A stretch of 60,219 nt of DNA, the filler included, from Dugesia japonica (Eukaryota): assembly GCA_001938525.1 (NCBI GenBank). It is 6 parts of 6 records of this genome, joined end to end, with 100 filler letters (N's around TTAATTAATTAA, not from the genome) between each part and the next. Parts side by side here need not be neighbours in the genome. Positions count along the whole stretch, not along the records: positions 1 to 8,943 come from MQRL01629775.1; 5 more parts are not named here. One strand, written 5' to 3'. The first letter of the stretch is position 1. The number at the start of each line of letters is the position of its first letter. Under the pieces are notes generated by a model that ran no database searches, had not been told where the DNA came from, and saw only the letters and a program-made list of their open reading frames with translations. The position numbers and the translations under genes are program-made. This document shows, one piece after another, positions 1-60,219 of the stretch.

Positions 1-63
1 ACATAAAAAGGCGTGAACGGTGATTGCGTCACTTCCGAGCTCGACCCTGCCTAACTATCTACT
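1..63 (-). mobile_element. Polinton/Maverick-type terminal inverted repeat end (right terminus of an element lying left of the window)
   Basis: The reverse complement reads AGTAGATAGTTAGG...CGGAAGTGACGCAATCACCGTTCACGCCTTTTTATGT and aligns without gaps to 59805-59867 (46/63 identical, 33/37 in the inner part). 5'-AG/AGT termini are typical of Polintons. Confidence 0.6.
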
Positions 64-483
64 AATATAGATGGAACAGAAACTCCTTAAGATGTTGAGA
101 TTTATTTAAATAAATTTGTTAGTCCTATTCCAACAAATAGTGATTATTGTAATATTTTAAAAAGAAAATTTAGAAGAGTAGATATTGCTGTAAAACCTAA
201 AAGAAAAAAAGAAACAATACTTAAATCAGAATCTAAATCTAATTTAAAACCTAAATCAGAATAAGAATCTAAATCAGAATATATGTCAGAAAAAACTAGT
301 GAATCAGAAGGAAATGCTCTCAATCCTTTGAGTTTATTTGAAAAGTTAACATTATTAATTTCAGCAGCAAAATCTGGGCATGATAATGTAAATGAAGAAA
401 TTAAAAAGACATGTAAAAAATTAAAGATGATGGGTTTAATATCTAACAAGATTTATAATAAATATAAAAAGAAATACTTATAA
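64..483 (+). pseudogene. Polinton protein with a C-terminal helical domain, 5'-truncated
   Basis: The frame of ORF 283-483 runs back to 64 with two stops. The C-terminus NPLSLFEKLTLLISAAKSGHDNVNEEI resembles the 'NP..L.ERL.LL.A...AG...V.NEI' motif I recall from invertebrate Polintons. Confidence 0.6.
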
Positions 484-500
484 TACTTATAAGAAATAAA

Positions 501-623
501 TATAAAAATAAATATGCCCACGAAGTGGGCTTTGTTAAATGATGGATGTTAAATGATGGATTTTAGATTTTAGATTTTAGGGTTTAACAAAACCCACTTC
601 GTGGGTTATATTTTTTATTTATA
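501..623. repeat. Intergenic inverted repeat (~40-bp arms), each arm containing a GAA-triloop mini-hairpin
   Basis: 501-539 matches the reverse complement of 583-623. Hairpins are GCCCAC-GAA-GTGGGC (516-530) and AACCCAC-TTC-GTGGGTT (591-607). Confidence 0.85.
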
Positions 624-625
624 AA

Positions 626-1405
626 ATGTCACATCAATTCTTAGTAGTTGGAAAAGAACAAGATTTAAGATTAGATTTAAGATTTCCTTTAGAATTAGAT
701 TCAGAATATGAACTTGGATTAATTGTTTTTTCATGTTACAATATTTTTTTTAACATAACAAATTTAAATAATAAATTTATTGTTAATATTAAAGAAGCTA
801 AAATTGAACCTGGATCATATGAAGTAAAAGTAATATCAGAGAAATTAAAAAAATATGAAATAGAAGTTATACCCGACACAGCAACAGCAAAATGTGAAAT
901 GAAAATAAAAAAACATTAACTTTTGATGATAAATCTTTCTTCCATAAAATTTTAGGTTTCGATGTAAAAACTTATCAACCAGGAGAATATTTCTCAGAAA
1001 ATAAAATTGACATTTCAAATATTAACACAATAAATATAACTTGTAATATTGTTAAAGGTAANNNNNNNNNNNNNNNNNNNNNNNNNNNNNNNNNNNNNNN
1101 NNNNNNNNNNNGACATTTCAAATATTAACACAATAAATATAACTTGTAATATTGTTAAAGGTAATTATGTAAAATCTCAAATAGGTGAAACCGAACAAAT
1201 AAATCTTTTATATTCATTTCCAATTAACACAGTTGGTTTAGGATATAAAATTCTTGAAAGACCAACATCAACAATTTATTCTAAAATTAACACAAATTAC
1301 ATTTCAAGTTTAAAATTTAATGTTGTAGATGAACATTTTAACACATTAGATTTTAACCAAGAAATAATTACAATTTTAGTTCATTTACGTAAGTATAGAT
1401 TATAA
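626..1405 (+). pseudogene. Polinton minor capsid protein (penton, single jelly-roll); one frameshift plus a gap-overlap artefact
   Basis: YELGLIVFSCYN..NI, IEPGSYEV, then after a frameshift in the A-run at ~907-913 TFDDKSFFHKILGF..YFSENKIDISNINTINITCNIVKG, then LYSFP..GYKILERP..IY..LKFNVVDE..LDFNQEIITILVHLR. 1009-1062 is duplicated at 1112-1163 across the N gap. Confidence 0.88.
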
Positions 1406-1408
1406 GAA

Positions 1409-1835
1409 ATGACATCTTACAATTTAATTGATTTCTTAAAAACATTTGGAATTAACACAACAAATTTTGATTTATATTCAATTGCAGACTTTTTACAAAT
1501 GGATTTAGAAATTTATATGAAAAGTGAAATACCTAAAAATTTAAAAGAAACGAATTACATTTTTAATTATCAAAATTCAAATCAAAAAAGAAACTCATTG
1601 GGTAGCATATTCTAACACATTTTATTTTGACTCTTTTGGTTTAAAACCTTTAGAAGGACTCGCTAGAGTCACCACGAAATATAATAAAATTCAAGTGCAA
1701 CATTTTGGTACTAAAATTTGTGGTATCTTGTGTATTTATTTTTTATATAAACTGGAGCGAAGTGATTTTGATGAAATAATTTTAGAGATGAAAAATTTAA
1801 CTAATTCCTTATTAGAAAAGGGATACAATGAATAA
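1409..1835 (+). pseudogene. Adenain-like (adenovirus C5 family) maturation cysteine protease; one frameshift
   Basis: After a frameshift in the A-run at ~1584-1589 the frame reads ETHWVAYSNTFYFDSFGLKP...IQVQHFGTKICGILCIYFL...GYNE*. His, Asp, Gln and Cys catalytic motifs are all present. The C-terminal half is missing from the ORF track. Confidence 0.9.
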
Positions 1836-2118
1836 GTTTGGAGAAAGTATATTTAATTTAAATACTTCGCAAATATTAAAAAGTGTTGATGCTAAAATTA
1901 GAATGTCAAATGCAGAAAATGAAAATAAATATGTAAATGAAACGGGTGACACAATTACATGTTTAAAAATAACAGAAGAGCCTAAAGATTTAAATGATGC
2001 AGTTAATTTAAAATATATAAAACTATTAGAAGACAAAATAGACAAACTTTTTAAAATTGATAATTTACAATCTAAGTTAAATGATAAAAACTGTAACAAA
2101 GAACATTTGATAAAATAA
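1828..2118 (+). CDS. Polinton fibre-like protein, N-terminal part
   Basis: Starts MNKFG and contains VNETGDTI and EPKDLNDAVNLKYI, a P..D.DAVN.KY motif of fibre or adhesin stalks. Coiled coil follows. A homologue sits in the same position after the protease at 18470. Confidence 0.55.
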   Translation: MNKFGESIFNLNTSQILKSVDAKIRMSNAENENKYVNETGDTITCLKITEEPKDLNDAVNLKYIKLLEDKIDKLFKIDNLQSKLNDKNCNKEHLIK

Positions 2119-2295
2119 ACTATAAAATTAAAAGATTAAGATTTGAAGTTTTTCCATTTAAAAGAAGTGATTTAACATTTCGCTAAAAAATTAGATTATG
2201 ATTTAAGTAAAAAAATTAAAAAAGAAATTCTAATATTAAATAATAAAATTAATAAATTAGATGATGATTTAGATAAGAAAACATTTGACCGGTAT

Positions 2296-3462
2296 GTGAC
2301 ACATATTGATAATATTAAATTCTATATAGAAAAATTTAAACCTATAATTTTAAAAATAGTTGAAGAAATAAAAATAATAAAACCAAAACTTCACAAAATA
2401 CAAATTGACAGAATTGAAGTTTTATTTAAAACTTTTAAAGAAACACTTTCAAATTCAGCACATGATAATTTAAGAAAATTACTTGATAATTATTTAGTAT
2501 ATATTTTTTTGTCAGGTGTTAATGCAATATTTTCAATTATCTGTTATGAAAAAAATCAAACTAATCCACATTTTCATATTAAAGATAAACATGTAAAGAA
2601 TTTTGATTTTATAAGTAAGGGTAAAATGAAAAATGATTATTTCTATCTTGAAGAACCTTTTGAAATATATTTAAATACAAACATTAATGAAAAACTTTGT
2701 ATATATATAGGAGGTTATTGTGAAATTAAAACATTTACATATGTCATTAGAATTAATAATACTGCAGCATCATTTGTTTATATGAAACCTAAAGATAATA
2801 CTTTTAAAATTTACAAAGAAAGCAGTGAAATTAATAAAGATACAAATATAAACTATATTGTAATAATTTTACCAAAAGATATTTATTTTAATCATGTAAT
2901 CATTGAAATATATAGATTTAAAATTTTAAATGAATTAATTAAAGAATTTGAAAAAATAAAACCTTACTTACATAAAATTTTTGTTGATAAAATTAGTGGT
3001 TTATTTAAAACTAATTCATTTAAAGAAATAAAAGGATTAATTGATAATTACTAACCTTATGATAATACACCTAGTAATGAAATATTTTCAATTACTTATA
3101 ATGTAAAAGATAATCTTCCTAAATTTTCTGTTATGGATAAATATGTTAATAATTTAGATTTTAAAAGAAAAGGTAAATTTATAGAATCTATTATTTTACA
3201 TACAACAAATATTAATAGAAAAATTAGTATAAATATAGATTGTTATTTTTATGAAATTGAAAAATTTACATACATCATTAGAATTAATCATTTTTCAGTA
3301 TCTTTTGTTTATATGAAACCTGAAAATAATACTATTAAAATTTATAGAGAAAGCACTGAAATTAGTAAAGATAAAAATATAAATTATATTGTAATAATTT
3401 TACCACCACTTGAACAACAAAATTATTTTGAAATGTTTAAGTGTAAAATTTTATTCTTATAA
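2296..3462 (+). pseudogene. Polinton accessory or receptor-binding-like protein with a tandemly duplicated domain; one in-frame stop at 3052-3054
   Basis: ORFs 2296-3054 and 3133-3462 share a frame, linked by *PYDNTPSNEIFSITYNVKDNLPKFSV. Internal repeat FTYVIRINNTAASFVYMKPKDNTFKIYKESSEINKDTNINYIVIILP versus FTYIIRINHFSVSFVYMKPENNTIKIYRESTEISKDKNINYIVIILP. Confidence 0.65.
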
Positions 3463-3463
3463 A

Positions 3464-4105
3464 ATGGAAGACAAAATATATCCTGGTTTACATGAAGATT
3501 ATACAATTTTAGATTTAAAAAATAAACTGTCGATGTCTAGAATTAGAGATTTTGAAAATGACCTTTTCTTTATAAAAGATAAAATTAAAAATTATAAAAA
3601 TATACATAAAAGATGGGAAATAATAGATTCAGGTATAAAATATACACAAATATTTGTTAGTGTTGAAATTGGAAATGGTGGTATAATTTTAATTACTCCA
3701 GATGGAGTTGCGCTTACAACAATTGGCTTACCAATAATTACTGGCGCAATTTCCGTGTTATCTGTAATTGGAACATTAAATTCTTCTTTAATAAGATCAA
3801 GAAAANAAAGATATGAAAAGTTAATAAGAAAACTTGAATGTGTTAAAAATAAATTATTTCTATTTCAACAGAAAGCCGATAATGATGAAATTTTAACTGA
3901 TGATGAAATTGCTATTAGTAAAAATATGGTAAATGAAGTTCATGAACTAATAACGGCAACAAAAAATGAAAAGTCTAAGAAGACAGATGAAAGTTTAAAA
4001 ATGTTAGTGCAAAATCAAACAAAGATTATTAATGAAATGAAATCGAAACTTAGGATCTCCTTAAACAAATTATCTAACATTTCATCATATTTCCTATTAA
4101 TGTAA
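3464..4105 (+). CDS. Polinton membrane protein (coiled coil, Gly-rich hydrophobic hairpin, coiled coil)
   Basis: ATG at 3464 gives MEDKIYPGLH. Hydrophobic stretch IFVSVEIGNGGIILITPDGVALTTIGLPIITGAISVLSVIG and C-terminal KADNDEILTDDE fit a layout common in invertebrate Polintons. Confidence 0.7.
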   Translation: MEDKIYPGLHEDYTILDLKNKLSMSRIRDFENDLFFIKDKIKNYKNIHKRWEIIDSGIKYTQIFVSVEIGNGGIILITPDGVALTTIGLPIITGAISVLSVIGTLNSSLIRSRKXRYEKLIRKLECVKNKLFLFQQKADNDEILTDDEIAISKNMVNEVHELITATKNEKSKKTDESLKMLVQNQTKIINEMKSKLRISLNKLSNISSYFLLM

Positions 4106-4824
4106 AAATAATTATATTTAGTTTTCCAGTGAAGATTTACCTCATAATCATATTCTAACTTATTACTGAAAATATTTGAAAACAATTCATGATAAACATT
4201 ATCTCTATCAGTTTTATTTAACTTAAAGAAAATGTAACAATTCGAATTATTCCTGATAGAGTTTTTATCTAAATGATAATATGTTTGTGAAATGTAAAGC
4301 ACATTACAATTTGAATGTCTACCTCTTGTAAAATCACTTTTTTGAATTTCTTGATTCTTTTCATTAACTACATCATCAAATATTATTAAGTTTTTCTTTT
4401 CCTTAGAAAGTTTGTCACAAGAAATTATTTCATTAGGTTTATTACTTAATGTTACAATTATAGATCTTGGTTTTCTAACTACTAATTTTTTCTGAAGATA
4501 ATATTGAACAACTTGATGTGGAGTAGTATATGTCTTTGGAACTATACTTTGTTTTTCAAACATTAAAATAATTTCTTCTTTAGTTAATCCATTTTCAAAA
4601 CCAATGTAAAGTAATTGTATTTCAAATTGATTAATTGTTGTTGAATAAAAAATAAAAACATTGTAATCTAAAAATTCTGGTGTTAATAACATTTTCATTA
4701 ATATAACATTTTTCCCACAACCTGAAGATCCAATCATTAAAAGTCCAAAATTATTAGGTAACACTTTATTATTAAAACTTGTAATATTATTATTCCAGAT
4801 CAGTGGAACTGTGGTTTCACTCAT
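4015..4824 (-). CDS. A32/FtsK-HerA-family genome packaging ATPase
   Basis: Walker A GSSGCGKN, Walker B LIIFDD, arginine finger FTRGRHSN, then YISQ and IRNN. Probable start MSETT at 4824. Confidence 0.93.
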   Translation of the reverse strand: MSETTVPLIWNNNITSFNNKVLPNNFGLLMIGSSGCGKNVILMKMLLTPEFLDYNVFIFYSTTINQFEIQLLYIGFENGLTKEEIILMFEKQSIVPKTYTTPHQVVQYYLQKKLVVRKPRSIIVTLSNKPNEIISCDKLSKEKKNLIIFDDVVNEKNQEIQKSDFTRGRHSNCNVLYISQTYYHLDKNSIRNNSNCYIFFKLNKTDRDNVYHELFSNIFSNKLEYDYEVNLHWKTKYNYFYINRKYDEMLDNLFKEILSFDFISLIIFV

Positions 4825-4846
4825 TTTTATATGACATATTTTAGCT

Positions 4847-5097
4847 TCAACCTTTTTTATATAATTGAAGCATTTCTTGAAGTCTAAATAAACATTTATC
4901 TGACCCATCACTCATTTTATTATATTTTAAATTTTCTATGTAAAATTTTACATCTAACAATTCTTTCTTCTTATCTATTAATTCTGTTAATTCTCTCTGG
5001 TAAAATTCACATTCATAATCATATTCACTTTTAAACATTTTAATCTTGTTTCTTCTATTTCTTTCGTAACATTTTTTAATTCTTTATCAACATCCAT
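4847..5097 (-). pseudogene. Small coiled-coil Polinton protein, frameshifted
   Basis: MDVDKELKNVTKEIEETRLK (ATG 5097) joins FKSEYDYECEFYQRELTELIDKKKELL with one frameshift near 5040. Confidence 0.45.
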
Positions 5098-5158
5098 TTT
5101 AGTATTTTGGATTTTAATCGGCGGAGCCGTGGTTTCACCGAACCATAACCTCCTTTTT

Positions 5159-6445
5159 TTATAAAGCTGATTTCTGAAGTTCGTTCGAATAAAATCTTCC
5201 CAATATTTTGTTACTGTTAAGATTTGAAATTTCAAATGTAAATGGGTTACGAAATATTTTAGTTATAATATAAATATTTTTTGACCATTTAAAAGTATAA
5301 CCTTTAGGAAATGTTTTTCCTATTTTAGTAATTCGTACACGATCTCCTATTTTAAACTTTAAGGTTTCATTGTTATCTTTTTTGTTTTTTATAATAATAT
5401 TTTCTGGATTTTTTGTTGCTTCTTGAGGTGTAATATTAATTGTTAAGTGTATTGTGTTATTGTAATCATTTACAATTTTCTCTAAAAGCTCTAAAGTAAT
5501 ATTTTGATTCCCAACGGTAGTAAAATGTTTAAAGAGCTTGTTTTTAAATGTTCTATTAAATCTTTCAATTACAACTGCTTTACCTTGATTTTCGGTTGAA
5601 TACATTTCAATGTTATTTTCTTCACAAAAATATTTAAAATGTTTATTGTAAAATTCTTTACCTTTATCAACCCATAATTTATTTGGAGTTCTAAAACTTT
5701 TAGTTAAAATGTTTTCAAAAGCTTTTGTTGTTGCTAGTCCAGTTTTACTTTTAGAAAGTTTGACAAATGCAAATCTTGTGTAAAGATCTATAACTGTTAA
5801 TATTACATTTTTACCTTTTCGTTCGATGCCTTGAAATATTAAATCTGCAGACTAAATATCATCTTTATCGTGTACAATTAATTTTCTAAAATGTTTTGGC
5901 TTTCTATAATCTTTATGAAGTTCTTTACTTTTAATTTCATTTGGATTAATTTCATCATCAGATTCTTCAATAATAATTTTACTTTTTCTATTTAAACTTT
6001 TACCAATCATTATTTTACCTTTCATAGCTAATTTTACAAGAGCCCTTTGAAATTTTTCTGTTGTAGTTGGATTTTCAATATTATTCAAATCATGTATTAA
6101 ATTTAAATCTGCGATGTGGCGATCTCTAATATCTTCTGAATTATATGTAATGTCGTGTTTTAAAGCTGCTGCATCAACTTGATTAATTGGTTCTTCTCCT
6201 AGATTTGACTCGAGATTTTCGTTTAATCTAATATCTAATCTAGTTCCAGGACCGGTATAATTATGACCAAACAAGTGTCTTTCACCTTCATATTTTTCTG
6301 TAGTAATTGGTTTTAATAATGTTGATATTACTTTTGAATTTTGTAAATCGCCTCTTTTATGTTTGCATGTTTTTAAATGTCTTGATTTATTTTTCTTTAA
6401 AATTATTTTACCACAATCTTCACACATAAAATTTTTAGATGACAT
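5159..6445 (-). pseudogene. C2H2 zinc finger / parvovirus-VP1-type phospholipase A2 / retroviral-type (rve) integrase fusion, 428 codons, one TAG at 5852-5854
   Basis: One frame: CEDCGKIILKKNKSRHLKTCKH; GHNYTGPGT...VDAAALKHDITY; ELHK...DDI*SADL (expected W-SADL), LTVIDLYTRF, LWVDKGKEFYN, IERFNRT, YNNTIH, FKIGDRVRI, GRFYSNELQK. Confidence 0.88.
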
Positions 6446-6449
6446 TTCT

Positions 6450-7772
6450 TTAACATTTAATATCAAGACCTCTAACATTTTCCACCGTAACAATTTTACT
6501 GTTTGCTAATTTCATTTCTACATGTTTTTCTTCGAGTATGCACCAATAAACAATTACATTAAAATCTGGATCCTTTTTAATTTTAAGTGTAACATCAACA
6601 TTATTAATATTCATTTTATCATCATGTGAGCTAGCATCGAAANAAAACAGTGGATAAAGATTTCCAAAATCTAAAAGTGATAATTGAGGTTCTGTAAAAA
6701 ATTCACGACAACATTTTACATATTCTAAATAAGGATGTGCCATCTCATTTCTTTCCATATCAAATTTACATTCATTGGCTGGATAATTACAATTGTTTAA
6801 TTGCAGTTGTATACCTTTAACATAATAATCTTTAGGAACTTTTTCTTTCTTTTCATTTTCAACATTTCTTGTAATTTTCTGGATAAATAAATTATTATTG
6901 ATTTGATGTAAGATTTCAATTTGTTTAAAACAAATTAAAATATATCTGGGTTGATATGCTAAGCTACCAATTTTAATTGAATAATATCCACCAGTTCCTA
7001 AGTTTGTTTTTCCTGTTATTCTATTTAAATAAGAAATTTTTATTGGTTTATTTGTTAGAATTCTTTATAACATAAACAATTCTGTTTTTGGTAATAATCT
7101 ATATTCTGGAATGTGTAATTCAAGTGTTAATAATTTTAAATTAGCCGTTGCGTCTTTTTCTTCATAAAATAATAGTTTATCTTCAATTTGACGATTACAT
7201 CTAATTTCTATCGATGTGTTATATAAAAGTCGATTATAATTTTGCATAAAACCTAGTAAGTTTTTTAATTGAAAAAATCCTTCAAATTTCTTTTTCTTAT
7301 AAAGTTTTTTTCTTGTATAATAACCAAGATTACATTCCCAATTTGTTACTTCAGTATCTCTATTATTTATATCGGGTATCCAACCTGACAATTGTCCATA
7401 TTCTTTTTTCCAAGTTTCAGTTGTAGTTATTAAATTTAACATTGTACTTATTACACCTGGATCATTTATTGTTTCGACTTCTGATGAACCAAGAAATAAT
7501 CTGATTGAATTAAACATACTTGGAAACCAATTATTTTCTAAAGTTATTTTTTTATCTTTCGATGCTTCTGGAATTGTAATCTCAATTGTAAAGTATAATA
7601 ATGAATTACAAATATCAAGTGGATTTTTAGATTGGAGAGATTTAAATACTATGTCACCACTTGCGTTTAGTTTGTTTATTGTTCTAGATGATGGAGAAAT
7701 TATTAATGTATAATTTTTAATTGCTGTATGTGAAAATTCAATATTATTATCTAAATCTATCACCGTGTTCAT
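6450..7772 (-). pseudogene. Polinton major capsid protein (double jelly-roll), 440 codons, one TAA at 7065-7067
   Basis: ORFs 7065-7772 and 6450-6758 are in frame. Motifs: FNSIRLFLGSSEVE..DPGVISTM, LKNLLGFMQNYNRLLYN, ELHIPEY, QPRYILICFK, LNNCNYP, YLEY, PLFxFDAS. Confidence 0.92.
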
Positions 7773-7833
7773 TTATTAGAGAAATTTTTTAGCGGCGTGT
7801 GTTTTTTTTATTTTGCGTTACTTTAAGCCTTAT

Positions 7834-7918
7834 ATTACATTACTATAAACCTTACTATAAACCTTACATTACGTTACATTACATTACTATAAACCTTACA
7901 TTACATTACGTTACATTG
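7834..7918. repeat. Short composite tandem repeat upstream of the major capsid gene
   Basis: ACTATAAACCTT occurs three times among ACATT/ACGTT pentamers. Confidence 0.7.
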
Positions 7919-8880
7919 CTGCATCGTGTATGGTTTTTTCATTCTTATAAAAAAATTATCATAATCAATTTCACCATTATCATTTATTTTTTTAATTGGT
8001 ACTTTAGTTGGTGCTTTGATTGGTGCTTTCTTTTCAAATCTATCAATTACAGAAATTAAACTTCCATGTGAATTTCTTTGTAAATTTCTAGAAGGATTCC
8101 ATGATCTAGTGTTATATTCAATGTTCCATTTCTTNNNNNNNNNNNNNNNNNNNNNNNNNNNNNNNNNNNNNNNTTTACAAAAATTTTGTATTGAGTTATT
8201 TTTAAAATTATATTCATTTAACATTTTATAGAAAACTGTATCCATTTTTATTGTTTTAATTTAGCATAGGCTCTTTTTACTCCAGTAATTTCTTCTTTAG
8301 CTGGTACACGAGTAAATTTTTCTGTTGAAAGCTTTTTAGTTTTTGCTCTTTCACTTAAAATAGCATAGCGTTTTGAAGTTAAATTTAATTTTTTATTTTT
8401 ATCTTCTGAATGAATTACTAAAATAACACCATCAACTTTTTGTGGCTTTAATTCTTGATTATGTTTTAATAAAACCTTATTGTGTTCATCTCTCTCTTTC
8501 TGCCATTCATATTGCTGTTCATTAATAATCTTTATATAAGCGTTTTTCTCTTCATTTAATGATTTAACCAATAAACCTCGACTTTCGCTTTGTACATATT
8601 TTGTAATAATTAAAGTCATTACCTTTTTAAATAAATTTTTATTTTCTTCTTCTAAATGTATTTCATCTAATTTTTCATATAATTTATAAAGATAATCCAA
8701 ATAACGTTTTGCAGTTTCATGTGAAAGTTCGCAATTTAAATATTCTTTTATTTCATCTAAATTTGACTCATCAAAACTCTCAAAACTCTTTATTGAATTT
8801 ACTAATGTACGTAAAGTTAACTCACTCACCACTTTTTCCTTTTCATCAACTTTTTTTCTGGAACAACTTTTTCTGTGCAC
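7901..8880 (-). CDS. Polinton accessory ORF(s) of unknown function (8248-8880 coiled coil; 7901-8245 spans a gap)
   Basis: Long charged helical ORFs co-oriented with the major capsid gene and only 2 nt apart. No recognised motif. Confidence 0.5.
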
Positions 8881-8987
8881 TCATTTTCTAAAGAATTAAT
8901 TTAAACCTTTTTTTATTATTCCTCTTAAATGGTCATTTTAAATNNNNNNNNNNNNNNNNNNNNNNNNNNNNNNNNNNNNNNNNNNNN

Positions 8988-8999
8988 TTAATTAATTAA
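8988..8999. other. Artificial scaffold-joining linker TTAATTAATTAA (also 17967-17978, 29408-29419, 38341-38352, 48308-48319)
   Basis: Identical six-frame-stop 12-mer flanked by N runs on both sides, five times. Confidence 0.97.
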
Positions 9000-9809
9000 N
9001 NNNNNNNNNNNNNNNNNNNNNNNNNNNNNNNNNNNNNNNNNNNTCGTGTATGAAATGTTTATATACTTCACTCTCATTCTGTTTGATATGTTCTTTGATT
9101 CTGGTTTTGATTGTTCTGAAGGTTTCCCCTATGTATGACTATATGCATATGATACAATTAATTTCATAAGTTACATTGTTTTAATTACATATGTACCGGT
9201 TAGAAATTAGTTAAGTAGCACAGCGTTTTCTTAAGAAAATGAAAATTTATAAATAAATGTTTTCACTTACTTCTGTTTACCATGGCATATTTTTCAAAAA
9301 GAGAATGTTTTTACTTTTTCTACTTATTCCAAGAATGAAAGAAATGCAACTAATTCTATAGGATAATAAATTAACCAAATATTTAAAAATAAAAAAATTT
9401 ATATTATAATATTAAATATCAATCAAACATTAAATTATATTAGCTTAAATTATTGTTATGAACTTTTAATATATTATTATTTTAATAAGATTCGTGTTAT
9501 GTTAAATAATATTCAAACAAATCAAATTTTACAATGAATTAATTAAGTTAACTTTAAAAAATTTGAATAAGCATATTAAAACATAAAACTTTTGTCTGTC
9601 AAAATCTCAAGGCAATCAGTGGAAAACTTTCGGATTTCATCGAATTTGAACAAACGTACCCTTATATTTTTATTTATATAGATAACATATTCATTTCTCA
9701 TTTACATAAAAATTTTTATTTACATTTTCATTTTACATGATATTTAATTTTTTTGAGCTTTTGTGGTTTCAAATTCATATTTTTATTTTATTTTCTTTTC
9801 TCAAGTACT

Positions 9810-9811
<2 letters not shown>

Positions 9812-9879
<68 letters not shown>

Positions 9880-9929
9880 NNNNNNNNNNNNNNNNNNNNN
9901 NNNNNNNNNNNNNNNNNNNNNNNNNNNNN

Positions 9930-9997
<68 letters not shown>
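9812..9997. repeat. (TTA/TAA)n microsatellite
   Basis: Pure ATT repeat with an internal gap. Confidence 0.98.
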
Positions 9998-12900
9998 TCT
10001 TTGGCTGAAACATCCCTTATAATGTAAAAGAATCAGAAACATTAAAACGAATAAATTAACCTAGAAATAATAAACCAAGAAAGATGAAAAAATAAAGGTC
10101 AAGAATAAAATAAATCAAAAATGTGAAACCGAAAAGAAATAATAAAAGAAAGAACTTTTGGGGTTCCACCTGATTTGGGTGGAGAAAAAGACGACTGGGG
10201 GCAAAACAACCATCAGGGGACCCCTTCAAGAATTTACCTAAAATCCCTTTTAGGTCTTTGGGGTTGAGTGGTTAACTCCCATCGTCTATTTGGAGTGCTC
10301 ACTTCACCCCTTTATTTCGGGTTCATCATTCCCCTTAAAGTATACGAGAATAAAAACAATATTTAAAAGAAAATTTATTCCATAAAACCAACGGCCCTCG
10401 GATCGAGCCACTCTGAGTGTTCCTCATCTAGCAGATCGAAGGCCGCCTCATCGTTCCCACTGTGCCAAGGGGATCAGTGTTCAATTTCTAATCTGGTAGC
10501 CAGATCTGCAATATATTGCTTTAGAAATGTGATCTTATTAATGAGAATTCACTGGGTGCGTGTATTCAGTTCACCTTGTTTTTGAACTATCAAATCGAGC
10601 TTTTTTATTAGCCTATTGCTCTGTGTAAAGTGGTGCAGTAAAGCACGCTCAATTTATCATTTTAGGTGCCGTTCCAACAAAGGTTTCTGTATAAAGCGGT
10701 GGCATCGCCGCAGGTTGTTGAGTAATTGTATTCGTGGCACTGAAAGAAATGATTAATAGATAGATAAATCCATACATTAATTTTATTTTAAAACCCTTAT
10801 GTTGTAGACAGAGTGGTTCAATAAATGCAAGAAATTCATCATAAACAATTTTTATTTGCACAAAAAAGAAAAAACGTCTTAAGTCATGAGGAGCGTGAGG
10901 TTTGTGTTAATTTATCGATCATCAACGGCTCGCACGGCATGGCTTTTCTCAGTGTTGACGTCTGCGACCAGTTTATTCTCTCGGTCATGAAGGGATCGGA
11001 TGATCTCTGCGAAAGATTTGATTTGACTCTTCCATAATCGTTCCAGTTCGTGGGAGGCTTCGGCTTCCTTACTAAATGCGATACATTTATTTTTGTAACG
11101 CTTGGTCTTACTTTCTGCTGCAGCAGTGTCAGCCTCCCAGTGACGTTTTGCAAGACGATAGAACTCCCATGACATTTCAGTATCATCACTGCTTTCCTTT
11201 GCTTTCTTAGTCGAGGCCACTGAACGATTGAGTGAAAAATACACTAAACAGGAAAGTTAATTTATCAATCAGTCATTAGTAAAGTTAGACAGAGTTTATC
11301 TTTAGTAACCTACTTATATCGAACATAACTCAGTTATCACAAAGGAAACCAAAAAGGATTTAGAAATTTTTCATGTAAGACAAAAATATTTTATTATTAC
11401 TCAACGACAGAAAGTAAACACAAAAGCATATACGACATTATTCATAAGTGAGTTACACTCTCCGTGGGGGGCTCCACCTTTTCCTCACTTCCCCCACTTT
11501 CTGTGTTTCGAACACTCCAGAGTGTGTCACTGATTAATCCACCTATACCGATAGGGGTGAGAACAGGCTCGGGTGATGGAGAGGTGTTCTCACTCCATTC
11601 TCATTGCATGACCGGCCTCCCATTTTCATAGTCTGCGGAAACCATTCCTACAGAAAAGATGACACGACTGCAGTCAGGGCCAGTCCAGTAATAATATGCT
11701 TGACGATCCGCTGCTTCCATATGTCGCTCCTCGTATGCGACGCTAGCTGGCAGGTTAGACCGTTCTATCAGAACGCCCGCATCTCGATTAAAAGGATTTG
11801 TATATTTCTTAAACAGCATCCAGCCAGTAACCCGGTCATGGATAACCTCCTATTTATGTTCCACAGTGAAATATATTTGTCTTTATTGTTTATAAACAGA
11901 AATCCAAATAAATATATGGTGTGTAAAACAAAAGGAAATTCTAACTAGATACATATAACAAATCAACTAAATTATTATTTATTTTAACAAAGCCATAATG
12001 AATAGAAAGAGAAAGGATTAAATATACTGTTAGATTTCTTCATCTATATTCACATTGTAATTCAATGGAAACATCTCGACGAAACACTGTAAATCTGTTT
12101 CGTCGGGTGTTCTATTTGTTTGGGGAAAAGGAGATGTTCTATTAGTTGTCTTATCCTGACAGTTTTCCTTTCTTTACGAATCAGCCTCAAGATGTGCCTT
12201 AACTCCGCCGTCATTTTCTAAATAAAAGTTAATAGTTACTAAAAAAATCCCTTGTTGACATGACGTTATCCCCAATGATTGTCAAAACAAATAACTCCTA
12301 ATAAAATAATCCCCAATATCTACATACTTGGCGCTGACCCGGGTGCTATTAGCACTACCAACAAAATAAATTTAATATTAATGTTAATGAAACCTATTAA
12401 TCGCAATCTTAATACTATTATTGGCATGACTAACCTAACACTAAGTCGATGATAATTCAATTTGTAATATTGTAATGCAATTAGTGATAATAATCATACC
12501 AATATGAATAATAGTAAGTTATCAACGAAAATACGGTAAAACTGAAAATGATGGTACTAGGAATACCGTTGTCAAACGGATGTTAATAGAATTTTTTAGA
12601 GAATTAAAATTTTTTTTGCCAGTTTTACCCAGGATACACAAAGACCACTAATGAGTATTAATGGCACGAACATGTTGGCTTAAGTTTTGTGATGCGCACG
12701 AGAATCATAACAAAAATATGGAGAAGCTGACTGTAGGAAGGCTTAACAAAGTAACTTTATGGAGTTAATAAATGAATCATTGTCTTTCCTTGTACTAATG
12801 CCTCGACGTTATTTCGAGTAAGTTTACCAATAGAGATTTAGCACGACCTAAATGCTGATTGGATATATTTATTACTAAAATGATAGTATCAATTACCATT

Positions 12901-14181
12901 ATTTTAATGATACGGACGGCTACCAGGAAGACAATTCAGATCAAAACTTATGAATGATGATAAAAGTGATAGCGAAAATAGTTATCCATCATAGAAATGC
13001 TTGTGATAACATACATATCACGGTTGGTAATCATAATATTGCCATTATTCTCAATAATCAAAATAATAATAACGATAATAATAAGATCAAGTTCATTATC
13101 AATTTATCCAATTTTCTGCCAATAACCATGACGTTGACAATGATATCACTAATAACACCATGGGTGCAAATAATAGTTTTAATATTATCATTAGCTAGTT
13201 TACTGTTACAGTCAATAATAAATAAAATACACTTAATATGATTAATATTAATTGGTGATGAAATAATGGACTATAGAGTTAGGGATAAGGGTCTAGCATT
13301 AATTGCTACTAAATTTGATATAGGTCTAAAAATTTTACTTGGTTAACGTAGTCATTGCGCAACCTTTTGATGGAGAAACCAAACTAATAACTATTCTGTC
13401 CGTGATATAATTGGCGATGACTTTGGTCGCAACAACTTTATAAAAATATGAAGTAACGATATATTTAATCTAAAACACAAATAATAAACCCATTTCTCCA
13501 CATCAAGAAAATAGTTTATGTTAAGTAGGATAATAAAGCCTTAATAAAAAATCCATGACGATCTCCCCGACTGGCTGTTCACATTAATTCCATAATTGTC
13601 TCGTATCTTTATTTCACTCTAAATTTACAAAAAATCGTAGATTTTAATATATGTGGCAGAAAAGAAAATTGTGAGAATATTGTTGCCGGATTTTCAGTTA
13701 GCTCTAAGTGGAGTGAAAACAGAACAACTTAACTTTCTGATTGTCATTATGATAGAAAATTCTTGAAAGTCACAAACTCCCGATGCATTATGAGTGCTGA
13801 GTTTCGATCGTTCATTAAATCTCCTCAAGCTGGAATGACACTGTTAAAAGAGATATGGTTAGTTATTCTAACTTATCAGTTACAGCATCGTGACTCATCA
13901 ATTTATTACCTAATGCACGTTTTAAGGCACACACCTCATTTAGTTGATAAGGGCAAACTGTATGGTTTGCTGAGTGCTTGTGTGCTACTCATAGATAAGA
14001 GAGAATGTTATAATTATGGATATCGATTTATTCTTAGCTCCCGCTTAATCATAGTTGTTAATACAGCGGTGAAGTTAATGAAAAAATAGATTGTTATTTC
14101 GGAATTCTAACGACATTAGTAATATCCCAGAAAATAGCCGATTCAATGGCAAGTAGACTAATTGTTGAGCATTACCTCAAT

Positions 14182-14216
<35 letters not shown>

Positions 14217-14599
14217 TAAAACATAACTAAATTAAATTAATCAGATATAATTTTCCTGCAACAGTTGTATTATTTAATAAATATGAAAATCAAACACTTT
14301 ACTCACTGATATAATAGCAAGATTCTGCAAAGTTTTTTTTATTAACAGATACGATTGCGGCTTGGAATGAATAACTACTTCCTTTTGTCTTATTCTTTGA
14401 AATTTTCCAATTACTGCTACCATTTCTCTTTGAAGTTAATACGGGGACGCTTCAGATAGTCTATTAGTAAATAGTATTCAATATTTTTTGATGATTTCTT
14501 TAAAAGTAATAGATTTGTTCTCCAAGACTTGAATGTTATGATAAATTTAAGTTATTTTGACTAAATTTTCAAAAGCTTTATAGCTATATCTATACAACC

Positions 14600-17290
14600 C
14601 GACTACTTTCCTGTTGGCTAACTATTTTTATTTTTCGGTTCTTGTTTCCTATTGGTGCCTACTCTAAAATTCTAAAATGTTTGATGATTTTTGATCACAT
14701 TATTGGTGCCTATTTTTGGAGCACCTTGTGATTTTTATTTCCTTGTTTTACGTTTCTTTTCGGGCCCCTTATTGNCTCATTCTTCAAATGGTGCTGCAAT
14801 GAGAGCGTAGTCTTTTATAAACCGCCTGTAATAATTGGTTAGACCTAGAAATGCCCGTATTTGTGTGGTGCATTTTGGTATCTTTGCTTCCCGAATTTTC
14901 CTGATAGTATAGTCATTTGTCTCTACACCTTTAACACTAATTGTATGACCCAAGAATCGCAATTTCTCAGAATTGAATACGCATTTATCCGGATTTATCT
15001 TTAAACCTGTTTTTTAGTAAAGAAAAAACGTTACCAACCAGTTCATCATGCTCTTGTTGAGTTCGTCCATATATCAAACTACCATCCAAGTATACTAGTA
15101 TTCCTTTGTACAACATTCTGTTGAATAATTGATGCATCAAACTTTAAAAAGTTGCTGGTGCAGTGCAAAATCCAAATGGCATGCGAATAAAGCAAAACTG
15201 CCCCATCTTTGTACTAAAAGCTGTTTTCAACTTCGATTCTTCACTTAACTCAATTTGGTAGTATGCTTGCCCCAAATCTAGCGATGAAAATAAAATTGAT
15301 CCCTCAAGCGTGTCGACAAGTAGTTGAATATCAGGCACCGGAAAAGAGTATTTATCTGTAATTGAATTTAATTTCCGAAAATCCAGACACAATCTTATTG
15401 TTCCATCTTTCTTCGGTACAATTACCAATGGGGCATTCCACGGATTTCTGCAACTCTGGATAATATTTTCTTTTCTAAGATTTCCAATAACTCATCAATT
15501 TTGCTTTCCAAATGCATTGATTGTCTTCTAGGATGTAACATTATTGGTCCTCCTTTTGTTTCAATGTGATGCTGCATTATTGTTGTAAATACAAGATCAA
15601 ATTTCGATGTGATAAATACCTCTAAGTGTTCTTCTATCAGTCTTTTAATTTCTTGACTGACATTCCTTTGAATATTAAGAAGATTTTTCACTCTATTTGA
15701 ATTCTCAACAACTGGCTCAACAGCATCCTTTGAATCAAAAAAATCAACTTCAGTTATCTTCATTCCAAATATCCTCATCATGTCAATGGCCCTAATAAAT
15801 TCAGAACGAATATCTTTGACAATTACTACCTCTTTTTCTCTTCGTTTTTCATACCAATGTAAATGTAATTTAGTTTTTACCAATACATCTTTCTCCTTTC
15901 TATGAAAAAACTCTTGATAACACAATCTGCGTCTGCGATAACGCCGATGATCCAATTCTTCTCCAAACTTCTGCACTCATTACTGATATTAATGCTCCTT
16001 AATCCCATAACATTTCAACATCATATCCATTTCGCCGCATTATACTCCATTCTCTTCCATCTTTCTTCTGAAAAACCTTCTTTTTATCTAATATCATTCT
16101 TGCATCTCTAGTTTTGCTATCATTTATTGCAACCTCACTGATGAGATGGATGCAGTGGGTTGCAAATCATTTTTTATATCTTCATCGTCTGTAAGTACAT
16201 CATGTATATAATCTATAGATTCCCTTGTACAGGACCGATTATCATCCTCTTCTGCAATACACAAAACTTTAGACACCGAAAAATCTTTTACTCGAATTAG
16301 CAAACAATCCCGCAAACTATGATCTTAATTTTCAAAAATGAAGCATTTTCCTTTCAATGGAAAATTTATCTTTTTATAACTAGTTTCTTAACAGCAAAAA
16401 CATGCTCCTGTCTTTAGGATTTCGTTTCGCGGCTGTATTTTCCCTTTAGTTTTACAATATAGTTTATTTGCTAAATGTTTCAATGAACACGGCGGGAAAT
16501 TATTGAACTGACTTTGTTTTTGTATCGGTTTGCTTCGTTTGAAATGTGGATCTTCTTGAAAACGAGTTGACGGGTCTTTAATATTTGTGTCCCTTTGAAC
16601 ACTTATCTTTGGATGATTTTTTCCAAATTTCGATTGATATATATTCTTTTTTAATGAATCAGCATAACTCTCTTTCACCATACTTACAGAGTGCGCTGGT
16701 ATTAGGNNNNNNNATTTAGTAGCCAATTCTCTTCGTTGAATATCTGTTAACTCTGGTTGGAGGACAAATGATTCCTTCAACTTTTCGCTCCGTATAACAT
16801 TAGTTATGTATAATGTAACTATTTGTCTAATGTCTTTTTACTTGAAAATACTTCATTGACAAGCTTTCTAACTCTAATTTCAAAATTTCGATATTTTTCA
16901 TTTGGTTTCTGCATTATTCTTGACAAGCTTGAAAATTTATCGACCAATGTTTCTTGAATAATGAATGACTCTTGAAACCAACGTTCAAAAATTTCATTAG
17001 ATAATTTCTCAACTTCTTTTGTTTTTCCAACCACAATTCCTTTGCATCGTGTCGCATTAGCATATCAAATACAAACGATAATTCCATCTGAATGAACGAT
17101 GCGAATTCTTTTGTTGTTTGAAGCCACTCTTTAGCTTTATCTGATGATCCATCAAAAAAACTCTGCTTTGAAATTAGTAACTCCTGAGTTGAAGATGGTA
17201 ATTTCGAAAAACATTTTTGTCTTTCATCTTTTCGTTTTTTGCCATCGTGTTCACTGTAATGTGATTGACAGTTCGAACACAAGATTCTTC
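14600..17290 (-). mobile_element. Degenerate Ty3/Gypsy LTR retrotransposon (gag, protease, RT)
   Basis: RT motifs VIVPKKDGTIRLCLDFRKLN, LDLGQAYYQI, MPFGFCTAPATF, VYLDG (decayed YLDD), FLGH, FLGLTNYYRRFI. Gag with zinc-knuckle remnants near 16310-16400. Many stops and frameshifts. Confidence 0.92.
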
Positions 17291-18022
17291 CATAATGTTT
17301 ATTTATTAAAATTCAAATTATAATTACAAAACTGATAATATTTAAACAAAGTTTATATATCAATTTATAACTGATATATAACTTAACCAATTGATAATTA
17401 TTCCTAATCAATTTTCCAGCTCCCTTGCTTTATTTTATTACTTCCAAATTGGGCTCCTGACCCTAATTTCCTTCTAAAGCTGGGTGTTTCACCCCAACAG
17501 AATTATAAATCGGAGAATAAATATTAGAAATAAGAAAACAAATGAACATAAACCACAACAATAATTAAAAAGCTCAGGAATAGTAAGAAAATAAAGAACT
17601 GATTATTATGAAAGAATTAAATAAATTAAAGAAGAATTAATTATTAAAATAAAATAAAATGATAAAAGAAGAAAGTGAATTAATAATTAAAACAGAATTG
17701 TGCACAAAGAAAGTAATAATCAATTTAGTAAAGATGTTGGGGTGGAACACCCCTAAAGTAGAAAAATGAATCAATGAAGGAAAAAAATTAATCATGCAAT
17801 AATGAAAATGTGAAGAAATGAGACCATAGTGAAGCAACAATTAAGATCATTAATAATTCTAAACGAAACCATCGAAAAAACAATAATAAAAATAATTAAT
17901 TAATACGGAAAAAATTAATTAANNNNNNNNNNNNNNNNNNNNNNNNNNNNNNNNNNNNNNNNNNNNTTAATTAATTAANNNNNNNNNNNNNNNNNNNNNN
18001 NNNNNNNNNNNNNNNNNNNNNN

Positions 18023-18472
18023 CATTTGGTATTAATACTAAAACAAATTTTGATTTAAAAGAATATTCTATTCAATTAAATTTACCTGTTAAAATAGTAA
18101 TGAATGATGAGCTTTATAAATTAAAGACAACTAAGAAACACAATGGGCTTTCTAAGCCCCAAAGTCCTGAAGGACTTAACGTAATTATTAATTATCAAAA
18201 CTGAAATAAAAACGGTTCACATTTGGTTTCTTTTAAAGACAGGCTAATATATTTTGATTCATACGAAATTAAACCAACAGATGAAGTTGAAGCTTTTTAC
18301 ATAAAGATTATTTTTCTAACAAATTACAAGTACAACCTAATGATACAAATATATGTGGTATATTATGTCTTTATGTTTATATATGTTATAAAATTCAGAT
18401 ACTTATTTTGATAAAATTATTGATTCTATTTATACAGATTTACAAACTCTTTTAAATAAATTAATAAAAATG
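18023..18472 (+). pseudogene. Second, diverged Polinton adenain protease
   Basis: FGINTKTNFDL...IINYQN*NKNGSHLVSF...YFDSY..KP...QVQPNDTNICGILCL, collinear with 1409-1835. Confidence 0.85.
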
Positions 18473-19400
18473 AGCACTTTTATACCTACAATTAATGACA
18501 TAAACAAAACTAATAATAAAATTACTAGTGAGATAAATATTTCTAATGAACAATTTAAAACACCAATAAATAATCTTACAGTAAATGAATCGGGTGATAA
18601 AATAGAAAAAACTAGAAGTTATTCAAGAACTTAAAAATGATAATGATGTTGTAAATAATAAATATTTGCAGAAATATACCGATTAAATGAAAAAGGATTT
18701 TCTTCGGGATACAGATCATAAAACAAAATTTAGAATATAAAGATTGAGACTAAAATATCAAAATTTAAAACTAAATTAGATAAAAGAATTAAAAATGAGA
18801 TAGAAAAAGAAATGAAATCTTTAAAAGATTTAGTGAAACAAGTTGATGAAAATATAAAAAGTGTAAACGATAATAAAATTAATCAGCTTACATTTAATTC
18901 TTTTAAACTGGAGCAGGCTGATAAATTTGATAATATTGATTCGCGAGTTACTTTCTTTAATAATTTATATATTAATAATTTTAATAAAGATTTAATAGGT
19001 ATTCATGGAATAAGACAATATAAAAAATTATATAATTCAAAAATCAGATTTTGGTTTAGATAAAATGAATCATCATTTTAATTATGAAGACTTAAGTAAT
19101 AATGGATTAACTATAAAAAGCAAATCTGATTTAAGATTGAAAAATAAGATAGATGGTAGTACTCCTTTCAATTGGTGAAATAAATTTTTTTATTTGAATA
19201 AAGATAATAAATCTATTTCTAAATTTGAATTAAAAAATACTTTGTTTTTATTATTTTTTTAATAGAAATAATTGTTTAGATTTAAAAGGTGCGTTTATTA
19301 AAGAGGATTAATTGAACAGAAATATAATAGGAGAATATAAAGAATATACAAATTACGTACAATTGAATAAAGAAGAATTATATAATGATAAAAAAAGTTA
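18470..19400 (+). pseudogene. Second Polinton fibre-like gene, decayed
   Basis: VNESGDKI...ELKNDNDVVNNKYL matches VNETGDTI...PKDLNDAVNLKYI of 1828-2118, with the same gene order after the protease. Confidence 0.6.
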
Positions 19401-19613
19401 ATTTAACTTACAATGATAATTATCCCTTTTTTTCTAAGATTTTTGGTTGTTGTTGGACAAAAACTTGGTCTATATATTGTTTATAGGACTTATGGGGTTG
19501 GATAGATAAATTTTGCTAGAAGTGTGGTAGCACATCAGATCAGTCGTATTACTTATCGTGGGGGTGTTTTTTGGGAGGCTGTACGTTTGTATGTGGTTGA
19601 TGGACATTGTTGG

Positions 19614-20445
19614 TTGATGTGTTCTTGGTAAGGTAATGTTATGGAAAGGGCTTTGAATGTCAAATGTGCTTTGAATTTTTATTTTAAAGGCTTGAATTTG
19701 ATTGGTTAATTTTTGTAAGTAATGTAAGTGTGTTAAATAAATTTTTCTGCAGGGCGACAAAGGTATGTGTGGAAAGACAATTAATTATCAGATTTTTTAT
19801 GATTTATTTGAAATTTTTTGGGAAGGAGTGTATGACGTCAAATTCGTTTGAAATCTTTATTTTGGTTTAAAATGCTGTATTTTGCTTAAAATGATGAATT
19901 TATTGAAAGTAATGGTATTTTTGTGAAATTATGTATTTTTGAATATTTTTTGAGTATTTAAATGAGTATGATAAATATCAAGTCTGCTCAATCTCATACA
20001 TAAATATAAAGTCTTAAAAAATTAAATTTTGCATGCAAAAATAAATTTTTGAATTTCCCGCTAAAAAAATAAATATTAAGACTCCGCTTTCCTGTTCAAA
20101 AATATTCAAAAAATATTCAAAAACACAACATTTTTACAAAAATACCATTACTTTCATTAAATTCATCATTTTAAGCAAAATACAGCATTTTTAACCAAAA
20201 TAAAGATTTCAAACGAATTTGACGTCATACACTCCCTCCCGAAAAATTTCAAATAAATCATAAAAAATCTGATAATTAATTGTCTTTCAACACATACCTT
20301 TGTCGCCCTGCCGAAAATTTTATTTAACACTTATACTACTTACAAAAATTAACCAATCAAATTCAAGACCTTAAAAATAAAAAATCAAAGCACATTCGAG
20401 ATTCAAAATCTTCTCAATCACATTGCCTCTTAAACAATACATCAA
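19614..20445. mobile_element. Foldback/MITE-like element with ~345-bp inverted arms
   Basis: 19614-19960 is the reverse complement of ~20099-20445 (for example CAGGGCGACAAAGGTATGTG and TATGACGTCAAATTCGTTTGAAATC). The right arm stops at the Gypsy remnant. Confidence 0.85.
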
Positions 20446-22600
20446 AAGTTGCTGGGGCTGATGGCAACGTGAACGGCATTCAGTTATAGCAAAACTGGAC
20501 CTTTTTTGTCAAAAATGCTGTTTTCAATTGTGACGATTCATCCAAGAATACTTGATAATAAGCTTGTCCTAAATCTAATGATGAAAAAATGGAAGCTCCT
20601 GGAAAAGTATCGAATATGGTTTGCGGATCTGCCATGGGAAACTAAATTTTTCTGTAACCTCGTTAATCTTCCTATAGTCCTGGCACATCCTAATCGTTCT
20701 GTCATTCTTTCCCACAACTACGAGTAGCGAGTTCCATGGACTATGTCATTTCCTAATTAAAACCATTTTCAACAACTTCGAGATTATATCATCCACTTTA
20801 AATTTCGTTTGCATCGCCATTCCTCTTGTATTTTGACTTATTGGAGTCCCTACTGTTTTTATACAATGTGTTACCAGATTTTTACATCCTAAATCGAACT
20901 CCAGTGCAATAAAAATAGAACCATATTGCAATACTAATTCTGTGAACTTTGATAAATTAATGAATCCAAAAATATTTAAAGCCTTTTGTCCTCTTTCTTC
21001 ATTCCAATATGTCAAACCTAAGAATTCATTGATACTCTCGATAAAAGTCTCAATCCAAAAGATGAAATAATATTCCTACCACCAACAAAACTCGGATTTA
21101 TATCTTTAACTACCGTAATCTGGATATTCTTAATGATTCCATTCCAACTAACCAAAGCTTTTAACTCTCCTAAACATGCTATTGCTGTAGCACCAAATAC
21201 TCCTCTAAGAGATATGTCTGATTACCATAAGATAGGATTTCCGCACATTTTCCACTTACCTTCTGACATCACCGTTACTGCTGCGCCCGTAATCCATAAC
21301 ATCTCTATCATCTTTCCACAGCATTCAACCAAACTTCACCATCTACCATCTGCCTTTTTGAACCTCAACATTTTGATTTCCTGCATCTGCAACATTTAAT
21401 TCAATGACTCCACAGTGGAAATGTATGCCATGGAGCGTCTGTCGTTTAAATTATGATCTTGTCTATTTGTGTTTTGATCATATATAATAGCTCCAGTCTC
21501 TTTCTCTTCAAAATCTCTGGTTTCATCATGTTTCAAATCGCCTTAACTATATACTTGATCGTCTGAATTATTTTCTTCATGAATACACTGAGCCTTTCTT
21601 GTGTTATTTCGCAATAAGATAAAATTATTAAAATAAATATTGTCCTTAACACATATCAAACAACACTTATTCAATGGACAGTTGTTTCTGACATGGCTCA
21701 CCACAACAATAACATTCCCCTGGTTGAAATCATCATAATTCGGGCTCATGTAATTCTTTCGCTCTGTTATATACTCTTCTTGCTATATGCTTTATGGAAA
21801 CCATAGGTCTTTGGGGCTTATCGTTTTCGTTCGACTTCTCCACAGGTTGTCTTCTCTCTGAAACCTGCAGTACTTTATTTGAGTTGGAATATCGTTTCCC
21901 TTGATTATTTACCAATGGTTTGATTACCAGTGGTATTTTGTGTCTAATTGATCTTTTAATACCTGTTACTGCTTCGTATGTCGGCATATGTTCTCTTTTG
22001 CTATCTTTAATTGCAATAACGTCTGACCTTTCTTCAATACACATTGAAGTTTCGAAATTTATAGTCAATTTTTCAATTTCTTCCAAAGACATATCTGGAT
22101 TCATGGCGATTGACTCCTTTACTTCCCCGAAGAACATTCGTTTTGAAATTATATCCTTCACGATCATGTCTTCTGTTTGCTTCACCGATAAAACTTCTCT
22201 TATTAACTTACTCACTCTAGTAGCAAAATTCTCATACCTGTCATTTGATCGTTGATTAACTTAACTTAGCTCAAATCATCGATCTTTTGCAAAGATGTTT
22301 TTGACTTGATGTACTTTGAACTATATCAATTTCTTGTATCTTCATCTGACGGAATCTTTATTTTTTCTTTAAAGGCTATGCATAATTCTTTTGCGTCACT
22401 GTGCAGCAATAAATCGAATGCTGTAGATAAATTTAAAGAGTTAATGGTTACAAAATCTTCAATTGATTGTGGTCACTCTTTCGCATCTTCTTTCTTGTAG
22501 CAAAAAACTTTTTTATTATTGGACAATTTTCATCCGCTGCTTACTCTGTGAAAACTGGGATTTCGGCGTGATCGCCAGTTACAATACCATTTTGACACAT
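20446..22600 (-). mobile_element. Degenerate Ty3/Gypsy retrotransposon (PBS, gag, protease, N-terminal RT)
   Basis: PBS TGGCGATCACGCC at 22577-22565, gag knuckle CYCCGEP/HVRNNCP, protease MLWITGAAVT (decayed DTGA), RT IRMCQDYRKIN and MPFTLPSAPATF, truncated at ~20446. Confidence 0.88.
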
Positions 22601-22679
22601 TAAATAATTATGCGCCTTTCAAATATTTATTATAAAAGTATTACTAAATATTTAAACAGCAAATCATCTTATTGTTACT

Positions 22680-23767
22680 ATAATTATCTATCATTATGAT
22701 AGGTTAGATCAATTAACTTTGGCTCCAGAACATAAATGTTCACCTGGGTCAAACATTAAGAAATTGTTAATGACACATTAACCAAAACGACATTTTATCA
22801 TATATTGGCAATTGTTAGAATTATATATAAATCTCGGGGCTCGTGTAACTGCAGTTCAAAGAATAATTTAGTTCAAAAAAATGGAAATATTTGCCAATTA
22901 TACTCATGCAAATTCAGCGAGAAGAGCAAAGTCTAAGTCCAAATATGAAAATAATTTCTACAAACTATTAAATAATACGTTATATATTAAGACTGTGGAG
23001 AATTTAAAGAAACGTATGGATCTCGGGCTATGTAACAATGAGAAGAAATTGGTAACTTAAACTAGCAAATTTATATTTAAGCAAATAATGGACATTTTAG
23101 AAGGACTCAAGACTGTATTATTAAAGAAAGATACAATATGTTTCGATAAACCGAGTTATATTAGCCAGGTGATTCTAGATTTGAGTGCGAATGTATAGAC
23201 TCCAATATGAGGAACTTGAAAAATATCGAAATGAATTTGGTTGCAAAATTTGATATAATTGCTGGAGATACGGAGAGATTTTTCTTATCTTGTAACGAAG
23301 TAGATAAAAACCAACTCTTATCCCAAATAAAATCTGATGGTCTTCTGGATACAAGGAATTATCTAACAGGTCATCTACTCTAGTCCAGCAATGTGGTTAA
23401 TAAAATTGAATTGTTTAAAGACGAAGGAGAAGGTGAAAGATATACTGAATGGGTATTCCTAAGGCCAAAATGTTATATTTTGAAGAAGGAAAATTCTATT
23501 ACGATAATGAAAGCAAAAGGAATCAGTTTAAAATAAACAAATATCAATCATCAAAACTATTTAAATACATACAATAAAGATGAATACGAAGAACAACAAC
23601 AAATCAAGGTTATGCAGACTAGCTTTTCGTCGATAAATCATCAGGTTTACACAATGGAGAGTGACAAACGCGTATTGCCATACCTACATGATAAGCGCTT
23701 TTGGAATGAAAGAAATACTAGTATGGACTATGTTTATCATAAAATTAATAATAAAACTAATAATTAA
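22680..23767 (+). pseudogene. Polinton protein-primed family B DNA polymerase (pPolB), C-terminal part
   Basis: LTLAPEH, FYKLLNNTLYIKTVENLKKR, FDKPSYISQVILDLS, AGDTERFF (decayed DTDS), FKDEGEG..EWVFLRPKCY, MKAKG, LHDKRF..YHKI. Several stops and frameshifts; absent from the ORF track. Confidence 0.9.
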
Positions 23768-24789
23768 GACACTGGAAAATGAAAGCTTGTTATGAATTAA
23801 GACAAACTTTGACAATAAGTAAGGATATATTTAATCATTTTTATTAAAAAGTAGTGATTTTCTTGAATGGTAGTAAGTAGAGAGATGGTAACGCATGTAA
23901 ACACCCCTTTACCACCGGGCAAAGTGTTTACTAATTTATTGTTCTAGACTTTGGACCCGTTTACGAATTTTAGGGTTTGATTTTTGACTTCTACGTTATT
24001 TTTGAAATATATTGTTGAATTCTTTACAATTTTTAAAATTTGTTGTAGACTTCTGTGTAACTTAGAAAGTATTTCACTGATCTTTATTTAGTTTATAAGA
24101 ACGATTAATGATCTCTATGTAATTTTTGATATATATTAACGGCATAAATGTAATACAATTAAAATATCTAAGTAAAAGAACAAACAAAAGACAATTATGA
24201 AAAGAATGTATTTAAAACACACACGTTCTTTATTACACACTTGAAATTTCAATCAATATATCTTTATCAGTCATTTCATCATCAATCACATCCTTATTTA
24301 TAGGTGTATCAGACATTACTTTGTCGATATTGTCATCTTATGGAGGCATATCAACTATTTCCTCATCAATAATGACATCATTTATAAGTGTGTCAATCAT
24401 TTTCGCATCAATAAAGACATCATTTAGTTGAGTATCGCTCATTTTCTTTTCTGTAGATGCATCTATTTCAATTATTTCTACATTATTTTCTTTATCTACT
24501 ATTGAATAGTTATTAGATTAATATTAGTTATTATTATTACCTTGATCCGATGAAGTTATATGTTCAATCATATCGTCTATAATTTTATACAAATGCATTA
24601 CTAATCAGTTGCTAAGTTCTTTTACAGAATTATTTAAAATTTTAAATTTTCTAGATGTTTTGGTAAGAAATCTTTACGTTAAGGGTAATCTTGATTTAAT
24701 AACATCATCAAATCCCAACTGATTTCATTACATTTTTCATATAATTCTTAAAATCTGGATCATAATTCATGTTATTTATTGGNNNNGTT

Positions 24790-25502
24790 GGATGGTTGGT
24801 GAAAATCTAATGAAATCCAAGAAAGGTTATGGAACTTAGTATATTTATTAAACTTGTATATAAGTTTATCAGTGGTTTTGACAAGATGGACAAACTGGTT
24901 ACAAGCAGTAATTTACTACTGTAACAACCTCCCCGCGATTAAGAACATTGTATCAAACAAAGAAGATGATGGTGTGCTTGTTAACAAGGCAAAATCAGCA
25001 TTGACAGAACCCGATCTAATGAAGGAATTGCTGGTCGTAAAAGAGTGCTATGAAGTATTATTATATACATTAGAAAATCTAGAAGGAGACCGATATAATA
25101 TTTCAATGGCCTACGAGGAAATCAACAGAATAAATTTAAAACATTATCCTCTTGAATTAAAATATTATATTTCCCAATGTCTAGCTGACAACGATTTTAG
25201 ATCTATTTAGATCGACAAAACGTAAATATGTCACCAACTATTTATTCCTTTTTAAGAAACTGTCCCCCTACATCGATTGTAGTAGAAAAGAGTTTCTCAA
25301 TGCAGAAGAAAATATTGGCCGTAGGCAGAAATTTTGATCCTAAAAAATTGGCCAATTACATGTGTGTTACAATCAAAAAGTGGAAGATGCCAATTTGCAA
25401 GATAAACAGGAAAATGATTGTTTGTAATTAAAAAAATAAATGCTATTTTTTGGATTTTAAATGCTATTTTTATGAAAATAAAGGCTATAAAAAACCACTC
25501 TA
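24790..25502 (+). mobile_element. hAT-superfamily transposon 3' fragment (transposase C-terminus and end)
   Basis: VLTRWTNWLQAVIYY, PPTSIVVEKSFSMQKKIL..RNF (hAT dimerisation-type motif), subterminal AAATGCTATTTT repeats ending CCACTCTA. Confidence 0.75.
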
Positions 25503-25779
25503 GTTATATATCACATAAAAAATTAATATACACACGTATAAATACCACATACATACATAATAAATCAATACACACATAATGAACTTATGCATACACAAAT
25601 ACATGTTTAAATGGTATGAACCAGACATATACAACACAAATGCAAGTCAAAAAGACATTGCAACACGAGTGCAACTATAACAAAGAGCATGAATCATACT
25701 TGTACAAGTTAAACAAAGAAAATACAACACAAATGTAAGTATACATAGGTATGATTGCTAATCAAAATTAAGGTGCTAT

Positions 25780-27640
25780 GTGATTTGTAGAGTTTTGTAG
25801 GGTTTATAAGGTAACTGTAATGTTTCATATGGTGATTTTATGGTAATTATATGATTTTATGTTATTATATTAGAAATTATGTGGATATTATAGAGTACGT
25901 ATTTATTATAAGGTTATTATATGGTTTTAACTGATTTATTAAGGTTTTATTTGTTAATTATATGATTTTATATGATAAGTATATGGTTTTATATGGTCAT
26001 TATATATGTTTTATAAGGTAATGATAGGTTTGTATTGAATAATTATATTGTTTTATAGGATTTTATATGTTTTTATTATGCTTTTATAGTGTTTCATATA
26101 ATAATTATATGGTAACATTATGGTAATTATAGGATTTTAATAGAATTTTATATGATTGATTTGGTTTTTTAAAGGTACGATTTTATTAGATTAATAAGGT
26201 AATCATAAGGTTCCATATGGTCGTATAGTGTTTTTATAGAGTTCTATATGATTTCTATATGATTTTTATAGGGTAACTATAGGCTTATTATAGCATTTAT
26301 TATTAAGGTACTTTTAGAGTTATTATAAGGTTTTATAAGATAAGTATATGGTTATTATAAAGTTTTATATGATCTTATAATGTTTTTTTTACCAGGTTTT
26401 TATTAAAATTATAAGGTTTATATGTTATTGTTGTGTTTTGTTGGATTTTATATGATCTTATAGATTATAATTTTAGAAATTGCATAGATGTCTATATAAT
26501 TTTTCGAACAATTGCATGTAAGTCTATCAAATTATAAAATAGTAGAATACGCCATCCGAGGTTTAACTATAATAACATAATACTATGTATTCATTTAATA
26601 CGCACATTATATAAATTACATAAAATAATGCTATGTAATACACACAAAATAAAAAATAAAGTCACTTAAATACACAGAATAAACCTAATAAATATAAATA
26701 AACATATACAATAAACCCAAAAAAGGCATATAATATACATAAAAAAAACCAATAGAGCCATATAATATTAAATCCAATAATACATACAATAAACAAAATT
26801 AACTAAAAGAGTCATTAAATGCACATAAATAACTCAATTGAACTAGTTAAAATCACGTCATAAACTCCATACTTACCGTTAAATGCGTATAATAAACCCA
26901 ATATATTCATATAATACACAAAATAAACTCGATATAGTTGTATAATATACATACCAATGCCCCAATAAAGTCACTTAAATACACACACAAATAACCTAAT
27001 ATAGTCTTATACGCATGAAACCAACGTGTCTTATACATAATAAACCAATGAGTCTTATACACTAAATACAATATATTTATATAATACATGTATTATACAC
27101 AATAGAACCGTATAATACATATAATAAATCATATAAAGTCAATAATTAAACACAATAAAACCAATAGGGTAACAAAATACAAACAATAAACCCAATAGAC
27201 TTATAATACACACTATAAACGTAATAGAGTTATATGATACACACTATAAACTCATTAAAGTCATACAATACATATAATAAACCATATAGTCACTAAATAC
27301 ACACATGCAATAAAATCAATAAAAGTATATACATAGTAAACCCAATTGAGTTTACAATAGTTCCTATAGAGTAATAACTACATAACTACACTCAATATAG
27401 ACATATAACACACTCAATATAGACATATAATAAATACTATAAACCTAATAATTTCATATAACACACTCGCAATGAACCTAATATTAACATTAAATACACA
27501 CCAATACCTCAATTGGACTAGTTAAAAGATACAATAAACGCCATAAATACAGTTAAATTCATACAATAGACCTATTTTGTACAATTAAATACCCTCAAAA
27601 ACTCAATAGAGCTACTTATTACACATAATACATAAAAAAT
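25780..27640. repeat. Degenerate minisatellite arrays in opposite orientation (foldback-like)
   Basis: G/T-rich TATATGGTTTTATA-like units at 25780-26460 switch to A/C-rich ATAAACCCAATAGA/TACACAC units at 26560-27640. Confidence 0.6.
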
Positions 27641-27984
27641 ATTCATAAAAATATACTCATTCATGTAAAATAATATTAAAGTCGACTTGGAGAATAATAA
27701 AATTTTATACATATTAATCCATCTGTGCATCATAAATACATTTCAGGCGATGAAAATGTAAAATGAACAAAGAACTTAACAACTGATTAGTAATGCATTT
27801 GTATAAAATTATAGACGATATGATTGAACATATAACTTCATCGGATCAAGGTAATAATAATAACTAATATTAATCTAATAACTATTTAATAGTAGATGAT
27901 GTTCAAGAAAATGATGTAGAAATAATTGAAATAGATGCATCGACAAAATAAGAGATTAGCGATACTCAGCCTGATCCAATTACT

Positions 27985-28365
27985 TACATTCCTAATAGGT
28001 TAAATATAACTCTTAGTAATAATTCTGATGTAATTCTTTGTGATAGGTTACCTCGAAATTTAGAGAACTTAGAGAATCTTTAATGATGTGCCTAATGAAA
28101 AGAATCAACAAATACAAATATACATTTCTCAAACAAACTTTGAGTTGGATTAAAATTCAATAATTAATAATAGCAACTGCGTTATATCTTTAAAATTGGG
28201 TAAGCGAGACAATCCACAAGAATAATTTTTACCATGATGTATTGAGTAACATTTTTACCAACAACATTTTTGAATATGTTTACGATGTAGAAGTTGATTG
28301 AAAAACAAAATATAATTACTTTTATCTAGACAGTAAAAATGCAACATTAATGACAAGTTTATTTG
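27985..28365 (+). pseudogene. Second Polinton packaging ATPase, C-terminal half
   Basis: ITLSNNSDVILCDRL..IFNDVPNEKNQQIQ/IYISQTNFELD*NSIINNSNCV..HDVLSNIF..*KTKYNYFYL aligns with the scaffold 1 ATPase (TLSNKPNEIISCDKL..IFDDVVNEKNQEIQ..YISQ..NSIRNNSNC..WKTKYNYFYI). Confidence 0.85.
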
Positions 28366-28819
28366 GGTGAGTTACATAAATTGATAAAATTAATATATCA
28401 ATCAGAGAAAGTTTTGGCAATTTGCGTAATTTGAAAATACTTTTTCTTTTCCAAATTATAAAATAGAAGATTTTATTCTTTGTCTTTTTGATTGGTGGAG
28501 CTCCAAATAACCTCAAGATTATTGTATAATCACTTTAACCTTGAAGCCTATATATTATTTCTAATCCATATGGATTGTATAGGACACCACAAGGATCGTA
28601 AACTAATTTTAGAGTAATATTAATCTTTTTTGTTATATTCAAGTGAAGATATTCTGGCAAATTGACTAAAAATTTTCAATGATAGATTCTTCTAGCATAA
28701 AATATCTAACACAATTCTGCAATCTATTAATTCCCAAAACATCAGCATTAATGGTATAGTATTCATGTTTTTAACTTGGAAAAATTATTCTTTTTTTTTC
28801 GCTTTCCTTAAAATTTTCG

Positions 28820-29200
28820 CTTAGTAAAATAAAAGGTTTATTAGAGTTGATTACTTCTAGCAAGTGTAAAAGCATTATTATCAATGGAAAGAATTATTGG
28901 ATTGGAAAAAAGCCAAGGAAGCTATTAAAGTAGAAATCTCTAAAAAGGGATCTGCATCACCCCCATTGGCCTTAATCCCAGGAAATTATTTCTGCGTTAT
29001 CTGAAGCAGCTGGAAGTAGTTCACGAGATCCTATAAAGAAAGGGAAAAAATTGAATTACTTAATCAAAAAAAATCAACAGAGTTACTTCAAGGAAATGGA
29101 ATCCACGGAAGTTATTTATATCTAAATCCATATCAAGGAAGTGCTATTCGTAAACATTTAAAGAATCTAGTATTTTAGCTAAATTCAATGGAAATTTTCA
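28820..29200 (+). pseudogene. Possible Polinton virion core or membrane-active protein remnant
   Basis: KGLLELIT..MERIIGLEKAKEAIKVEISKKGSASPPLALIP..IISALSEAAG..LYLNPYQGSAI resembles the 'KGG.LPL..LIP' and 'GLYL.PY.G.G' motifs I recall from Polinton small structural proteins. Confidence 0.45.
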
Positions 29201-29565
29201 CAAATTGGTACCGACACAGTAAATGTGTCACTCAATATTCATAAAAATATTCATTTGCAATTATCGTTCTATTATTCTTGAATTTTTAGATGAATTGCTG
29301 AGAATTATCGTTATGTTTGAAAGCAATTATAAAATACCAGCAAGTTAAACGAAATAATTGAAANNNNNNNNNNNNNNNNNNNNNNNNNNNNNNNNNNNNN
29401 NNNNNNNTTAATTAATTAANNNNNNNNNNNNNNNNNNNNNNNNNNNNNNNNNNNNNNNNNNNNATTATTATTATTATTGATTATTATTATTGATTATTAT
29501 TATTGATTATTATTATTGATTATTGATTATTATTATTGTCATTAATATTTGTTGTTATTATTAAG

Positions 29566-29715
29566 GTATGGAAATACAATGAAGGATACGTAACCCATGT
29601 TGGCCTGGGTCACAGTATGCCCATAACTCGTCTCAGAATCAGTCCCGATAGACAGCTCATAACGACTGTCAGTGAAGATGGAGCTATATACTTTTGGAAA
29701 TTTCCATCTGTTTAA
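29566..29715 (+). CDS. CFAP52: Last coding exon of cilia- and flagella-associated protein 52 (WDR16)
   Basis: After an AG acceptor it reads VWKYNEGYVTHVGLGHSMPITRLRISPDRQLITTVSEDGAIYFWKFPSV*, close to the CFAP52 C-terminus VWDYNEGEVTHVGVGHSGNITRIRISP..VSADGAILRWKYP. Confidence 0.88.
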   Translation, partial: VWKYNEGYVTHVGLGHSMPITRLRISPDRQLITTVSEDGAIYFWKFPSV

Positions 29716-30424
29716 CTAAAAGAAAAATTATATTAACCTTGTGATTTATCATTGTATCTTTATTACGAATGCGTGTTTCAATAGATTAAGTAATGTAACA
29801 AGTGGATTGAAAATTAACGTTTAAATAATTCTAATAAAATGTAGCCATGTCGTAAATATTATTGTTCATATTTATCAGGATCACGCGTGATTCTTATATG
29901 TTCAAAATAATCAGATAATTTCATTGATCCAGACTATTTGTTTTGTTTCAATAGAATCAACGAAAATCAATGAATAAAACTGTTTACGTGAAAATAAAAT
30001 TTTAAAGAAACATTAGGAAATGTTTACAAGTTCAAATCATAAATTTTCTTTTCGCAAATTTATCTAAATAAAATTCAATCGTGACTCTGTTAACAATTAT
30101 CAATTTTTAGATTTCAGTTATTTTGGCANNNNNNNNNNNNNNNNNNNNNNNNNNNNNNNNNNNNNNNNNNNNNNNNGATTTTCTAATTTTCAAAAAAAGA
30201 ATATTAATTAAATACAAGGTTGAAACAAGGTCGAAACAAATTTGTAATTAATGATTGTTTAATCTTTTTCTTAAACCGCGTTAAATAATAATTTATAATT
30301 TTCTAATATTTGAATCAATTAAAATTGCATTATCGGGTAATTACACGTATAAATACGTCATGGAAAACAATTAAGTAGACTGAAGAAACTCTATTTCTAG
30401 GCAGCGTAGATCTGTTGTCTATGA

Positions 30425-30445
30425 CAGTGTTTCTCAAACTTTTTG
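30425..30445 (+). mobile_element. hAT-type TIR start, single end (similar ends at 44898 and ~47786)
   Basis: CAGTGTTTCTCAAACTTTTT; CAGTGATTCTTAACCTTTT; CAGAGGCGGCCAACTTTT. Partner ends not seen. Confidence 0.4.
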
Positions 30446-33400
30446 GTATAAGACTCCTTTTTTCAACCAAATTTCAAATAACCCTCCGATGAATGGTTGT
30501 GTGTAGATAAACTTCCATAAACAGGAGGGATTAAATTTGTATTAATAAAATGTTACCATGAAAATACATAATTGGAAATCATTGAAAATCAGAAAAATAA
30601 ATTGAAAAATAAAAGTATTAAATTAAATCATTAAAAGTAATCAAAGTAAAATTATATGGTTCATTGAATTCGTGGTCGCACATAAATTGTAATAATTAAA
30701 ATTAGAAAGGTGAAATATTGTTGGAAATTTTAAATTTTAAGATAAAATCAATTAAAATATAAAATAATAGAATATTACCTGGAAAGTTGGTGATGAAAAT
30801 AATGGAAGTATTTTTACAATATTTGTTAAGTGGATGATGAGCATAGATTATGATAAGAAAACCATTGAACCAATTGAATAAAAAGATAGGAACCAACAAT
30901 CATCTCTTACTGTAGACAAGAAAAAGCAAGAAATAAACCAAATTCAGCCATTAAAATATATCAGTTAGCTACTAAAGTAACCTGTGCAAATGGTAATAGT
31001 GAAAACTGTCTAGGTAAAATGCAATTGAATGTTAGTAATAACAGCCCATGCCAAATATTTCTCTCATTAATTTATTAGATTAAGAATTACGAGAATACGA
31101 AGTCTTAGTGGATACTGCCAATGATGGAATTGAAATTCAGGATATCAAAATTCCNTTTCTATCAAAAACCATAGCAGCGTAGTCAATATAAGACTTATTC
31201 CGATTGTATTAATGAGTCAAAATGCAGGAATCGGACAAAATGAGACTCGCAATAATAATTATAACAATCAAAATTATAGAGTGATTGTAGAAGAGAATGC
31301 TAGTAGAAGTGATAAAGAAGAATATTTTGTGAAAGGTATGGTGATAAACGAAGCAAACAAGAGAGTAAAAGACATGAATAAAGACTTGTTATTTGCAGGA
31401 GATTAAAGAAGAATGGCAGAAAGAAATTGCTTAATAACTGAAAGCTTGGTAAAAAGAAACGAAGGATATATATTTCTAAGATTTACTTGCTTGAACGAAG
31501 TAGAAAGAGTATACATACAAGAATGGTGTTTTGTATGAGCAATAGACTACCATTATGATAAAACCATAGAGAAGTAAATATTTAGATAATCATCGATAAT
31601 ATTAACATTTAAAATCAATGTTCTACTAAGTAGTTATATGAAAACATTAGTGGGCAGGAATCTTAATAATATCAGAATTATTAATTTATATGTATTACTC
31701 TCTTGAAATGATGCTAGAATGTCACGAGAGTGACATTCATATTGCACTAATCTTGCACTTGTATTGCACTCATAATATGTATGTAATACATCCATACTGT
31801 ACTTTTAATAGACTCATACTGTGTAAGTAATACAAAGAATATACTTTTATTACATATATAATAAAACTTTTAATGTAAATTTTAACTAGTTTAACCAGTT
31901 TAACCAGTTAAAAAGTTTGTGTCATTTTTCAATAACTTTAAAATTTTCATTGAAAGATTAAAATTATTTTCCCATTCTTTTAGATAGGATTTTTGATTTT
32001 AAAAAAGTTTGTATAAATGTTTAACGATTGTTTGTGTCATTTTTCAACAATGTTTTAAAAGGTTAGGTAAATTTCAACTAGTTTTAGAAAGGTTCATGTA
32101 AATTTCAGATAAAATCTTTTGACTTCACTCCTTTTTGTCTTCAATTGCATTAGCTTCCTTGTACTTATTCCTTCTTACTTGCTTCTTCTCAATCTTGTTC
32201 TTACTTATTATTTCTGTAACTTAAAGCATATTTTCCATCATGAAACCATTACTTTATCTATTGAAACTAACATTTTCAATGTTGAGATCAATATTTTTTA
32301 ATCATAAATCACATATTTCTAATGATGAGACTTGTATTTTCTATATCAAACTCTTATTTTCTAACAATGTAACTAAATATAGTCTATTTAGAAAGAGCTG
32401 TAATATCACTCTTACCCAGTCTTAATATCTTCTTTTATCTCTAAATAGCACTCTCTGAAAATTAATGAAGTGAGGTCTATGAAATTATTAAAGTGAAAAT
32501 ATGTATTAATACCTAATAAAAAACATAGAAAATATGATAAAATGATGCAAAATATAGCTAAAGATGTGAAGATAAGAAGAAATAGGATAAACAGGGGGTA
32601 AATATTGGGAAATGACTAAAAATAAGTTAAATGCTGGGAAAATGAAGGAAAAAACTACAAAAAGTGTATAAATTAAGCATATTAAATGACTTTATTTATA
32701 GAATAAATGTAATTAATTAGTGAACAGATTTACTCTATAAAATATTGTCCATCACACGATCAGTATTTCTCTAGTAAAACTCGTATTTTCTATCATACGT
32801 CCATAATTTCTATATGATAAAGCTAGTACTTTCAATGATGAACCTTTATTTCAAAATAGAGAAATTCATATTTTCAATATCAAAACCATATAATAATGTC
32901 TAAGTTATAGTCAAAATATTGATTTCACTAACAATGTAATTGGCAATTATGTATCTGGCTATCTAAAGGAAAAAGAAACCGATGAAACCAATGTGTACGC
33001 ATGGAAACAAAGGAGTAAGCAAATATGAAAGCAAAGAGTGAAAGATTTCATTAAAATGAATACCTATATTTCACAAGATAAAAATATTATTTTCATGTTG
33101 AAACCTATATTTTCCATAATTATGATCACCTTTCCTTGAATGATGCTAGAATGTCACGCGAGTGACATTCATATTCCACACAAATTGTAATGAACGCAAC
33201 CCTTGATCCAATAAAATAAACCATCAGTTGTTAATAGAGGCTTGTCATATTACGCAATCAGCCAATAAAAATAAACCATCATTATTTAACATATCAGATA
33301 TTTATCAGAGAATATTACATATAACATTATCAGAAATTAATCAATAATAATATTTAACAAGAAAACATTAAAATATACAAAGAAATAAAGGTATTAAGTA

Positions 33401-33934
33401 AAGAAAGCCAACACAAGGATGAATAATATGAATGAAGCAAATGAGTAAGTTAGAATATTCATTCCAAAAGATATATATATATGGGAGAATATACAAAATT
33501 ACGCAATCAGCCAATAAAAAGAAATAGTCAAAAAGAGATACAAAACAGTCACAAATATGGGAAAAAATTAGAAAATATATAAAATAATGTAAAAGAAATA
33601 GCCAAAATAGAATGAAATATTCAAATAATTGAAATAAAATATTGCTAGTGTGAAATAGGTAAAATAATCCAAAAATAGAGAAAATGGGGTTAATGTTTTC
33701 AAACATTTAAACAAAATGGGCCCCCCCCTGATTTTCTGTGAGAAAACTAAAATTTCTGAGTGATTACGCAAACATGATGTCAGTATGATGGAATCACATG
33801 TATAATGTAACTTTTAAACTATTATACAATTGTGACACAATTATTCAGATGTGAACTAATAGGGATTAACTGATTACATATAAAACTGTATAAAATAATT
33901 TATAATGCTGCGTCACGGGAGGTGCTCCATTGCG

Positions 33935-35290
33935 CTCTTTTCTATCTACTGCTCTCTTTTTTTTTAATTTGTCTCCAAAATTTTGCTTCAATATTACAAA
34001 TGTAATTTCACTGTCGAAAAACAATTTGTTTTCAATACTAAAACTATTAATTTGAGACATATTTTTATTCGCACAATTCCAAGATATGTAATATCTAATA
34101 AAATATTCTCTTATAGAAATATTTCTCCGAATTAAAATTACTTTAAACAATTTTTAATTTTCGACAAAATTGTTGAAAATTTTCTTATGAAAATTTTTTT
34201 TTATTTGATTCGGAATTTATGCATTTTATTAATTTAGATGAACTATCAAATTTTCAATTAAGAAAACATTTTTTTTTCAATTCAATTATTATTAATTTTA
34301 TGTATAAACTACTTTTCCTATAAATTGATTTCAATGGTAATTTATTGGAAAAATATTTTTCATTTTCATATTTCATCGTTATCGTTATATAAATTTAAAA
34401 TAATGTTTTTTTTTTGAAATTATTCACAAATTAAAATTTCTGAGAACAATATTAATTTTATTGTTCTTATAAGAATAATAAAAATATACTGAATTATCTA
34501 CAGTTGAATTGAGGAAATAAAAAACATTTCAATAGCTAAATGGTTTTCTTATGCTGAGTTTGTTATGCAATGAAGTCAATGAANNNNNNNNNNNNNNNNN
34601 NNNNNNNNNNNNNNNNNNNNNNNNNNNNNNNNNCTCTTTTCTATCTACTGCTCTCTTTTTTTTTAATTTGTCTCCAAAATTTTGCTTCAATATTACAAAT
34701 GTAATTTTAGACTTTTTCACCTATTTCACTGTCGAAAAACACTTTGTTTTCAATACTAAAACTATTAATTTGAGACATATTTTTGAGACATATAATATCT
34801 AATAAAATATTCTCTTATAGAAATATTTCTCCGAATTAAAATTACTTTAACCAATTTTTAATTTTCAACAAAATTGTTTAAAATTTCCTTATAAAAATTC
34901 TTTTTATTTGATTCGGAATTTATGCATTTTATTAATTTAGATGAACTATCAAATTTTCAATTAAAAAAACATTTTTTTTTCAATTCAATTATTATTAATT
35001 TTATTTATAAACTACTTTTCCTATAAAGCTATATGATTTCAATGGTAATTTATTGGAAAAATATTTTTCATTTTCATATTTCATCGTTATCGTTATATAA
35101 ATTTAAAATAATGTTTTTTTTTGAAATTATTCACAAATTAAAATTTCTGAGAACAATATTAATTTTATTGTTCTTTTAAGAATAATTAAAATATACTGAA
35201 TTATCTACAGTTGAATTGAGGAAATAAAAAACATTTCAATAGTTAAATGGTTTTCTTATGCTGAGTTTGTTATGCAATGAAGTCAATGAA
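33935..35290. repeat. ~650-bp near-identical tandem duplication across an N gap
   Basis: 33935-34583 is repeated at 34634-35290 with few differences. Probably two haplotypes or an overlap artefact. Confidence 0.8.
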
Positions 35291-36875
35291 TTTCCTAATT
35301 ATAAGTTGCTTAAAGTCTGGGATTAATCCAAAATTATTCTACAATAAATTGATATCACAGAAAATGTACAATTTTATAAAAAAAACATTTAAATAACTTT
35401 TGTTTTAATATTTATTCGGAGGCGGGATTTTCAACGCTTGCTTTTTTAATTTATTAGATGGAATNACTAGTTGGAGATTAATCTCTGAAAATAAATGATC
35501 ATTTGAGTCATTTAAACTATTAGAATTATTGGTTCTAGAATTGAAAAATCTGTAATGTTGGAAACAACCAATAATTAAAACAAAATTAATCACGAATTTT
35601 GTATCCAATATAAATTATAAATTTAATTAGTGTTTAAATGAGAGTCTTTTATTAAATTAAAAAGTTAGAATTGTGCGCAGTAGATTTGAATTTAGTATGA
35701 AAAATATAACGACGTTGTTGATTTACAAAATAAAAAGTTGGAAATTTTGTATTTACTGGTTAGAAAATTTGAAAATATCGTTAATACATTTTATTGTTTT
35801 TATAATTCCATAAAGTAGTAAGATTTACGGANTTTTTGTATAATAATTTTATATTAATATTAATTGTGTGTNNTTTTTTTAAAATAAGTTCTTATACTAA
35901 AGTAATTTGAAATATTTGCCTATTTTCGAGTTATTATTTTCTATTGAATTTTGTAATAACTGAGTATTTGTGGTAAATAAATTTCGATAATTAATAAAAA
36001 GAACTTTTATTATATAAATTAATTTATTTAGACGTTTGAATTTCTAACTTTGTATTTCTTTTATCGTTATGCAGCTAGTTATTCGAGTTAGATAATGTCG
36101 TGAAGAATAAGTTAATTAAATAAATCTTGGAATAACGTTGTTTGAATTTATTGTTATTTCATTATTGATATAATATGGAAGTACTTACGCATTACAATTG
36201 TAATATTAAATATTCGGAGAGATTCAAATTTTCGATGAATTATAATTTATAATTATATTTGAATTTTTAAATAAATTATAATAATTTAAAGCAATTTATA
36301 TATCATAATAAATTAAATTAAACAAATCATTGCATCATCATTGTAAAATAGGTACATACAGTCTCAAAGTAAACTTGCGAGATTTTTATTTTTTGCTTAT
36401 ACCAAGAACTTAAGAAAATTAATAATATAATACTAGCTGTAAATGTTTCTGTTGTTTCTCCTTAACAATTTTCTAATATAATATTAAAGAAATTATCTAT
36501 TAATAAATATGAAATTAGAAAAAAGAGAAATATTTCAATATATTTAAATTAATTAAATATCTTCCGTTTAACTAATCAAATGAAATCGAGAAATAAAGAA
36601 AAGATAAAAGTAAAATAATTTCATTGAAATATTCATTTAAGATCGATGATAAAGTTCCATAATTATAGAAATAATTATAGTATAGCTATTAATCAATTAC
36701 ACCACAGCTCTTATAAAATATAAATTAAATTAATTACTATTTGACTGCTTGTTTTAATTTATTACTTTATTTATTTATTTTTTTTCATTTGTTAAGGACA
36801 ATAAATAATAATTATATATATACAGATATACAGTTACATATTACAAATACAATGTAAAACGTTAATATTTATAAT

Positions 36876-37210
36876 TTAAGAAATAACAGGCGTGGGGATT
36901 ATTATAGGTTGGGGAATCAGTCTTTTCGGTGGTCGATTAGCAGAAAAATATCCTTCTGATGGAGTCCATCCATAATCCAAGGCTGATTGAGTAGGACTTC
37001 TTTGAGATGGAGAATATGATTCTCGTAAAAACACATTCCTTGGTAAGCTGTGTGTATGCCAAGTATTTGAAGTATATTTCGTAATTGACTTTTTCTTGCA
37101 AAAGTAAATGCAAACACCAGTAATAACAATTAAACAGCTGACAGTAAAAGAAACCACTCCAACTAAAATGACATAAATCAATTGAAATCCTTTTCCTTCA
37201 GTGCTCCCTA
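36876..37210 (-). CDS. Terminal exon of a host single-pass (type I) membrane protein
   Basis: TM helix LIYVILVGVVSFTVSCLIVITGVCIYFC followed by KKK stop-transfer and a Ser/Pro-rich tail. Candidate AG acceptors lie near 37208-37215, next to a gap. Confidence 0.65.
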
Positions 37211-38459
37211 AATCTTAAAGNNNNNNNNNNNNNNNNNNNNNNNNNNNNNNNNNNNNNNNNNNNNNNNNNNNNNNNNNNNNNNNNNNNNNNNNNNNNNNNN
37301 NNNNNNNNNNNNNNNNNNNNNNNNNNNNNNNNNNNNNNNNNNNNNNNNNNNNNNNNNNNNNNNNNNNNNNNNNNNNNNNNNNNNNNNNNNNNNNNNNNNN
37401 NNNNNNNNNNNNNNNTACTTTTTATTTATTTCTTTTCATTAACTTATCAAAACTTGTAACAAATGAAAATGTTTTATTTAGCATAGAACTCTCATAATAT
37501 TACTAATAAATTGAAAACGAAAATTTTCAATTTAAAAAATTTTATCTGACAGATATTTGATAAGAATATTTATCAGTAAAATCTGATAGTCGCTTTTTTA
37601 ACGTGAAATTTAAACTAGACATAATAACAATTTATTGAAGAGAATTGTTGCTGATCAGTTACTAATTTTGATTCTCTTTTAAACAAAATTCGTATATTAA
37701 TTGAATATGAAAAATTTGAATACCGAAAAAATGATATTAAAAATTATTTAACATTAAATACAAAAGAGACCATTTTTAATAATTCATTTTCTAACTAACA
37801 ATAATACAGTTAAATATTATTNCAGATTTATTTGTTTGTTAGTTTATTTATTTTTTCTAATTATTTATTAGTTTATTTCAAAAAATCATTGTTTCTTCTT
37901 CTCATCACCGATGTTTGTCAACAAAATTACAAAGAAAATGAACAAATGAAGAAAATAATGGCCAAGAAATTGCAATAAGATTTATGGTCTCATTTGTATT
38001 GAGATCAGATTAGTTATTTAACCATACAAGGTTCTCCAATGAATTGAATATTAATAGAATCTTTAGAAACGCAATTCTGTAGGTAATATAATATTTAAGA
38101 GAAGACTATAGAAAAACAATGAATAGTTTACCAATAGATTCGTGGCAAGGCTAAAAATTCCCTAAACTCTATCAGAACAATTGAAGATATTTAAATAAAA
38201 CTTTGCACGTAAAATAATAATCATATTCATAGGTATGGAATGTACGATTTGTTTTAATATGGTAATTTTTGTTTGCACTAAATTAGAATATTTAAANNNN
38301 NNNNNNNNNNNNNNNNNNNNNNNNNNNNNNNNNNNNNNNNTTAATTAATTAANNNNNNNNNNNNNNNNNNNNNNNNNNNNNNNNNNNNNNNNNNNNTTTA
38401 CAACTCAAGTGTTAATTTTTATGGAAACAAATAACAAAATAAAAGATTCTGAGGAAACT

Positions 38460-40811
38460 ACTTACAGTTCGAAATTGTCTTTCAATTATTCCATTACTAC
38501 TATGATGATATGGACTAGAGTATTTGATTTCACAATTAAATTCCTTAGCTAATTGTTGGAATAGATTTGATTCAAATGATTTTCCGCGATCTGTATGTAT
38601 TATTCTCGGTTCACCATATTTCAAAATCCAATTATTTTTTAATATCTTAACAATGGTATTTTCATCTTGATGTGAAACTGCATTGAGAGATATAAATCTA
38701 CTGAATTTATCAATTATAGCTAAAATGTTTTCCATTTTGTTTTCTTAAAAGGTTCACAAAAATCAATATGAATGATTTCAAAGATGTCATCAACAGGAAT
38801 ACTAATAATTTTTTCTTTTGTTGGAGTTGTCTGTGTTTTTCTTAATTGACAATTTTACAACTTTGAGTGACCGGTTTTACAATTTCTTCTAGACCTTCCA
38901 TATCATAATTTTCTCTTATATGAGCGGCTATTTTTTGAAATCCTATATGACATAACGATTCGTATTCATTTCTTACAAATAATTTTCTACATTCTAAAGG
39001 AATCCATATTTTATCATTATTTTTCATTATTATAGCATTTGAAAACTTAAATTTTTAGTTCATTTCACCATTTTTTTAAGTTACCTTTTATAATATTAAT
39101 TTCTTCAGAGTTTTCTTGCCATTTATTACTATTTTTTAAGCTCAATTGCTAAGACTTTTTCATTTTCCCTTTTTTGCATTCTCATGATTCATTTGATATT
39201 GAATACATATTTCGCAATTATTCTTCAACATTGTGTCAGCATTTAAATGATAATCTCCTTTTCTGTATTCCATAATCATATCTAAACTACTTAATTGATC
39301 CATGTCTGGAATTGTGTAGTAATCGGTTTTTTGTATTAATCCTAAAAGTTATGGCTTTGTGATCAGTTCGAAGTTTAAATCTTTTTTCCGTATAAATAGT
39401 ATTTAGAATGTTCCGTAAAATAATATATTACTAGAAGCTCTTTTCTGGTTATACAATAACCTAATTCATGCTTACTTATTGCTTTTGATCCATAAGCTAT
39501 AAGCAGTTTTATTGCCTTGTTCATCTAAGTGTGATAATACTCCACCAATTGTGTCAAAGCTAGCATCTGTATCTAGTATAAATTCTTTGGATAAATCTGG
39601 ATAAATAAGTATAAAAGCCTTTATTAATTCTCGTTTAAAATTTTAAAATTTTAATATTCTAAAGTTTTGTTAAATCAATCAACAAATATTTACATTCATT
39701 CAAGCTAACTAAATCATTCAATTTTTTATAAATTTTATTATTTACATAAAACAAACATTCACAAGCATTCATATCATATACATTAGTGGTCATAACATTA
39801 TTATCTAACCTAGATTTATAGCTCCATCTGAATCCTCCCTCATCAGAGCTTTGGCATTTCTCGAATTATCTCCTTGATCTACTCCATCACTTGGAAAGGC
39901 ATCATCATAATCATCATCATCATAGGCATTCATTTGAGATCTTCGTTGCTTGTTGTACATTTGTCTTCTTTCTGCTCTCAAAGGATTAATTTCATGGCAT
40001 TGAAATCGGAGATTTCATTGTTCTGGATTCTTACAGTGCGAACATATAACATTAGGGCATTGTGAGCGTATGTGACCTTTTACTCTGCATGCCCAACATT
40101 TTTTTACTCTGAATGTCTGAACATTGGGTTCATAATTTCCTCTCATAAATTTTCCGTTATTTCTTCGTTATATCTTGGAATCATTTTCTGCTCATAAATT
40201 TTACTTTGATTTAAATTTCCATTGAATCTTGGTTTATTAAATCTATTATTTGAATTTGGAATTTCACGCGCTACTGTTGCATAAGTAACTTTTTTCTTCG
40301 ACGCTGATATTCCATATTCTGGTTCCATTTCCTTTTTATATCCATCAATTTTAATTATAACTTTTTATAATTATCATTTTTTCAACATCTTCTAAATCTC
40401 GCATTTTAATTTTCTTTTTAACTTCTTTATAGTTCATTGAATTTTGTAAAAGGAATTTGACGAGTTTTTCCTTCGTTAACTGATGACGCAGAATATTATC
40501 TGCTAATTTGTCAACTTTTGAAAAAAAATGAAATTGAAGATTCATTTAGTCTACGATATTTCAAGGCATTAATTAGATCCTTACCAAGGTCTGNAGGCTC
40601 TGAAAATGCTTCTTTACATCTTGTTTCGAAATATTCAATCTTTGAATCGACTGCTTCATATTAGCTTTTATAATTATTTTCTTTAACTGATTCGAAGTCC
40701 TGGAAATTTCAAAAAATCTATTTGCTTCTTAAATAAATTCCTCAATATTTCCTCCTATCTCGAAAATCTTAGGTGTTGGAAACCACGAGTTCAGGATTGG
40801 CGTGGTCGCCA
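38460..40811 (-). mobile_element. Degenerate Ty3/Gypsy element: PBS, gag, RNase H, integrase; protease/RT region missing
   Basis: PBS TGGCGACCACGCC (40811-40799), CWACRVKGHIRSQC knuckle, FILDTDASFDTIGGVL, RTDHKAI, HIGFQK, IHIDF, IHTDRGKSF, SPYHHSSNGIIERQFRT. Confidence 0.9.
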
Positions 40812-42861
40812 TGTTAGACTTGGAAAACGAATTAAGCATAAATATATATTCTAAACACAAAATGACACTGTAACAAATATATATAGCTTTTGAGGAATCA
40901 GTTATNNNNNNNNNNNNNNNNNNNNNNNNNNNNNNNNNNNNNNNNNNNNCAATCACGCATTCACCTATTATCACATACATATGTCGATTTACAGGTCAAT
41001 ATGAAATATTATATTATTAGTCATATCTCACGATTAACTATATTTATAATTTCGAATTTTAAGTCTTCCCTATTTGAAATATCGAGCAATTTTATTAATT
41101 TTATCGTTCTATATATGAGAGAAGGGATTAATAGAAAGATAATCTGGCTCCGATTCGTAAAATTCGTAAAATTTGGTATTAGATTCTTCTGATAAGGAAT
41201 CGAAATGTTTGACGAAATGATGAGTAATAGTATTTTTATGGCAATAATTTTCTTTTACCATTATTAAATTTTGGAAATGTGACATGAGTATTAGTATAAA
41301 TACGGTTTACCCAAAGTACATACCACCGCAACTGATACTTCAGATGTCGAACTACGGGTAAAAATGTAAAACTACGATATTGAGTGATAATGCAATGTTT
41401 TAACTCCCAAACACCATTATTTAACATTAATATGCGGGGAATTAAGTTAATTATCCACATTTAAAGCAAAATCTCACATTTCACAATTAATGATAAAATA
41501 AATAGTGATAAATAATAAATAAATAGTGATAAATAATAATTATAAAAAATGTCGCGTTACTACCACGTGTTATATTACTTTTATATGCAGGGGCTGACAT
41601 TATAATTTGACATCGAATCCCGTAGTTCAACATATAAATATAAATATAAATATAAATTCTAAAACATTTAATAANNNNNNNNNNNNNNNNNNNNNNNNNN
41701 NNNNNNNNNNNNNNNNNNNNNNNNTTTCGAATTTTAAGTCTTCCCTATTTGAAATATCGAGCAATTTTATTAATTTTATCGTTCTATATATGAGAGAAAG
41801 GATTAATAGAAAGATAATCTGGCTCCGATTCGTAAAATTCGTAAAATTTGGTATTAGATTCTTCCGATAAGGAATCGAAATGTTTGAAGAAATGATGAGT
41901 AATAGTATTTTTATGGCAATAATTTTCTTTTACCATTATTAAATTTTGGAAATGTGACATGTTATTTCGAAATCGTTAATTTAGTTTTAAATGCACTTAA
42001 NTTACTTATCTTAGAAGAGATATAAAAATGTCTGCCATGCAATTTCAAATTTAATTAGTTTATTCTTTAATTGCAAAGAATCTCGATGCTGAATAATTGA
42101 AATTCTTTATTCTTTGAAAATAAATTTAAAAGCCGCTCAAATACCTTTCTTCTGCTGAGTCAGTTTATTTCTATATTTGAGAGCAGTATTAGTAAAAATA
42201 TTAACTATTACTAAAAGAGCATTTTTCAGAAATGACGTAGTTATGCGGCCATCGTAAAAGTAATTTAAACAATCTGTGTTGCATTAACTCACATGCATTG
42301 AATTTATCAGTCTTATCGCGGTTTGCATAATTTCCTAGAAAGGATTTATTATCTTTGAGCATTAAACTTCTTTATGAATAATGCAATGGTAAAAAGCCAA
42401 TTTCGAAAATTGAAGATCTTTCTTACATATTATTTTCATTACTTTTTCATTAAATAAATTTATACTAATATTATTATAAATTAAATTAAATATTATAATA
42501 CTATACAGTGGATTTGATAATGGTGAGTTTGAATTCCATATCATTTGGCGGATCCGTGTCTACTCAATTTTTAACAACGATGACTGATAGTTTTTAAACA
42601 GTTATAGCGGTGTACATTCATGACCGGATGTGAATGGTTGGAATCACTGCTACCGGATATGTGCATACCTTAATCGAGCTTAGCATAGTTAAAACTATGC
42701 AAGCTGATCGATAAATTCATAATTGAACGGACTCGATTGGAAGCTAACGGTCTCTTGAGCGTTAACAATTTGAGACAGTTGGAATAATGACTCGACTGTA
42801 CTAACCGGTCTAGGTAATGTAATGGTATGGAATGCAAACAAACTATTATTGAAAACAAAAT

Positions 42862-43560
42862 TAACCATTCTCAAGGTTAATTTCAACCCAAATCGNNNNN
42901 NNNTTCAACCCAAATCGACCATTTTTGAGGAAATATGCGACCAAATTCACCAAAAACTGATGAATGTGAGTAAATAGTTGACTACGGTTGTCCAAAAATT
43001 ACACAAACTGATCACTCCTGAGTAGATAATCAACAAACTTTGCCTAAACCGAATAAATAATTAACCAAAACGCCCAAAAAGTACCCAAACTGGCTAATCC
43101 CGAGTAAATAATTTACCGAATCACCCAAAAATGAACCAAATTAACCACTCCGAGAAAGTTTTCACCCAAATCGTTCAAAATTGACTCAAATTAACCATTC
43201 CCGAAGAAATAATTTTTCAAAACGCCGAAAAATTACCCAAACTATCATTCCCGAGAAAATATTCGAACAAATCACCCAAAAATTAACCAAACCGAGAATT
43301 CCCGAGAAAATATTGGACCAAATTCACCTAAACCAACCAAAAATTGACCTTATTCGACATCACTGAGGAAAGTTTCACTCAAATCGTTCAAAACTGACTC
43401 AAATTAACCATTCCCGAGAAAATATTCGACCGAATCAACCAAAATTACCCAAAACTAAATAATCCCGAGGAAATAATTAACTAAATTCATCCAAAAATTA
43501 CTCTTGTAAGTAAATAATTAACCAAATTTGTCCATACTGCGTAAATAATTGACCAACATT
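42862..43560. repeat. Degenerate ~40-bp minisatellite
   Basis: Recurring AATTAACCATTCCCGAGAAAATATTCGACCAAATCACCCAAA-like units. Confidence 0.8.
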
Positions 43561-44180
43561 CGATCTCACCGAATAAATTCCCGACTAAAAGCCAAAAAAA
43601 TATTGCCACATAAAAAGTCAAAAAAATTTTCCCAACTAAAACCACTGGAAAAAATAGCCTCTCTTAATCCTTTTACATAAAATTTCACTGATGAAATTAA
43701 TCTCATAACATAATTTGTGTGCAAAAAATTTTCCCAACTAAATACGCAGGGAAAAAACAACCTCTCTGACATATTTCCTAATGATGCAATTTATGATGTA
43801 ATTTTTAATTTCCCAACTAAATGCATTAGGATTAAGTTTCATTACGTCACGTGAGGGCTACTGAATTTGTGCAGAGGTTGAAAGCCAGTGTCGACATACT
43901 AATATAAATAAATATAACTCAATGATGGAATAAATAATCCAAATATACTCCAAAAATGAAACACCTCCCTACACTTCTTGTACCGTCCTTTAAAAAAATT
44001 AATTTTTTTCAATTTACCTCTATATGGACCTAAAGTTTTCTGTACTGGAGTGGCCCACTTAAGAGGTTTCACTGTATAGAAATTCTATAAAAGAAGTTAT
44101 AAAAGAAATTCACATAAATTTCACTCAATTAAATAAACTGTGATTAATATTTTCTATGAATTCATATATTACGCTAAATT

Positions 44181-44250
44181 TACACCTAATTCTGTTTTTA
44201 CGTGAGTTGCCGCGGAACGTATCTTTCGCTTAAAAACAGAATTAGGTGTA
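44181..44250. mobile_element. 70-bp Tc1/mariner-pogo-type MITE
   Basis: Perfect 20-bp inverted ends TACACCTAATTCTGTTTTTA / TAAAAACAGAATTAGGTGTA including TA. Confidence 0.75.
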
Positions 44251-44439
44251 TTGATTTGTTTTAATAAATATTAATAAATTGCTCGGAATATTTTGTTGTA
44301 AAATTTTGCATTAACTAATAAAAATATTTAAGTTTTTACTTAATAAATTTGATTATTATTTGATTAATAAATAATAATGAGCTGTTTACAAAAGTTGAGA
44401 TCCCTTATAATTTTATGGTAAATAAAATAATTTCCACAC

Positions 44440-47400
44440 CGATGAATATCAAATCTATCCGGATTTGACCAAATCGAAGGATCAGTATGAATAGCATAAA
44501 GTGGTATAACGAATATATCACCTTTTCTGGCGACTACTTTTGTGTTATCAGACGCTACTAACACCACATCTTGAGTACATGTTCTGTCTAGTCTAGGAAT
44601 TGGAGGACAAATTCTTAGTGTTTCACATACTGCTGCATCAAGAATAGGCATTTCTTTTAATGTTTCATAAGTTATTTCACCCTTAAATAAAAAATACATT
44701 TTTTCAAAAATCGTAAAAATAATTCAAATATTTTTTCAAAAATATACAACTTTCAAAAGCAATGAAATTTTAACTTTAGCCTTTTATTTATTTACAAGCA
44801 GATTTACACCATTTTGTGACTTTTGTATGAGACCATCAAGGTTGGTTTTTACTTAATAAGAGCTATAATGAAATAATAATTATTCATTTATTTAGATCAG
44901 TGATTCTTAACCTTTTCGAAGTCACGGTGCACTTTTTATCATAGGAAAAATGGTGGTGCCCTAAAATCAAACAGGTAAAAAACAAAGAAAATTCTGCAGA
45001 CAACAACTGCACCCAATGGGTCAGTGTAAGGTCGCTTAGGCCCTGAGTGTTGTGTGTTGTTAAATATAACTGTGTATCTATCATGAATGCAAGTTGGATG
45101 ATTTTATCGGTCTATTTCATTAAATATTTCTTGCAGTTATTTTCGAAATATGGATATTTAAATAGCAGTTAATTTAAATTTTTTAACACGAAACCTCGTG
45201 TTATTTTAAAAACTAAATTCGATATTTTTCCTGAACACATGTGAGATTCTTTCACCAATTTGAAAATTGACCATTAGCAATTATCATTTTAAAATTTATA
45301 TACTTTTATATTTATAAATGTCTAAAATGTTTCCGCCGATTTTGTGAATAGGCGGCGAAAAACGTCTACAGATATTTTTATTTATATTTTATTTGTTGTA
45401 TCACAGCATTCAAATTGCTTAAAGAAGTGAGGCATTTTATTAATAAATAAAAATTTATTTATAATTAGAAATAGACATAAATAAAGAAGAAATTCGATAC
45501 ATCATGAAATTTTATTTCATGAAAGGCAAAAATGCAACGCAAGCTGCGAAAAAAATTGGTGCGGTTCATGGTGCAGATGCTGTATCTGATAGAACTTTCC
45601 GTGAATGGTGCGATCGAATTCGCTTTGGAAATTTCGACGTCAAAGACGCACCTCGTTCTGGCCGGCCAACATGTCAAAAAGTCGATCAAATCATTCAGAA
45701 GGTGGAGGAAGACCGGCATATAGGCAGCCGTGAAATCTCAGAAGACCCCGGTATTCATCACCAAACCGNTTTAAACCATTTAGAGAAAGCTGGTTTTAAA
45801 AAGATACAGGATGTTTGGATTCCGCATGATTTAACACGGAAAATTTAATAGACCGAATTTTAATATGCCAAAAATTGCTGAAAAGAAACTCTATCGATCC
45901 ATTTTTGAAACGTTTTATTACGTGTGATGAAAAGTGGATCAAATATGAGAACAATGTGAGAAAACAATTTTGGACAAAACGTGGCGAAACCCCACAAACC
46001 GTGGAAAAGCTGAAATAGACACCAAAGAAGGTCATGCTTTGCATCTGGTGGGATTACAAAGGAATTATCTACCAAGAAATATGACAATTTTCGAATAAAA
46101 GATATTGTCATTAAAGACCATTAAATATTATAAAGGAAATTTGCACAGATTGCAAAGAAGTCTCAATGTATTCTTTCCACGGAATCAAAAACTTTTAAAG
46201 AAATTTAAAACTAGAAGATCAATGATATTTTAACTAAATCTCAAAATTGGTGGTCAAGTCAAAATTGAACTATTTTTTTATTGAAAATATGCTTTTGGCT
46301 TCACTTTTCGAAACTAAAATTTAAAATTAATTTTAAAATTAAAAATCTCAATGATCAATTTTCAAATAAATAAAAAGTTTATGTTTTAACCTCTTAGTGG
46401 AATAGGTGTTCATATGGATTCACAAATTTGTTCTTCGTGTGCCGAATTTTTATGTTTTTCATAAAATAAAGATACATTTTGACAACAGATATTATTTTGA
46501 GAAGTTATTTGATAAAATAAAATCTAAATGAAGAAACAAATTTATGTCAACTGATATATGTGATAAAATAAATATGAATATATCAAAGTTAGTATTTGAG
46601 TCGGCACTATGCTGTTAAATGAACCTCGTAATATTTTACCATTAAAAATCTTCTATGAAATGTTTTTTTAAATTTCAAAATGTAAAACTGTACATCAATA
46701 TATATTTACATGATTTTTTTATGTTTTTGAATGAATTTTTGGAAATTTTCATAGTTACATGCAAGACTGCAAAACCACCCTATGAATGCATTCCAAACCT
46801 TGAATCTTAGGTAATTATAGACAAAAATAACAATTATTTACATTAGTTCCGATAGAGTCGACAATTTCTTTATAAACTTCTTGTTGAGCACTGGGATTTT
46901 TAGCCAAAAAATACGCCAAATAAGTTAATGTAGTTGCAGTAGTTTCGTATCCAGCTAATAGGAAAACCAATGATTGAGCCATTATCTCTTGACTTGTTAA
47001 AGATTTTGAATCGAGATTATGAACACTTTCAGGATCATTTTCATCGATTTCTTTACGAGCTTTTAACATTAATGCCAAGAAATCATTATATTCCTATACA
47101 TGAGATTTATTAAATTAATTTTATACATTAATAAGTAGAAAGCACTCTCGGTTCATCTGTTAATTTAGCTCGTTCATCAATGGCTTTTTGTAAATTATTA
47201 ATGAAAAATTTCATTGTAGTTTTCCCAAAGATTTCCATCTTAGGTACGAATTTCTTTATGAATTTTGCTAAATCAGGAAATATTACTGAAACAAAAAAAA
47301 ATCATTTTAAAATATATTATAAATAAAAAAAATTGCTTACAAAAAAGAAAAATGAAAGGATTAAAAGCTGATATACTAAAGAGTTTTTTGGCATGAACTA

Positions 47401-47489
47401 TAAACATATTATTAGGATTAGTTTGTGAATCTATTTGCATTCCGAACATAGTTCTAGCAATAACATCCATTGTTAAAGCACCAAAACAC
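44440..47489 (-). CDS. Cytochrome P450, clan 3 (CYP3A-like); four internal exons 47489-47341, 47285-47146, 47093-46842, 44681-44440
   Basis: MDVIARTMFG, I-helix FLLAGYETT, K-helix ETLR, AIHTDPSIWSNPDRF. GT-AG introns of 55, 52 and ~2160 nt keep the frame. Confidence 0.92.
45315..46080 (+). mobile_element. Mariner transposon, 3'-truncated pseudogene inside a P450 intron
   Basis: KEEIRYIMKFYF..GKNATQAA, DVKDAPRSGRP, WIPHDLT, ITCDEKWI, PKKVMLCIWWDYKGII. Ends before the second and third catalytic Asp. Confidence 0.92.
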
Positions 47490-48363
47490 CTTAAAAAATA
47501 GAAATAAATACGAAGGCAAACAAATAAATCTAATTTTTTCAGTATTTCAGTAGAAGAATAATAGAAATATTGAAACCTTTGATTACTTGGACCATTTTCT
47601 GGATAATTTAATGGTGTAGTCCAGATTCTCCAAATTCCAAAAATTTGATACTATTATACACAATGTAGATTGTGGACAAGGTGTGACAATAAATTTCCTT
47701 AACTGTTATTAGAATGCAAGTTGCATACAATATATTTTGTATATTGTCAGCAGGATATAGGCTTCATTGATATTTTTAAAATAGCAGAGGCGGCCAACTT
47801 TTGTGTACATAAGATCTACTTTTTATCGTACAAATGCGTCGCGATCGACTTGAGACCTTTTTTTTAGTTAATCGGAAAATAGTCAATAGACATACTATAT
47901 TTATATCTACATATGTAAACAATAACATAATTATTTCACGGGCCAAACTGTCATATCCGAGGGTTTTCGAAGAACATGCGTAATTATTAACAATATTTAT
48001 TAATATAAATTAGTTTAGTTATTTTTATTTCAGTCCTTTTTTTTCTTAGGTAATTTTTATTCTTCATAGAAATGCATTTACATAAAATTATGAATAAAAA
48101 TATTTTCTAGAAATATTCACACCAAAGTGTAAAAATTAAAATAAAAACAGTTAAAAAATAGTTTAAAATAATCATTTCAGCTTTTGAAAATCAAATATTA
48201 AGGTAAAAACGTAATAATTAAAGCTAACTCCTTAAAATCTATTGGTTTATCAAGTGGATATTCNNNNNNNNNNNNNNNNNNNNNNNNNNNNNNNNNNNNN
48301 NNNNNNNTTAATTAATTAANNNNNNNNNNNNNNNNNNNNNNNNNNNNNNNNNNNNNNNNNNNN

Positions 48364-49650
48364 TATTTTAAAACCTTCTGTCAAAATATGTTATTTCTTT
48401 TGTAAATTTACCTTTTAAAGGTAAATCTATATGTGTTATATTTTGACCAGAAATTAATGTGTTTATATTCACTAAGCCTAAATTTATTTTTTTTAAAATA
48501 TCTATTCCTATTATAATTTCAGGAATTATATCCAATGCCACAAAAAACCTATTTCTAATACTTTTACCTTTATATCTTAAACTTATAAAACAAAGTTCAA
48601 AAATTTACAAAGCGCTTCCATTTGTGCAAGATATTTTCAAAGATTGTTCTATTGATTCTAAAACTTCATTTATTTCTTTAAACACCTTAAAGCTTTTACC
48701 GTTAATTTTTCCCCTGTATGAAAGAAACACTAAAAAATAATTTCATTCAAATATACACAATCAAACGGTCTTTTATCTAACGTATTTCCTACAATTATAT
48801 TTTTTTTATTAACANNNNNNNNNNNNNNNNNNNNNNNNNNNNNNNNNNNNNNNNNNNNNNNNNNNNNNNNNNNNNNNNNNNNNNNNNNNNNAAAATTATC
48901 AAAGGAATTATTTGAATTAACAAAAAAATATAAACAATTTTCAGAACATTCATTTAAACATACATTATAAACAGACAATAGAGACATTCACAGTATCACA
49001 TATTTAATAAATCTTAAATTCAAGACATTACTTACTCCATCTGAATAGATATTCCCTTTGGTCGAAGCTTTGAGTTTGAGAAGAAATATAATCTTGTGCA
49101 GCATCAGGATCATATCGATCAAATCTTCTATCATTAAAATTCTGAGTTCAATAATTATCATAATTTTTTCTATTGGTAATATTCTTTTCTTTATAATTGT
49201 TCCTTGATTGAAAACAATTTCTGCTTAAATGCTCTTTCCCTTGGCACATTGAACAACGCAAATTCGTACAAGTTCTTCTGACATTGAATGTTTATTTGAT
49301 AATTATCAGAATTCATTGATTTTGTATGGGTTGGTCTTCCTTGGAATTGCCTTTCATTATTGGTCTCATATTTTTAGTTTCGGGATTTTGACCGTAATTT
49401 CTTTTCCTACTAGATTTAACGAATAATCTTTCTTCATAATTATCGAAACAATTGAATTTCTCTAATTTTCGTCTAAAATACTTGTCCATAAAAATTTGAA
49501 TTAATATATTTCTTTTTACTGGATTATTTTGTATTAAATCGAAATAATTCCTAATTTTCACGATGAATTATTTTACATATATATTTGTGGAGAACATCTT
49601 CTGCTGCGGAATTAATCGAATAAGTTCACTTGTATTTAACGTGATCGCCA
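48364..49650 (-). mobile_element. Degenerate Ty3/Gypsy element (PBS, gag, protease)
   Basis: PBS TGGCGATCACG (49650-49640), knuckle CSMCQGKEHLSRNC, protease tail IIPEIIIGIDIL. Confidence 0.75.
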
Positions 49651-50728
49651 TATTAGTATACAGAACTAAAAGTAGTTCAAAAAAATTATATTAAAATAAA
49701 AAGTACCAATTACATACCAATTGCATTCCTAAATATGGGGCATATAGAGTATTCGATGATTTGATAAATATATTATATCATTTATTCACAATGTTTATAC
49801 GGTCACATCAATCACAACATACATACAGGTCAAATCAATATTTAATTTTCAGAAATATATTCTATTCACAATAATAATAATAATAATAATAATAATCCTG
49901 ACAATTTTATTGTACAATTTTATAATAATAATAAAAATATTTTAATATTTTTGAATATAATAATTAAAAATGAATAATTGTTTTCAGACAGAAATAATAA
50001 AAAAAAGAACCCGACTAAATTCCAAAAAAGCAAGAATAAAATTGTTCATGATTTGACATAAAAATTTAATTTAAACAAAAATTTATTTAAAAAATACAAC
50101 ATTTTGATCGAATCGTTAAATTTAATGAAATCTCAAATACGATCAATGGTTAAATCCAACAATTATTCTCTCAAAAATTTAATAATTTCTGTTAATTCAA
50201 ACAAAACAAACAATAATGGTCTTTAATTTAAATGAAAAATTCAGGTTTTTTTAACTGTTATTAGCGCGCCAAATTTTTCGTGTTACATTTAAATACCGTT
50301 TGAAACTTCTCATATATTTTTGGTTAAATAAATAATAGTTACGTAAGAAAATCAACTTCCCATTATTGAAAGTATGGATGCCCAGAAAAAAGCGTTGCTG
50401 AAATTTCAGACCATGCTCAATTTTCAAAAGCATGTATCTAAAAAGAATAACAGGATTTACACATAAATAATTTCTTGACAATTAAAAGGTTTACCGGAAA
50501 GCCAAAACTGTCTTTAGTAATTTAAAATTTTATATTTGAAAAACAATCACTTAAAACCATATGCATGTGTCACTAAAATGAATATTGTTTGACAAAAAAT
50601 TGTTTATCTTCCAAATATTTAAAGAAACACTAAATAATTAAGCAATGAAATACTTTTAAATAACAAAAAATTTAATTTCATTTGAAAATAATAAATAACA
50701 AGAATAAAGAAATGCATATATATATATA

Positions 50729-50998
50729 CAGGGTGTTAGTTAAACATGTGGCAAAAATTTAAGGAATTATTCCTTGCCTTATTTTATGAATAATTATAAA
50801 GTAACACTTTTTCTAGGTCGTCCCGTTTCAAAGATACACACATTTAAAGATTTTAAAAAAACAAACAATTTCAATACGTATAATACAGAATTGCATCCAA
50901 AAAAAATTCATTTGAAAAGATATAATGATATATTTACATGTATAAACATTCAAGGAATAATCCCTTAAATTTTTGCCCCATGTTTAACTAACACCCTA
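50729..50998. mobile_element. Tc1/mariner-type MITE in a TA run
   Basis: ~48-bp TIRs CAGGGTGTTAGTTAAACATGTGGCAAAAATTTAAGGAATTATTCCTTG and its complement, with TA flanks. Confidence 0.88.
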
Positions 50999-51040
50999 TA
51001 TATATATTCATTTAAAACAAAATATTTAAAGTAAAATATA

Positions 51041-51075
<35 letters not shown>

Positions 51076-53782
51076 TCATTTAAAACAAAATGTTTAAATA
51101 ATAAAATTATTATTCTAACAGAAAAAATAACAAATTTTTCGGAATATTAAAATGTTAAATTAGCATCTATTAGTGAGTGCTTTTTAATGCGATATTAATG
51201 TTTTTCCGATGGTTCAAAAAGATGACACCGAAGATAAATTAAATTAAACATTAGAATATATATTACAACCAACATAAACACTTAATTTAGAAGAAGTAGG
51301 TTTTTATGTTTTTAGACGAATAAATTCTGATTGTATTAGAATAAGCAATATTAATTATTACAGTTCTTTCAAAAATATTATAAAATTACATTACTTTGCT
51401 TAAAAATCTATTAACTTAATTTATAATAAAGATACTGAACCAAATGTAATTTGATGTCAACCGCAGAAATGAAAATTTTGCCATCTAGAGATTTTCCAGC
51501 GACCAAATTAAATGATAATCAGACTGTACGAGGTCAGAACAATAGAAGGAATGAGGCAAAACTTCCCAACTAAGCTGTAAAACCTTTTGTCAAATGAACA
51601 AATATGTATGTGACTAGAACAATACTTTGTTAAACATAATTATTTATCAAACAAAAAACATTTAAATAAAGCATTCATAAAAAATGCGCACTGACTTAAT
51701 TACCAACCTAATATTTTTAAAAAATAATTAAATAATAAATTATATTTATGAAATAAACTATCAATTAACAAACTATTTATTTGCTTCAATTAGTATCGAC
51801 GGAATAACTGTCATAGCCAATCAACTAATAATTATTAAACTTTTTAAAAAGTTTAAATAATTATATAATTATATAATGTGCAATCTCAATAAATAATCAA
51901 CAAAATAATTTTAAGAGCGATGTTGAATCTGTTAATTGGGCATTCATTTTAGGATTTGTTTTCCTATATCACCGAAGCTTAACAAATCACTAGCTCCCAA
52001 TTATTATTAAATTCCCTGCACAAGATTTTAAAAACAGATAACCCTATTAAATTTATACATTTTCTTCGGTGCTCAACAATATTAATATTTAATCAGTTTT
52101 AACTTTGGTCTTTTACTCGGGTGCAGAGATGACGGGAAGTATCTCTAATGTAAGGTTTGTTACATCGTTTACATTTAAATTGATAGACCAGATCAGAGCA
52201 CAAGACTAAAGAGGTTATAGATTTCTTATTGAAAATATTTATAACATTGATAATTTATTCCATTATTATTTTTTCAGTTATACACAATTCATTTTCAGTT
52301 TGATGGTGGATGTAATTATGAAGTATTGTTATGCCTCCAATCAGATAAAACATTAAGAACTTGGAACAGGCTGATAATACGATTAGTAGTACACACGCCG
52401 GCACAATTTCTCATAAGAATGTGAAATAATCGGGATGCCTCTGAATATAGAATACCTAGAATTATTATTATTGCAGAAGGTTGACGTAACGGATAGCAAT
52501 AGTTACTCCGGCGTCATCAGTCAAAATTATGGATATATTTTGAAGGTATTTCAAAGGATTCTTGAAAACAGAAGACTTCATACATGCCAGCCGCTTGAAG
52601 TATTGTAATACCATNACAGAAAACATACCGCATCCAAAACGAAACATTTTTCTTGTAGTTTCTACTTTTAATAGCATTTATTGAGTATTTATAATATGAA
52701 TAAATAAATATTTATGTTAAATATCGTTGTTTTTATTATAAATTATTATAAAAATTAAAATTAAATACATATTTTTATTATTTTATAATTAAAATTATTG
52801 TGAGAATAATTGTTGGACTTAACCATTGATCGCATTTGAGATTTCATTANNNNNNNNNNNNNNNNNNNNNNNNNNNNNNNNNNNNNNNNNNNNNNNNNNN
52901 NNNNNNNNNNNNNNNNNNNNNNNNNNNNNNNNTCTTCTTCAGGAACATATTTTTATTAATTTATCAAAAATATTTAACTGTCGATCATATTCTGTTAAAA
53001 TAAAATGCAGGGAATCAACTGTTTGGAGAATCACATTTTCAGAGGGTCAACTGTCCAAGAGATCTACTGTCCGACGGATCCAGTGTTATGGATCAAATTT
53101 CATGAAATTGTTTCATTGATGTGCATCTTTCCAGCATTTAATAGGTTGAACTCCAAACTATTTGAACCTTTTGTATTAAGTGGCAAATTTAAATATTGTT
53201 GTAAAGTATTTTGCTGACTCGAGGCTGAGCTTTAAGTTTTGAAATTTTCCACTAGTTTCCTGCGTGTGCGAATTAATTGTTCAAATTCTGGAATAGAGTT
53301 AAATCACGTACTGGAAAATATGAGAAGCTCAAGAGCAATAGGCGCAGCCAACATCACTAAAAGACTTATTAATATTTTCTGAATTGTCGTTAATCACAGT
53401 GTGAATACCAGCACTACTAATTTCTCATTCATTTATAATCTGAACAATAGAATTTTTTAAATTGGTAGTTGTATGTCTTTTGTTGAATGTCAAACAAATA
53501 AGCTACGCAATTTCTAATTATTTTTTTTTTATTTATCCAATGACTAGTTAAAGACATAGAACTTTGAGTTGTTAATTAATTGATTCATAAATTAATTAAA
53601 ATGGTAATCTTGATAGTTGAAATCAAAGAAGCCAAAATATGTATTTTTAACTTTTTCAGAAAGTCCTGGCAAACTTCTTTCTCTAAAAATATATTTCATA
53701 TCTCGGCTGTAAACAGCAAGCTAAGTGAATAAATCCTGGATATTTCACCATGTGAATTGGCTGTATATCATTCTCTAAATAA

Positions 53783-55132
53783 GGTTACATGAGATTTAAA
53801 CTCGCGACAGATAATCACACGACACTTAAACACACGGACACTTAAACACACGACATTTAAACATACGACATTTAAACACAGTGACAGATTAACACGTGAC
53901 ACTTAAACGCACGAACATAGAATCCCAACAAAGTATGCATTTTAAACTTAACCAATACATTTTTTATAGCAACACTAGGTTATTTATAATTGTTTTATCA
54001 AGCTAATTAGACCTGGGCTTAATTGTTGTGATTATTTTGAAAATATTTCAAAATTTAAGAATAATTTGTATGTAGGTCTATAATTTTATTCTATACATAT
54101 AAAAAAATCGAACAAAAAAGTTGTAAAAGAGATTTGAAAATGTTTTGGTAAAAAACTAAGTTTTATTTTTAATGATTCAATAAATACTAATCAAAATACC
54201 AAGAAGAACAAAATGGATTCCTTTTACTTTTGTGTTGAAAAGTGAATGAAATTGAGATAAAGCAGGCAATAACACTGACACAATCGTTCGTGGAGCAGTT
54301 CGATGTATGCCTTCATGATGTTCTTGATGCTTTTGAGCTACTTGAAGATGAGATTGGTGAACTACACGAGAGAATACCAGAGCTTCTGTCATATTTTGAG
54401 AACACCTACATCCGTGGACGAAGACGGGCTGGACGAATTGACAACTACGGATCAAGTTTACTCCCTATCTAACATTGGAATAAACCTCAAGCCGCAGCCG
54501 AAGGTATTGCTAGAACAACAAATTCAATAGAAGGATGGCACTACGGTCTACATTCATTGTTCCAGTGTCATTACCTTACTCTCTGAAATTTCTTGGATGG
54601 CATCTCAAAAGATCTACAGAAGCAGAAGGAGAGTTTTCTGCAATTAATTTTTGTAATCAATCAACCGCAATAGAAAAGGTATCATTATTTGAAGGATCTT
54701 GTAGCCCGTGCAGTCAATCTTTATTTAGCTGCAGACGTTCTCTAGTTTTTGCGATCAATAGCTCAACTGTCTCACCAATANTTGTATATTAAATACATTG
54801 ATTTTTTTGTTTTTTACTATTATTCCTCGATTAATCTCTTTTACAACTTTTTCGTTCGATTATTTTATATGTATAGGATAAAATTATAGGCCTACATACA
54901 AATTAATTTTAAATTATATNNNNNNNNNNNNNNNNNNNNNNNNNNNNNNNNNNNNNNNNNNNNNNNNNNTTCGTGCGTTTAAATGTCACGTGTTAATCTG
55001 TCGCTGTAATTATATGTTGCGTGTTTAAATGTCGTATGTTTAAAGTTTGTGTGTTTAAGTGTCCGTGTGTTTAAATTTTATGTGTTTAAGTGTCGTGTGA
55101 TTATCTGTCGAGTGTTTAAATGTCGGCACACC
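53783..55132 (+). mobile_element. Internally deleted Mutator-like (MULE) element with long TIRs
   Basis: TIRs at ~53783-54135 and ~54833-55132 carry 15-bp GACACTTAAACACAC repeats. Flanks CTAAATAA/CTAAATAG are TSD-like. Transposase fragment LLSYFENTYI...HWN...RTTNSIEGWH. Confidence 0.88.
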
Positions 55133-57603
55133 CTAAATAGCGGCATAAATATTAATCGAAGAAACATGATTTATTAACTATTTATGTGACTTTTCGATAC
55201 ACTTAACATATTTTGTTGAACAGGCGCTTTACTAGGTGGCTTATAAAAAAAATATCTTCTTCTTTACATTTATGTTGAGTTTCAGAATGATGGATTTTTA
55301 AATGGCCAACTAAATTAGAAGAACTAAAAGTGTGCAATTTTCCGCCGGAATTTCAAGATATTATATAGTGGCACAGATTGCATTTCTCCAAATAACTATT
55401 GTCTTCAAAGATTTTAAAACAATCCCAAATAATACTTATTTTGATTAAGAGACATTTGAAAAAAATCATAACTTTTGTAAAACCAATTTTTTTTTGAAAC
55501 TTTGTTTTGATCAGTTTCATGGTATTAAAATATTTAAATCAAACAGACTTTGAAGTGATTTACAAATCTAAATTTTAATTTCCGAAGAATAAATCTACCG
55601 AAATTGAAATGTTTAAGACTGTCAAAATTTCGCCAACCAAAATCTGTACAACCGTATATTAAGTTTTTTAAAAAATCAATAATATTTATAAATGAACTCA
55701 TTTGAAGTAACTCATGTTACAATGGTGAATATAATAGATTTTGAATAATAATTAAAAATTAATAATTAACTCACAAATATTAATAATATTAATTTTATTT
55801 TAAAAATAATATCAATAATTATTAGTTTAAATGTAAAAGATAATTTAATATTAATCTCTAATAAATATATAACTCAAAATCAAAATATCAATTACGTATT
55901 GAAATATTTTTAAGTATTATCTAAAAAATCAGTTATATTTACACTTATTTAACAAATTATACAAGAAAATATTTACAAAAGTTGTTAGTTAAATCTACTT
56001 CAATTGACCTAGCTATGTAAATTATATCATTATTATAAATTACATTAGTAGATTATTGATGTTAAGTTTTATAATAATAATTTTTTAAATGACTTCATTG
56101 ATAGCGCATTAAAACGCATCCACCAACAGATGTTAATTTAATATTTTAATTTTCCAAATAATTTCTTATTCTTTGTTATCAGTATAATAATAATAATTTT
56201 ACTAAATGTTAGATGAATTTGAATTTTAAAAATAAAAAGATTCCATTTTAAATTTTTTGCAAAAACAAAGACAAAAAATATAAATTTCTTTATTAAACAA
56301 ATTAAACAAAATCCAACAATTTGTATCTTACTGAAATTTCCATAATTTTAAAAAATTTAATTTATTTATAAATATAAAATATTTTTAAAAAATTAGTTTA
56401 TACTAATAATTTTTGTAAACCACTTATTTAATTTGATTAATTACTTTATTTTCAAATTTAAAAACAAAAATTTCAAAAAAACTAACCATATGCATTTAAT
56501 ATTGGAAAATAATGAATATTTCTATTAATTATATTTTTAAAAAATTTTATCAAAATTATTTATAAATTAAAAAAAACCTTTTTACAAATTTTAGATTAAT
56601 TTATAATATAATAAACTAATTACATTTTAAAGATTTGCTGTTTAAAATTTTTTACGTTAAAAAATTGATTTTAAAAATTCAAATAAAAATTTTATATTCT
56701 TTACTCATATTTTTTAATCATTTAATTCTAATTATTTTCAATTTAAATTTCATAAAAGAAAAAATTCAGCTGTCTTAAACCAATCTAACATAATATTTTC
56801 TAGAATAAATCATACATCGAGCACTGATAATTCATCTATTTTATTTCGGTTTTTTATTACTTCAACCATTAACGACTAAAATAAAACTACAAGTGAAAAT
56901 AATGTTTAATTACTATTTATTTAAACAAAATTACAAAACAAAATGGTTTATGACAAAAAAATTTTTAAAAAAATAAAATTTAAACTTAGCATGCAGTATG
57001 TTAGATGAGTTTGAAGTACTCGTCGGATCATTAATGTCAAAACTCAATTCCATAAAAAATTTATTCACAAAACAAAACTGTACCCATCATTTTTTGCTTA
57101 TTCAAACAAAATATAACTCCGTGCTATAATTGGGAATTATTTTTAATAAATTTAAAATTTTAGATTAAACTTTCATTTCAAAATAATTCGAAAATTTAAG
57201 AAAACAATTATTTGTTATCAAAATCCCATTTGAAATTCTCCCAATATTTTAAAGCAAATAATCATTTGTTATTAAAACACTGTTTAACATTCTCCTAAAA
57301 TTTTTAAAACAAAATAGTCATTTGTTAGTTAAACATCATTTAAAATTCTTCCGAGATTTTAAAACAAAATTGTCATTTCTAAAAAATCTGCAATAAGTTG
57401 TTTATAAAAATATTTAAATTAATCTTTAAACTATTCATAATTTTTTTACAAAAAAATTTAATTTAATGTACTTTAATTTCTTAATTAATTTGTGACTTTC
57501 AATTTTTTTAAAAAAATATTTTTAAATATAATTTCCAACCAAAGCACTAAAATTTCAACTCGCTTTTCGAAACATACTCACACAGTAAATGAAAATTATC
57601 GTC

Positions 57604-57604
<1 letters not shown>

Positions 57605-57669
<65 letters not shown>

Positions 57670-57719
57670 NNNNNNNNNNNNNNNNNNNNNNNNNNNNNNN
57701 NNNNNNNNNNNNNNNNNNN

Positions 57720-57762
<43 letters not shown>

Positions 57763-57781
57763 GTAATAATAATAATAATAA
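57605..57781. repeat. (TAA)n microsatellite
   Basis: Pure AAT repeat with an internal gap. Confidence 0.98.
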
Positions 57782-59804
57782 GAAGAAGAAGAATGTTTTA
57801 ATACAGTGAATTTTAAACAAATTTATTTATATTATTATTTCTAAAAAACAATATAAACACTCATCTTACCTGAATAATCTTGTTCACAATTCACAGCACA
57901 GCATAAACAATGACATTTATTCATACACTACTGGCAAATTTTATTTTTTCATATATCATTAGTATCGTTTAGTGTTGCAATAATGAATTACTTTCATAAT
58001 AATTATAAGACAATCAAAGTTGCATTTCAATCAGGTGTACAAGACAATTTTGTAAAAATTTTCTAATATTGGTTAAATCAATCAAAAAGTTAAATTCTTG
58101 AAGAAGATGAAAGTCGAAACTTCGGATAACTACTTAAGAAAGAAATAAAAAGAAACAAAACAACATTTTGATTAAAGCTTTTAATATAATAAAATTGGAT
58201 AAAACTATTTAAATTTAGTAAAAGAGATAACAGAGTAAAGATGTATTAGAAATAGAGATTCAATAAAATATCTGAAGTGCTTCTTAGTTCGACCGGAACT
58301 TATATTAAAAATGTTTAAATTATTTTATTAATAATAGCAAATAAAAATCTTTCAAAAAATATTACTTAATAGATAATGTAAATAATATTGAAAATTAAAT
58401 AAATAGTTCAGCACGGTTTCATTCGTTCCCTTAGGGAGGTAAAATTTATTTCCCGTCCAATATTTTTTTCGATTTTTTGGTTTTCAAATTTTGTGCGTGG
58501 GCGTATGACGTCATTTATGAATTTAATTATTTTTTGTTTAAATTAACCGTTTTTTATGAATTTCTTCACAGAAAATCAGAGGAATAAATTACTTTTTATA
58601 TAAATTAACCAAAATTTTTCATTTTTTTATTTAATTTTTAAATCAACACTTAGAAACACTAAAATTGCATTTAATAATACAAAATTCTTACTCAACTCAA
58701 TTAAAAGTCAATATGTTAAAATGACAATCCATCTAATTAGAATTACAAGCAATCTTAGAAAATTGTACAAAATCACATAAATATTATAATTAATCACACA
58801 AAAATGTTATTCCATATTTTGAAAATAATAATTTATCAAAATTGGTTTTGCCGAAAAAAAGAGTGATATTAAATAAGTAAATCTGTAAAAATATTAATTT
58901 AATTTAATTAATAAACAAATCAAATAAATTTAATATTTTTATTGAAATTTAATTAGATTAATTTTTTTTATTAAAGATAATAAATTAAAAAATATACACA
59001 AGTATTCATTTTATCTCTTTAATTATTCTTGCATGTATTATTTGTAATTTACTATATTTACATGTAGTCATTAGTTACAAATAATACATAACATTTAGAA
59101 TTTTGTTTTCTTTTCATGTTTGAATATTTAGAAAATTCGTCTCAATATCTAGTGATAATTTCAAAAAAAGTCTACGAAAATACTGTTTTAAAGAAATATT
59201 TTATTAAATTATATTTTATTTTTAGGAAAATATGGTCAATGTAAAAATATGTTTACCACCAAATACGTGATAATAAATATAAAAATAAAATACATTTATA
59301 AATAATTTAAATACTTCGTTAATTAAGATTTTCTTTTGCGTTCGTTTTGTATTTCTTATTTTGTTTATGAAATATTCTAATTAATTTTTTTTCTAAATAA
59401 AACTATTAATAAAGAAATAAAATATACAATTTTTATATATTCTCCTACTTTTTACAATATTAAAAGCCCTGATTTATAAATATAAAATAAAATCTCTGGA
59501 TTAGTGTACTTCATTTTCTAAGACATTTTAATTTTGTATTTAAATTCGAAAGTGAATATTTGTTAATAATATACTTACTCCATCCCATTAGAAAAGCGGA
59601 TTTAATAAATTAAATTTTAATTTAGATAAATTGTTTTATATCTAATTGAGATTTGCTTTCAATAAATTTTTTGTTTAAATCTTTTAGAAATCACAATCGC
59701 TTCTGACTCTTTTCGTGAATTGATGCGTAATTAAATCATGCTTACAGTCTGCAACAAGATGTATTAGTGCGAAAGCATTTTCATCCAAATAAATAATTCT
59801 CGTC

Positions 59805-60219
59805 AGTAGGTGGTTAGGTGCTTTTCCAACCGGAAGTGACGTAATAACCGTCCACGCCTCTTTATGTAAATAACAATAGGTGTGAAATCTCACCTTTGCC
59901 CGCAATTTTCAAACGTTAATGTAAACAATGGACATAGATACTGAAAGTGTAAAAATTCACACCTTTAAAATAAACAATGACCTTAGATGTGAAATTTCAC
60001 ACTTCAGTTGACCTCAAATTAATTTTTTTATTGTTTTAGTTACCAAGAAAAAAAATCACACAATATTTATTATTGAAACTTATTTTTTTTGTTTTAATTA
60101 AAAAGAAAATAAATCACACATTATTTATTTTTTATTAAAAATTAAAAGCGCTGTGCATTGAGCATTAAAAAATTCAAATTAAGTTTTTTATTGTTTAATT
60201 AACATGAAAAATTTAACAC
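59805..60219 (+). mobile_element. Polinton/Maverick-type left terminus and TIR
   Basis: Starts AGTAGGTGGTTAGG, is homologous to the reverse complement of 1-63, and has three TGTGAAATTTCACA-like subterminal palindromes. Confidence 0.6.

Follow-up and report, generated by a model that had tools for sequence, protein, structure and literature searches.

Alpha adintoviruses and group-2 Maverick-Polintons have been described with a hexon, a penton, adenain, an FtsK ATPase, an rve integrase and a parvovirus-type PLA2, where PLA2 forms PLA2X together with a pX-like domain and a chromodomain is part of the integrase (Starrett 2021, PMC8502044; bioRxiv 10.64898/2026.06.19.733378). The supplements of a 2024 preprint by Buck et al. 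(PMC11071296) contain Adintovirus nemertoderma6405 (Adinto6405), an element of 13,891 bp in the Alpha/Alpha class, whose kit as read by eye comprises PolB, adenain, Cah, ATPase, P5669, penton, PLA2-integrase, hexon and Slatt; the PLA2-integrase fusion was annotated by the authors in this element and in Adinto15303 and is thus already known. The locus analysed here occupies positions 64-8943 of a window of 60,219 nucleotides from Dugesia japonica (the window being the whole stretch of DNA that was analysed). It codes for a double-jelly-roll capsid, a penton, an adenain protease, an A32-type ATPase and an rve integrase and shares these components, together with the parvovirus-type PLA2, with Alpha/group-2 elements. 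In contrast to their descriptions, its PLA2 runs into the integrase, and it has neither a PLA2X nor a chromodomain. The piece is very probably a chromosomal Polinton copy of group 2 (Alpha-type adintovirus), truncated and decaying, from the clade whose integrase bears an N-terminal zinc finger and a PLA2 and lacks a chromodomain. Its Alpha/group-2 assignment relies on the parvovirus-type PLA2 typical of such elements, with the named Alpha references compared by description.

The coding signal of the piece lies above chance, with eight stretches of 190 aa or more free of stops (the longest 298) compared with none in 200 base shuffles (longest 131), and the gene positions and junctions (1405/1409, 1828/1835, 3462/3464 and 6450/6445) given in an earlier note on this DNA were correct. 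The same note had argued that this gene set defines Polintons and adintoviruses. The identity stands, as profiles and folds back all five core genes; the argument was overstated, as the definition also includes pPolB and TIRs, both absent from the piece. A profile search found no PolB within 1-8943, a piece truncated on either side, and a search of the piece for TIRs and a target-site duplication found none, neither end of the element being present there. Likewise, no pX-like core gene was found in the piece, and a pX/Macc profile gave no match anywhere in the window. The piece ends in an assembly linker (8944-9043, N-TTAATTAATTAA-N), and because this linker recurs five times in the window, position 8943 is an assembly end and not the end of the element. 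At the other side, a GC-rich stretch (1-63, 49% GC compared with 23% in the element) abuts the truncated first gene and is similar to a repeat in another piece (89% over 37 nt with 59831-59867, with further likeness by eye); on its left the element would border a repeat that is also seen elsewhere in the window. Since the piece lacks PolB, TIRs and a target-site duplication, we infer integration from this one junction and from decay.

The surroundings of the piece also bear on its origin. It could derive from a co-sequenced organism (a symbiont, food, a protist or a fungus) or its virus and not from the main germ line: only the linker joins it to its neighbours, its closest homologs often lie on short contigs, and fungi and protists have related elements. 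However, the GC content of the element piece (23%) is near that of the other pieces (24-31%), and these contain both the shared repeat and a related copy. This second copy, the only other one within the window, lies in an unlinked piece, is far more decayed than 64-8943 and includes a PolB remnant (22695-23701) beside a related ATPase remnant. Moreover, DNA runs under one species label contain words of the sequence (0.25-0.34 of words found) in three studies, or in two if the best-matching run is set aside as a possible source; half of the words were reached by none of the 12 matching runs. The runs listed include no RNA run, which speaks neither for nor against. A co-sequenced source is therefore decidedly unlikely.

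In this Polinton copy, one gene on the minus strand (5159-6445) encodes a fusion of a zinc finger, a parvovirus-type PLA2 and an rve integrase, interrupted by one TAG at 5852. The fusion partner, which the earlier note had left unnamed, is by profile match a PLA2 domain (PF08398, E 1e-09); the rve match (E 3e-07, 30.9 bits) is slightly below the cut-off of 32.6. The PLA2 Ca-loop and His-Asp motifs and the integrase D-D-E motif are retained, and the best match to the fusion protein reaches 55% over 99%. Judged by the domain content of its homologs, the fusion is real, as both PF08398 and PF00665 are carried by 80 of the 120 homologs listed and by 53 of the top 60 (counted by hand). On a quick tree, the window integrase falls in a set of 30 rows, 29 of them fused proteins (support 95), and has a long end branch (0.87). 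No Chromo match was obtained in the window integrase, and matches in two relatives (L001 and L003) were weak. The TAG stands shortly ahead of the first catalytic Asp of the integrase. Programmed readthrough between PLA2 and integrase was ruled out as its explanation, as its position is within the conserved beginning of the integrase, beyond the junction.

The remaining core genes could be assigned by profile and fold. The double-jelly-roll major capsid protein (6450-7772, minus strand) is interrupted by one TAA at 7065 and includes a single undetermined base; it matches PF21738 above the cut-off, has full-length homologs at 41-54%, is 18-23% identical to the capsids of six related loci, and shares its fold with iridovirus, mavirus and PBCV-1 capsids. 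Scans of viral contigs with query P0001 and with the capsid alignment found no relatives. The minor capsid gene (626-1405, plus strand) contains one frame break near 903-913 and an assembly gap of 50 N (1062-1111) with an identical 53-nt sequence on either side. Its two halves compare with a family alignment (A3) at HH probabilities of 96% and 98%, and the modelled structure of a relative from A3 resembles the pentons of mavirus and adenovirus (E 4e-10); through this modelled fold of a relative, the gene is identified as encoding a single-jelly-roll penton. The adenain-type cysteine protease (1409-1835, plus strand) has His, Asp, Gln and Cys motifs and one frame break near 1584-1590. It was matched in a profile search (E 2e-15), its profile matches the adenovirus proteinase 1avp (E 2.4e-05), and 8 of 12 protease family members show a weak Peptidase_C5 match. 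PDB sequence searches with the PLA2, the capsid and the protease piece yielded no significant match. The A32/FtsK-type packaging ATPase (4015-4830, minus strand; Pox_A32, E 2.7e-08; best match at 60% identity) is open throughout. Its Walker A motif reads GK-N, and eight of 35 parsed homologs share the N, the seven closest among them; a lesion was therefore ruled out in favour of a clade trait.

The accessory genes are less securely named. The first frame (64-483, plus strand), which lacks its 5′ half and has two internal stops (88 and 262), corresponds to the 3′ portion of a conserved Polinton gene, P5669/Adintoc3-like by eye; a profile of 16 relatives' ORFs matches 265-480 (E 7.6e-07) with the profile end only. 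A fibre/Cah-like frame (1828-3462, plus strand) harbours an internal duplication of ~350 nt (2520-2874 and 3075-3405, 75%) and has no Pfam or Atlas match. Its putative fibre label comes from motif likeness and gene position, by eye, and it may comprise more than one gene. The following open frame (3464-4105, plus strand), which overlaps the 3′ end of the ATPase gene, encodes a SLATT-like two-helix membrane protein (profile of six relatives' ORFs, E 7.7e-15; the name 'Slatt' is by eye). On the minus strand are a small coiled-coil-like coding stretch in two frames (4847-5097), with no Pfam match above chance, an ORF across a 39-N gap (7901-8260), with no Pfam match, and a member of an unnamed helical family of ~210 aa (8248-8880), which ends sooner than its 20 homologs (24-39% identity). 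No Pfam family is common to the members of this family, and a tyrosine recombinase was rejected, with a weak SAM-like match in 1 of 16 members and Atlas scores <0.8. Short tandem repeats (7818-7917) lie upstream of the capsid gene.

The lesions reported earlier for the core genes, one TAA in the capsid, one TAG in the integrase fusion, one A-run frameshift each in penton and protease and none in the ATPase, were all recovered. The duplicated-domain gene 1828-3462 had been credited with one TAA and has four internal stops (2116, 2137, 2173 and 3052), so that about one lesion per gene describes the core and the accessory genes are more broken. As read in the assembly letters, eight internal stops fall in about 2100 codons (in 64-483, 1828-3462, capsid and integrase), which corresponds to about 1-2% substitutions. 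Of 146 capsid columns that are otherwise invariant, 33 are altered, compared with 2-14% in six intact relatives, suggesting somewhat more decay. The earlier description as fairly young therefore fits the stop count and less well the capsid columns; from these figures the present copy appears to have drifted by roughly 1-2%, perhaps somewhat more, and would make neither capsid nor integrase. Most lesions might instead be sequencing or assembly errors in an intact or active element, as both core frame breaks and also undetermined bases lie in A-runs and the penton crosses a gap with duplicated flanks. However, homopolymer errors do not explain the eight internal stops, and the altered capsid columns and the truncation of the first gene at a foreign repeat also make this very unlikely. 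Nor do the surviving frames point to a host function: domestication of the ATPase, the SLATT-like gene or the PLA2 half that the stop separates off could be read from the two open frames and from the 197-aa ZnF-PLA2 frame left by the TAG with its catalytic motifs intact, but at a density of eight stops per roughly 2100 codons, chance would leave one or two frames of 200-270 codons open, and we consider it extremely improbable that the host has kept them.

In the ancestor of this decaying copy, capsid and penton would have built an icosahedral shell, the ATPase would have packaged linear DNA and adenain would have matured the particle. The ZnF-PLA2-integrase protein would most likely have been packaged as a core precursor; on entry, PLA2 could have breached the endosomal membrane, by analogy with parvovirus VP1, and the integrase could have come in with the genome and inserted it. 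Gly-Gly and Gly-x-Gly motifs around PLA2 are candidate adenain cuts: among 50 fused proteins GG occurs upstream in 38 and GxG after it in 44 (counts with no background control), and both are degenerate in the window's own protein. Packaging, cleavage and PLA2 activity of the fusion protein are what we infer.

In a sister clade outside the window, the frame changes between PLA2 and integrase at an A-run in their junction, with 35 frameshifts at this site, 15 elsewhere and 3.3 expected. This shift may be recoding or a mutation hotspot. Canonical -1 frameshifting was rejected: folding of 21 of 24 relatives' junctions revealed no downstream structure (z -0.3 to +1.0 for nine of the -1 class, -2.1 for one +1 case), and the three states (-1, +1 and in-frame) are scattered across a quick tree, on which the -1 label shows no clustering (97 of 500 shuffles gave a value as low). 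If the shift is recoding, integrases that are at present classed as broken would in many cases work, and counts of active elements would therefore change. It is possible, if on balance doubtful, that group-2 Polintons run a gag-pol-like scheme in which a ZnF-PLA2 core and integrase arise from one unit, in frame in the clade of this element and by slippage on a conserved A-run in the sister clade, with little integrase per PLA2 and the product packaged, cut by adenain and delivered with the genome. In the literature searched, the fusion appears solely as the name of a gene in supplements, with no text on junction or packaging; the fusion bears on the question of how Polintons bring integrase to incoming DNA.

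As a genomic fossil the locus is ordinary, decayed Polintons being widespread. Its PLA2 has the Ca-binding loop and His-Asp motif of the parvovirus VP1-unique PLA2 and of the Spodoptera Maverick CAP (PMC5803895), which lie on a capsid protein or in a separate gene, whereas here the domain lies on the integrase. Mavirus-type virophages resemble it in capsid and penton folds, rve integrase and protease, but sequence identity is only about 10%, and its sequence relatives are Polinton-type elements. The C-terminal integrase chromodomain given as a feature of Adintoviridae (Buck 2024) is missing here and, by eye, from Adinto6405, which also deviates from the PLA2X arrangement and is still filed as Alpha/Alpha. 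That definition further asks for a hexon that is reciprocally recognisable by BLASTP to the reference and for a PolB with an OTU-like domain. The earlier note had counted a match to an already described family against its reading; novelty is indeed lowered, because the published Adinto6405 has nearly the same kit, fusion included, and also agrees by eye in P5669 adjoining penton and adenain adjoining Cah. In contrast to Adinto6405, the piece is broken, differs in gene order and is without PolB, Macc, Cytocx and Vilthree, and it has an N-terminal CxxC finger on the fusion, a GK-N Walker A and the unnamed 210-aa gene. What is new here is thus an extra member of a little-described clade with a fused PLA2-integrase, no chromodomain, a GK-N ATPase and this 210-aa gene.

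The first piece of the window (1-8943, MQRL01629775.1) carries a real, decayed and truncated group-2 Polinton/Alpha-type adintovirus. Its coding signal is far above chance, with eight stretches of 190 aa or more free of stops, compared to none in 200 base shuffles. The Polinton/adintovirus gene set proposed in the earlier note was borne out, as profile or fold matches back the identities of capsid, penton, protease, ATPase and integrase. The capsid matches PF21738 above the cut-off and has 12 homologues, 11 of which cover 97-99% at 41-54% identity; its model, with X placed at the break (pLDDT 81), matches the double-jelly-roll capsids of iridovirus, mavirus and PBCV-1. Both halves of the penton match an alignment of seven relatives (HH 96% and 98%), and a model of the first of these relatives, tied to the window copy by the HH comparison, matches mavirus and adenovirus pentons. 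The catalytic motifs of the protease align with its family, whose profile matches adenovirus proteinase (E 2.4e-05). The ATPase shows a Pox_A32 match and 44 homologues with up to ~60% identity. Eight of the 35 homologues that were parsed (nine were unparsed), including the seven closest, carry Asn for Thr/Ser after the Walker A lysine (GK-N). Since the seven closest share this Asn, a lesion was ruled out, and GK-N is a trait of a packaging ATPase clade comprising window 4015-4830 and the homologues P0193-P0199 and P0201. Three families are matched by the accessory genes: one P5669/Adintoc3-like, one SLATT-like and one of 210 aa without a name. The last, a helical family of ~210 aa represented at 8248-8880, has 20 homologues; no Pfam family was found for it, and it is absent from all 84 related loci. 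Searches of the first piece for PolB, pX-like and Cytocx-like genes came up empty.

On recheck, the ORF, stop and junction coordinates proved correct, as did the open ATPase frame and the single break per gene: a TAA at 7065 in the capsid, a TAG at 5852 in the integrase fusion, and A-run frame breaks in penton and protease. The duplicated-domain frame at 1828-3462, credited with one TAA in the earlier note, instead contains four internal stops, and frame 64-483 contains two; the accessory frames are more broken than the core genes. The penton is furthermore interrupted by 50 N flanked by a 53-nt duplicate, which is an assembly artefact. Of all substitutions in these codons, some 6-7% create a stop, so that the 4-8 stops in 2097 codons correspond to ~1-2% change. 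The capsid, however, deviates at 33 of the 146 columns that are invariant across six intact relatives (the relatives themselves at 1.7-13.7%), in a test that dropped three of ten rows as partial or near-duplicate and is biased against a row without a close sister. Therefore, the copy, previously described as fairly young, is young but clearly decayed.

Between the window's pieces, ~9-12 kb each, stands an N-TTAATTAATTAA-N linker (five occurrences). The element occupies 1-8943, with a GC content of 23% from 64 onward; its piece ends on the right at the linker and on the left in a 63-nt GC-rich stretch, which abuts a gene lacking its 5' half. A GC-rich repeat common to 1-63 and 59800-59867 (last piece) contains the motif GTCACTTCCG, presumably ETS/CRE-like, and may be either a host repeat or a leftover of the element's end. 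DNA runs from three studies under one species label contain 0.25-0.34 of the element's words, which may reflect partial presence or diverged sister copies, and none of 12 runs contains at least half. A second Polinton copy, in a much more advanced state of decay, lies in the piece 18023-29363, with remnants of protease (18025-18377), PolB (22695-23701; PF03175, E 0.003) and ATPase (27988-28364). Although unlinked to the first piece, it attests PolB in a related lineage of the same assembly. The ORFs between its remnants (18025-28364), which we take from their motifs to be Gypsy-like, gave no match in a Pfam search. A separate rve integrase remnant at 38448-38726 (E 1e-12) probably derived from an LTR retrotransposon. 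Together with microsatellites, this remnant is consistent with a eukaryotic genome rich in repeats, presumably that of an animal. Repeats in other pieces comprise a pair of 222-nt inverted repeats, an inverted array built from 15-nt units, and two tandem arrays, both degenerate (19730-20330, 53796-55125, 42910-43641, 26600-27660).

The gene at 5159-6445 encodes a CxxC finger, then a parvovirus-type PLA2 and then an rve integrase; no chromodomain was found in it. By hand count, both Pfam families (PLA2 and rve) occur in 80 of the 120 homologues listed and in 53 of the top 60, in a search that admits only proteins of similar length and thus favours fused forms. A quick tree of 67 rows places the window integrase, itself on a long branch, together with 29 fused proteins (support 95).

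The PLA2/integrase junction is spanned by 65 of the 84 related loci: 23 are in frame, 22 have the integrase at -1, 14 at +1 and six carry a stop. Among 83 loci (L059 dropped), 35 frameshifts fall at the junction and 15 over the remaining gene, compared to 3.3 expected at the junction if uniform. Most lie on a run of 6-8 A directly after Gly-x-Gly-Leu, as in the sister-clade junctions L001:10417-10445, L027:8808-8830, L030:3392-3471, L024:1277-1303, L047:1496-1513 and others. Every one of the long loci in which PolB or the capsid is open (L001, L027, L030, L003) is at -1, and of the 16 shifted loci whose integrase frame is whole (tabulated without L003 and L027), 13 have no Met ahead of the first catalytic Asp. 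The shift in the sister clade may reflect recoding, but -1, +1 and in-frame states are intermixed among close relatives, downstream structure is absent at the examined junctions, and few assembly prefixes account for many loci. A-runs are, moreover, hotspots of mutation and of sequencing error, and the shift may be such a hotspot. In the window element, PLA2 and integrase are joined in frame, and the longest A-run at the junction is five. L003:1-15597 appears to be a complete Polinton of 15.6 kb, bounded by inverted ends and with an F5/8 type C domain on one gene; its PLA2 and integrase genes overlap but are read in different frames, the integrase starting from a Met of its own. The viral contigs L002:9872-10471, L004 and L005 carry ZnF/PLA2 genes without an integrase behind.

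The morphogenetic module in the first piece is thus complete and is accompanied by PLA2-integrase; its capsid, penton and protease genes are broken, as is the integrase. Going by the established roles of these families, the ancestor's proteins would have served assembly, packaging, maturation and integration. The fused integrase may also have entered the virion along with PLA2. Such packaging of the fusion is somewhat probable, because parvoviruses deploy PLA2 from the virion and the adintovirus PLA2 is treated as one of the virion genes. GG occurs upstream of PLA2 in 38 of 50 fused proteins and GxG downstream in 44 of 50 (counts without background control), motifs which resemble the consensus of adenain sites. 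Adenain cleavage at these candidate sites is suggested tentatively, and a gag-pol-like scheme for PLA2-integrase seems rather unlikely.

The available portions of PMC3671162, PMC5803895, PMC11131425 and PMC4405056 give definitions and leave the fusion unmentioned; Repbase and subscription literature lay outside the scope of this survey. Starrett 2021 (PMC8502044), in the part available, reports PLA2X and not a PLA2-integrase fusion. The fusion is already known as an annotation, since the consulted supplements of Buck 2024 (PMC11071296) label PLA2-integrase genes in the published adintoviruses Adinto6405 and Adinto15303. Compared by eye from these supplements, Adinto6405 has nearly the same gene kit as the window element and additionally carries PolB.

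Follow-up and report, generated by a model that had tools for sequence, protein, structure and literature searches.

The minus strand of a 60,219-nucleotide stretch of Dugesia japonica DNA (assembly GCA_001938525.1, filler included; hereafter the window) carries a dead copy of a Polinton/adintovirus gene fusing a phospholipase A2 (PLA2) domain to an integrase, and the fusion is probably a Gag-Pol-like precursor that packages the integrase, with release by a protease predicted. With slightly less confidence, we extend this reading to a Gag-Pol equivalent for Polintons and adintoviruses at large. A -1 frameshift at the heptamer A_AAA_AAC would dose the integrase, some lineages would have it hard-wired in frame or carried by a protease, adenain would free it, and many annotated integrases would be mis-started, without their first catalytic Asp. 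If so, a dsDNA virus would have a retrovirus-like answer to the question of how integrase reaches a newly infected nucleus; gene callers would shorten the integrase in -1 elements, and intact elements may be scored as broken. Against the overall reading, neither canonical cut motif is present in the window copy, whose protease and capsid genes are also broken. Features of the gene and its element are collected in Table 1.

Table 1. Features of the PLA2-integrase gene and neighboring element genes, in window coordinates.
Feature	Positions	Strand	Basis or remark
PLA2-integrase fusion gene, decayed Polinton/adintovirus	5159..6445	-	Single frame with one internal stop
CCHH zinc-finger-like motif, residues 8-29	6359..6424	-	Sequence; 5/57 family clusters
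Parvovirus-VP1u-type PLA2 domain, residues 57-148	6002..6277	-	PF08398, folds, alignment
PLA2 motifs: YTGPG; HD; second PLA2 Asp D113	6245-6259; 6152-6157; 6107-6109	-	Sequence, alignment
Junction K144-x3-G148 and linker	5927..6016	-	In frame; no slippery heptamer, no hairpin
Internal stop, codon 198	5852..5854	-	Translation; sister-copy reads
rve integrase, residues 174-428	5162..5926	-	Pfam, alignment, fold matches
Integrase catalytic acids D201; D260; E294	5843-5845; 5666-5668; 5564-5566	-	Alignment
Double jelly-roll major capsid gene	6450..7772	-	PF21738, tblastn; in-frame stop at 7065-7067
A32/FtsK-type packaging ATPase	4015..4908	-	PF04665, tblastn
Adenain-like cysteine protease gene, broken into two frames	1406..1835	+	tblastn
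Penton-like minor capsid gene, assembly gap inside	626..1405	+	tblastn to related-locus ORFs

Read with X at the stop, positions 5162-6445 translate into 428 residues in a single frame with one internal stop. The PLA2-like domain model PF08398 matches residues 57-127 above the Pfam cut-off (E 2.1e-9), and the calcium loop YxGxG, the DxxxxxHDxxY motif and the second Asp are all present. Model PF00665 (rve) matches residues 199-282 of the decayed window copy slightly below its cut-off (E 5.4e-7), and exceeds the cut-off in eight of nine relatives tested. The three catalytic acids are invariant in a 52-sequence alignment. Translation, Pfam and alignment agree in this with the sequence-only reading, which had described an intact YTGPG calcium loop, HD dyad and D-D-E integrase; its placement of the start 4 nt past the capsid stop is also correct (ATG 6443-6445, stop 6450-6452). 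A zinc-finger motif, C-x2-C-x12-H-x5-H, is present N-terminally and matches no Pfam family. The window integrase has no C-terminal chromodomain, and its C-terminal domain is beta-rich.

A sequence search of the whole window protein against solved structures gave no matches. In the AlphaFold model, residues 150-162 form a low-confidence linker between two separately modelled domains. The best solved match to the PLA2 part is rice PLA2 (Z 8.3, rmsd 3.6, 91 aligned), with a Z only modestly higher than that of unrelated helical rows; in BFVD the PLA2 model matches PLA2 domains of parvovirus and densovirus VP1. Fold comparison of the full model finds retroviral, Ty3, mavirus and MELD-virus integrases.

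Region 626-7772 holds the virion module of a Polinton/adintovirus that has decayed within an AT-rich animal genome. The rve D-D-E integrase is accompanied there by all of the capsid, penton, A32 ATPase and adenain genes that mark a Polinton/Maverick. On the minus strand the order is capsid gene, fusion, A32 ATPase, while the penton-like gene and adenain lie on the other strand. The penton-like gene is identified by its similarity to genes labelled as penton in the PMC11071296 supplement. No protein-primed PolB occurs within positions 1-10000, where the element meets the left end of the window and has gaps at about 8.9-9.0 kb; PolB is present beside relatives. No terminal inverted repeat bounding the element is listed in the window, and the ends of the element lie outside it. 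Broken PolB pieces at 22695-23701(+), which may belong to another copy, and a short match at 18184-18390(+) to a 130-aa ORF of related locus L054 are probably a second decayed Polinton fragment.

Several other regions were assigned by eye. Positions 265-483(+) look like the C-terminus of a conserved accessory gene of adintoviruses; the ORF at 8248-8880(-) resembles the gene before PLA2X in Adinto5616. Gypsy-like retrotransposon fragments, and host ORFs that resemble cytochrome P450 exons and enclose a mariner-like piece, account for 44364-47650(-), 45465-45848(+), 15144-17312(-), 20746-22260(-) and 38412-38744(-).

The internal stop is a product of decay. Two DNA runs, taken from two studies, each yielded over 11,000 contigs that align along the gene; of the summed depth at the stop codon, over 99.9% in both runs departs from the window copy, so only this copy or a few carry the stop. 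The sequence-only reading had read through the stop to a single polypeptide and looked to other genomic copies and raw reads for the state of the codon; most sister copies lack the stop, the architecture is open across the family, and the single polypeptide stands. A role for the stop as a read-through or separation signal is ruled out by sister copies and homologs that are open there, and an assembly chimera is ruled out by the family-wide architecture. Copy number of the element family in the host is extremely high, with most contigs matching window positions 4900-6630 at 90-95% identity. No transcript was seen, as two RNA runs of the host species (6% and 25% read) gave just 2 and 11 partial reads on the gene.

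Both domains occur in one open protein in 92 of the best 120 of 329 homolog matches, and a further 25 of 146 representatives at 50% identity carry PLA2 plus integrase. The 98 full-length fusions fall into 57 clusters at 70% identity. The calcium loop is found in 52 of these clusters, the D..HD..Y motif in 53 and the second Asp in 54. By motif search, an N-terminal finger is CCHH-type in 5 of the 57, C4-type in 6 and absent from 46. It is thus an optional N-terminal add-on on sequence evidence and was rejected as a core domain; the earlier claim of a zinc finger as defining third domain does not extend beyond a small part of the family. In 15 of 16 locus pairs, pN is far below pS in both domains; the exception is the L052 pair, misregistered in PLA2 by a duplicated helix. 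A quick integrase tree, used only for the clade of the window and the scatter of junction types and not for event order, places the window in an 18-row clade that is entirely in frame (SH-aLRT 99).

Novelty of the fusion, which the sequence-only reading had left open, does not survive. The architecture is common, and two genes, of Adinto6405 and Adinto15303 (GenBank TPA BK066529, BK066759), already bear the label 'PLA2-Integrase' in a 2024 preprint by Buck et al. (PMC11071296, supplement file 2). Both have the same in-frame architecture, and Adinto6405 resembles the clade of the window by eye. The window copy is therefore a new member of a recorded architecture, and within its very high-copy family it is one ordinary decayed copy.

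The position of the integrase frame varies among relatives. In 144 related loci (L001-L144), which also supply the gene context, a PLA2 ends no more than 400 nt before the integrase in 74, or 72 after removal of two duplicates, of L002 and L003, that came from a PLA2-only scan. The integrase is in frame in 30 of the 72, at -1 in 28, at +1 in 8, and in frame with a stop in 6; these class counts are not frequencies, because the searches were seeded with in-frame fusions and one search kept 80 of 451 matches. Loci from a loose DNA pattern scan (121) and a hairpin pattern scan (2) all lacked PLA2 or integrase and were dropped.

Programmed -1 ribosomal slippage is characterized by an in-register X_XXY_YYZ heptamer and a stimulatory structure 5-9 nt downstream, and A_AAA_AAC is the slippery heptamer of MMTV gag-pro. 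A heptamer in register within the overlap was found in 22 of the 28 -1 loci (17 of the 20 undecayed) and in eight of the ten clusters holding -1 loci, and it is A_AAA_AAC in 14 of the 28. The background rate is 23 in 7,931 flanking coding codons, with none for A_AAA_AAC. AAAAAAC appears in the first 40 nt of the junction in none of 17 undecayed in-frame loci and in three decayed in-frame loci. The window gene has no -1 frameshift signal, its integrase being in frame and its junction fold at z 0.37.

Six of twelve folded -1 junctions have a stem that starts 5-7 nt past the heptamer. In L063, L067, L086, L108 and L111 the distance is 5-6 nt, with z from -2.1 to -4.3. These five loci are related and divergent, with synonymous sites near saturation, and share a stem of 9-12 bp in which every change among them keeps pairing; covariation is not significant (61 of 500 shuffles, with just 6 sequences). 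The unrelated L055 has a stem of its own (z -3.3). No significant hairpin was found in L061, L066, L068, L081 or L082, and L139 is marginal. L052, a member of the stem clade, has an in-frame junction (about 674-740) that is 8 nt shorter; it retains the 3' stem arm and A_AAA_AAC, which follows the duplicated helix, and lacks the 5' arm. L052 is likely a fossil of the frameshift state, and this one example suggests that in-frame fusions can arise from that state.

An alternative accepts the fusion but takes most of the -1 arrangements for errors, either sequencing slips or decay in the Lys-coding A-run of an in-frame gene. One 37-locus cluster with A6-A9 runs holds 14 loci at -1, 8 at +1, 10 in frame and 5 with a stop, a mixture that would be expected of homopolymer errors or decay. 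One protein cluster also holds both fused and split copies, which differ at a Lys run, and L002 resembles a plain indel. A-run errors do account for part of the -1 class. Outside the 37-locus cluster, however, 11 loci in seven clusters hold exactly six A and a C in the slippage register and are never +1, and five divergent loci have a hairpin in common. Every core gene found is unbroken, the junction apart, in L068, L108 and L110, and five of nine long -1 loci have no other core-gene break; the +1 loci L085 and L106 also have their other genes unbroken. As an account of most of the class, error is unlikely.

Some other route might join the -1 genes: the polymerase could slip on the A-run, a small splice could restore the frame, or the integrase could begin at a non-AUG codon or by reinitiation. 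Runs of A7-A9 are present in about half of the -1 loci, and an integrase-frame ATG precedes the conserved N-terminal motif in L003, L065, L072 and L087, L003 having its own ATG and no heptamer. Yet 24 of the 28 lack such an ATG, the junction is just 35-92 nt long, and by the rules given above ribosomal slippage fits heptamers of six A that stand in codon register and are followed 5-7 nt later by a stem. We assign this route, too, a low probability and favor ribosomal frameshifting. The Lys-Lys or Lys-Asn after the GxG motif may itself be under selection as protein; separate PLA2X genes also end GLKK (PMC11071296 supplement). Given the mixed frames, L002 and L003, possible selection on Lys and biased sampling, the case for frameshifting is strong in the A_AAA_AAC clades but uncertain in the A-run cluster.

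The arrangement bears on annotation. The first Met of the integrase frame follows the first catalytic Asp in 22 of the 28 -1 loci. Among integrases with no PLA2 next to them, by contrast, 28 of 30 have an upstream Met of their own. In the PMC11071296 supplement, the Adinto13074 integrase is annotated from after the first catalytic Asp, and the adjacent PLA2X and integrase are listed separately.

A motif of the form K-x3-GxG/GG stands at the junction in 50 of the 57 clusters, and GG precedes the PLA2 in 26 of the 38 clusters with an N-extension. GG/GxG is the motif type cut by virophage and adenovirus proteases. Born et al. 2018 (PMC6048507) report that the mavirus protease cleaves GG↓X and GX↓G, and that mavirus virions contain a cleaved hydrolase as well as an rve integrase. 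Inside fused integrase cores GG/GxG occurs 2 times against 11.9 expected; it is also scarce inside unfused integrases, at 57 against 100. The sequence-only reading had proposed a virion-borne precursor, possibly cut by adenain. The junction motif and the mavirus precedent make this plausible for the family; in the window copy both candidate cut sites have non-canonical residues. The coupling of entry to integration in that reading is not supported in the sense of one acting molecule: the conserved cut-type motif suggests that lipase and integrase come apart inside the particle, which makes packaging and dosage the likelier role of the link.

A second partner for the same integrase was found. 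In two separate clades (P0077, P0081, P0092 and P0097; P0248 and P0267), an adenain-like protease is fused to it in frame, with a Gly-containing junction. The term 'adenain-integrase' has no matches in the searched supplements of PMC11071296.

The fusion might instead remain uncut, with PLA2 as an N-terminal integrase domain for membrane anchoring or nuclear-envelope passage, unrelated to packaging. The absence of canonical cut motifs from the window copy and of the junction motif from 7 of the 57 clusters would fit, and because separate PLA2X genes end in the same K-x-x-x-GxG (PMC11071296 supplement), the motif may be structural. The two domains, however, are modelled as folding independently on a flexible linker, stand-alone integrases occur in many relatives, and a protease can replace PLA2 as partner, suggesting that any virion protein will do as carrier. 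We consider an uncut fusion quite improbable, less likely than either alternative to frameshifting, and prefer a precursor that is cleaved.

In retroviruses and LTR retrotransposons, Gag-Pol places integrase behind a particle protein by -1 slippage or in-frame fusion, and a protease releases it. The PLA2-integrase is alike in having integrase behind a putative particle protein, at -1 or in frame, with protease release predicted. It differs in belonging to a dsDNA virus, in having a lipase and not a capsid protein as carrier, in a predicted reliance on a clan CE cysteine protease, and in lacking reverse transcriptase. By the mechanism we propose, PLA2, with its predicted activity, would be a virion protein that helps the particle leave the endosome, the role it has in parvoviruses. 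Most ribosomes in -1 lineages would stop after PLA2, and a minority would slip at A_AAA_AAC to yield PLA2-integrase, a hairpin aiding slippage in some lineages; a low integrase-to-PLA2 ratio would thus be fixed. In the lineage of the window the join is in frame, so the ratio would be 1:1. Adenain would cut the GG/GxG motifs flanking PLA2 and free lipase and integrase, so that the incoming genome would arrive with integrase. We infer slippage, cleavage, packaging and PLA2 activity. No virion has been observed for Maverick-Polintons (10.64898/2026.06.19.733378).

Among described systems, adintovirus PLA2X (Starrett et al. 2021, PMC8502044) and the Sf Maverick CAP (PMC5803895) likewise place a parvovirus-VP1-type PLA2 in a Polinton virion module. 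PLA2X is a separate gene with a C-terminal pX-like domain, while in the window gene the integrase follows PLA2 directly and no pX-like domain is present; on this comparison the window gene would work like PLA2X but is not one. In mavirus, the rve integrase MV02 and the hydrolase MV13 are both in the particle (PMC6048507), but they are encoded by separate genes, the hydrolase is an alpha/beta hydrolase instead of a PLA2, and there is no frameshift.

In the accessible part of PMC11071296 the fusion is present as a label only: 'pla2' occurs 0 times in the main text, and -1 slippage is proposed for Penton and Hexon-Adenain only. The words 'fused' and 'fusion' occur 0 times in PMC8502044, both in its text and in the supplement searched. 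We found neither a PLA2-integrase precursor nor a frameshift at its junction discussed in the literature searched, which excluded most subscription journals and Repbase reports. A term look-up of the accessible parts of PMC8502044, PMC5803895, PMC3671162, PMC11071296, PMC6048507, PMC11161782 and PMC11131425 found none, and neither did one of 10.64898/2026.06.19.733378, 10.64898/2026.10.13.758929 and 10.1101/2023.08.22.554363, with bioRxiv supplements and GenBank feature tables outside its scope. In this literature neither the -1 frameshift link nor a Gag-Pol-like packaging role appears to have been reported, and these are the new elements here.

Two minor observations arose from the searches. 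In the unrelated viral contigs L266 and L267 (1501-1540), AAAAAAC is followed by a GC-rich hairpin-like stretch, and these are possibly other frameshift sites. Polinton contigs L106-L142, of which L108 and L110 are apparently intact, lie within GTDB MAGs classified as 'bacterial' or 'archaeal', likely through contamination of the bins by eukaryotic viruses.
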